Assembly: GCA_041661045.1 (NCBI GenBank)
Contig: JBAZVE010000001.1
Location: 1-32,000, forward strand
Length of the DNA stretch: 32,000 nt
Reading direction: 5' to 3'
Origin: Candidatus Saccharimonadota bacterium
Lineage (GTDB): Bacteria; Patescibacteriota; Gracilibacteria; UBA1369; 2-02-FULL-48-14
Position 1 is the stretch's first letter, and each line of letters begins with the position of its first letter. A model generated the notes under the pieces. That model was not told the origin of the DNA and did not search any database. It was given only the letters and a program-made list of their open reading frames with translations. Below, piece by piece: positions 1 through 32,000 of this stretch. The position numbers were made by a program, and so were the translations under genes.

Positions 1-196
1 GGATGCGAACCGCAATTTGTGATGTTTCGTTGTAGTAACCGCGAGCTAAAAACTTCCTTCCCGTTCCATCGTAAATGTCCACAAGGCTTCCGCTGGGAAC
101 GGATTCGTCATACTGCAAGGCCATGGAAAAAATCCACGGATGATTGCTGGCCATAATATGCTCTTTGCCCGGTTTGAGAAGGAGTTTTGGGATCAT
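1..196 (-). CDS. Class I SAM-dependent rRNA methyltransferase, RlmI-like, N-terminal PUA region (partial, runs off the window)
   Basis: Hand translation of the minus strand from ATG at 196 gives MIPKLLLKPGKEHIMASNHPWIFSMALQYDESVPSGSLVDIYDGTGRKFLARGYYNETSQIAVRI. The HPW(I/V)FS motif and the G..VD..D..G+.LARG.Y...SQI..R pattern match my recollection of the RlmI N-terminus. It is missing from the ORF track because it is open-ended. Confidence 0.65.
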   Translation of the reverse strand, partial: MIPKLLLKPGKEHIMASNHPWIFSMALQYDESVPSGSLVDIYDGTGRKFLARGYYNETSQIAVRI

Positions 197-210
197 TGGA
201 TGATTACGGC

Positions 211-759
211 TTATTCTTCCATTTCTTTAGAAATTGCTTTTTCGAGTGCGGAAAGATTCATGCGCTTTTTCATTTTCTTGAGCTCGGCATCGTCCTTTGC
301 TTCCAAGCCCAGGTGGTCGTGAATTTCATCCACCATGCAAAGGATGCGGGTGATTTCTTGTTCCGCCTGCACATTGATCTGAAGATCGATTTCTTCACGA
401 AGATCCGCCACTTTGGAGGCTCTATTTTGGCTGATGAGCACAAAAATCGAAAGGAAGATGGCTTCCAAAGACACCATCATGGTGAGAAAACCAAAGGGAT
501 AAGGGTCGAAGGGGCTAAGAAAAGGCACAAGATCCATGTTGATGATCATCCACCCGGCGAACCACACGAAATTTACAATGAAAAACCAAGTGGAACCAAA
601 CGCTTTGGTGATGGAATCGGCAAGGCGATCGGTGAGGGTTCGATCGTGACTCATTTTCATTTTAAAACTCTTGATCTGTGCTTTCTTCTTTTTTAAAAGC
701 GCATCGTGGACCGTTGGGTCTATAAATTTTTGTGTGAGCGCTTTGATGTCTTTGATCAT
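211..759 (-). CDS. DUF1003 family membrane protein
   Basis: 182 aa. It has DRLADSITKAFGSTWFF, two hydrophobic helices, FDPYPFGFL, and ISQNR followed by a coiled segment, which is the typical DUF1003 layout. Confidence 0.8.
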   Translation of the reverse strand: MIKDIKALTQKFIDPTVHDALLKKKKAQIKSFKMKMSHDRTLTDRLADSITKAFGSTWFFIVNFVWFAGWMIINMDLVPFLSPFDPYPFGFLTMMVSLEAIFLSIFVLISQNRASKVADLREEIDLQINVQAEQEITRILCMVDEIHDHLGLEAKDDAELKKMKKRMNLSALEKAISKEMEE

Positions 760-760
760 A

Positions 761-2014
761 TTATTTTACCGTGCTTGAGTTTATTGTACCTGAAGCACTC
801 TGGCCTGCAAGTTTTCCGGTGGCCCAAGCGCACTGAAGGTTGTAGCCACCCGTAAACCCATCCACATTTAAGATTTCTCCGGCGAAGTAGAGCCCCGGAC
901 AAATTTTGGATTCCATGGTGCGAGGATTCACTTCATCGGTGTCTACTCCTCCCGCCGTTACAAATTCGTCTCCGGCTCCGCGAGCAATGGCGTGAAGTGA
1001 AAGATTTTTAAAGATATTGATGAGACGATTGAAATCTTTTTTACTGAGTTCTGCGCTGATTTTTCCTTCGGGAATTTGCAGTTGATCACAGAGCGCACTG
1101 GCGAGTGATTTTGGGAAGGGGAAAGAGAGATTTCGAACTTGTTTTTTTGGATTTTTTTGTAGCTCTGCCTGCAGTGTTTTTTCCAGAGCTTCAAGACTAA
1201 GGTCTGGGACAAGATCTAAGCGAATTTCGAGCGGATTTTTTGCGTTGTACTCCTCAAAGGCCACCAGAGAGGATAGAGCGAAAACGGCGGGACCTGTGAT
1301 GCCTTTATGGGTAAAAAGCAGGGGGCCGGACCAGTCTATTTTTTTTGTGCGCTTCACGGTGAGTTGGGCTTTTTTCAAGGCCACTCCTGCTAAAGTCTTG
1401 ATCCATGGCTCTGACAAAATAAAAGAGTTGAGACTTGGCGCAAGCGCGGTGATTGTGTGGCCAAGACTTTCGGCAAACGCATAGCCATCCCCCGTTGACC
1501 CTGTGTGCCTATAGGCCTGTCCTCCGGTGGTGAGAATAAGTTTATCGACCAAGAGTGTTTTTGCGTCTGAAAACGACAGATTAAATTGCAAACCCTGTTT
1601 CTCTATTTTTTTGAGTTCACATTTAAACTGAATCTTGATTTTTTGATTTTTGAAAAGAGTTTCGAAGACGCCCACAATATCTTTTCCATTGTTGGAAACC
1701 GGAAATATTCGCCCATCTTCTTCTTTTTTAAGCGGAACTCCATGCGCTTCAAACCATTCGCGGACGAGCTCGGGTGAAAATCTGTAAAAAGCGGATTGTA
1801 AAAATTTTTCTCCCCTTGGGTAGCGCTGCGCGATGAGGCTTAAATCTGAAAAACCGGTGGTGACATTGCAGCGGCCGCCGCCGGAGATGATGACTTTTTG
1901 CCCCAAGCTCGCGTTCTTTTCAATAAGGAAGACTTCGTGCTCCGCACCGGACTCCAGGACGGCGGCGGCCGCCATCATTCCTGCCGCCCCACCACCAATG
2001 ATTGCTATTTTCAT
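761..2014 (-). CDS. NAD(P)/FAD-dependent oxidoreductase, HI0933/YhiN (BaiN-like) family
   Basis: 417 aa. It has the N-terminal dinucleotide fold IAIIGGGAAGMMAA, the GGGRCNVT motif and a C-terminal GLYFAGE..DGFTGGYNLQ motif. Confidence 0.85.
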   Translation of the reverse strand: MKIAIIGGGAAGMMAAAAVLESGAEHEVFLIEKNASLGQKVIISGGGRCNVTTGFSDLSLIAQRYPRGEKFLQSAFYRFSPELVREWFEAHGVPLKKEEDGRIFPVSNNGKDIVGVFETLFKNQKIKIQFKCELKKIEKQGLQFNLSFSDAKTLLVDKLILTTGGQAYRHTGSTGDGYAFAESLGHTITALAPSLNSFILSEPWIKTLAGVALKKAQLTVKRTKKIDWSGPLLFTHKGITGPAVFALSSLVAFEEYNAKNPLEIRLDLVPDLSLEALEKTLQAELQKNPKKQVRNLSFPFPKSLASALCDQLQIPEGKISAELSKKDFNRLINIFKNLSLHAIARGAGDEFVTAGGVDTDEVNPRTMESKICPGLYFAGEILNVDGFTGGYNLQCAWATGKLAGQSASGTINSSTVK

Positions 2015-2036
2015 GAACTCATTCTAGCATTTGCTC

Positions 2037-2993
2037 ATGATCAACGAAAAGATTTCTCAAATTTTCACCGATATCGCCGAAATGCTGGAAGTGCTGGGCG
2101 AGAATCCTTTTCGAGTTCGAGCGTATCAACGCGCGGCGGAAGTGATCAAAGGCTTTGGGAAGGATCTGGAAGTCCTCTGCAAAACGGATGAGAAGGAACT
2201 TGAAGCTATTCCGGGCATCGGCGTCGACCTGAGGCTCAAAATTAAAGAGATTGTGGAAACCGGCAAAGCCCAAATGCATGAAGATCTTAAAAAGAAGGTT
2301 GGCCCCGGCATTTTGGACATGCTGCATGTGAGGGGCATCGGGCCCAAAAAAGTGAAGCTTTTTATGGAACAACTGGATATTCGCAGTGTTGCGGCGCTCA
2401 AGGCCGCGGCTGAAAGCGGTGCACTCGCCACCCTCCCCGGCATGGGTGAAAAAAGCCAAGCCGGAATTCTGGAATCCCTCGCTCAAATGACACATCTTAA
2501 AGAACGAGTCCCCTACGCTTTTGCCCTCAAGGAAGCCAAGGAGGTCCTCACCTACTTGGGCACTTCTCCACACTTTGAACAGGCTCAGTATGCGGGGAGT
2601 TTGCGCAGAAAAATGAAGACCATTGGCGATATCGACATTCTTGCCACCGGCAAAAATGTTCCTCAAATGATGGAGTTTTTTTTGGCCTACCCTCGCGTCA
2701 AACAAGTGCTCGCTGCGGGAGACACCAAATGCAGCGTGGTCCTGGATTCCGAGATGCAGGTGGATCTCCGCGTGGTGGAGCCGGAGTCTTTTGGAGCCGC
2801 TCTGTTCTATTTCACCGGTCCCAAACATTTTAATATTCTTGTGCGCACCATCGCCCTCAAACGCGGCTGGAAAATCAATGAATACGGCCTCTACGACGGT
2901 GAGAAGAATTTGGCCAGTCGCACTGAAGAAGAAATCTTTGAAAAACTGGGCCTCCCTTATTTAACTCCCGATCAACGGGAGGATTTCAAATAA
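2037..2993 (+). CDS. polX: Family X DNA polymerase, Pol-beta-like core only (no PHP domain)
   Basis: HhH motifs are present (IPGIGVDL, VRGIGPKK, LPGMGEKS). Palm carboxylates are GDIDIL and VDLRVV. The thumb is FYFTGPKHFN..INEYGL. The track ORF begins at TTG 2031; ATG 2037 (MINEKISQIF) is preferred. The product is about 318 aa, against about 570 aa for typical bacterial PolX-PHP. Confidence 0.85.
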   Translation: MINEKISQIFTDIAEMLEVLGENPFRVRAYQRAAEVIKGFGKDLEVLCKTDEKELEAIPGIGVDLRLKIKEIVETGKAQMHEDLKKKVGPGILDMLHVRGIGPKKVKLFMEQLDIRSVAALKAAAESGALATLPGMGEKSQAGILESLAQMTHLKERVPYAFALKEAKEVLTYLGTSPHFEQAQYAGSLRRKMKTIGDIDILATGKNVPQMMEFFLAYPRVKQVLAAGDTKCSVVLDSEMQVDLRVVEPESFGAALFYFTGPKHFNILVRTIALKRGWKINEYGLYDGEKNLASRTEEEIFEKLGLPYLTPDQREDFK

Positions 2994-2998
2994 ATTCT

Positions 2999-3700
2999 AT
3001 GCAACACTTCATCCTTCCCCATCCACTTGAATCTGAAAAAGTGCGCATCTTTGATCGCCTCACGCTGCAGCAAATGACCAAGGTGCTTCGTTTTCGCAAG
3101 GGCGATAAATGTGTTTTGATGGATGGCAACGGCACCAAGGCCAAGGCCACGATTGAAGAGCTGCATTCTAAAGTTGCCGTGCTGCATGTCACTGAACGGA
3201 TTGTGGAGGCTCCCCCCGCGCGGCGCCTCCGCCTGTACTGCGCGATTTCCAAAAAACCCGCGACCTTTGAGCTGATTTTGCAAAAAGCCACCGAGCTCCG
3301 TGCCACCGACCTCATTCCGCTCCTCACGGAGCGCTGCCAAGTTCAATTCCTAAAAAAACAGGAACGGCTGAACCTCATTATTAAAGAAGCGTGTGAACAA
3401 TGTGAGCAGCCTTTTATGCCTGTTCTGCATGAACCGCTCAGCCTTGAAGATTTGCTCAAAAACCCTCCCGCTGGAAAAATACTGGCCGGAGATCCTTGGA
3501 CTTACGATGCCAAGCTCAAAGACATCCCCCTTGTGCCCACTGAAGATTTGAATTTGGTGATTGGCCCCGAAGGCGGACTGACTCCCGAGGAACTTTCCGC
3601 CATTCGCGCTGCTGGAGGCATTTTGTTCCAATTGGGAGATAGCGTGCTGCGAATGGAAACGGCTGCTCTTGCCAGCTTGGCCATCCTTCAATATGCTTAG
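2999..3700 (+). CDS. rsmE: 16S rRNA (uracil1498-N3)-methyltransferase
   Basis: 233 aa. It has an N-terminal PUA-like region (RVLRFRKGD) and the C-terminal SPOUT motif GPEGGLTPEE...LGDSVLRMETA. Confidence 0.85.
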   Translation: MQHFILPHPLESEKVRIFDRLTLQQMTKVLRFRKGDKCVLMDGNGTKAKATIEELHSKVAVLHVTERIVEAPPARRLRLYCAISKKPATFELILQKATELRATDLIPLLTERCQVQFLKKQERLNLIIKEACEQCEQPFMPVLHEPLSLEDLLKNPPAGKILAGDPWTYDAKLKDIPLVPTEDLNLVIGPEGGLTPEELSAIRAAGGILFQLGDSVLRMETAALASLAILQYA

Positions 3701-3719
3701 TCCACCTAATCCACCACTT

Positions 3720-4250
3720 ATGCGAATCGCCGCTTTTCTTGCCACTGCTTTGCTTCTTGCTTCTTGCAGTTTGGTTTCGCCCTACACCATTACTTTCACC
3801 ACTCCCAAAGACAGCGTGGTGGACCCCGCCACCGATACTCTCGATTTTGTGGTGAGCGCCCCCGCCCTCGCGTACATTTCCGAAGTGGAGTGTGACGATG
3901 CCGATGATATTGAACTTTTGCCTGTTATTACCGATGAAATGATGCCGAGCACCGCTCACAATTTATCCCTGAGCATGCTGAATGGTGCTCCCGGCAGCGA
4001 ATGTGAAATCACTGTTACGGCTTTTGACCGCAGCACCACCGCCACCACCCGATCCGACATCTCCGTTGTGATTTTTGGTGAACCCGTGGCTGAAGAAGAA
4101 AGCACCGTGGAGGAAACTCCTGTGGTGGAAGGCACTGTTGAGGTGCAGCTTGAAAGTGAGACCGTAGTGGAAACCGCGCCCGCAGAGGAAGCTCCCGCTG
4201 AAGAGGCTCCTGCAGAAGAAGTGCCTGCTGAAGAGACCCCCGCAGAATAA
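3720..4250 (+). CDS. Hypothetical lipoprotein with an acidic PAEEx repeat tail
   Basis: Start is taken at MRIAAFLATALLLASC, which has a lipobox L-A-S-C. The track ORF starts earlier, at 3669, and overlaps rsmE. The C-terminus is APAEEAPAEEAPAEEVPAEETPAE. Confidence 0.6.
   Translation: MRIAAFLATALLLASCSLVSPYTITFTTPKDSVVDPATDTLDFVVSAPALAYISEVECDDADDIELLPVITDEMMPSTAHNLSLSMLNGAPGSECEITVTAFDRSTTATTRSDISVVIFGEPVAEEESTVEETPVVEGTVEVQLESETVVETAPAEEAPAEEAPAEEVPAEETPAE
4176..4247 (+). repeat. 15-nt in-frame tandem repeat (about 4.8 copies) encoding (A/V/T)PAEE
   Basis: The units read gcgcccgcagaggaa / gctcccgctgaagag / gctcctgcagaagaa / gtgcctgctgaagag / acccccgcagaa. Confidence 0.8.
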
Positions 4251-4253
4251 ACC

Positions 4254-4895
4254 ATGACGACCCTCGTTGAAGTTTTACAAAAAAAGAGCGCGGAGCTGAA
4301 TTTATTTTCGGCCGGTGATCGTTTGAAGCTTGCGGATAAACACATCCCCGATGCTTTGGCGATTTTGGATTTTTGTGAGATTCAGGCCGGGGATTGCGTG
4401 GCCGATATTGGAACCGGTGGCGGCCTACCCGGCTTGGCTTTGGCTCAAGCTTTGCCCACGGCATCGTTTACTTTGATGGATGCGACCGCCAAAAAAATCA
4501 CCGCGGTTGAAGCCATGGCCAAAGAACTGGACTTAAAAAATGTGACGGGGCTTGCGGGCCGTTTTGAGGCCTTGGCTCATGAAAAAACCTTGCGCGAACA
4601 CTTTGATTTTGCCACCGCGCGAGCCGTGGCGGAACTTCCTGTTTTGCTGGAATACGCCAGCGGATTCTTGCAAGTGGGTGGATCGTTTTACGCATGGAAA
4701 TCTTCGGAATATGAGGAGGAATTGGAGCAATCGCGGAAGGCTCAGGAAGTTTTAGGCCTCCATTTTGTGCGCGCGCACAACTATGTGCTGCCCGGTGGAG
4801 AAGCTCGAGCCATTTTGGAGTTTAAAAAAACAGACCGCCTGGAGGCGAAATACCCTCGAAAGGACGGCGCCCCAAAGGCAAAACCTTTGGTTTAG
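4254..4895 (+). CDS. rsmG: 16S rRNA (guanine527-N7)-methyltransferase
   Basis: 213 aa. It has the SAM-binding motif DIGTGGGLPGLALA and the overall GidB layout. Confidence 0.9.
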   Translation: MTTLVEVLQKKSAELNLFSAGDRLKLADKHIPDALAILDFCEIQAGDCVADIGTGGGLPGLALAQALPTASFTLMDATAKKITAVEAMAKELDLKNVTGLAGRFEALAHEKTLREHFDFATARAVAELPVLLEYASGFLQVGGSFYAWKSSEYEEELEQSRKAQEVLGLHFVRAHNYVLPGGEARAILEFKKTDRLEAKYPRKDGAPKAKPLV

Positions 4896-4897
4896 GG

Positions 4898-4938
4898 GTG
4901 TACCTAAACAGCAAGCAAGGAAAATCTGTGCCCGGGCA
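4898..4938. repeat. Repeat copy A (cctaaacagcaagcaagg + aaaatctgtgcccgggca)
   Basis: Compare copy B at 5658-5745. The 18-mer cctaaacagcaagcaa(g/a)g and the 11-mer aaaatctgtgc recur in the same order and orientation. The 16-mer aatctgtgcccgggca (4923-4938) also recurs inverted at 27329-27344. Confidence 0.65.
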
Positions 4939-4999
4939 AGATAAAATTATACATCAGGAGTACCTCCTGGTAGTGGCCAACCTTCCTTATTCCTTGCAT

Positions 5000-5497
5000 C
5001 TACAAGCACCTTTTGAGTAGATACTCTATAGCTTCTGTCGGATTTTTTAGCCTCTCTATAGGATTACAAACAGATTCACTGAGGCTTATCTCTCCATTTT
5101 CTGCTCTTTCAGTTAATGTCCAACCAGGAATACTGGCTCGAGAGTCTTTTACCCTCCATCCCTCTTCTATCACAGCATATCTAGGATGTAGCAATCCCCT
5201 TGCAATTAAGAAATCACAAGCCTCTTGAGCTGTTGTAAATCGAAGATCCGGCAGTTCTTCACGAGGAATAGCGGCAACTAGTATTCTTCTAAATGCTTCC
5301 TTATCCCATTCGCCATAGATATACTCCATCCGGCTAAGGTAAGTAGTTTCTTCTTCATTCACCCCTGCACGCATTGCAGCCTCCCATTCCTGATAATCAG
5401 CATCTAATCCACTTGCTCTTAAACCTCTTACATACTCCAATACTAATGACCATGTTCTTGGCATTTCTGGTTGTATATCCTCCCTTGGTACTCTCAT
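5000..5497 (-). CDS. Hypothetical protein (165 aa), no family recognised
   Basis: The ORF starts at an ATG. It has a near-consensus promoter just upstream and hairpins downstream. I recognise no motif in it. Confidence 0.55.
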   Translation of the reverse strand: MRVPREDIQPEMPRTWSLVLEYVRGLRASGLDADYQEWEAAMRAGVNEEETTYLSRMEYIYGEWDKEAFRRILVAAIPREELPDLRFTTAQEACDFLIARGLLHPRYAVIEEGWRVKDSRASIPGWTLTERAENGEISLSESVCNPIERLKNPTEAIEYLLKRCL

Positions 5498-5520
5498 AAT
5501 AATTGAATTAAAACATATAG

Positions 5521-5549
5521 AGTATAGCCATAAAATATGCTCTTGTCAA
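5521..5549 (-). promoter_or_regulatory. Sigma70-type promoter for the 165-aa ORF
   Basis: The minus strand reads TTGACA (5549-5544), a 17-nt spacer, then TATACT (5526-5521). The -10 element lies 23 nt upstream of the ATG at 5497. Confidence 0.55.
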
Positions 5550-5553
5550 ATTC

Positions 5554-5579
5554 AAAGGCCCTCGCGAAGAGGGTCTTTT
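5554..5579 (-). terminator. Intrinsic terminator hairpin downstream of the small membrane-protein gene
   Basis: The sequence is aaaGGCCCTCgcgaaGAGGGTCtttt, a 7-bp stem (one G-U pair) with a 5-nt loop. It has A/T runs on both sides. Confidence 0.55.
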
Positions 5580-5657
5580 ATCTGAGATGGCACTCATTCC
5601 AAGGATCGTCTTCATTATTATAGCTCCGCCACGGAACAAAGAAAAGTACCTGTTCTT

Positions 5658-5745
5658 GTGCGCCTAAACAGCAAGCAAAGAAGGTATTTTGAAAATAAAA
5701 TGGCTTATTTAAGCCATAAATTGAGGCAAAATCTGTGCGCGCGCA
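5658..5745. repeat. Repeat copy B, with an internal insertion of about 45 nt
   Basis: It reads gtgcgcctaaacagcaagcaaagaa, then an insert containing the hairpin tggcttatttaagcca, then aaaatctgtgcgcgcgca. It is bracketed by the 9-bp inverted repeat cgcctaaac (5661-5669) / gtttaggcg (5751-5759). Confidence 0.6.
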
Positions 5746-5783
5746 CTGGCGTTTAGGCGAACAAGGTGCATGTGTGACTGGGT

Positions 5784-6098
5784 TTACTTTTTGAAGTTTA
5801 TGCTTATGTGTACTTTTGATTTTATATACAAGATGGTTTTAATCACAAGATAAGCCATCACTATGTTGAATAATGGCAGAAGCACCATAAACAATATTAT
5901 TTGTGCAACCGGTAAATCCCCAATTTTCAATAAATATAAAAATCCAAAATAATGCGCGTTTAGCATGGTAAAGAGAAGTAGTGCACCTCTCCCGCTACCA
6001 ACGATTTGCCACTGAATTAGGGTTAAAATAACTGTAATAACGAAATACAAAACTCCAATGATTATTGCCATCTTTAGTGTTTCCCTTTCGTTTTTCAT
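5784..6098 (-). CDS. Small hypothetical membrane protein (104 aa, about 3 TM helices)
   Basis: It has three hydrophobic stretches (IIIGVLYFVITVILTLI, ALLLFTMLNAHYFGFLYLL, IILFMVLLPLFNIVMAYLVI). The DNA is very AT-rich. Confidence 0.55.
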   Translation of the reverse strand: MKNERETLKMAIIIGVLYFVITVILTLIQWQIVGSGRGALLLFTMLNAHYFGFLYLLKIGDLPVAQIILFMVLLPLFNIVMAYLVIKTILYIKSKVHISINFKK

Positions 6099-6147
6099 AA
6101 TCTTAAGGTTTATCTTTGCCGTCTTGATAAAGGGGTTCTGTTAAAAA

Positions 6148-7284
6148 TTGGATACTTCGAACCATAGCATGCCTGCTCAATCTGTTGCAACCTGGAATAA
6201 TGTCTTGAAAAAGGGTATAATAGTGGGGATGGCAGCAAAAGACTTAAATAAAGATAAAATAGTAGACCAAGGAGAGGAGGGCGTTCCTGAACTTGTGAGT
6301 CGTTATTGGCGTTTAGCCAGGAGTGCGGCCAAAGGAGAAATTGCCAATGGCAATGCCGCATTTGAAATGGCTGAGATTTTGCATGTATTGTTTGCTAACT
6401 CGGGGCTCCATCCATTCCTTTCGGTCCGAAGTCACGATCCAGCGGACTGTGACCTCGCCATGAGTAATATCTCTATATTGGCAGAAAATCTATGGTTGGC
6501 AGCTCAGCTTAAATTCGGTGAGGAAAACCGTTTTTATCCTCCGGATTACGCTGAAGCGCGAGACCAACTTGTGGATGGACAAACTCAAAAACTTGAAATC
6601 AAAGAGACTGAAAAAGCTGGCCAAGGACTTCATGCAAGAGAAGCCATAAAAGAGGGAGAAATTGTATTTGTTTGTTCAGGGAGTCGAAGGATGTTGACTA
6701 CTCCGTATGAGTCTACCGAATTGATTGAAGTGCCTGATATTAAGGCAAAAAGCACTCGATTACGACGATTTTTTTATGAAAATCCCAACGAGCATCACCT
6801 TGTAAGTCCACGCAATCCGGACTCGATCTATCCCAATGCGATCTGTATCGATCAAGAAGGAATGGAAGCTTTGATCGGGCTACGATTGGAGAATCCGAAT
6901 ATCAAAGTCAACATTTGGCTGGATCCCTTTGAAGCATGTCCTTTACGATTTTTAAATCATTCTTGTGAGCCCAATGTAAAACGACAGGCGGATGGGGTGA
7001 CCTTTGTGGCGATGAGATCCATTCCACCCGGCGAGCAGTTGACTTGTGACTACTCGACCTTGGAGGTGAACCCGGATTGGAAAATGAAGTGTCAATGTGG
7101 TCCCAAATGCAGAGGAACTATTGGGGGCATCCAGTCCTTGCCTGCAGAACTGCTGCAGCAGTATGGAACGGACCTTCCAGAGTTTATGTTGGATTTATTT
7201 AAGGAATCACACCCTGAGCTGAATCGCGATGTCCTTGACCGAATAGAATTGACTCGATGGGGTATGGGACTGATTCGGCTTTAA
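6148..7284 (+). CDS. SET-domain protein (putative protein lysine methyltransferase) with post-SET Cys cluster
   Basis: The SET N-region is GQGLHAREAIKEGEIV. Other motifs are RFLNHSCEPN, GEQLTCDYS and the post-SET CQCGPKC. The track start is TTG 6148; an alternative ATG lies at 6169. Confidence 0.8.
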   Translation: MDTSNHSMPAQSVATWNNVLKKGIIVGMAAKDLNKDKIVDQGEEGVPELVSRYWRLARSAAKGEIANGNAAFEMAEILHVLFANSGLHPFLSVRSHDPADCDLAMSNISILAENLWLAAQLKFGEENRFYPPDYAEARDQLVDGQTQKLEIKETEKAGQGLHAREAIKEGEIVFVCSGSRRMLTTPYESTELIEVPDIKAKSTRLRRFFYENPNEHHLVSPRNPDSIYPNAICIDQEGMEALIGLRLENPNIKVNIWLDPFEACPLRFLNHSCEPNVKRQADGVTFVAMRSIPPGEQLTCDYSTLEVNPDWKMKCQCGPKCRGTIGGIQSLPAELLQQYGTDLPEFMLDLFKESHPELNRDVLDRIELTRWGMGLIRL

Positions 7285-7302
7285 GCATCCGGGCAATGGT
7301 GT

Positions 7303-7917
7303 ATGATTAGCGCAAGTATGCCCAAACCATTCCAAGTTCAAGATAAATATTTTCACCTGGCGAAGGAGCGGGGGTATAGGGCGCGGAGTGCGTTTAAGCT
7401 TTTGGATATTCAGGAGAAGTTTCAGCTGATTCGGCGGGGAGATACGGTGGTGGATTTGGGGGCGGCGCCGGGGAGTTTTTTGCAGGTGATTGCGGAATTG
7501 GTGGGGCCGAATGGGACCGGCGTTGGGTTTGATTTGCAGGAAATTGCGCCGTTTGCGGAGAAAAATATTCATACTTTTGTGCAGGATATTATGGAGAAGG
7601 ATGCGATTTTTGCTCGGCTGGAGGAGCTTGGCGTGAAACGAGTGGACACGGTGACCAGTGATCTTGCGCCCAAGACCAGCGGCATTCGGGATCTGGACCA
7701 AGGGCGGAGCGCGGAGCTCACGGATCAGGCTTTCTTTTTGGCCACTCGCCTTTTAAAAAAAGGCGGCAATTTTGTTGGGAAAATTTTTGAAGGAGAAGAA
7801 ATGAAAGTTTTGATCGCCAACATGAAAAAACGGTTCAGAAAAGTTTCGGTGTTCAAACCCCCTTCTTCCCGAGATCGTAGCTTTGAGACTTTTGTGGTGG
7901 GCATCCATTTGCTATAG
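7303..7917 (+). CDS. rlmE: 23S rRNA (uridine2552-2'-O)-methyltransferase (FtsJ/RlmE)
   Basis: Motifs are YRARSAFKLLDI, VVDLGAAPGSFLQV, the SDLAPKTSG..D motif and FVGKIFEG. Confidence 0.9.
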   Translation: MISASMPKPFQVQDKYFHLAKERGYRARSAFKLLDIQEKFQLIRRGDTVVDLGAAPGSFLQVIAELVGPNGTGVGFDLQEIAPFAEKNIHTFVQDIMEKDAIFARLEELGVKRVDTVTSDLAPKTSGIRDLDQGRSAELTDQAFFLATRLLKKGGNFVGKIFEGEEMKVLIANMKKRFRKVSVFKPPSSRDRSFETFVVGIHLL

Positions 7918-7941
7918 TTTTGGCACTTGACCCCCCCGCTC

Positions 7942-9306
7942 ATGAAAACTCGCACCGAAAAAGACGCCATTGGCCCCGTTGAAGTTCCTTTGGAAAGTTA
8001 CGGAGGCAGTTTTTATACCCGTGCACAGGCCAATTTTCAAATTTCTCCGCTCCGCATTCCACATTCTTTTAAAGTGGGCTTGGCATGGATTAAATCCTGC
8101 GCGGCGGAGGTGAATGCGGATTTGGGCGATCTGCCCAAGGCTCACGCAGAGGCCATTGCGCAAGCGGCTCAAGAATTTATTGAGGGCAAATTTGAGGAAT
8201 ATTACGATTTGGATGTGTACCAAGCGGGAGCCGGGACTCCTTTCAATATGTCTTTGAATGAAATTTTGGCGAATCGGGCCAATGAAATTTTGGGTGGAAA
8301 GAAGGGCGAATACAAACCTTTGCACCCCAATAATCATGTGAATGCCGGGCAATCTTCCAACGATACTATTCCCACCGCCATTCGTTTGGCGGCGCTTTTG
8401 GAGCTGGTTCCTCTTCTGCAGAGTGGACAAAAATTGGCGGAGGCTTTTCAAAAAAAGAGTGTCGAGTTTAAGGACATGCTCAAAGTGGGGCGCACCCATT
8501 TGCAGGATGCCGTGCCGGTGACTTTGGGGCAAGAGTTTGATGCGTACGAATCGGCTTTGACCCGCGCACTGGAGCGCTTGGAAGCGGCTGCGCCCGAGCT
8601 CGGAGATTTGGGAATTGGGGGTACAGCAACAGGTTCGGGAATTAACACACGGCCCGAATTTGCTCAAAAAATGGTGGAAGCGCTTTCTAAAAAAATGGGC
8701 ATTGAGCTGGGCTTTATGAATCCTTTTGAAAACAGTCACAGTCTGGGTGTGTTTGTTTCAATCTCGTCGGCGCTACGAGCCCTTTCCATTGAGTTGCTCA
8801 GAATCTGCAGTGACTTGCGCCTTATGGTTTCGGGCCCGGAAGCGGGCTGGAATGAAATCCATTTGCCGGAAGTGGAGCCGGGGTCTTCTATTATGCCGGG
8901 CAAGGTGAACCCTTCGGTGCTTGAGTGCATCAGCATGATTTGTGTGCAGGTTCAGGCTTTGGATCATGCCATTGCGTTTTCCGGATCCCAAGGACAACTG
9001 GAACTCAACTGGTACACCCCGCTTGTGGGCTGGGATTTGCTTCATCAAATCCAGATTTTGGAGCGAGGAATGGACTTGCTCCGCCGAGATTGTATTGAAG
9101 GAATCACCGCGAACAAGGAGCAGATGCAGGAGGTTTTGGATCGCAGTTTTGCCATGGCCACCGCACTGGTGCCGCATCTGGGCTACCATGAAGTTGCGGA
9201 GATGGTGAACCGCTCCAAACGGGAGAAAATTCCTTTCGCCAAATTGGTGAAAAAAGAGCATCTCAAACACATTGCAGTGGAAAAGCTCACGCAGCCAAAC
9301 CTATAA
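7942..9306 (+). CDS. Aspartate ammonia-lyase / class II fumarate hydratase family lyase
   Basis: It carries the family signature GSSIMPGKVNP, plus TRTEKDAIGPVEVP, QSSNDTIPT and GRTHLQDAVPVTLGQEF. The motifs mix AspA-like (KGEY..L.PN.HVN) and FumC-like features, so the subfamily is left open. ATG 7942 is preferred over the track's TTG 7927. Confidence 0.85.
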   Translation: MKTRTEKDAIGPVEVPLESYGGSFYTRAQANFQISPLRIPHSFKVGLAWIKSCAAEVNADLGDLPKAHAEAIAQAAQEFIEGKFEEYYDLDVYQAGAGTPFNMSLNEILANRANEILGGKKGEYKPLHPNNHVNAGQSSNDTIPTAIRLAALLELVPLLQSGQKLAEAFQKKSVEFKDMLKVGRTHLQDAVPVTLGQEFDAYESALTRALERLEAAAPELGDLGIGGTATGSGINTRPEFAQKMVEALSKKMGIELGFMNPFENSHSLGVFVSISSALRALSIELLRICSDLRLMVSGPEAGWNEIHLPEVEPGSSIMPGKVNPSVLECISMICVQVQALDHAIAFSGSQGQLELNWYTPLVGWDLLHQIQILERGMDLLRRDCIEGITANKEQMQEVLDRSFAMATALVPHLGYHEVAEMVNRSKREKIPFAKLVKKEHLKHIAVEKLTQPNL

Positions 9307-9409
9307 GGAAAGAGGGAGGCTTTGAAAAAGCGGGAGCGCTCCAGTTCGGATGCATGATCCTCACTTCCGCTTCCTTTTGGTTTATGCTTTTTCAAAGCCC
9401 CCTCTTTCC
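9307..9409. repeat. Long inverted repeat (24 bp, one bulge) enclosing a 54-nt loop between convergent genes
   Basis: The left arm is ggaaagagggaggctttgaaaaagc (9307-9331) and the right arm is gctttttcaaagccccctctttcc (9386-9409). The loop contains further small palindromes, including ggagcgctcc. Confidence 0.6.
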
Positions 9410-9441
9410 CCCGGGATTGTATGGGTGAGTTTCTTTTACAA

Positions 9442-11577
9442 TCACTTCACGGTGACGGTTTTGCTGAATGCGTCGACGATGCCGGTGCTTTCGGTGATTT
9501 CTAGGGTGATGGTGTAGGTGCCCGGGGCATCGTAAGTGTGGCTGCCGGGTTTGCGGTCAAAGCTGATTTCTCCATCCCCAAAGTCCCATTCGTAGTTGTC
9601 GATGGTCCCCTGAGAACAACTGGGGTCCACCACCACAATGAGGAATCCTGTGCCGGTGCTTTCATTCACGGTGAAACAAGCGGTGAGGGCAACGGGACGA
9701 ACCACGATTTGCATTTCGGTGGAATCCCTGGCTCCGTCGGCTCCCACCACCGTGAGCACGGCGGTGTAAGTTCCCACGGCGTTGTATTTATAAGTCACCG
9801 TTGCATCGCCAATATACAAGTCTGCTCCATCTCCAAAATCAATTTCGTACGACACGATGCTGCCTTCTTTATATGAGGAGCCGGAAGCGTCAAAACTCAC
9901 TGTAAGCGGGACCTCTCCATTGCTGGGAGTGGCTTCCAGTTTTGCGGTGATGCCCTGAGCGGTGACTTCAATATTTACGGTGCTTTCCTTCGTGTTCCCG
10001 GCTGCATCGGTCACCACGAGCATGGCTTCGTATGAACCCACTTCTCCATAAGTATTTGAAACCTTGCTTCCACTGTCGTCCACAATCCCATCTCCATCAA
10101 AATCCCATTCGTAGTCCACGATGTCATCCTCCGGATCGGTGGAACCGGAAGCATCAAAGCCCACCGTGAGTGGCACGGGACCGGAGACCACTCCGGAGAC
10201 CGCCGCAGGACTGGTTTTTATGGACGCGCTTGGAGGCGTGCCTTCTTCCACCACTTCGAGGTCTAAAATGCTTTCATCCGCATTGCCGTCGGCGTCCAAA
10301 ACGGTGAGCACCACTTGGTAGCTTCCGACTTCTTCATAAGTGTGTTTTACACTACGGCCTTCCAATTTTGTGCCATCGCCCATGTCCCACTTGAACTTCA
10401 CGATTTTTTGTTCGGTGGCTTGAGATAAGTTCCCATCAAACTCATAGCGTTCATCCGTAAAATAGACCGCACCTTCTCCAAGAGGAGGCGTGATCACCGC
10501 TCTTAAACCTCCCACACTGCCCGCCTCGATCACTTGGCTGGTTGTGGCGGATTCTCCATTGTTGTCGGTCACACGCAAAGACACTTCATAATTTCCTTCC
10601 TGAGTGAATTCGTAGGATACCACTTCTCCAACCGCATCATCGTAGCGGCCGTCTTCATCAAAATCCCATTCGTAAGAAACAATTTCTCCGTCGGGATCAA
10701 AAGAACTTCCCGCATCAAAATTCACGGTGAGCGGAACTTCCCCACTGCTGGGATTGGCCACAAAGGATGCGGCGGTGAGTTCATTTTCTATCACCACTTC
10801 GGTGCTGGTTTCATAATCGAATCGAGCCCCGCTTTTCAGATCCATGTATTCCACGGTGAGCACCACGGTGTAGATCCCGTTGCCCTGTGCTTTTTGCTTA
10901 TATTCATGGGTCACTTTTTGTCCGTTCGCGATGCTGCCATCTCCAAAATCCCAGGTGTAAGAAAGAATGCTGTACACGGAAGTTTCTATTGGAATCAAGC
11001 TTGCATCAAAACTGATGCTGATGGGTGAAGTGAGTCCAATGGTGTTTTCCGGCACCGTTACGATGGGAGAACCATATCGCAACTCTTCCACCAAACGAGG
11101 CCCTAAAAACCATATTCCCACGAGCCACAAAACGCCGGTGAGCAGGAATCCGATTCCAAATTTTAAAGCCATGCGAGAGAACTTTTTCTTTTGTTCCAGC
11201 TCTTCTTTTTTTACGAGCAAAGAACGGATGAGCCCATATAAGGCGGCGAGCATCGTTGCAATGACCACGGCTCCCATTTGAATGTTGAAGAGTGTGTAGA
11301 AAAATTTATTGAAGCCCGCTTGAGAAATGGGAAGATATTTAAAGAGGATGAACTCCGTGTTTGCCAAAAAGGCGGCCCACAGCACCGTGAAGACCAAGAG
11401 CAGAACAAAAACTACGGATGAAACAATGCCGAGTCTTTTGAGCATTCGCTTGCGCTTGATTTTGGGATCAAGGGCGGGTGCGGCGGGAGCTGCAGGGGCT
11501 GGGCTTGGCGCCTCCGGAGCAGGCACTGCCGGGATCGGCTCTGACGACGGTGTGGGGGCTTGAGAAAATTCTTCCAT
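9442..11577 (-). CDS. Membrane protein: Pro/Ala-rich N-terminus, 3 TM helices, 6 PKD repeats
   Basis: There are six W/I-D-F/M-G/D-D-G cores (YTWDFGDGS, YEWDFDEDG, FKWDMGDGT, YEWDFDGDG, YEIDFGDGA, YEWDFGDGE). ATG 11577 (MEEFSQ) lies 1 nt after the upstream stop; the track start at 11658 would overlap the upstream gene. Confidence 0.85.
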   Translation of the reverse strand: MEEFSQAPTPSSEPIPAVPAPEAPSPAPAAPAAPALDPKIKRKRMLKRLGIVSSVVFVLLLVFTVLWAAFLANTEFILFKYLPISQAGFNKFFYTLFNIQMGAVVIATMLAALYGLIRSLLVKKEELEQKKKFSRMALKFGIGFLLTGVLWLVGIWFLGPRLVEELRYGSPIVTVPENTIGLTSPISISFDASLIPIETSVYSILSYTWDFGDGSIANGQKVTHEYKQKAQGNGIYTVVLTVEYMDLKSGARFDYETSTEVVIENELTAASFVANPSSGEVPLTVNFDAGSSFDPDGEIVSYEWDFDEDGRYDDAVGEVVSYEFTQEGNYEVSLRVTDNNGESATTSQVIEAGSVGGLRAVITPPLGEGAVYFTDERYEFDGNLSQATEQKIVKFKWDMGDGTKLEGRSVKHTYEEVGSYQVVLTVLDADGNADESILDLEVVEEGTPPSASIKTSPAAVSGVVSGPVPLTVGFDASGSTDPEDDIVDYEWDFDGDGIVDDSGSKVSNTYGEVGSYEAMLVVTDAAGNTKESTVNIEVTAQGITAKLEATPSNGEVPLTVSFDASGSSYKEGSIVSYEIDFGDGADLYIGDATVTYKYNAVGTYTAVLTVVGADGARDSTEMQIVVRPVALTACFTVNESTGTGFLIVVVDPSCSQGTIDNYEWDFGDGEISFDRKPGSHTYDAPGTYTITLEITESTGIVDAFSKTVTVK

Positions 11578-11578
11578 A

Positions 11579-14500
11579 TTAATGCTTGGTGATTTTAGTG
11601 AGCTGAGCTTTGAATATGAAGCTGATCGCGGCGAGTGCCGTGATGAGGGCGGAAACAATGAGCACCATCATTTCGCTTGGCGTGGCATTGAACAGATTAG
11701 CACCTCCCAAGGATCCTTCAAAGACCACTTGCAGGGTGGATATGTCTTTTTCTCCGGTGGCTTTGTCGTTTACGGTGAGCTTGACCACCACTTGACCGTA
11801 GGATTTATAAAAAGGTGTTTTCCAAGATCCTGCAGAATCGTCCACAAAATCCCTGTCATTGTCTCTCACACCATCGTTGTCGGTGTCGTAGAAAATATTT
11901 TTATCCAAGACGAATTCCAGGTCTTCAGAACCTCCCTCGGCTCCATAATAGAATGAGACTTCATCCCCATCTTTCTCCAAGACCACTTGGTTCAAACTGT
12001 TGGGTTGTGGTGTGCTGGTGAGGAGGGCTTGTACTGAATCCAGCGGGCTTGAGACGACCACGGTTTGTACGGTGGAATCGGTTTTTCCAAAACTGTCTTC
12101 CACAATCAACTTCACTTGGTAGGAACCGTAATCGGCATATTCAAAGGAGGGGTTTTTCGTGGTGGCATCCGTGTCATTTTCCGGGTCTGTATCTCCGTTG
12201 GTGTCCGCGGTGAGATTGAAGTCCCATGAAGCACTGAGGAATTCCGCTCCCTGAGCGGTGTCAAAGGAGGTCTCATTTTTGAAATCCACCATTTTATCGT
12301 TCACGATGGTGGAGAATTTGGCTTCGGGCGCTGTGCTTTCGCTCACATTGACCGTACGCGTTACGGTGTCTGCCTGGCCCGTGCTGTCCACAATGGTGAG
12401 ACGAGCTTCATAAGTGCCCAAGGCGGGATAGGTGTAGATTGGATTCTCTTCAAAAGAATCGGTGTCGTCGTCGGGGCTTCCGTTTCCATTGCTGTCCACG
12501 GAAAGATCAAAATCCCAATACTGCCCTTCCAATTTTGCGTCGTTCTCAAAATCAATGATGGAATTGTTTTGGAAACTCACGGTGGTCCCCGTTATTTCGG
12601 TGAGGAAGGCGGCTTCGGGCGGTGCGGAAAGTGCGTCCACAAAAATAGTGAGGGTCTCCGAAGGGTCGGTGGCACCCGCATCGTCTTCCACTTTCAATTG
12701 CACTTCAATTCCCTCCGGGTGCACTTGAGAGAACTCGTATTCAAAAGAGGCTTCTTCCGTGGGTTCGTTGTTCCAGAATCCATCGCCTTCAATGTCCCAC
12801 CAATAGTTCACAATTTCTCCATCCGTGTCGTAAGAAGTGCTGGAGAAACTGACCGGTTCCCCCACATAAACTGAGGTGCGATCCACAGAGATCCCCGCCA
12901 CCGGAGTTTCGTTGGGCCCATTGGTGACTTCCAGGGTTGGGATGGATGCGCTGTCCAAAAAGTCGGAACTTGAGACCTCGTTGCTGTCGTCATCGGTGAC
13001 TTCCACTGCAAATCCATATTCCAGAGTTTCTCCCGTTTTTCCTTTTGTATCGATGGTCATTTGGAACTCCGTGCTTTGAGCAATGATTTCCCCGAGTGCT
13101 TCCGCGGTGTCGTTGAGATCGTAATACCACGCCTTGATGAAGGTGATTTCTCCGTCTTCATCAAACGCGTCCACGCTAATGTCCACTTTGAGAGGCGTTT
13201 CCAATTTATCTCCTTCCGGGGTCACCGTGATGCCGCGAATCACCGGGTCCATGCCCTCAATCAGAATGTTGACGGAAGTTTGATCCATTACGGTGCTGTC
13301 GTCTTCATCACGAACGGTGAGCGTTACCGTAAAAGTCCGCTGTTCGGAGAACGAGTGGGTGACCGTGCTTTGAGAGGAGGTGACTCCGTCTCCAAAATTC
13401 CAGCTGTAATCCAAATTATCCGTACTTCCATCCACATTAATAGATTCCGTCGCATCAAAAGAAAATTTGGTCTTTATACTTCCTTTGAGTGAGCTCCCCG
13501 TTCCAATATCTTCTTCCGCTCCAATCGCAATCACGGCAATGGGAGCATCACCAGCTCCAATGTAGACGCGTTGCTTGATACTGTTTTCGTCATCCTCATC
13601 ATTTAAAGCGGTGAGTACCACTTCAAACACTCCGGCGGTTTCGTACACATGCGTCAAAATCGTTTCTCCTCGAGTGATGGTGTCGGTGTAGTCGCTGGAG
13701 CCGTCTCCGTAATCGATTTCAAAAGCGGTGGCCGTGGCACTGATCGCCGTGAATTCCACTTCCGCTTGGCCGTTTGCATCCAAATGTCTGGCGGTTTCTC
13801 CTTGGATCTCCATGCCAATGTCCAGCGTGGAATCGATGGTGATTGTACCCACTGCCGTATCACTCTTTTTGAGCTCGGCGGAATGTTGGTCATAAACAGT
13901 GAGGCTCACACCGTAATCTCCCTTTTTAAGGAATTGCACCGTGAGTTCTTTGTTCTCGTTTTCTGCGCTGAGGATGGTGTAATCCTCCCCTTCCGTGCCT
14001 TCAAACTCCCATTCAAATGTGAGAGTGTCTCCTTCATCCGGATCATAACTTTCCCCGGCATCAAAGAAGAGTGTTGCAGGCTGCGTTTGGCTTGGGACCG
14101 TGTATTCATAAGAAGCCACGGGTGCCGTGGATTCCACCAAAAAGCTGAGTGAAGCGGTGTCGGTTTTCCCACTTCCATCCGAAACGATGAGTTGCATGGT
14201 GTAGACGCCGGGTTCTTCCAAAGCAACCGCAATGACTTCCCTGTTGTTCTCTTCTAAAGGTACTGCCGTGCCCTCCTTTGTGAGGGTCCAGGAAGTGCTT
14301 ACGATTTTTCCAATGTCGGTGGTGGAGCCGGAGGCGTCGAATTCAAAAATGGTGCCCACGGTGCCGGAGCTGGGGCTCATGGAGAACCGGGCGGCCGGCG
14401 AGGCCACGAATAAAGTAAAATATTTACGGTCTTTTACTCCGGTGTCGTCTGTGACGGTGAGAGAAAGGTTGTACGAGCCGGCCTCTCCATATACATGGGT

Positions 14501-16564
14501 CACCGTGCTGCCTCCTTCTTGTCCGTAAGATCCGGATGCGGTTTCACTGTCTCCAAATTCCCATTCGTAATACACAATGCCTCCCTCCGCTCCGGTGTTG
14601 CCATCTCCATCGGTGGTTTCACTGGCATCAAATGTGATGCCTCCTTCCGCTTCGGACATCGTTACTTTATAAGTTCTTTGATCAATGGCCGGAAAGGATC
14701 TGAAATCGGCGATCACGCTCGCGGCCTCTGTCCCCGCTTGTGCCGTGAGCACGATCATGGATTTGGAAGGTTCCACTTCCACCGTTACCATTGACACTCC
14801 CGCGGCAATATTTTCATCTTGGCTGCGAACGCGCACTCGTATTCGGTAGGTCCCCGGTTCATTGTAGGTTGCGCTCACCGCGTCTCCTTCCGTGTTTTCG
14901 GAAGTCACGGCGGCGGTGTTCAAAGTGCCGGAGCTTTCAAAGTTTCCATCTCCATTCAAGTCCCATTCAATTTGATCGTCTTCCACCGTTTTTCCACTGG
15001 GGTCTTCCGTGCCAAGCACATTGAACCGTACGATCAAAGGATCGTTGCCGGAAGTGGCGGAGGCCTTGAGGCGCACCTTTACAAATTCCAGATTCTCCAC
15101 CAAGTTGTGGAGGTCATTCATGGCGGTCACAATTTCTTGCGCCGTTTTTGCGTTCACCGTTTCCAAAGAACTGTCCAGCAGTTCATCGGCCGCGTTGAAG
15201 GCGTCCAAAACTTCCGTGAGTTTGGATCCGGAATCAAAGCCCTGTCCTTCGGTATCAAAAAGATCTTTCATCTCTCTAAATCGTTCCAGCAAGGCTCCCA
15301 CTTCTTCAATATAATCCCCTTCGGCAGCCGTTTGAATGGCCACAATATAGGAACACACTTTGTCATCGATCTCACGAATATCCATATCGTAGACCGTGTA
15401 GCCCAAGGCATAGGTATAGAGTTCCGTGCTCTCATCATAATCTCTTGTGTTGCAGGCATCGGTGGTGGTGACCCCTCGATCGAGTTCCTGAATGATTTCT
15501 TCCACGGAGGCGGCGGAAGCTTTTGGAATGAGACGAGCAAAGAATCGATCCAAGTAGCTGGTTTGAGTGCCGCTTCGCAAATAGTTATAAAGCGCCTGAG
15601 CGGCTTCGTAAGTTCCACTCAAGGAATCCACTTCTTGTTGAATGTCTTGGATTCCCTCACGCAGCATGTCGATGTAATCTTCCACATCGTCCTCATCAAT
15701 AAGAGTGTATTGATCAGCATAATCGCTATCGGTGTTTTGAGCCCATTCGAGCACATGCTCTAAAAGCCCATTGATGGTCCAATCCGTCTCTTCCACATCA
15801 ATAATGATGGGCATTTCCACCGACTGCATGTACGCCACTTCCTGGCTCACTGTGAGTAAAGTTTGGTAGGAGTCCAAATATTCCGCGCTGATTTCCTCAA
15901 TTTCTTCCAAAACAAACTCCGTATCAAAAGAAGCTCCGGTTTCCGTAATGGTGGTTCCATCCACTTCTCCCCCGCTTCCATCTCCGGAACCGTCACCCCC
16001 TCCTGCGCGGAGCAAAGTGTTCACCATGGCGAAGGACCCCAGAATGATTAAAATTCCAATAGCGGCATAGCTGATGGCCTTTTTTCCGGTGGAGGCCATG
16101 TCTTCATCTCCACGGCTGAGCACATACATGACTCCTCCGTAGACTACAATCACCACGGCGATCAATCCTAAAAAGGACAAGGCGTAGTTCACAATGGTCT
16201 GAATAAATTCTCGCGCACTCTTGTTTTCCGTGAGCTGGGGTGCGTAACCGGCTTCATCCGGCGCTTCAAGCTCTCCTTCCAATTCCGTAAAATCCACTAT
16301 CTCGTCGCTGGTGTCACAGCCCAAGGCTCCGGCCAAACTTTCGTCCAATTCCGCACATTGCGATTCGATGATGTCGCCCTGTGACGCATCGGTATTGGTT
16401 TCACCGGTTTCCACGCTAAGGTCAAAGATCTCATCCAAATCATCCACTAAATCTGCGGAAGCCGGTAGCGCCCATAGGCTATTTATCCCTAAAATAAGAG
16501 AGAAAAGCAGCGGAGTGATGCGGCGGCGAAGGTTCATATGTTGGAGGGCCTGGCGTTTTTCCAT
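11579..16564 (-). CDS. Giant surface protein (about 1661 aa): signal peptide, pilin-like TM hairpin, acidic helical region, about 11 PKD/Ig-like repeats, C-terminal TM anchor
   Basis: The signal-like N-terminus is LLFSLILGINSLWALPASA. The hairpin is LGLIAVVIVVYGGVMYVLSRGDEDMASTGKKAISYAAIGILIILGSFAMV. PKD cores include YEWEFGD, FEIDYGDGS, YSWNFGDGV and YWWDIEGDG. The C-terminus is MMVLIVSALITALAAISFIF plus KAQLTKITKH. The start is uncertain: ATG 16564 or ATG 16537. Confidence 0.85.
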   Translation of the reverse strand: MEKRQALQHMNLRRRITPLLFSLILGINSLWALPASADLVDDLDEIFDLSVETGETNTDASQGDIIESQCAELDESLAGALGCDTSDEIVDFTELEGELEAPDEAGYAPQLTENKSAREFIQTIVNYALSFLGLIAVVIVVYGGVMYVLSRGDEDMASTGKKAISYAAIGILIILGSFAMVNTLLRAGGGDGSGDGSGGEVDGTTITETGASFDTEFVLEEIEEISAEYLDSYQTLLTVSQEVAYMQSVEMPIIIDVEETDWTINGLLEHVLEWAQNTDSDYADQYTLIDEDDVEDYIDMLREGIQDIQQEVDSLSGTYEAAQALYNYLRSGTQTSYLDRFFARLIPKASAASVEEIIQELDRGVTTTDACNTRDYDESTELYTYALGYTVYDMDIREIDDKVCSYIVAIQTAAEGDYIEEVGALLERFREMKDLFDTEGQGFDSGSKLTEVLDAFNAADELLDSSLETVNAKTAQEIVTAMNDLHNLVENLEFVKVRLKASATSGNDPLIVRFNVLGTEDPSGKTVEDDQIEWDLNGDGNFESSGTLNTAAVTSENTEGDAVSATYNEPGTYRIRVRVRSQDENIAAGVSMVTVEVEPSKSMIVLTAQAGTEAASVIADFRSFPAIDQRTYKVTMSEAEGGITFDASETTDGDGNTGAEGGIVYYEWEFGDSETASGSYGQEGGSTVTHVYGEAGSYNLSLTVTDDTGVKDRKYFTLFVASPAARFSMSPSSGTVGTIFEFDASGSTTDIGKIVSTSWTLTKEGTAVPLEENNREVIAVALEEPGVYTMQLIVSDGSGKTDTASLSFLVESTAPVASYEYTVPSQTQPATLFFDAGESYDPDEGDTLTFEWEFEGTEGEDYTILSAENENKELTVQFLKKGDYGVSLTVYDQHSAELKKSDTAVGTITIDSTLDIGMEIQGETARHLDANGQAEVEFTAISATATAFEIDYGDGSSDYTDTITRGETILTHVYETAGVFEVVLTALNDEDDENSIKQRVYIGAGDAPIAVIAIGAEEDIGTGSSLKGSIKTKFSFDATESINVDGSTDNLDYSWNFGDGVTSSQSTVTHSFSEQRTFTVTLTVRDEDDSTVMDQTSVNILIEGMDPVIRGITVTPEGDKLETPLKVDISVDAFDEDGEITFIKAWYYDLNDTAEALGEIIAQSTEFQMTIDTKGKTGETLEYGFAVEVTDDDSNEVSSSDFLDSASIPTLEVTNGPNETPVAGISVDRTSVYVGEPVSFSSTSYDTDGEIVNYWWDIEGDGFWNNEPTEEASFEYEFSQVHPEGIEVQLKVEDDAGATDPSETLTIFVDALSAPPEAAFLTEITGTTVSFQNNSIIDFENDAKLEGQYWDFDLSVDSNGNGSPDDDTDSFEENPIYTYPALGTYEARLTIVDSTGQADTVTRTVNVSESTAPEAKFSTIVNDKMVDFKNETSFDTAQGAEFLSASWDFNLTADTNGDTDPENDTDATTKNPSFEYADYGSYQVKLIVEDSFGKTDSTVQTVVVSSPLDSVQALLTSTPQPNSLNQVVLEKDGDEVSFYYGAEGGSEDLEFVLDKNIFYDTDNDGVRDNDRDFVDDSAGSWKTPFYKSYGQVVVKLTVNDKATGEKDISTLQVVFEGSLGGANLFNATPSEMMVLIVSALITALAAISFIFKAQLTKITKH

Positions 16565-16580
16565 GGTATTATAACGGTTT

Positions 16581-17549
16581 TTATCTGGACGCATCAAGCT
16601 CAACCACTGTGTTCACAATGGCGAAGGCGGCGAGGGCTAAAATGATGCCCACGGCAGCACCCATGATGATCTTTTTAGATTTGGCCACATTGTCTTCGTT
16701 CTGCACTCCCAAGACATAGAGGTAACCCGCATATAAGAGGAAGGCGAAGGAAAGTGTGCCCAAGGTTCCCGCAATAAAGTTGGTGACTTGTACAAAAAGA
16801 AGTTTGGCTTCTTCCACTCCAAGCGACTTCCCTTGATTTTGGAAAAGAATTTCTTTGACCACAAACTCTGAGATTCCTATTACAAAGAGTCCCACCAAAG
16901 CCCAAGTGATTTGTTTTTTGGCCTTACCCACTTGATCTTCACTCGCCGAGCCTCCCACAAAACGCATGCCCGCCATGATGAGAACCGAGACGGCAATGGA
17001 CCCAATTAAGATTTGAATCAAGCTGTAAATTCCTCGAAAGAGGGTACTGGCTTGCCGTCCAAACTCTTGAGCCCCGGACTCTCCTCCCCTTAAAATTCCT
17101 CCATCCGCTCCAAAGAAAACCTCCACCAAAGAGTCGGACATAAAAATGATGACTAAGCCCTGCAGACCATAGCTTATAAAATTCTTGGATTGAGAAAGCA
17201 CTTCTTCACTTTCTTTTCCCGCAGTGACCATTCGCACGCCCATGATCACAATAAAGAGGATGGTGACCGGGGTTATGATGAGTTTGAAGAAATCCAAAAA
17301 GCGTTGGATGGCGGCCACAATGACATTGGCGCCCTCCCCTTGTTCCGAGAATGTCGGGAAGCTGATACCTCCGGAGGGCTCTTCATCACTGCTGGTGGGG
17401 GCAGTGCCGTCCTCCACCTGAGTGCTTTCCTCGCTTACATTTTGCTGAAAATCGTCAATGATGCTTCTAAAGTCCAAAGCATCGGCCACCGCGGCACTTG
17501 CGGTGAGCAGTTGTATACTTGTGAAAATGAGGAAGAGGTATTTTTTCAT
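16581..17549 (-). CDS. Membrane protein with signal peptide and three tandem TrbC/VirB2-like (T4SS_pilin-like) hairpin modules
   Basis: The signal peptide is MKKYLFLIFTSIQLLTASAAVA. It has three TM-loop-TM units, with loops AGKESEEVLSQSKN, GGSASEDQVGKAKKQ and GVQNEDNVAKSKKI. Confidence 0.75.
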   Translation of the reverse strand: MKKYLFLIFTSIQLLTASAAVADALDFRSIIDDFQQNVSEESTQVEDGTAPTSSDEEPSGGISFPTFSEQGEGANVIVAAIQRFLDFFKLIITPVTILFIVIMGVRMVTAGKESEEVLSQSKNFISYGLQGLVIIFMSDSLVEVFFGADGGILRGGESGAQEFGRQASTLFRGIYSLIQILIGSIAVSVLIMAGMRFVGGSASEDQVGKAKKQITWALVGLFVIGISEFVVKEILFQNQGKSLGVEEAKLLFVQVTNFIAGTLGTLSFAFLLYAGYLYVLGVQNEDNVAKSKKIIMGAAVGIILALAAFAIVNTVVELDASR

Positions 17550-17552
17550 GAT

Positions 17553-18482
17553 TTAGAATTTTCCTGCAATGATGGTGGAAACAAGGGCAAAGGCTCCATA
17601 GATCACAATGACGCCTATGACAGAGTTCATGATGATCTTTTTCGCAAGTCCGCTGCGTTCTTCATCCCCTCCCGCCGTGATATACAAAAGTCCTCCCGCC
17701 ACAATACCCAACATCATGATGGGTCCCACAAAAGAGACTACGATGTTGGTGACGGCCACCATTTGCTGCACTCCTTCGTTTTGATCCAGCACCACAATGG
17801 TTTTATCGGCCGATTGATTGAACTCCGCCACATAAAACACACGGCGAATCACCATGTCGGAGACCATGACCATCAAGAGACCCGCGGCGGAAAGTGCCAT
17901 GCTTTTCTTTGCATTGCCCACTTCTTCTTCGTTGTCTCCGGAAATCACCATTACGGCCCCGCTTCGAATAAAGAAGAGCGCTGCCAGTCCTCCGAGTAAA
18001 TATTTCACAAAAGTAATGATGAGGCGCGTGGTGTTGTCAAAAAGTTCCACTCGCTCCACCAGCTTTTCGGGGTCGGAGAGGAAGTTCCCTTCGCGGTAAT
18101 CGAAAACTTCCGCGATGGGGCCCGCAATACTGATCATCAAAAAGCCCACCAAACCATAGACCAGGGATTTCCTTTGGGTCTTGGCGGTCTCTTCGTTGTC
18201 TCCGGAAATCACCATGGTGAATCCTGAAACGACGATGAAAAGCAAGGCTACCGCCCCCACAATAATCCGTAGATTTCTGGCGACCGGCCCCAAAAGATTT
18301 TCGAATTTTTCGAGGGCCGTGTCCCCTTCCGGCGCGGGTAAGTCCAAATTTTCGGCGGAGGGTAAGGGCAAAAAGTCAGCCAAAGCGTGTGAAGCAGAAA
18401 ACACGAATATCCCCAAGAATAAGGCTAAAAGCAGACCTCCCATATGGATTTTTCCCAATCTTTTCATCCAAAGCTTTGCCAT
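17553..18482 (-). CDS. Membrane protein with signal peptide and three tandem TrbC/VirB2-like (T4SS_pilin-like) hairpin modules (paralog of 16581-17549)
   Basis: The signal peptide is GGLLLALFLGIFVFSASHALA. It has three TM-loop-TM units, with loops SGDNEETAKTQRKS, SGDNEEEVGNAKKS and AGGDEERSGLAKKI. Confidence 0.75.
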   Translation of the reverse strand: MAKLWMKRLGKIHMGGLLLALFLGIFVFSASHALADFLPLPSAENLDLPAPEGDTALEKFENLLGPVARNLRIIVGAVALLFIVVSGFTMVISGDNEETAKTQRKSLVYGLVGFLMISIAGPIAEVFDYREGNFLSDPEKLVERVELFDNTTRLIITFVKYLLGGLAALFFIRSGAVMVISGDNEEEVGNAKKSMALSAAGLLMVMVSDMVIRRVFYVAEFNQSADKTIVVLDQNEGVQQMVAVTNIVVSFVGPIMMLGIVAGGLLYITAGGDEERSGLAKKIIMNSVIGVIVIYGAFALVSTIIAGKF

Positions 18483-18502
18483 AAGTGGTTTTAAATCTCA
18501 TC

Positions 18503-18511
18503 ATTATACCA
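18503..18511 (-). promoter_or_regulatory. Extended -10 element (TGgTATAAT) upstream of the pilin-like/PKD operon
   Basis: The minus strand reads tggTATAAT, with the hexamer 20 nt upstream of the ATG at 18482. No good -35 element is present (TTTTCC at 17-nt spacing). Confidence 0.4.
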
Positions 18512-18534
18512 GAAAAACAGGTTTTGGAAAAGAC

Positions 18535-18563
18535 TTGCAAAGGAAGAAAGATTTGTTTAGACT
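18535..18563 (+). promoter_or_regulatory. Candidate sigma70-type promoter for secE-nusG
   Basis: It reads TTGCAA (18535-18540), a 17-nt spacer, then TAGACT (18558-18563). Confidence 0.4.
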
Positions 18564-18620
18564 GCTTCTAGACAAAAGACCGCAAGCTTTTTAGGCGAGT
18601 CACCCTCATTCATCAACACT

Positions 18621-18845
18621 ATGGCTGAAAAAACCACAAAAACACGATCCGGAAACCCTGTCGTTGCTTATTTCTCGAGTGCAATTGAGGAATTCAGCAA
18701 GGTGACTTGGCCCACAAAGGAACAAGCCGCTCTCCTCACCGGGATTGTGGTTGCGGTTTCTCTTGTGACCGCCATCCTGATTGGGGCCTTTGATTTGGGC
18801 CTTGCGGAACTTTATAAACTTGGACTTAAAGCCTTATCTCAATAA
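18621..18845 (+). CDS. secE: Preprotein translocase subunit SecE
   Basis: 74 aa. It has the EEFSKVTWPTKEQ motif followed by a single TM helix, and it lies immediately upstream of nusG. Confidence 0.85.
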   Translation: MAEKTTKTRSGNPVVAYFSSAIEEFSKVTWPTKEQAALLTGIVVAVSLVTAILIGAFDLGLAELYKLGLKALSQ

Positions 18846-18846
18846 C

Positions 18847-19395
18847 ATGGCAAAACAGGCAAGAAATACCGGACGAAATTGGTATGTTATTCATACTTAT
18901 AGCGGATATGAAGATGCGGTGCGAGAGGCTTTGCTCCAACGCATTGAATCCATGAACATGCAGGACAAGATTTTTGATGTGATTGTGCCTAAAGAAACTC
19001 AGATTGTGGTGAAGAAGGGTAAGCCAAAAACAGAGAAGAAACGGCTTTTCCCCGGGTATGTGCTCGTGGATATGACGGTGGATGACGAATCTTGGTATGT
19101 GGTGCGAAACACTCCCAATGTGACCGGGTTCGTGGGCAGCGGAACTATTCCCGTTCCTGTTTCCGGAGAAGAATTTGGAGTGATCCAACGCTACCTGGAA
19201 GACGACAACGCGCCTAAATTTAAGATTACACTCAGCAAGAGTGACTTGGTTATGGTTCTGGATGGACCGTTTGCAGGCTATGAAGGGGTTGTGAATGAAA
19301 TTGATGATGAAAAGGGTAAAGTGAAAGTCATGATCTCCATCTTTGGCCGTGAGACTCCTGTTGAACTTGATTTTGACCAGGTAAAGAAGAAGTAA
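18847..19395 (+). CDS. nusG: Transcription termination/antitermination factor NusG
   Basis: The NGN domain starts WYVIHTYSGYE and includes FPGYVLVDM. The KOW domain contains GPFAGYEGVV. ATG 18847 is used rather than the track start at 18781, which overlaps secE. Confidence 0.9.
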   Translation: MAKQARNTGRNWYVIHTYSGYEDAVREALLQRIESMNMQDKIFDVIVPKETQIVVKKGKPKTEKKRLFPGYVLVDMTVDDESWYVVRNTPNVTGFVGSGTIPVPVSGEEFGVIQRYLEDDNAPKFKITLSKSDLVMVLDGPFAGYEGVVNEIDDEKGKVKVMISIFGRETPVELDFDQVKKK

Positions 19396-19464
19396 AGTTG
19401 ATGTTGCTTGCGCCAGTTTTTAATAGGCACTGAAGTGCCTGGCCTCCGCTCCGCTGCGGCTTGT

Positions 19465-20091
19465 ATGCAGAAACTCACCCTCTTCTCGGTTCTGCTTTCC
19501 ATCTCCGTGATTCTTATTGTGGGAGATATTGTGGTGCACGATTATTTGGCCACTCCCCCTCCTGTGGAAGGCACACCAGAAAATCCTGTTGAGGAATTGA
19601 ACCCCGATGAAGAAGCTTCGGTGGATTTGGCGGATGAAGCGCTCCCTATTGTTTTGGAGTCCACCCTGAGTTCCGGACTCTTTACTCAAGCCGGCTTTTT
19701 AAATCCCGTCCTTAAAGACACACTCTTTTCCGGTTTGGTTTTCCAGTTTATATCTTTTGCAGATCAAGAAACGGCCACCGTCTACCAATGGAATGTTTTC
19801 GATGGTGAACAATTTATTGGTTCAATATATGAAATCAAGTACCCCACGGAGACGGGAAGTTTCCAGGGTTACCTGGCCCTTCGTGAACGAGCCATGAGCC
19901 TCACCGACTTGGGGTCCGTGAATGAAGTGAACAATTATGGGGATGCTTCTTTTTACTTCAATCATAAGACTAAAATGAAGACGGTTCATGTGATTCTTCG
20001 CACCGGATCCGATGTCTATGGCTTTGAATACGCGCAAACTTATCACGAAAACATGAAAAATGTGTTTGACAGCCTCAGTCCTCTTCTGTAG
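19465..20091 (+). CDS. Hypothetical N-terminally anchored protein inserted between nusG and rplK
   Basis: It begins MQKLTLFSVLLSISVILIVGDIVV (a TM anchor) and is followed by an acidic linker. I recognise no family. ATG 19465 is preferred over the track start at 19408. Confidence 0.5.
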   Translation: MQKLTLFSVLLSISVILIVGDIVVHDYLATPPPVEGTPENPVEELNPDEEASVDLADEALPIVLESTLSSGLFTQAGFLNPVLKDTLFSGLVFQFISFADQETATVYQWNVFDGEQFIGSIYEIKYPTETGSFQGYLALRERAMSLTDLGSVNEVNNYGDASFYFNHKTKMKTVHVILRTGSDVYGFEYAQTYHENMKNVFDSLSPLL

Positions 20092-20139
20092 AATCGGCGA
20101 GCTTTTAGGTGGCGAGAGCCCCAACAACCTTCTCTAAAT

Positions 20140-20568
20140 ATGGCAGCTAAGAAAATTCAAGCCATTGTCAAATTGCAGATTAATGCCGGTAAGGCCAACC
20201 CTGCGCCTCCCGTTGGAACCGCTCTAGGACCACACGGAGTGAATTTGCAGGATTTCTGTGGAAAGTTCAATGAGATCACTCGCCCTATGGGAGATACGGT
20301 GGTTCCTTGTGTCATTACTATTTATGATGACCGAAGCTTCACATTCATCACCAAACAACCTCCTGCTGCAACCTTGATCAAAAAGGCCATCAGCTTGGAG
20401 AAAGGGTCTGCGGTTCCTCACAAAGATAAGGTTGGAACCATCAACAAGGCTCAATTGGAAGAAATTGCAAAGATTAAGATGGAAGACCTCAATGCCAATG
20501 ACATTGATGCCGCGATGAAGATTATGGCGGGCACTGCTCGCAGCATGGGAGTAAAAGTAGAATGGTAA
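20140..20568 (+). CDS. rplK: 50S ribosomal protein L11
   Basis: It reads [30 protein letters not shown]-like and matches L11 over its full length. Confidence 0.95.
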
Positions 20569-20661
20569 TACTCGCCAAAGGCGAGTGTCCCTGTTGGTTT
20601 CATATTAAACAGTGGGAGTTTCATCTGATGTGAAACGTTTGCACCACATAACCCCTAAGAC

Positions 20662-21360
20662 ATGTCACACGGAAAAAAGTACCGAGATGCTCTCGGCAAA
20701 GTAGACCAAAACAAGCGCTACTCTTTAGAGGAGGCCGCTCAACTGGTTAAAGAGGTTTCTACCAGCAAGTTTGATGGAAGTGTTGAGATTCATCTCAATT
20801 TGGGAATAGACACCACTCAAGCGGAGCAACAGCTTCGTTCCACGGTGAGTCTCCCCCACGGTACCGGTAAAAAAGTTCGTGTGATTGCGATTGTGAGTGA
20901 AGACCGCGTGAAAGAAGCACTGGCGGCCGGTGCAGTGGAAGCGGGTGGAGATGAGCTCATTGAAAAGATTGAAAAAGGATGGTTGGACTTTGATGTCGCC
21001 GTTTCTACTCCTGATATGATGAAGAATTTGGCCAAAGTTGCCAGGCAGCTTGGTCAGGCCGGACTTATGCCCAACCCTAAATCCGGAACGGTCACTCCAG
21101 ACATTGGACCTAAAATCGGAGAAGTACTCAAAGGACAAGTGGAATTCCGCAATGATAAGCTTGGAAATTTGCATAACAGCATTGGAAAAGTTTCTTTCAG
21201 CGCTGAGCAAATCAAAGAAAATGCTGCCGCTTACCTTAAAGCGGTGAACGAAAAGCGACCTGCCTCCATCAAGGGAAACTTCATCAATTCCATCACTCTC
21301 AGCCCTTCCATGGGACCTGCAGTTAAAGTGACGGTGAATGAAACCTTGAGCGCGCTTTAG
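20662..21360 (+). CDS. rplA: 50S ribosomal protein L1
   Basis: It reads KKYRDA...FDGSVEIHLNLGID....LPHGTGK and matches L1 over its full length. Confidence 0.95.
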   Translation: MSHGKKYRDALGKVDQNKRYSLEEAAQLVKEVSTSKFDGSVEIHLNLGIDTTQAEQQLRSTVSLPHGTGKKVRVIAIVSEDRVKEALAAGAVEAGGDELIEKIEKGWLDFDVAVSTPDMMKNLAKVARQLGQAGLMPNPKSGTVTPDIGPKIGEVLKGQVEFRNDKLGNLHNSIGKVSFSAEQIKENAAAYLKAVNEKRPASIKGNFINSITLSPSMGPAVKVTVNETLSAL

Positions 21361-21839
21361 TACCGCGGCGTCAACGCTTGAGCAAGTCTTGCTACGAGTT
21401 CGTTTTCACTGTTCCCCACAATAAGTTTCCCTTCTCCTAGGTCTGTTTGTGTATGAAGCACAAGATTGTAGGCGAAGTCCTCGTTCCAGTTTTCGCTGCC
21501 AATGTCTTCGAATTCTAAGATGAAGGTGGTTTTGCTTCCCATCCTTGTAATGAAGAGCTTTGGTTTTTGTGATGGCGCCCCTCTTTGAAGGGCAACAATG
21601 GCCGGTGCTAGTGTATTGAGTTTTCTTGCCAAGGATTCGAGCACTGCTTCTTGGAGTATCCTTGCTTTGTTTTCCTCACACTCCAGTGACTCTTCTGCAC
21701 ATGCGGCGTCCATTGCCTTCCTTGCTATCTGCTCCTTTTCTTCTTCAAAGTCGCTGACTGGTGCAGGCCGAGGAGTTACATAGCTGGGTTTCAAGAATAA
21801 GGCGGCACCGAGGGCGAGACTGGAGAAATGCCTGGACAT
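21357..21839 (-). CDS. Hypothetical protein (160 aa), weak signal-like N-terminus
   Basis: This is a convergent ORF whose stop overlaps the rplA stop by 4 nt. I recognise no motif. Confidence 0.45.
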   Translation of the reverse strand: MSRHFSSLALGAALFLKPSYVTPRPAPVSDFEEEKEQIARKAMDAACAEESLECEENKARILQEAVLESLARKLNTLAPAIVALQRGAPSQKPKLFITRMGSKTTFILEFEDIGSENWNEDFAYNLVLHTQTDLGEGKLIVGNSENELVARLAQALTPRY

Positions 21840-21944
21840 TGGATGGGGTTATGGACAGATCATCCGTTTAAATTATAGGGTATAAATGTTTTTTGTCAAA
21901 GCTTAAGCCTCGTTTTGCAGATGGGGCGAGGGTAAGATGGGGAC

Positions 21945-22376
21945 ATGTTGAAAGTTCGAATCCAAAGAGTCGATAAAGGGCTTCCACTGCCTGTTTATGA
22001 GACGCAAGGCAGTGTGGGGTTTGATTTGTTGGCGCGGGAAACGGTGTGTGTGGAGCCGGGACGGATTGAGCTTATTCCCGCCAATGCGATTGTGGAGGTT
22101 CCCGAGGGTTATATGTTGATGGTGGCCTCCCGCAGCAGCACCCCAAAAAAGAAAGGGCTCACTCCCCCGCATGGATTCGGCGTAATCGATCGGGATTACT
22201 GTGGTCCTCAAGATGAGATCAAAATTCAGGTTTATAATTTTTCAGATGCAGCGGTGACCGTGGAACGGGGTGAAAAGATCGCCCAAGGAGTTTTTGTGCG
22301 TGTGGATCGCTTTGAATTTGAGGAGGTGGATAGCATCCGCGAAGACAGCCGCGGCGGGTTTGGGAGTACGGGGTGA
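21945..22376 (+). CDS. dut: dUTP diphosphatase
   Basis: Motifs are GSVGFDL, SRSS, GVIDRDY and C-terminal RGGFGSTG. It ends with TGA. Confidence 0.9.
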   Translation: MLKVRIQRVDKGLPLPVYETQGSVGFDLLARETVCVEPGRIELIPANAIVEVPEGYMLMVASRSSTPKKKGLTPPHGFGVIDRDYCGPQDEIKIQVYNFSDAAVTVERGEKIAQGVFVRVDRFEFEEVDSIREDSRGGFGSTG

Positions 22377-22999
22377 AAACTAATAAGAAAATTATGCTGA
22401 TTACACTTTACGGAATCAATAATATTGGGAAAAGCACGCAGGCTTTGCGGCTGGTGGAACGGCTGAGGGCGGCGGGGTGGGATGCGGTGTATTGCAAGTA
22501 TCCGGTTTATGAAATGGAGCCCACGGGGCGTTATTTGAATGAGTTTTTAAGGAGTGGTGGTGCGCAGACTATCAGTGAGGAGGAATTACAAATGTGGTTC
22601 ACTTTGAATCGTTATCAATTTCAGCCCACGCTGCAGAAGTGGCTCGCGGAGGGGAAAATTGTGGTAGCGGAGGATTATACGGGGACCGGCATTGCGTGGG
22701 GTACGGTGAAGGGAGCCAAAACAGAGTGGCTGGAGACCTTGAATGAAGGACTGGTGAAAGAAGATCTCGCCCTTTTACTTGATGGGGATCGGTTTACCAA
22801 GGCACAAGAAGAGGGGCATTTGCATGAAGCGAATGAAGCCTTTATGAAACGGGCGCGACAGATCCATTTGGAGTTGGGAGAAAAATATGGCTGGATTCAT
22901 GTTCCCGTTGAACCCGGTATCGAAAAAACGGAACTCTTGATTTGGGAGGAGGTGCAGTCTAGAATAGGATCTCCAACAACCCATGGCACTAATCCTTGA
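22373..22999 (+). CDS. tmk: Thymidylate kinase-like nucleotide kinase
   Basis: The P-loop is YGINNIGKST and the size is about 200 aa. Its GTG start overlaps the dut stop (GTGA); an alternative ATG lies at 22394. The sequence diverges from canonical Tmk. Confidence 0.6.
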   Translation: MKTNKKIMLITLYGINNIGKSTQALRLVERLRAAGWDAVYCKYPVYEMEPTGRYLNEFLRSGGAQTISEEELQMWFTLNRYQFQPTLQKWLAEGKIVVAEDYTGTGIAWGTVKGAKTEWLETLNEGLVKEDLALLLDGDRFTKAQEEGHLHEANEAFMKRARQIHLELGEKYGWIHVPVEPGIEKTELLIWEEVQSRIGSPTTHGTNP

Positions 23000-23840
23000 T
23001 GGTCGTACGGTTTCCGATTCTCTGCTCGCTGAGGTGAGCCAAGAAGTGGAACGCCTAAAAGCCCAAGGAGTTTTTACAAAGTTGGTGGTTGTGGTGGTGG
23101 GAGAAGATCCCGCCAGCCAGGTTTATGTTGGGAAAAAAGAGGAGGCTTGTAAACGAGTCGGCATGCTGAGTGAACGAGTGGCTTTGCCCGCAGAGAGCAC
23201 TCAAGAAGAGGTGCTCAAGAAAATCGATGAACTCAATAAAGACCCCAGTGTAACAGGGATGATTGTGCAATTGCCACTCCCCTCCCACATGGATGCTCCG
23301 GTGGTGATCAAGGCCATTGATCCTTACAAAGATGTGGATGGCTTTCATGCCTACAATGTGGGGAAAATGTTTTTGAGTAAAGATTTTGAAGACCTGGCTT
23401 CTTGTACGCCAAAAGGGATCACTAAGATTTTGGATTTTTACGGGATTGATGTGAAAGGAATGGATTGCACGGTGATTGGCCGCAGCAATATTGTGGGAAA
23501 GCCGATGGTTGCCATGCTCATCAATCGGGATGCCACGGTTTCCTGCTGTCATAGTCGAACAAAAAATTTACTCAAGTATACGCAGGAGGCGGATTTGATT
23601 GTGGTTGCGGTTGGAAAGCCGAAATTTTTGACCGCAGATATGGTTAAAGAAGGGGCTATTGTGGTGGATGTGGGCATGCACCGGATGGAAGATGGAAAAC
23701 TCTGTGGAGATGCGGATTTGGAAGGGATGAAAGACAAGGTTTCTGCGTATACTCCCGTCCCCGGTGGCGTGGGTCCCATGACGGTGGCTTGTCTGCTCAT
23801 GAACACCGTGACAGCTGCTAAAAAACAAGCTAAACTCTAA
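22983..23840 (+). CDS. folD: Bifunctional methylenetetrahydrofolate dehydrogenase/methenyltetrahydrofolate cyclohydrolase
   Basis: Motifs are VGEDPASQVYVGKK, QLPLP, GRSNIVGKPM and PVPGGVGPMT. Confidence 0.9.
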   Translation: MALILDGRTVSDSLLAEVSQEVERLKAQGVFTKLVVVVVGEDPASQVYVGKKEEACKRVGMLSERVALPAESTQEEVLKKIDELNKDPSVTGMIVQLPLPSHMDAPVVIKAIDPYKDVDGFHAYNVGKMFLSKDFEDLASCTPKGITKILDFYGIDVKGMDCTVIGRSNIVGKPMVAMLINRDATVSCCHSRTKNLLKYTQEADLIVVAVGKPKFLTADMVKEGAIVVDVGMHRMEDGKLCGDADLEGMKDKVSAYTPVPGGVGPMTVACLLMNTVTAAKKQAKL

Positions 23841-23844
23841 ACCT

Positions 23845-25356
23845 ATGTGCGGAATCATCGGCATCCATTCCAAGTCCCCGGTCGCTCAAGAGCTCTATGA
23901 TGGGCTCATGATGCTTCAACACCGTGGACAAGATGCGGCGGGAATGGTGAGCTTTGATGGACGGCAACTCCACATTAAAAAAGGAGATGGCCTTGCGAGT
24001 GATGTTTTTAAAGCCGAGGATTTTTTACGATTGCGAGGCAATACGGGTATGGCGCATGTGCGCTACCCCACCGCCGGGACTTATGACAGTGCCGAGGCTC
24101 AGCCTTTTTATGTGAATGCCCCCTTTGGAATCGCGCTGATTCACAATGGAAACTTAACCAATACCAAAGAGCTTCGTGAAGAAGTGGTGAAAAACAACCA
24201 CCGTCATCTCAATACTTTTTCAGATTCAGAAGTGCTTTTGAATGTCCTCGCGTATGAAATTGAATCTTTGGGTACTCGGGATTTGACTCCCGAGGGACTC
24301 TTTAAGGCTATGGAAAAAGTTTATGGGCGGGTGAAGGGAGCTTATGCGGTTATTGCCCTCATTGCGGGCTATGGCCTCTTGGCTTTCCGCGACCCCAACG
24401 CCATCCGCCCTCTTGTGATGGGCACCCGAAAAGATGATCTTTTCCCCGATACCGTTTTTGCCTCCGAAAGTGTGGCCTTGGATGTGCTCGGTTATGAACT
24501 GGTGCGAGATGTCAAACCGGGAGAAGCTGTTTTTGTGGATTTGAAGGGTCAGGTGCACAGCAAGATCTGTGCCAAAAATCCTGTCTACAATCCTTGTATC
24601 TTTGAATATGTGTACTTTGCACGACCGGATTCTTTGATTGATGATATTTCTGTTTATAAGACTCGACTTCGCATGGGGGAAAAATTGGCAAAGAAGATCA
24701 AAGCCGCCAATATTGAGATCGATGTGGTGATTCCCGTGCCCAGCACCTCTCGTCACTCTGCGGCCCCTTTGGCGTATGAATTGGGCGTGAAGTACCGCGA
24801 AGGATTGGTCAAGAACCGCTATGTGGGTCGTACTTTTATTATGCCTGGGCAGAACAAACGACAAACTTCGATTCGTCGCAAGCTCAACCCCATCCGACTT
24901 GAGATTGAAGGAAAAAATGTTTTACTGGTGGACGACTCCATCGTGCGAGGGAATACTTCCAGAAAAATCGTTCAAATGGTGAGAGAAATGGGTGCTAAGA
25001 AAGTCTATTTTGCTTCGTGCGCCGCGCCGCTTCGTCATCCGTGTGTGTATGGAATCGATATGCCATCTCGTAAAGAATTTGTGGCCAACAATTTAACCGT
25101 TGAAGAAACGGCCCGCTCTTTGGGAGCGGATGGACTTTTCTACCAAGAATTGGAAGACTTGGCGGAGGCGGTACGAGAAGGAAATCCCACCATCGACCGA
25201 TTTTGTATGGCGTGTTTTGACGGGAAGTACCCCACCCCCGATGTCACGGAGGAAGTCTTGCGAGCCGCGGAAGAAAGCCGCAGTGGTGTATACAAAGAAA
25301 TTCGCAAGGATCTCCAAGATCCCGAAGAGCAAGAAAATCAAATCCCCCTTATTTAA
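23845..25356 (+). CDS. purF: Amidophosphoribosyltransferase
   Basis: It has the MCGIIGI Ntn nucleophile, RGQDAAG and the PRTase motif VLLVDDSIVRGNTS. Confidence 0.95.
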   Translation: MCGIIGIHSKSPVAQELYDGLMMLQHRGQDAAGMVSFDGRQLHIKKGDGLASDVFKAEDFLRLRGNTGMAHVRYPTAGTYDSAEAQPFYVNAPFGIALIHNGNLTNTKELREEVVKNNHRHLNTFSDSEVLLNVLAYEIESLGTRDLTPEGLFKAMEKVYGRVKGAYAVIALIAGYGLLAFRDPNAIRPLVMGTRKDDLFPDTVFASESVALDVLGYELVRDVKPGEAVFVDLKGQVHSKICAKNPVYNPCIFEYVYFARPDSLIDDISVYKTRLRMGEKLAKKIKAANIEIDVVIPVPSTSRHSAAPLAYELGVKYREGLVKNRYVGRTFIMPGQNKRQTSIRRKLNPIRLEIEGKNVLLVDDSIVRGNTSRKIVQMVREMGAKKVYFASCAAPLRHPCVYGIDMPSRKEFVANNLTVEETARSLGADGLFYQELEDLAEAVREGNPTIDRFCMACFDGKYPTPDVTEEVLRAAEESRSGVYKEIRKDLQDPEEQENQIPLI

Positions 25357-26669
25357 TGAAGCGAATTGTGCTCATTGGAAACGGTGCCAGGGAACACTGC
25401 ATCGCCGAAACCTTGAAGCGAAGTCCTCAAGGGTGCGAACTGGGTGTTTTTGCAAGTGCCATGAATCCGGGAATTTCCGGATTGGCATCCGTTTATGAAC
25501 TCACGGATTCTTTGCTCAATTTTGAAGCCCTGAAAAAATTTGCGTCGGAGTTTAAGCCGGATTTTGCGGTGATCGGCCCGGATGATCCCATTGCCGCGGG
25601 TGCGGCGGATGCTTTGCTGGACCTTGGAATTCAGAGCGTTGCCCCTTTAAAAGTTTTGGCACAAGTGGAAAGTTCCAAGGCCTTTGCCCGAGAACTTTTG
25701 CTTAAGTATGGCATTCCGGGTAATCCAAAATTTCGTGTTTTTAGCAATGAAGAAGGGATGCTTACTTATATGCAAGAGCTTGGAGAGTATGTGGTGAAGG
25801 CCGATGGACTCATGGGTGGCAAGGGTGTGCAGGTATCGGGTGAACATCTAAAAACTTTTGAAGAAGGTGTTGCTTTTGCGCTGGCGTGCATCGAAAAATT
25901 TGGCCGTGTGGTGGTGGAAGAAAAATTTGTGGGAGAAGAATTTTCTTTGATGAGTTTTGTTTCGGGCACTCAAGTGGTGGATATGCCCGCAGCGCAGGAC
26001 CATAAACGCGCTTACGAAGGGGACAGCGGTCCCAACACTGGTGGCATGGGTACCATTGGAGACATCGATCACTCCCTTCCCTTTTTGAAACCCAGCGACT
26101 TGCAGGCCGCTCATGAAATCACGGTTGCCGTGGCTTCAGCGCTGCTCAAAGAAACGGGTAAGCCTTACAAAGGAATTCTTTATGGAGGTTTTATGGCGGT
26201 GAAAGATGGCGTACGACTTATTGAATACAATGCACGGTTTGGAGACCCCGAAACCATGAATGTCTTGCCGCTGCTCCGCAGTGATTTTATTGCACTGTGT
26301 GAAGGGATTTTAGCGGGCAATTTGGATGAAGTCCCCGTTGAGTTTGAGAAGAAAGCGACTGTAGTAAAATATGTGTGTCCGGAGGGCTATCCCGTGAATC
26401 CAAAGAAAGGTGAGCGCATTGAACTCGGCCCTGTCCCTGAGGGTGTGAAGGTCTACTATGCCTCCGTGGACAAACGGGACGATGGACTCTTTTTACTTGG
26501 TTCCCGTGGCGTGGCCTTTGTGGGCATTGGCGACTCCCTTGCGGAGGCTGAAGCCTTGGCAGAACAAGCAGCGGCCGCTGTGAAGGGGCCTGTATTCCAT
26601 CGTCGTGATATTGGAACCGCCGCGCTTACTCAAAAACGGGTGGATCACATGCGGGACCTACGAGGTTGA
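25356..26669 (+). CDS. purD: Phosphoribosylamine--glycine ligase
   Basis: Motifs are VLIGNGAREH, the ATP-grasp VVKADGLMGGKGV, and GPNTGGMG. Its start overlaps the purF stop (TAATG). Confidence 0.95.
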   Translation: MKRIVLIGNGAREHCIAETLKRSPQGCELGVFASAMNPGISGLASVYELTDSLLNFEALKKFASEFKPDFAVIGPDDPIAAGAADALLDLGIQSVAPLKVLAQVESSKAFARELLLKYGIPGNPKFRVFSNEEGMLTYMQELGEYVVKADGLMGGKGVQVSGEHLKTFEEGVAFALACIEKFGRVVVEEKFVGEEFSLMSFVSGTQVVDMPAAQDHKRAYEGDSGPNTGGMGTIGDIDHSLPFLKPSDLQAAHEITVAVASALLKETGKPYKGILYGGFMAVKDGVRLIEYNARFGDPETMNVLPLLRSDFIALCEGILAGNLDEVPVEFEKKATVVKYVCPEGYPVNPKKGERIELGPVPEGVKVYYASVDKRDDGLFLLGSRGVAFVGIGDSLAEAEALAEQAAAAVKGPVFHRRDIGTAALTQKRVDHMRDLRG

Positions 26670-27094
26670 CGAGACTCAATCAAGTTCTGGAGCTTTGCGA
26701 GTTCTTGATCTGTAAAAAAGGCGGGTCCACTTAGTTTTCTTGAGACGGTTGCCTGATCACACCCCAGAGCTTTTGAGATGTCTTTTTGCGTAATACTCAT
26801 TTCAGCGAGTCGTCTTTTTAAAGCCCACCGTTTTCCTTCCCCTATTTTCGATAGGTCTAAGAGAGTCCTTTCGTCTACACCCCCTTCATCTTCATTCAAA
26901 AGTTCAAGCACTTCTTTCACTTTTTCTCCTATGCTTAAAAGTTCCTTGAGGAGATCTTGGTGGGTTTTCGCTCTTAAGAGCCTCTTTCTCAGTATAGAAG
27001 CCAGTAAGTCTGCTACTTGATAGGCAAGAAGATGCGCGTGAAGCTCTGCTAGATCTTCAATGGGTCTACCCGTATCTGTTGCCTTTAAATTCAT
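26645..27094 (-). CDS. Helix-turn-helix DNA-binding protein (helical N-domain, C-terminal XRE/Cro-like HTH)
   Basis: The HTH is ITQKDISKALGCDQATVSRKLSG. The track start is TTG 27103; ATG 27094 is preferred. The 3' end overlaps purD by 25 nt (convergent). Confidence 0.6.
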   Translation of the reverse strand: MNLKATDTGRPIEDLAELHAHLLAYQVADLLASILRKRLLRAKTHQDLLKELLSIGEKVKEVLELLNEDEGGVDERTLLDLSKIGEGKRWALKRRLAEMSITQKDISKALGCDQATVSRKLSGPAFFTDQELAKLQNLIESRQPRRSRM

Positions 27095-27102
27095 GTTTTT
27101 CA

Positions 27103-27130
27103 AGCTGATTATTAGGAGATATTATCAGCT
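27103..27130. promoter_or_regulatory. 7-bp inverted repeat with 14-nt spacer immediately upstream of the HTH gene (operator candidate)
   Basis: The arms are AGCTGAT (27103-27109) and ATCAGCT (27124-27130). Confidence 0.3.
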
Positions 27131-27166
27131 AAAAGTTTATTTCTGTCAATCCTAGTCGTTGGCGAC

Positions 27167-27181
27167 CCTTGTAGGATTGTC
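27167..27181 (+). repeat. Direct repeat copy 1 (ccttgtaggattgtc)
   Basis: It matches 27272-27286 (ccttgcaggattgtc) at 14 of 15 positions. The two copies bracket the tRNA-like module and its terminator. Confidence 0.6.
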
Positions 27182-27191
27182 ACCAGCAAGG

Positions 27192-27219
27192 CCGGGTTCG
27201 ACCCCCGGTAGGTCCACCA
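27192..27219 (+). ncRNA. tRNA/tmRNA-like 3' module: T-arm + acceptor 3' strand + discriminator A + encoded CCA (full gene not resolved)
   Basis: It reads CCGGG-TTCGACC-CCCGG (5-bp T-stem, 7-nt TTCGA-type loop), then TAGGTCC, A, CCA (27217-27219). A strong terminator follows 10 nt downstream. No matching D-arm or anticodon arm was found. Confidence 0.45.
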
Positions 27220-27229
27220 CTGAACAAGC

Positions 27230-27258
27230 AAAAAGCCCTTCATGCTGAGGGGCTTTTT
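27230..27258. terminator. Bidirectional rho-independent terminator
   Basis: The sequence is aaaaaGCCCTTCAtgcTGAGGGGCttttt, an 8-bp stem (one G-U pair) with a 3-nt loop. It has an A5 run upstream and a T5 run downstream. Confidence 0.7.
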
Positions 27259-27271
27259 GATAATCGGGCAT

Positions 27272-27286
27272 CCTTGCAGGATTGTC
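27272..27286 (+). repeat. Direct repeat copy 2 (ccttgcaggattgtc)
   Basis: See copy 1 at 27167-27181. Confidence 0.6.
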
Positions 27287-27313
27287 TTCGGTATTATACC
27301 AATGTCTTCTTGT

Positions 27314-27340
27314 AAAGAAAAGACCTTGTGCCCGGGCACA
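27314..27340 (-). terminator. Terminator-like GC palindrome after the YtxH gene
   Basis: The minus strand reads TAA-tc-TGTGCCCGGGCACA-aggtcttttcttt. The same 16-mer, aatctgtgcccgggca, occurs after rsmG at 4923-4938. Confidence 0.5.
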
Positions 27341-27342
27341 GA

Positions 27343-27837
27343 TTATTTGCTCTTTTTCTTAGATGCTTTTTTCTTGGCGGTCTTTTTTGGAGCGGCCGTT
27401 TTTTTGGGAGCAGCTTTTTTAGGAGCGGCTTTCTTTTTTGAAGTGCTTTTCTTCACAGGCTTCTTTGCAAAACGATCGTCCAGTATCGCTTTTTGTTCCT
27501 TCACATACTTGCCCACCACGCGCTTGAATTCTTCCGCCTTTTTGTTGGCTTTTCGGAGCATGTCATCGAGTTCCTCGCGCTTCATGTTAGCGACATCCGC
27601 TGCTTTGTCCTTTGCGTTTTCCAAAGCCTCGTGAACCCCTGGATTTTTGCTGAAATCCATGACCATGTCGCGCATCTCTTCTCCCATATTTTCAAGATCC
27701 TTCAAAAGACCTTTCGTATCGCCTTTCGCGATTTTTTGACGAATATTTTTACCTTCATCGGGTGCAAATAAAAGTCCTGTCAACGCACCGGTAACGAGTC
27801 CGATACCGAGTGCAATTTTTCCTGCTTTCTTTCCCAT
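27343..27837 (-). CDS. YtxH-domain protein with a histone H1-like Lys/Ala/Pro-rich C-terminal tail
   Basis: The N-terminus is GKIALGIGLVTGALTGLLFAPDEGKNIRQKI, which is YtxH-like. The C-terminus is KKPVKKSTSKKKAAPKKAAPKKTAAPKKTAKKKASKKKSK. Confidence 0.75.
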   Translation of the reverse strand: MGKKAGKIALGIGLVTGALTGLLFAPDEGKNIRQKIAKGDTKGLLKDLENMGEEMRDMVMDFSKNPGVHEALENAKDKAADVANMKREELDDMLRKANKKAEEFKRVVGKYVKEQKAILDDRFAKKPVKKSTSKKKAAPKKAAPKKTAAPKKTAKKKASKKKSK

Positions 27838-27867
27838 GGCGTGGGGTTGTTAATGATTATTTTTACT

Positions 27868-28449
27868 CTAGTCGGTGAGGAGGTTAATGTCAAACTCCTT
27901 AAGCATAATATTGAGGCGGTACAAGGGCAGGCCCACAACGGTGAAATAATCTCCTTCAATTTTTTGAATGAATAAGGCCCCTATGCCTTGAGCCGCGTAC
28001 GAGGCTGCTTTGTCCATGGGCTCGCCCGTTTCAATGTAGGCACGAATTTCTTCATCGGTGAGGGGCAGAAATGAAATGCGTGTGGATTCGATGTGACTGA
28101 TTTTTTTCTTGCCCTTTATGAGGCAGAGACCCGTGAGCACTTCGTGAGTCTCCCCTTGCAGCATTTTGAGCATGGCAAAGGCATCGTCTTTGTCTTTTGG
28201 TTTTTCGAGGACAAGATCCTGAAAAGCACCCACCGTGTCCACCCCAAGAACCAAGTCATTCGGATGGTTTTTGGCGATTTCTGTGGCTTTTCCCTCCGCG
28301 TTGAGCTTAACCGCTTCATGAGCGGAGCATGATCTGGAATCGATTTCCTTAAAATGTACGGCGGGCTCCACCTTAAAATCGAGGCCAATGGATCTTAAAA
28401 GTTCAGAGCGGCGCGGGCTTTGAGAGGCCAAGATGAGGGTTGTTTTCAT
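27868..28449 (-). CDS. maf: Maf-like nucleoside triphosphate pyrophosphatase
   Basis: Motifs are LILASQSPRRSELL, the GVDTV motif and the AGAYAIQG-like YAAQGIG. Confidence 0.9.
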   Translation of the reverse strand: MKTTLILASQSPRRSELLRSIGLDFKVEPAVHFKEIDSRSCSAHEAVKLNAEGKATEIAKNHPNDLVLGVDTVGAFQDLVLEKPKDKDDAFAMLKMLQGETHEVLTGLCLIKGKKKISHIESTRISFLPLTDEEIRAYIETGEPMDKAASYAAQGIGALFIQKIEGDYFTVVGLPLYRLNIMLKEFDINLLTD

Positions 28450-28455
28450 TTTCCT

Positions 28456-28484
28456 TTGACAATATCAGGTTTCACCCCTATATT
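28456..28484 (+). promoter_or_regulatory. Sigma70-type promoter for rpsT
   Basis: It reads TTGACA (28456-28461), a 17-nt spacer, then TATATT (28479-28484). Confidence 0.5.
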
Positions 28485-28534
28485 TTACGGGCAATTTTTT
28501 AAATCTCCAAGTCGAACTCCTAATACATTAAGGT

Positions 28535-28801
28535 ATGCCGATCATTAAATCCGCTAAAAAAGCCGCAAAACAATCTCTTGTAAAGCGCGACCGCAACTAT
28601 TTGACTCGTACTGCACTTCGAAAGGCCATTCGTGCCTTCAGTGATGCGGTTAAGGGAGGAAAAAAGACTGAGGCTGAAAAGCTTTTGGTTCCCGCCTTCA
28701 AGATCATTGATACCGCTGCCAAGAAAAAAGTGCTTGAAAAGAACACCGCCGCACGACGAAAATCTCTGCTGGCGCGCAAATTGGCCGGGATCAAGGCTTA
28801 A
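28535..28801 (+). CDS. rpsT: 30S ribosomal protein S20
   Basis: It begins MPIIKSAKKAAKQSLVKRDRN and is an 88-aa basic helical protein. Confidence 0.9.
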   Translation: MPIIKSAKKAAKQSLVKRDRNYLTRTALRKAIRAFSDAVKGGKKTEAEKLLVPAFKIIDTAAKKKVLEKNTAARRKSLLARKLAGIKA

Positions 28802-29522
28802 TAAGAATCATCCGAATTTCACCATTTAAATCCTGGAGACTCTCCAGGATTTTTTGCATTGGGTAAACCGCAGCTTCTCCACGAATGGTTCCGGGGTCAT
28901 TTACAATAAAATCCTCTCCCTGGTAAGCCGTGATCACCAGGGTGTGAAAGACCGGTCCCGGCTCTCCGTAATGTGGACTTTCAAAGTTTTTCACGGGAAT
29001 AATGAGTATCCCCCCTTCTTCCAAAGCCGCCATCATGGTTTCTCTGGAAACTTCGTAAGAGATTTGCGCCTGTAATCCATAAAATTCGGTCAAAATCCTG
29101 AGCGTTTGAGTGAGATCCGTGTCTTTGTAGGTGCCCAGATTGAGTTCTTCCCATTCTTTTAGGCTGAGGAGTGCCTGGCCCACAATCTCTCGTGTGGGGG
29201 CTTCCTCCTGATTTGCCCACAAAAAAGCCATGAAAGCCGAAGCTTCTTCTGCAAAGGAGGCCCAGGGATCCGTCCAAAGTCCGTATGGAGCTTGGGAAAC
29301 AAAGGGGACTTTTTGGGCTTCCGGAGCTGTCTCTTCGATGGGCGCTACCATCTGTGAACTTATTTTTTGTTCAAGCTTGTCCTCCATGACTATAGCGGAG
29401 ACTGCGGGGGTTTCTTCCCCGTTGGTCCATTGCTTGGCCACCAGCATCCCGTCCACAAAGGCGATGAGGATGACGAATAGGCTGAGGTATTTGCTTTGCC
29501 AGTCTTGATGCATAGGACTCAT
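28791..29522 (-). CDS. Membrane-anchored peptidase C39-like domain protein (possible Cys-less variant)
   Basis: It has an N-terminal TM helix (YLSLFVILIAFVDGML), then VPFVSQAPYGLW....AEEASAFMA, a later FHTLVITAY and VNDPG. This resembles the Peptidase_C39_2 layout as I recall it. Confidence 0.55.
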   Translation of the reverse strand: MSPMHQDWQSKYLSLFVILIAFVDGMLVAKQWTNGEETPAVSAIVMEDKLEQKISSQMVAPIEETAPEAQKVPFVSQAPYGLWTDPWASFAEEASAFMAFLWANQEEAPTREIVGQALLSLKEWEELNLGTYKDTDLTQTLRILTEFYGLQAQISYEVSRETMMAALEEGGILIIPVKNFESPHYGEPGPVFHTLVITAYQGEDFIVNDPGTIRGEAAVYPMQKILESLQDLNGEIRMILIKP

Positions 29523-29542
29523 TTAAGCAGATTTTTCATGTG

Positions 29543-29572
29543 TTGACAAGCGATGGTCTGGCACTCTACAAT
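29543..29572 (+). promoter_or_regulatory. Sigma70-type promoter for clpB
   Basis: It reads TTGACA (29543-29548), an 18-nt spacer, then TACAAT (29567-29572). Confidence 0.55.
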
Positions 29573-29584
29573 TTTAAGTGCTAA
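29558..29584. promoter_or_regulatory. CIRCE-like inverted repeat (HrcA operator candidate) overlapping the clpB -10
   Basis: The sequence is CTGGCACTC-N9-AAGTGCTAA, against the consensus TTAGCACTC-N9-GAGTGCTAA. That is 7/9 and 8/9 matches with the exact 9-nt spacer. Confidence 0.55.
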
Positions 29585-29600
29585 TTCAACCACACTCACC

Positions 29601-32000
29601 ATGAACCTTGATCGATTCACCACCAAATCGGCAGAGGCCCTTGAGGGGGCCGTGACTCTCGCAGAGAAATTGGGGCATGCCAGCCTTACTCCCCTGCATC
29701 TTTTTGTGAGCCTTTTGAAGCAAGATGGCGGCCTGGTGCCCGGTTTACTGGAACAATTGAAACAAAATCCCGAGCGAGTGGCTGAAAAAGTACGCAGTGA
29801 AATTTTAAAAGCTCCCAGCGTGAAAGAAGGGGTGCGCCCTCAAGTGGACCGTGCACTTCAAATCACTCTGGAACGAGCAGAAAAAGAAGCTGCCAAAATG
29901 AAGGATGATTATATCAGCGTGGAACATCTTTTTTTGGCGCTTTTGGAGGACAGTTCCATCAGAAAACTTTTTCCCGTGGACAGAGGCATCGTGGACGAAG
30001 AATTAAAGAAAATAAGGGGCCGACAGCGCGTTTCCGACCCTAATCCCGAGAACAAATACCAAGTGCTTGAAAAATATACAGTGGACCTCACCCGCAGAGC
30101 TGGCGAGGGTAAAATTGATCCCGTCATTGGACGAGATGAGGAAATCCGTCGCACCATGCAAATTCTTTCACGAAGAACTAAAAATAACCCTGTTTTGGTG
30201 GGTGAGCCGGGTACCGGAAAAACCGCCATTGTAGAGGGTCTGGCAAAGAAAATCGTGGAAGGAGATGTGCCTGAAAATTTGAAATATAAAAAACTCCTTT
30301 CCTTGGACTTGGCCGCCATGATTGCCGGCACCAAGTTCCGTGGGGAATTTGAAGAACGACTCAAAGCGGTGATTACGGAAATTGAAGGATCCAGCGGAGA
30401 CATCATTCTTTTCGTCGATGAACTCCATACTATTGTGGGTGCCGGAGGCAGTGCAGACGGAGGTGCAATGGATGCGGGGAATATGCTTAAACCCGCTTTG
30501 GCCAGGGGGCAGCTGCGCACCATTGGCGCCACTACCCTTAAAGAGTACCGCCAGCACATCGAAAAGGATGCCGCTTTGGAACGCCGATTCCAACCGATTA
30601 TGGTGGAGGAACCCAGCATCAAAGACAGCCTCTCCATCCTTCGTGGAATCAAAGAAAAATATGAAGTTCATCATGGGGTGCGTATTCGTGATAATGCTTT
30701 GGTTGCCGCCGTGAATCTTTCGAGCCGCTATATCACCGATCGTTTTTTGCCCGATAAAGCCATCGACCTTATGGATGAAGCGTGCAGCGTGATTCGCATT
30801 GAAAACGACAGCATGCCTACTGACATCGACCGCTTGAGAAGAAAGATTTTACAGCTTGAGATTGAGCGGGAGGCTCTTAAAAAAGAAGAGGACAGTGCTT
30901 CTCAAAAACGCCTGCAGGAATTGGAAAAAGAATTGGCGGAGTTGAAAGAAGAAAACAAAGGCTTGGAGCTCAAGTGGCGCAAAGAAAAAGAGGCTATGGA
31001 TGAGATGAAAGCGATAGACAAAGAGTTGGAGGACTTGAAACAGGAATCGGCGGCGGCCGAACGCAATGGAGATTTGCAAAAAGTGGCGGAGATTAAGTAT
31101 GCAAAAATACCGGCCTTGAAAGAAAAGGCCGCCGCCCTTGAAAAAAAGATGGAGCGCAAACAAGGTGGTGAAAAACTCCTGCGAGAAGAAGTGACGGAAG
31201 ACGATATTGCCCAAGTGGTTTCGCGCTGGACGGGCATTCCGGTCACCAAAATGTTGGCCCAAGAATCGGACCGTTTGGCGCACCTGGAAGAGGAAATTGG
31301 TAAGCGAGTGATTGGGCAGAAAAAAGCTATTGAGGCCGTGGCAAAAGCGGTGCGCCGCAGCCGGAGTGGACTCCAAGATGAGGATCGCCCGATGGGTTCA
31401 TTTTTATTCCTCGGGCCCACCGGCGTTGGGAAAACCGAATTGGCCAAGGCGCTTGCGGAATCTCTTTTTAGTGACGAACGCCACATGGTTCGCATCGATA
31501 TGTCCGAGTACATGGAAAAACAATCGGTGGCACGACTCGTGGGCTCCCCCCCCGGGTATATCGGCTATGAGGAAGGTGGCCAACTCACGGAGGCGGTTCG
31601 AAGGCACCCTTATTCCGTCGTCCTCTTTGATGAAGTGGAAAAGGCGCACCCGGATGTTTTTAATGTGCTTTTGCAACTCCTGGATGATGGCCATTTGACC
31701 GACAGCAAGGGCCGCACCGTGGATTTTAAAAACAGTGTCATCATCATGACCTCCAATTTACCCCCCGAAAATCTTCAAAGCTTCTTCCGTCCTGAATTTT
31801 TGAACCGCATTGATGGAACTATCCTTTTCGACCGCTTAACCCCGGAAGAAATCACCGAAATTGTAGGCTTGCAAATGGCACGCATCGAAGAACGACTTCA
31901 AAAGAAAGGTATTTCACTCAAGATCAGTCAGGCCGTGCTCAAACACATTGCGGAGGCCGGTTACGACGAAGTCTTTGGTGCTCGCCCCCTCAAACGCTTC
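29601..32000 (+). CDS. clpB: ATP-dependent chaperone ClpB (partial, continues beyond the window)
   Basis: Hand translation from ATG 29601 stays open to 32000 (800 codons). NBD1 has [15 protein letters not shown] and FVDELHT. A long coiled-coil middle domain is present ([10 protein letters not shown]...[10 protein letters not shown]). NBD2 has [15 protein letters not shown] and [23 protein letters not shown]. It is missing from the ORF track because it is open-ended. Confidence 0.95.

Follow-up and report, generated by a model that had tools for sequence, protein, structure and literature searches.

In our reading, the operon described here is the form that the VirB2-like pilin array of Patescibacteria takes in Peregrinibacteria: its products would make up one heteromeric envelope structure, built on pilins and bearing arrays of PKD domains, that probably serves as the pilus or contact portion of a dispersed type IV secretion system (T4SS). 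We put the probability of this reading at about 0.5. One operon, conserved across Peregrinibacteria, encodes seven distinct, non-interchangeable modules of the PF18895 family on three Sec-exported polypeptides (A, B, and C). The pilin module within protein C serves as its tether, and protein D is held by a separate, possibly degenerate, hairpin.

The window, i.e., the whole 32-kb stretch of DNA that was analyzed, comes from the Peribacteria/Peregrinibacteria lineage of the Patescibacteria. Peregrinibacteria are tiny bacteria and are probably host-dependent. As the initial annotation had described, genes A to D all lie on the minus strand with spacings of 3, 16, and 1 nt behind an extended -10 element; we re-derived these coordinates (Table 1), and those of A–D are identical in public gene calls made independently for this DNA. 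The extended -10 sits ~20 nt upstream of the gene A ATG, and a TGnTAnAAT sequence is found ~26–33 nt 5′ of gene A in most orthologous loci. Because this element is kept across most orthologous loci, the promoter upstream of gene A is likely real. The flanks of the operon are housekeeping genes and there is no T4SS ATPase within the 32-kb window, both in agreement with the earlier description.

Table 1. Positions of the operon's genes, modules, and other features in the window
Feature	Position	Strand	Description
Promoter-like site, extended -10	18503-18530	-	TTTCCA-16-TGgTATAAT; within the 136 bp that separate gene A from the divergent secE; kept in most orthologous loci
Gene A	17553-18482	-	309 aa; signal peptide aa 1-35 (...HALA|DF), then three PF18895 hairpins
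Module A1 (A aa 58-130)	18093-18311	-	Module alignment; orthologous group 52/52
Module A2 (A aa 146-218)	17829-18047	-	Module alignment; orthologous group 52/52
Module A3 (A aa 236-309)	17556-17777	-	Module alignment; orthologous group 52/52
Gene B	16581-17549	-	322 aa; signal peptide aa 1-24, then three PF18895 hairpins
Module B1 (B aa 76-150)	17100-17324	-	Module alignment; orthologous group 52/52
Module B2 (B aa 164-238)	16836-17060	-	Module alignment; orthologous group 52/52
Module B3 (B aa 246-322)	16584-16814	-	Module alignment; orthologous group 52/52
Gene C	11579-16564	-	1661 aa; signal peptide, acidic segment, one pilin hairpin, Gly/Asp linker, ~300-aa helical region, 10-11 PKD, C-terminal TM anchor
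Module C1 (C aa 114-190)	15995-16225	-	Highest conservation among the seven modules; mean pairwise identity 59%
C "stalk" (aa 205-495)	15080-15952	-	Predicted all-helical; no family or structure match
C PKD array (aa 497-1620)	11705-15076	-	10 PKD detected and one probable further Ig-like domain
C C-terminal TM helix (aa 1627-1655)	11600-11686	-	Motif G-x-ANLFNATP just before; Peribacteria clade only
Gene D	9442-11577	-	711 aa; Pro/Ala-rich cytoplasmic N-terminus, three TM helices, six PKD domains
D TM-loop-TM hairpin (aa 92-163)	11089-11304	-	Loop KKEELEQKKK; possibly degenerate eighth pilin module
D PKD array (aa 176-710)	9448-11052	-	Six domains

The initial annotation had recognized seven TM-loop-TM hairpins of the TrbC/VirB2 type, and both the count (three in A, three in B, and one in C) and the type are confirmed by profile matches and alignment. 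The Pfam family PF18895 (T4SS_pilin) matches A in three stretches (85.2 bits, E 3e-24), B in three stretches (75.2 bits, E 4e-21), and C in one (32.6 bits, E 8e-8), all above the gathering score of 26.6 bits, and it also matches 63 of the 63 A orthologues tested. Aligned with one another, the seven hairpins need essentially no gaps and are 15–33% identical, and B is a paralogue of A position by position (A1 with B1, A2 with B2, A3 with B3). One Gly per helix and one loop Glu are invariant, with K-K usually after the Glu; these parts of the loop motif first proposed, G-x-x-E-(E/D)-x3-4-(A/S)-K-K, hold, and the rest is only loosely kept. Hydropathy, motif scan, and alignment give A–C the VirB2 topology of a signal peptide and a pair of hydrophobic helices joined by a short charged loop. 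PF04956 (TrbC/VirB2) is matched by 40 of the 63 A orthologues (E ≤ 0.01; best 3.5e-7), and A from the window scores 15.1 bits against it (E 0.027), below the gathering score of 27.9 bits; the sequences thus point to a resemblance at the superfamily level only, and at that level membership is upheld. Protein A is 100% identical to the GenBank entry "MAG: pilin [Candidatus Gracilibacteria bacterium]," and the GenBank names for the operon's proteins are "pilin" and "TrbC/VirB2 family protein."

An AF2 model of A predicts three long helical hairpins (pLDDT 67.7, pTM 0.48) whose packing against one another is uncertain. When this model was compared with the PDB by Foldseek, there was no match at E ≤ 0.001, only generic helical proteins, and a profile of the hairpin module matched no PDB sequence. 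Solved conjugative pilins were matched neither by sequence nor by fold. The uncertain packing in the model and the lack of a matching solved structure would count against a pilus, as does the fact that, to our knowledge, no filament of PF18895 proteins has ever been observed.

Pfam searches of the four proteins place T4SS_pilin in A, B, and C and PKD in C and D. The PKD models (PF00801/PF18911) score 213.9 bits in C (9–10 domains) and 288.7 bits in D (six domains), above the gathering score, and the total of 16–17 PKD domains (10 and a probable 11th in C, six in D) agrees with the ~17 PKD/Ig-like repeats originally counted. The stalk of C has no significant match in Pfam and none in the PDB; a homologue search with the stalk alone gave zero matches and one with the C N-terminus gave only three, and AF2 predicts helices for C aa 105–520 at a pLDDT of 50 (from a 4-sequence alignment, too poor for a fold search). 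Protein C ends in ...GGANLFNATPSEM-TM-KAQLTKITKH, with the motif kept in the close clade and absent from the distant clade. This motif before the C-terminal TM is not LPXTG, which rules out a sortase substrate. Protein D has a multi-TM anchor with its N-terminus in. The hairpin of D resembles the pilin modules only at E 0.2, which is not significant, and aligns by hhalign with 63% probability over the first helix only; the D orthologue in locus L065 matches the module HMM at E 7e-4, and from these comparisons the D hairpin is possibly a degenerate eighth pilin module.

The second, C-terminal TM of C in this clade and the N-in, multi-TM form of D are more in keeping with residence in the membrane than with extraction into a fibre, which weighs against the pilin-array reading. 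They also favor a T4SS-independent envelope scaffold, in which the six-TM proteins A and B would be a permanent platform that anchors C and D as a PKD coat, spacer, or S-layer-like attachment layer, with no ATPase-driven extraction and no pilus. We regard this as possible but doubtful. In its favor, both ends of C are anchored in this clade and D has its N-in multi-TM anchor; against it, the C-terminal anchor of C is missing in the deeper Peregrinibacteria clade. The interpretation given in the initial annotation was essentially this one.

The A-B-C-D order, divergent from secE-nusG, recurs in ~55 species-level genomes with A identity down to 29%, which bears out the earlier view of A–D as one tight unit and shows that the unit is conserved. 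The site is in the core genome, beside secE-nusG-rplKA, and since it is fixed there with housekeeping flanks, we reject an origin from a mobile element or ICE. In the close clade, identity is 61% for A, 59% for B, 54% for the C PKD region, and 59% for the D PKD region, compared with 61% for the Lyase_1-family lyase, 61% for FtsJ, and 69% for Tmk among the same-clade neighbors. The operon proteins are about as conserved as the adjacent housekeeping enzymes. For each of the seven modules, the best match elsewhere is the module at the same position, in 52 of 52 genomes for all seven.

This positional orthology and slow evolution disfavor a use that has been proposed for VirB2 arrays (PMC12102498), in which the modules would be alternative variants, deployed singly to vary antigens or host range. 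The modules are only 15–33% identical, as variants might be, but their covalent fusion means that they are produced jointly, all seven persist in every genome as stable orthologous groups, their rate of evolution is about as low as that of housekeeping enzymes, and no repeats or switching elements were seen; we judge this use highly improbable. Given the fusion, positional orthology, and slow evolution of the modules, it is most likely that the seven co-assemble, in fixed proportions, into one heteromeric structure rooted in the cytoplasmic membrane. Proteins with 3–8 fused hairpins are common in metagenomes, and such fusions in relatives would support co-assembly.

The c/K subunits of archaeal rotary ATPases are also fused two-helix hairpins, an arrangement that fixes stoichiometry within one assembly, but the parallel is one of analogy only, as we detected no homology and these subunits serve a different function. 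Rotary ATPases are at the same time a precedent for fused hairpin rings, and the multi-hairpin proteins could form a membrane ring or channel (a VirB6 replacement or a c-subunit-like hairpin ring) instead of a fibre, with the PKD proteins as an external collar. Relatives with 4, 6, 7, or 8 hairpins per chain, giving up to 16 TM helices, resemble a polytopic membrane protein more than a pilin, and VirB6 homologues are reported absent from the class Gracilibacteria (PMC12102498). Against a ring or channel, neither sequence nor fold resembles VirB6 or any channel, and the number of pilin modules per operon among relatives varies (7–8, 10, 10–11, and 14), which argues against a single fixed ring size. 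We therefore consider it improbable.

In the pilin-array reading, each hairpin would have both ends outward and the charged E-E...K-K loop in the cytoplasm, as in VirB2, and a pilus-like fibre or its base would hold the C and D PKD arrays out from the cell to provide a contact or adhesion surface. Collinear D orthologues are found downstream of pilin genes in two other, unrelated chromosomal contexts, and a pilin-PKD fusion is found again in locus L066; both suggest that pilin and PKD proteins are coupled. The weakest step is that a putative VirB4-type T4SS encoded elsewhere in the genome would drive assembly or extraction of the hairpins. If this step holds, the operon would be the extracellular part of a dispersed T4SS.

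VirB4, VirD4, and other T4SS genes are absent within ~10 kb of the operon in 69 loci (1.05 Mb), and T4SS genes are unlinked to it across at least three chromosomal contexts. This absence counts against the T4SS-linked reading, and it favors the scaffold, as do the core-genome position by secE-nusG-rplKA with housekeeping-like conservation and the presence of an SLH-domain gene directly upstream of A in one locus (L048) and of an SLH protein nearby in another (L058). Homologous operons were embedded in T4SS loci in none of the loci examined. Neither of two outcomes that the initial annotation had named in advance as contrary to its proposal, i.e., no pilin-family HMM match or operons always within T4SS loci, occurred. 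Its inference that the pilins were recruited into a separate apparatus because no ATPase is nearby is nevertheless unsupported, because patescibacterial pilins are often far from virB4 and T4SS genes are dispersed in this class, so that distance from an ATPase is no proof of T4SS independence. VirB2-like pilins are near virB4 in only 1135 of 1948 Patescibacteria assemblies, and in the class Gracilibacteria, which we take to include the lineage of this operon, virB4 mostly lies apart from the other T4SS components (PMC12102498). For the scaffold, missing linkage is thus weak evidence, and the sole experimentally studied PF18895 pilins sit inside a T4SS cluster (PMC10633639). Those are the essential pilins of Southlakia (PMC10633639, PMC12857230), which are required for epibiotic growth as determined by Tn-seq in Southlakia only (PMC10633639). 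Of 3035 Patescibacteria assemblies, 2417 have VirB4. By analogy, the breadth of VirB4, its dispersed partners, and the Southlakia pilins within a T4SS cluster would support the T4SS link.

It is also conceivable, although we think it unlikely, that the hairpins are not T4SS pilins but units of a self-contained, ATPase-independent envelope organelle, namely a Sec/YidC-inserted heteromeric tube or ring with PKD arrays for host-cell contact, perhaps with lipid or solute exchange, that is widespread in Patescibacteria. If so, the pilin arrays within T4SS clusters would be a secondary association.

Canonical VirB2/TrbC/TraA pilins (PF04956) are single-module proteins of ~70–120 aa encoded beside virB4/virB6 in diderm T4SS loci, and conjugative pilins, some of which are cyclised, polymerise with phospholipid. 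The operon's proteins share their long signal peptide, two hydrophobic helices, and short charged loop, but A and B have three modules each, the one module of C lies within 1661 aa, and the operon is outside a T4SS locus both in the 32-kb window and in the 69 related loci. The Mbov_0395 family (NF045849) of Mycoplasma ICEs is likewise a pilin-like two-helix protein of a wall-less/monoderm T4SS. Its model matches each of A, B, and C with E values of 1e-5 to 1e-8 (25–34 bits, below the family cut-off of 40), but Mbov_0395 proteins are single-module and ICE-encoded.

In joining a membrane/assembly module to a large adhesive ectodomain, C resembles pilin-type adhesin fusions, in which an adhesin is built into the fibre, but the fold and machinery of those fusions are unrelated. 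The N-termini of A–D have no class III signal peptide/prepilin-peptidase site (G|F/M-x-x-x-E) and are Sec-type, ending A-x-A, which rules out type IV pilus pilins. The Pam pilus of CPR bacteria, with PamA/PamB Ig-like domains and donor-strand exchange, is a CPR-specific surface fibre of Ig-like domains; its homologues are predominantly in Saccharimonadia and Microgenomatia, and the paper does not mention T4SS or PKD (bioRxiv 10.64898/2026.03.03.709456). Membership in that system is ruled out, as PamR (NF058578) scores 35 bits with C and 30.7 bits with D against a cut-off of 300 and the matches lie in generic PKD/FnIII-like repeats.

The closest likeness is to the patescibacterial arrays. Patescibacteria are known to carry tandem arrays of divergent VirB2-like pilins, and in one Saccharibacterium these are essential (PMC10633639, PMC12857230); 441 arrays have been surveyed (Quinonero-Coronel et al. 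2025). An array has been defined as at least two divergent PF18895/PF04956 genes in tandem or one gene apart (Wang 2023; Quinonero-Coronel 2025), and here three such genes are consecutive. As in Southlakia epibionticum (SEML1_0006-0019), divergent paralogues (~25% identity) of the same PF18895 family lie side by side, in a likewise monoderm, host-dependent lineage, on the chromosome and not on a mobile element. Unlike in those arrays, two polypeptides here each join three of the paralogues in one chain, a further module is continuous with a 1500-aa stalk and PKD ectodomain, and a conserved six-PKD membrane protein (D) is co-encoded; unlike the Southlakia array, the operon adjoins secE-nusG and is not in a T4SS/virB4 cluster. 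The initial annotation called this a plausible undescribed adhesion or contact system. Since patescibacterial VirB2-like arrays have already been described, the operon is not wholly undescribed, but the fused, multi-module, PKD-coupled form appears to be.

Patescibacterial T4SS-like systems and pilin arrays are essential in the sole species tested. The operon is a natural "Rosetta stone" for them, in that divergent pilin paralogues are joined in single chains with seven fixed orthologous modules, which argues for a heteromer and not for interchangeable antigenic variants. The covalent pilin-PKD fusion C and the co-conserved D are concrete candidates for the outward, host-contacting part. Because chains of 3–8 hairpins are common, multi-module pilin machinery will be underestimated by any survey that assumes a single VirB2 per protein or is confined to the vicinity of virB4.

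The four consecutive minus-strand genes A to D are tightly packed, with spacings of 3, 16 and 1 nt, and the coordinates first read for them agree with public gene calls on identical DNA (see the table). Gene A is separated by 136 bp from the divergent secE-nusG-rplK-rplA genes, and an extended -10 promoter-like site, TTTCCA-16-TGgTATAAT, lies just before it. Such sites are not enriched in the region (8 found vs 8.7 expected in shuffled sequence); in most orthologous loci, however, gene A is preceded by a TGnTAnAAT element some 26-33 nt upstream, and this recurrence supports a genuine promoter at this position. No convincing terminator was found within the four genes, and we infer that they are co-transcribed. 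A second promoter-like site, TTGATG-18-TATAAT (10/12 matches), upstream of gene C, may act as an internal promoter or simply match by chance.

Positions and strands of features in the window and in related loci
Feature	Position	Strand	Remarks
Gene A, 309 aa	17553-18482	-	ORF; same product in public gene calls
Gene B, 322 aa	16581-17549	-	ORF; same product in public gene calls
Gene C, 1661 aa counted from ATG	11579-16564	-	ORF; same product in public gene calls
Gene D, 711 aa	9442-11577	-	ORF; same product in public gene calls
Extended -10 promoter-like site	18530..18503	-	about 20 nt before the ATG of A
Second promoter-like site	16568-16597	-	inside the 3' end of gene B
C-terminal TM helix of C	11600-11730	-	span takes in the conserved motif before the helix; basic tail after
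227-aa gene	19408-20091	+	between nusG and rplK; N-terminal membrane anchor, no Pfam match
dut-tmk-folD-purF-purD cluster	21945-26669	+	adjoins ribosomal protein genes; order kept in related loci
SET-domain protein (PF00856, E 2e-15)	6148-7284	+	upstream of ftsJ, in a small bacterial genome
Lower-GC stretch	5000-6147		GC content 0.40 vs about 0.48-0.52 nearby
Orphan 165-aa ORF	5000-5497	-	no Pfam match; inside the lower-GC stretch
Three-SLH-domain (S-layer homology) protein	L048:8537-9793	+	directly upstream of A, same strand
SLH + FlgD_ig protein	L058:199-2286	+	near the operon
Additional 721-aa ORF	L053:2233-4398	+	between B and C in one genome; no Pfam match
Eight-hairpin polypeptide	L066:9925-12387	+	
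Seven-hairpin polypeptide	L067:10001-11821	+	
4+4 hairpins	L065:8753-12400	+	

A Pfam scan places PF18895 (T4SS_pilin) above the gathering score in three stretches of A (E 3e-24), three of B (E 4e-21) and one of C (aa 116-176, E 8e-8), and all seven TM-loop-TM hairpins previously called pilin-like (A1-A3, B1-B3 and C1) are thus recovered. The seven modules align nearly gap-free at 15-33% identity. Because the invariant positions are limited to one Gly per helix and one loop Glu, the loop motif G-x-x-E-(E/D)-x3-4-(A/S)-K-K proposed in the initial annotation stands for its Glu and usually for the K-K pair that follows, but is otherwise only loosely kept. Sec-type signal peptides at the start of A, B and C would place the ends of every hairpin outside and its charged loop in the cytoplasm, and an AF2 model of A from a 63-sequence alignment predicts a signal helix and three long helical hairpins (pLDDT 67.7, pTM 0.48). 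That these hairpin proteins have a ring or channel role seems improbable to us. All 63 A orthologues match PF18895 and 40 of them match PF04956 at E<=0.01; protein A itself shares 100% identity with the GenBank entry 'MAG: pilin [Candidatus Gracilibacteria bacterium]'. By these sequence matches, the assignment of the modules of A-C to the PF18895/TrbC-VirB2 superfamily is solid; placement in the canonical conjugative-pilin class is not established, since both the single-module size and the T4SS linkage of that class are absent here.

Protein C consists of a signal peptide, an acidic segment, the pilin hairpin, a Gly/Asp linker, a helical region of about 300 aa for which Pfam and PDB searches returned no family or structure match, an array of ten PKD domains with a probable eleventh, and a C-terminal TM helix. 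Protein D begins with a Pro/Ala-rich cytoplasmic N-terminus, followed by three TM helices and six PKD domains, bringing the count in C and D to 16-17, in agreement with the 17 or so PKD/Ig-like repeats originally estimated. The TM2-loop-TM3 hairpin of D (loop KKEELEQKKK), a possible eighth module, is not significantly pilin-like against the module HMM (E 0.2); hhalign gives it a probability of 63% with a single helix covered, and a distant D orthologue (in locus L065) matches the HMM at E 7e-4. The C-terminal TM helix of C is preceded by a conserved G-x-ANLFNATP, and both motif and anchor occur only in the Peribacteria clade (C orthologues L001-L025), the deeper Peregrinibacteria orthologues stopping after the last PKD-like domain with the whole anchor absent. 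The motif is not LPXTG; it resembles a sorting signal or an N-glycosylation sequon (N-A-T).

We then turned to synteny in related genomes, using a one-genome-per-species scan that yielded 60 loci, in which ORFs were called and labelled by the module HMM and the window's own proteins. The order A (3 modules)-B (3)-C (1 + about 1600 aa)-D (about 700-790 aa) is found in about 55 genomes, always divergent from (secE)-nusG-hyp-rplK-rplA-dut-tmk-folD-purF-purD and with identity of A to the window protein down to 29%. Across the 52 genomes in which A-C are complete, every one of the seven modules finds its best match in any other genome at its own position (52/52), which indicates that seven distinct modules have been retained since the common ancestor. 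C1 is the most conserved (mean pairwise identity 59%). Modules A1 and B1 correspond, as do A2 and B2, and A3, B3 and C1; the triple-module architecture, judged by sequence, is older than the A/B duplication. In the close clade, median identity to the window proteins is 61% for A, 59% for B, 54% for the PKD part of C (full collinear coverage) and 59% for that of D, and 61%, 61% and 69% for the housekeeping neighbours Lyase_1-family lyase, FtsJ and Tmk; the operon proteins are not fast-evolving, swappable adhesins. A published survey described 441 patescibacterial pilin arrays of 2-11 genes each, at about 25% identity, and suggested host-range or antigenic variation (PMC12102498). Use of the present modules as alternatives for antigenic variation is very unlikely, since they are fused, positionally orthologous in 52/52 genomes and evolving at housekeeping-like rates, and the same features suggest that the paralogous hairpins would be used together in fixed proportion.

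The flanks, earlier read as housekeeping genes, are so throughout: all other recognisable genes in the 32 kb fall in this class (DUF1003, HI0933-like flavoprotein, RsmE-like and GidB methyltransferases, SET-domain protein, FtsJ, Lyase_1-family lyase, NusG, L11, L1, dUTPase, Tmk, FolD, PurF, PurD and Maf), and no tRNA or Rfam element was found in the window. Relatives are labelled Peribacteria or Peregrinibacteria, and the nucleotide-synthesis genes fit a capacity published for Peribacteria that is unusual among CPR bacteria (PMC4736985). The 227-aa gene has a counterpart at the same place (20-74% identity) in essentially all of the ~55 related loci; such a lineage-wide insertion into the secE-nusG-rplKA cluster, adjoining the pilin operon, is unusual.

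No secretion ATPase is encoded in the window, as had been noted, and a survey of 69 loci (1.05 Mb) for ORFs of at least 400 aa that bear a Walker A motif turned up only an AAA_14 protein, two ABC transporters and incidental matches. Other large neighbours, scanned against Pfam, gave an fn3 protein, SLH-domain proteins, a kinase, Nramp and unknowns, with no T4SS gene. From these scans, we conclude that the operon homologues are not embedded in T4SS loci, a setting that the initial annotation had considered would make them a displaced pilin cluster. Of 3035 Patescibacteria assemblies, 2417 carry VirB4. Only 1135 of 1948 assemblies have VirB2-like pilins close to virB4, and in class Gracilibacteria, assumed to cover this lineage, VirB6 is undetected and the homologues of TrsD and VirB3 are for the most part not linked to virB4 (PMC12102498). 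In Southlakia, an essential pilin series sits within the T4SS cluster (PMC10633639, PMC12857230), and no pilus has been demonstrated (PMC12857230). Since pilins are often far from virB4 and T4SS parts are dispersed, the missing linkage is weak evidence for independence, and this dispersal tells against the main rival, a membrane scaffold or coat independent of T4SS. We regard such a scaffold as possible though the less likely reading; it would accommodate the double anchoring of C in the Peribacteria clade, the N-in topology of D and the presence, in one lineage, of an SLH-domain gene immediately before A. The SLH genes at L048 and L058 hint at a link with the cell wall or S-layer.

A profile search run exhaustively over 1.84 billion representative proteins returned 19,297 matches at E<=1e-3, of which 961 reach E<=1e-10 and 115 reach E<=1e-30. 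Of the 150 best representatives, 114 have three modules, 18 have four, 11 have two (several short, possibly partial), 4 have six, 2 have seven and 1 has eight. We inspected the genomic context of five such proteins (L065-L069). In L065 and L068 the cassette, flanked by a sigma-70 gene and a Mur ligase gene, holds two four-module pilins, two pilin genes (one module each in L065) and a 728-729-aa PKD protein. In L066, RecO is followed by an eight-module pilin, a one-module pilin, a one-module pilin-PKD fusion and a 718-aa PKD protein; L067 is an array of eight pilin genes, one with seven modules, with no PKD protein; and in L069 a seven-module pilin precedes an 864-aa protein of unknown kind. 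The multi-hairpin polypeptides of L065-L067, from other metagenomic lineages, have up to 16 predicted TM helices each. Two of these PKD proteins, that of L065 (32% identity over 693 aa, TM hairpin included) and that of L066 (35% over 550 aa), are collinear D orthologues, so that three unrelated chromosomal contexts pair pilin modules with a D-type six-PKD membrane protein.

Among known systems, the closest is the patescibacterial VirB2-like pilin array, from which the present operon differs in its multi-module fusion, its giant PKD protein anchored by a pilin module, its co-conserved six-PKD partner and its fixed core-genome site with no T4SS gene near. We found no mention of these four features in the PF18895-citing literature returned by our search or in the Peribacter genome paper (PMC4736985). 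The recently described Pam pilus of CPR is a distinct system of the Ig-fold, donor-strand type (bioRxiv 10.64898/2026.03.03.709456), and membership of C or D in it was rejected because PamR matches fall far under the cut-off.

The recurrent pilin-PKD fusion and the co-conserved D suggest that the PKD arrays would be the outward-facing cargo of a hairpin-built structure. Our preferred reading, to which we give a probability of about one half, is that A-D form a heteromeric, pilin-based fibre or base on which PKD arrays are displayed and which would be assembled by a putative VirB4 system encoded elsewhere in the genome.

What the first reader, a model, noticed from the sequence alone, without database searches (positions are those of the whole stretch)
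16581..18482. Two adjacent paralogs, each an intragenic triplication of a pilin-like hairpin
Each protein (322 and 309 aa) has a signal peptide followed by three sequential units. Each unit consists of an amphipathic helix, TM-a, a charged loop and TM-b. Examples of the loops are SGDNEETAKTQRKS, SGDNEEEVGNAKKS and AGGDEERSGLAKKI.

Covalently linked pilin protomers in groups of three are not the described form of VirB2/TrbC pilins, which are processed monomers. A triple module could pre-organise a fixed-stoichiometry membrane ring, or could be a polyprotein cleaved into pilin subunits.
Basis: seen in the sequence. Interest (0 to 1): 0.65.

Follow-up and report, generated by a model that had tools for sequence, protein, structure and literature searches.

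The report
Two triple-module pilin-like membrane proteins
Two neighbouring genes of an uncultured groundwater bacterium (Peribacteria, candidate phyla radiation) each encode three copies of a conjugative-pilin-like membrane hairpin fused in one chain, and always sit beside a giant adhesin gene carrying a seventh copy; no paper I found describes pilin units joined this way.

Summary
The ORFs at 17553-18482(-) (309 aa, "B309") and 16581-17549(-) (322 aa, "A322") each have a signal peptide followed by three helix-loop-helix membrane hairpins. Pfam T4SS_pilin (PF18895) matches three times in each. Profile comparisons link all six modules (E 1e-5 to 1e-14; reversed controls 1.7e-4 to 0.35).

The triplication predates the A/B duplication. 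Both families are strongly conserved, including the length and motifs of the linkers.

In 53 species-level genomes of Peribacteria/Peregrinibacteria the order is invariant: [3 modules][3 modules][giant protein with 1 module]. A second PKD protein follows in 41 of them; where it is not seen the contig usually ends. The operon always diverges from secE-nusG-rplK-rplA. No T4SS ATPase lies within 10 kb.

Concatenated modules are widespread: 2-16 per protein in other CPR bacteria and in Altiarchaeales-type archaea, often inside pilin gene arrays or next to PKD proteins.

Best reading: single-chain pseudo-trimers of VirB2-superfamily hairpins. They most likely co-assemble (3+3+1) into a fixed-composition membrane or fibre scaffold for PKD adhesins. 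This would be a fused counterpart of CPR pilin gene arrays. Function is inferred, not shown, and cleavage into monomers cannot be excluded. I rate it a new variant of a known kind, of moderate to high interest.

The parts
17553..18482 (-). B309: first gene of the operon. It has a signal peptide (aa 1-35, ...HALA|D) and three T4SS_pilin hairpin modules.
   Evidence: ORF; Pfam PF18895, 3 stretches; AF2 hairpins H56-92/H97-126, H138-180/H185-216, H234-269/H274-306; 135 homologous 90%-identity clusters, most listed ones 300-312 aa.
18093..18335 (-). Module B1 (aa 50-130), loop SGDNEETAKTQRKS.
17823..18074 (-). Module B2 (aa 137-220), loop SGDNEEEVGNAKKS.
17556..17798 (-). Module B3 (aa 229-309), loop AGGDEERSGLAKKI. 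This is a terminal-type module with a long TM-b (GAFALVST motif).
16581..17549 (-). A322: second gene, starting 3 nt after the B309 stop. It has a signal peptide (aa 1-22), a variable acidic N-terminal region and three T4SS_pilin hairpin modules.
   Evidence: ORF; Pfam, 3 stretches; AF2 pLDDT 75 with hairpins H73-113/H115-146, H156-199/H204-235, H245-280/H285-315; 106 homologous clusters.
17106..17342 (-). Module A1 (aa 70-148).
16836..17084 (-). Module A2 (aa 156-238).
16584..16826 (-). Module A3 (aa 242-322), terminal-type.
11579..16603 (-). Giant protein G1674: signal peptide, one terminal-type pilin module (aa about 118-200, window 16004-16252), a helical region, about 9 PKD domains and a C-terminal TM anchor. 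The listed TTG start overlaps the A322 stop by 23 nt, so the true start may lie slightly downstream.
   Evidence: (33-38% identity to B3/A3); the ortholog always follows the two triple-module genes.
9442..11577 (-). Fourth gene: a PKD-repeat protein of about 711 aa. The likely start is MEEFSQ at 11577. The N-terminus has three TM helices, including a hairpin with a KKEELEQKKK loop.
   Evidence: the hairpin is not significantly similar to the module HMM; ortholog detected after the giant gene in 41 of 53 loci.
18503..18530 (-). Promoter-like site TTTCCA-16-tgTATAAT, 20 nt upstream of the B309 ATG, in the divergent intergenic region shared with secE.
   Evidence: This is a consensus match only; the total number of matches in the region is not above shuffles.

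Best explanation
**What they are.** B309 and A322 are Sec-exported membrane proteins with six TM helices. Each is a single chain of three diverged helix-loop-helix hairpins of the VirB2/TrbC pilin superfamily (Pfam T4SS_pilin). The hairpins are joined by fixed-length, conserved extracellular linkers, so each protein is a covalent pseudo-trimer of pilin-like subunits.

**Inferred topology.** After signal-peptide removal, every module has its N- and C-termini outside and its short charged loop in the cytoplasm. This is why modules can be strung head to tail.

**Operon.** They are the first two genes of a vertically inherited operon: B, A, a giant PKD adhesin carrying one more module, and a second PKD protein. 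The B-A-giant part is seen in all 53 Peribacteria/Peregrinibacteria loci that hold both triple-module genes.

**Most likely mechanism (inferred).** The seven hairpins (3+3+1) pack side by side, as pilin hairpins do in conjugative pili. They would form a heteromeric assembly of fixed composition in, or extruded from, the membrane. This assembly would anchor or display the PKD-repeat adhesins for cell-cell or surface contact.

The fusion would be the covalent counterpart of the multi-gene arrays of divergent pilins seen in other CPR bacteria, fixing subunit order and stoichiometry.

**Shown:** domain identity, triplication, conservation, synteny, absence of neighbouring T4SS ATPases. **Inferred:** topology, absence of processing, co-assembly, adhesin display.
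For: **Domain identity.**
- PF18895 matches three times in each protein.
- All 64 B-family members scanned hit PF18895, and 43 of 64 also hit PF04956 TrbC/VirB2 (best E 3.5e-7).
- Other multi-module proteins found with the window's module profile hit PF04956 far above its 27.9-bit cut-off: P0262 144.6 bits, P0229 109 bits, P0220 60.8 bits.

**Repeats.**
- hhalign gives E 1e-5 to 1e-14 against reversed controls of 1.7e-4 to 0.35.
- A1-B1, A2-B2 and A3-B3 are the best cross-family pairs, so the triplication predates the gene duplication.

**Structure.** AF2 predicts three long hairpins in each protein.

**Single-chain design.**
- Linkers are as conserved as the TM helices. B-family invariant residues include F127, D128, G132, F148, Q240 and N246.
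- Across 53 species linkers show almost no length variation, whereas the N-terminal region is indel-rich.
- The module count 3+3+1 is invariant in 53 loci, down to 29% identity.

**Link to adhesins.**
- The giant PKD protein with one module follows in every locus where the contig extends that far. The second PKD protein was detected in 41 of 53 loci.
- Independent lineages repeat the logic. In L006 an 8-module protein is followed by a pilin, a pilin-PKD fusion and a PKD protein. In L067 a 7-module protein is followed by a PKD protein.

**Link to pilin arrays.** Multi-module proteins lie inside arrays of single-module pilin genes in L005, L065 and L066. Such arrays are described, and are essential in Southlakia epibionticum (PMC12102498, PMC10633639, PMC12857230).
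Against: - No experiment or structure shows that any PF18895 protein forms a pilus. The name rests on weak similarity to TrbC and on adjacency to virB4 in other CPR.
- Direct hhalign against A. tumefaciens VirB2 is not significant (E 0.04-0.09).
- Foldseek and sequence searches of the PDB returned nothing significant.
- AF2 pTM is only 0.45-0.46, so the mutual packing of the hairpins is not predicted with confidence.
- No VirB4, VirB6 or coupling protein lies within 10 kb in any Peribacteria locus. If extrusion needs a T4SS it is encoded elsewhere or is absent.
- Co-assembly of A, B and the giant protein is inferred only from invariant co-occurrence.
- Small-residue/acidic pairs at the end of the internal TM-b helices (SIA|G, VS|D, MS|D, IS|E) resemble signal-peptidase sites, so processing is not excluded.
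Confidence: 0.5

Rival explanations
1. **Polyprotein.** Each chain is cut, by signal peptidase I or another protease, after the internal TM-b helices. This would release three different mature pilins of about 8-10 kDa. The two genes would then supply six pilin species, like the six-gene pilin array of Southlakia epibionticum.
For: - Each internal TM-b is oriented in-to-out, is preceded by K/R, and has a short hydrophobic core of 14-15 residues. It ends in a small residue followed by D, E or G. This resembles the n-h-c layout of the proteins' own signal peptides (ALA|D, AVA|D).
- Released pieces would have the size of single-module pilins (106-135 aa precursors in L005/L065).
- Six modules in the two genes matches the six pilins of the S. 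epibionticum array (PMC12857230).
Against: - The candidate sites are not consistent. A1 has Phe at -3, and the -3/-1 rule is permissive enough to match by chance.
- Cleavage there would leave a 14-15-residue TM-b. Terminal and single modules have 22-25 hydrophobic residues.
- Whole linkers, not just a site, are conserved in sequence and length across 53 species.
- Linkers of other multi-module proteins are G/S/T/P-rich and share no motif.
Confidence: 0.2
2. **Static membrane platform.** The triple-hairpin proteins are polytopic components of a secretion or uptake machine, in the manner of VirB6/CedA, rather than fibre subunits. They might be the 'missing' VirB6 of class Gracilibacteria.
For: - Beltran et al. 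2023 report that the N-terminus of CedA (VirB6-like) is homologous to the CedA1 pilin. They also report weak similarity between VirB2 and VirB6 (PMC9905601).
- PMC12102498 found VirB6 homologues absent in Gracilibacteria and suggested extreme divergence.
- Six TM helices is in the range of VirB6-like proteins.
Against: - No PF04610 TrbL/VirB6 hit appears in any Pfam scan.
- hhalign of the B family against A. tumefaciens VirB6 gives E 0.6.
- The operon contains adhesin-like PKD proteins and no T4SS ATPase or other T4SS part.
- Proteins with up to 16 modules do not fit a VirB6-like design.
Confidence: 0.12
3. **Other membrane role.** The hairpin is a generic two-TM oligomerisation unit and the 'pilin' label is misleading. 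The proteins would serve another role, such as a membrane-shaping scaffold, a channel, or an anchor raft for surface proteins with no filament.
For: - No PF18895 member has been characterised structurally.
- No T4SS genes lie nearby.
- The operon sits next to secE-nusG and ribosomal-protein genes, like a housekeeping envelope component.
- Archaeal 10-16-module proteins lie next to L39e and Mrp antiporter genes, with no secretion genes in view.
Against: - Sequence links to bona fide TrbC/VirB2 models are strong for some multi-module proteins.
- PF18895 genes neighbour virB4 in many other CPR genomes (PMC12102498).
- One multi-module gene lies 3.7 kb from a T4SS coupling protein (L067).
Confidence: 0.15
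4. **Artefact.** Three separate pilin genes were merged by sequencing, assembly or gene-calling error.
For: None found. Arrays of separate pilin genes do exist in other CPR.
Against: The same uninterrupted reading frames of about 300-390 aa, each with three modules, occur in 53 independent genomes and in more than 100 protein clusters per family. Only one locus (L032) shows a split first gene.
Confidence: 0.01

Closest known systems
VirB2/TrbC/TraA conjugative pilins (Pfam PF04956; T-pilus, RP4, F-pilus)
   Same: Both have a signal peptide followed by two long hydrophobic helices joined by a short charged loop, with both termini outside (my own knowledge of these structures). Weak to strong HMM similarity exists.
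   Different: Known pilins are single-module proteins processed to monomers of about 7 kDa, some of them cyclised. They are encoded beside virB3/virB4 (for example L009). Here three modules are fused per chain, no T4SS genes are nearby, and the window proteins score below the PF04956 cut-off.
CPR/Patescibacteria T4SS_pilin (PF18895) gene arrays, e.g. Southlakia epibionticum SEML1_0006-0019 and the TM7x 'Sec-secreted array'
   Same: They share the Pfam domain, multiple divergent paralogous modules side by side, and the CPR lineage. Those arrays hold 2-11 genes averaging about 25% identity (PMC12102498). This is similar to the 18-30% identity between the window's modules.
   Different: Those are separate genes, each with its own signal peptide, and are usually close to virB4. 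Here the modules are covalently joined (3+3+1), linked to PKD adhesins and not near virB4.
Cyclic pilins (TrbC of RP4, VirB2, TrhA of the H-pilus; PMC12037004 listed)
   Same: The N- and C-termini of a pilin hairpin lie close enough to be joined by a peptide bond. A covalent link at the termini is therefore compatible with assembly.
   Different: Cyclisation joins the two ends of one subunit after translation. Here the C-terminus of one module is genetically fused to the N-terminus of the next through a 26-31-residue linker.
CedA/VirB6 polytopic platform proteins with a pilin-like N-terminal hairpin (PMC9905601)
   Same: They are polytopic membrane proteins that contain a VirB2-like hairpin.
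   Different: They carry one pilin-like unit plus unrelated helices, not a tandem array. No sequence similarity was detected here.
Mbov_0395 family pilin-like conjugal transfer protein of Mycoplasma ICEs (NCBIfam NF045849)
   Same: It is the best NCBIfam match of A322, B309 and the giant protein's module (32.6, 34.1 and 24.9 bits).
   Different: All scores are below the model's 40-bit cut-off. That family has a single module and lies on mobile elements.

Membership tests
Pfam PF18895 T4SS_pilin | HMM score above the gathering threshold (26.6 bits). | tested here: met
   A322 75.2 bits, B309 85.2 bits, giant protein 32.6 bits; 64 of 64 B-family members match.
Pfam PF18895 T4SS_pilin | Signal peptide plus a two-helix hydrophobic hairpin with a short charged loop. 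| tested here: met
   Hydropathy and charge maps; AF2 hairpins.
Pfam PF04956 TrbC/VirB2 pilin | HMM score above the gathering threshold (27.9 bits). | tested here: not met
   B309 scores 15.1 bits (E 0.027) and A322 has no hit. At family level, 43 of 64 B homologues hit with best E 3.5e-7. Other multi-module proteins retrieved with the window profile score 61-145 bits. Superfamily relationship is therefore supported, direct membership is not.
VirB2-type conjugative pilin (functional sense) | Encoded within or next to a T4SS gene cluster (virB3/virB4/virB6/T4CP). | tested here: not met
   None in the 32-kb window or within 10 kb in 53 related loci. The rest of the genome could not be read.
VirB2-type conjugative pilin (functional sense) | Matured to a monomeric subunit of about 7-10 kDa. 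| not testable with these tools
   No consistent cleavage motif exists and the linkers are conserved. Only proteomics can decide.
VirB2-type conjugative pilin (functional sense) | Polymerises into a helical, lipid-containing extracellular filament. | not testable with these tools
   No multimer prediction was available. The single-chain models have pTM 0.45-0.46.
VirB6/TrbL/CedA platform proteins | Sequence or profile similarity to PF04610 or to VirB6. | tested here: not met
   No Pfam hit; hhalign against A. tumefaciens VirB6 gives E 0.6.
CPR pilin gene arrays (Quinonero-Coronel et al. 2025) | Two or more PF18895/VirB2-like genes in tandem or separated by one gene. | tested here: met
   B309, A322 and the giant protein are three consecutive PF18895-bearing genes. 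The difference is that modules are also fused within genes.

The most novel reading that the evidence does not exclude
Covalent 'poly-pilins' would be a distinct, undescribed way of building VirB2-type assemblies. In Peribacteria, two single-chain pseudo-trimers plus the one-module giant adhesin (3+3+1 hairpins) would form a surface organelle or membrane scaffold of fixed composition. It would be encoded as a core chromosomal operon beside secE-nusG, would work without an adjacent T4SS (possibly without any), and would display PKD adhesins for contact with other cells. The same principle, with 2-16 modules per chain, would be used across CPR bacteria and Altiarchaeales-type archaea.
Probability: 0.3. 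Interest if true: 0.8.

Novelty: new variant of a known kind. Interest (0 to 1): 0.6.

Why it matters
**An open question in the field.** T4SS-type pilins of CPR bacteria are essential in the one tractable model organism. Yet nobody has shown what they build. A Gram-positive-type T4SS with a pilus would itself be unusual (PMC12857230, PMC10633639).

**A geometric constraint.** Chains that hard-wire three pilin-like hairpins together, with conserved linkers, restrict any possible assembly. Neighbouring subunits must sit within reach of a 26-31-residue tether and in a fixed order. That makes the question directly testable by multimer modelling, proteomics and cryo-EM.

**A functional clue.** The invariant pairing with giant PKD adhesins suggests these modules may serve as membrane or fibre anchors for host-contact proteins, rather than as DNA-transfer pili. 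This would bear on how ultrasmall episymbionts attach.

**Annotation.** The survey shows that a whole class of 3-16-module proteins is sitting unremarked in metagenomes under 'hypothetical protein'.

Tried and rejected
- **Structure search.** Foldseek of both AF2 models against the PDB gave no match with E<=0.001. The top hits are generic helical bundles, which is uninformative for long helical hairpins.
- **Sequence search of the PDB.** The module profile found only a chance TBP hit.
- **Direct profile comparisons.** hhalign against A. tumefaciens VirB2 and VirB6, fetched from pTi1D1609, was not significant.
- **Fourth gene.** I tested whether its N-terminal hairpin (TM2-KKEELEQKKK-TM3) is an eighth module. 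The score against the module HMMs is about 0, so this is not supported.
- **PamR hits.** The weak NCBIfam hits of the PKD proteins to PamR (30-35 bits against a 300-bit cut-off) led to the 2026 Pam-pilus preprint. That system uses Ig-fold donor-strand pilins and is unrelated to the hairpin modules.
- **T4SS in the lineage.** I looked for Peribacteria/Peregrinibacteria rows in the supplementary tables of PMC12102498. None is in the stored part of the file. The Peribacteria genome paper lists T2SS and type IV pili but no T4SS.
- **Cleavage motifs.** The search for conserved inter-module sites found only loosely signal-peptidase-like small/acidic pairs, not consistent across modules.
- **Assembly artefact.** Rejected on conservation.
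Full report
**1. The observation**

The two ORFs exist exactly as stated: 17553-18482(-) gives 309 aa ("B309") and 16581-17549(-) gives 322 aa ("A322"). They are separated by 3 nt on the minus strand.

Pfam PF18895 (T4SS_pilin) matches each protein far above its cut-off, with three separate stretches per protein. The 1674-aa protein immediately downstream (11579-16603, -) also matches once, at residues 129-189. It carries about nine PKD domains as well.

Hydropathy gives a signal peptide plus six hydrophobic segments in each protein. Fifteen-residue Kyte-Doolittle maxima are 1.7-2.9, against 0.82 or less in the linkers.

AlphaFold2 was run with family alignments. It predicts a signal-peptide helix and three long helical hairpins in B309 (pLDDT 67.5) and in A322 (pLDDT 75.4). 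pTM is only 0.45-0.46, so the way the hairpins pack against each other is not reliably predicted.

The helix preceding TM-a is convincingly amphipathic only in some modules.

**2. Are the repeats more than chance?**

I cut the family alignments of B (112 sequences) and A (98 sequences) into module sub-alignments and compared them with hhalign.

- All 15 pairs are related (E 1e-5 to 1e-14, scores 33-77) and align loop on loop.
- The same comparisons against reversed alignments, which control for TM composition, score 10-27.
- A1-B1, A2-B2 and A3-B3 are the best cross-family pairs. The triplication therefore happened before the gene duplication.
- The seven window modules align in register, with an invariant Gly ending TM-a, a Glu in the loop and a Gly in TM-b.
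- The giant protein's module is closest to the C-terminal modules A3 and B3 (33-38% identity).
- These three 'terminal-type' modules share a long TM-b of 22-25 hydrophobic residues with a G-[AS]-F-A-x-V-x-T motif. Internal modules have a 14-15-residue hydrophobic core that ends in a small residue followed by D, E or G.

**3. Conservation and context**

B309 has 135 homologous 90%-identity clusters, and most of the listed ones are 300-312 aa. A322 has 106. The sources label them Peregrinibacteria, Gracilibacteria or Patescibacteria. The few names given are 'hypothetical protein', 'pilin' or 'type IV secretory pathway VirB2 component'.

A scan of one genome per GTDB species found 55 loci.

- They are essentially all Peribacteria/Peregrinibacteria-type MAGs.
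- Three bins labelled 'Nitrospirota' are probably contaminated.
- One locus is a Saccharibacteria single-module pilin.

In the 53 loci that hold both genes the module pattern is invariant, down to 29% identity:

- a 3-module protein,
- a second 3-module protein,
- a giant protein of about 1500-2030 aa with exactly one module, wherever the contig reaches it.

A PKD-repeat protein was detected after the giant gene in 41 of the 53 loci. In most of the others the contig ends first.

Wherever upstream flank is present, the operon lies divergently next to nusG, and further out to a lineage-specific ORF, rplK and rplA. secE passed my ORF length filter in only about 10 loci.

Across these 53 species the linkers show almost no length variation and keep their motifs. 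Examples are GPIAE-FD---GNF, VER--LFD and DQNEG in B, and ADSLV-VFFG and SEFVVK-ILF--QG in A. The region after the signal peptide, by contrast, is rich in indels.

Neither the window nor any flank contains VirB4, VirB6, a coupling protein or any other T4SS part. Extra downstream genes in the more distant loci are TM-anchored proteins that look like surface proteins with Ig- or fibronectin-type repeats; I judged this from their sequences alone.

A good extended -10 promoter-like site lies 20 nt upstream of B309.

**4. The architecture is widespread**

A profile of the seven window modules was searched against 1.84 billion representative proteins.

- It found 54,709 proteins at E<=1e-3 and 229 at E<=1e-30.
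- All but two of the best 150 carry three or more modules. About 96 have three; the rest have 4, 5, 6, 7, 8, 10, 11 or up to 16.
- In these proteins modules recur every 88 residues (median) and cover about 73% of the chain.
- The chain ends about 3 residues after the last module.
- Linkers are G/S/T/P-rich and share no motif.
- Some neighbouring modules are nearly identical, which points to recent intragenic amplification, as in P0122.

Their contexts are informative:

- Six- and seven-module proteins lie inside arrays of single- and double-module pilin genes (L005, L065, L066).
- An eight-module protein is followed by a pilin, a pilin-PKD fusion and a PKD protein (L006).
- A seven-module protein is followed by a PKD protein and lies 3.7 kb from a TrwB/VirD4-type coupling protein (L067).
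- Ten- to sixteen-module proteins occur in archaeal contigs, one of them named Altiarchaeales, between the ribosomal protein L39e gene and an Mrp antiporter operon.

Several of these proteins hit the bona fide TrbC/VirB2 model PF04956 far above threshold (61-145 bits). This ties the module class to the VirB2 superfamily more firmly than the window proteins do on their own (15 bits).

**5. What is known**

The papers I could search describe the following:

- T4SS-linked arrays of separate VirB2-like pilin genes in CPR: 441 arrays of 2-11 genes averaging about 25% identity.
- A six-gene array that is essential in Southlakia epibionticum (PMC12102498, PMC10633639, PMC12857230).
- PF18895 as the dominant freshwater-specific domain (10.1101/2025.04.23.650224).

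None of the passages retrieved, nor searches for fused, tandem, concatenated or polyprotein pilins, mention several modules within one polypeptide. This is absence of evidence in an incomplete library.

Pfam's own architecture tables, which I could not consult, certainly record the repeated hits.

**6. Mechanism**

*Shown:* each protein is a conserved single reading frame of three diverged VirB2-superfamily hairpins.

*Inferred from the signal peptide, two helices per module and the charge distribution:* every module has both ends outside and its loop inside. This is the only arrangement that allows head-to-tail fusion.

*Inferred from the invariant 3+3+1 count, conserved linker geometry and obligatory linkage to PKD giants:* the chains stay intact. 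Their seven hairpins would assemble side by side into a complex of fixed composition that anchors or displays the PKD adhesins. This would be a covalent version of the pilin gene arrays.

Nothing here decides whether the complex stays in the membrane or is extruded as a short fibre, or whether a T4SS encoded elsewhere is required.

*Rivals:*

- Processing into six monomeric pilins. Loosely signal-peptidase-like sites exist, but they are inconsistent and would truncate TM-b.
- A VirB6/CedA-like platform. The idea is supported by PMC9905601 and by the reported lack of VirB6 in Gracilibacteria, but no sequence similarity was found.
- A non-pilus membrane role.

**7. Verdict**

It is a new variant of a known kind: a known domain and known CPR pilin arrays, in an undescribed covalent architecture with a conserved adhesin partnership. 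Interest is 0.6.

Noticed in passing
window 11579-16603 (-): The giant 1674-aa protein combines a signal peptide, one pilin-like hairpin, a helical region of about 300 aa, about nine PKD domains and a C-terminal TM helix with a basic tail. It would therefore be membrane-anchored at both ends. Its listed TTG start overlaps the A322 stop by 23 nt.
   Followed up: partly
window 9442-11577 (-): The fourth operon gene (PKD repeats) begins with a Pro/Ala-rich cytoplasmic tail and three TM helices. The last two form a hairpin with a KKEELEQKKK loop that looks like a pilin module but scores about 0 against the module HMMs.
   Followed up: yes
L007 10001-15328; L008 4175-9247: Archaeal contigs, one of them named Altiarchaeales, encode proteins with 10-16 concatenated T4SS_pilin/TrbC modules (1039-1775 aa, plus a 617-aa neighbour). 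They lie in a conserved position between the ribosomal protein L39e gene and an Mrp-type antiporter operon, with no secretion genes in view.
   Followed up: partly
window 19408-20091 (+): A 227-aa ORF with no Pfam match, and an N-terminal hydrophobic segment, is inserted between nusG and rplK. It was detected at that position in 43 of the 53 related loci, in nearly all that extend that far. It is a lineage-specific insertion in an otherwise universal gene cluster.
   Followed up: no
L043, L046, L047, L051: Contigs from MAGs labelled 'Nitrospirota' carry the complete Peribacteria-type operon, and in L043 the nusG-L11-L1 flank as well. The most likely cause is binning contamination of those MAGs.
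   Followed up: no
window 9442-16603 (-): Both PKD proteins give weak NCBIfam hits (30-35 bits against a 300-bit cut-off) to PamR, the RbmA-like protein of the CPR Pam pilus system described in 2026. This probably reflects shared Ig/PKD-like folds only.
   Followed up: partly
window 5001-7000: G+C content drops to 0.40-0.42, against about 0.47-0.52 elsewhere. The drop covers a 165-aa ORF without a Pfam match (5000-5497, -) and a SET-domain protein (6148-7284, +). The SET gene and the ORF were not detected in the related loci that reach this side (L001, L015, L028: FtsJ-GidB directly). This may be a lineage-specific insertion.
   Followed up: no
L032 9962-10902: In one related genome the first triple-module gene is split into two ORFs of 182 aa (1 module) and 147 aa (2 modules). 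This is either a frameshift or sequencing error, or a natural fission. It is the only exception among 53 loci.
   Followed up: no
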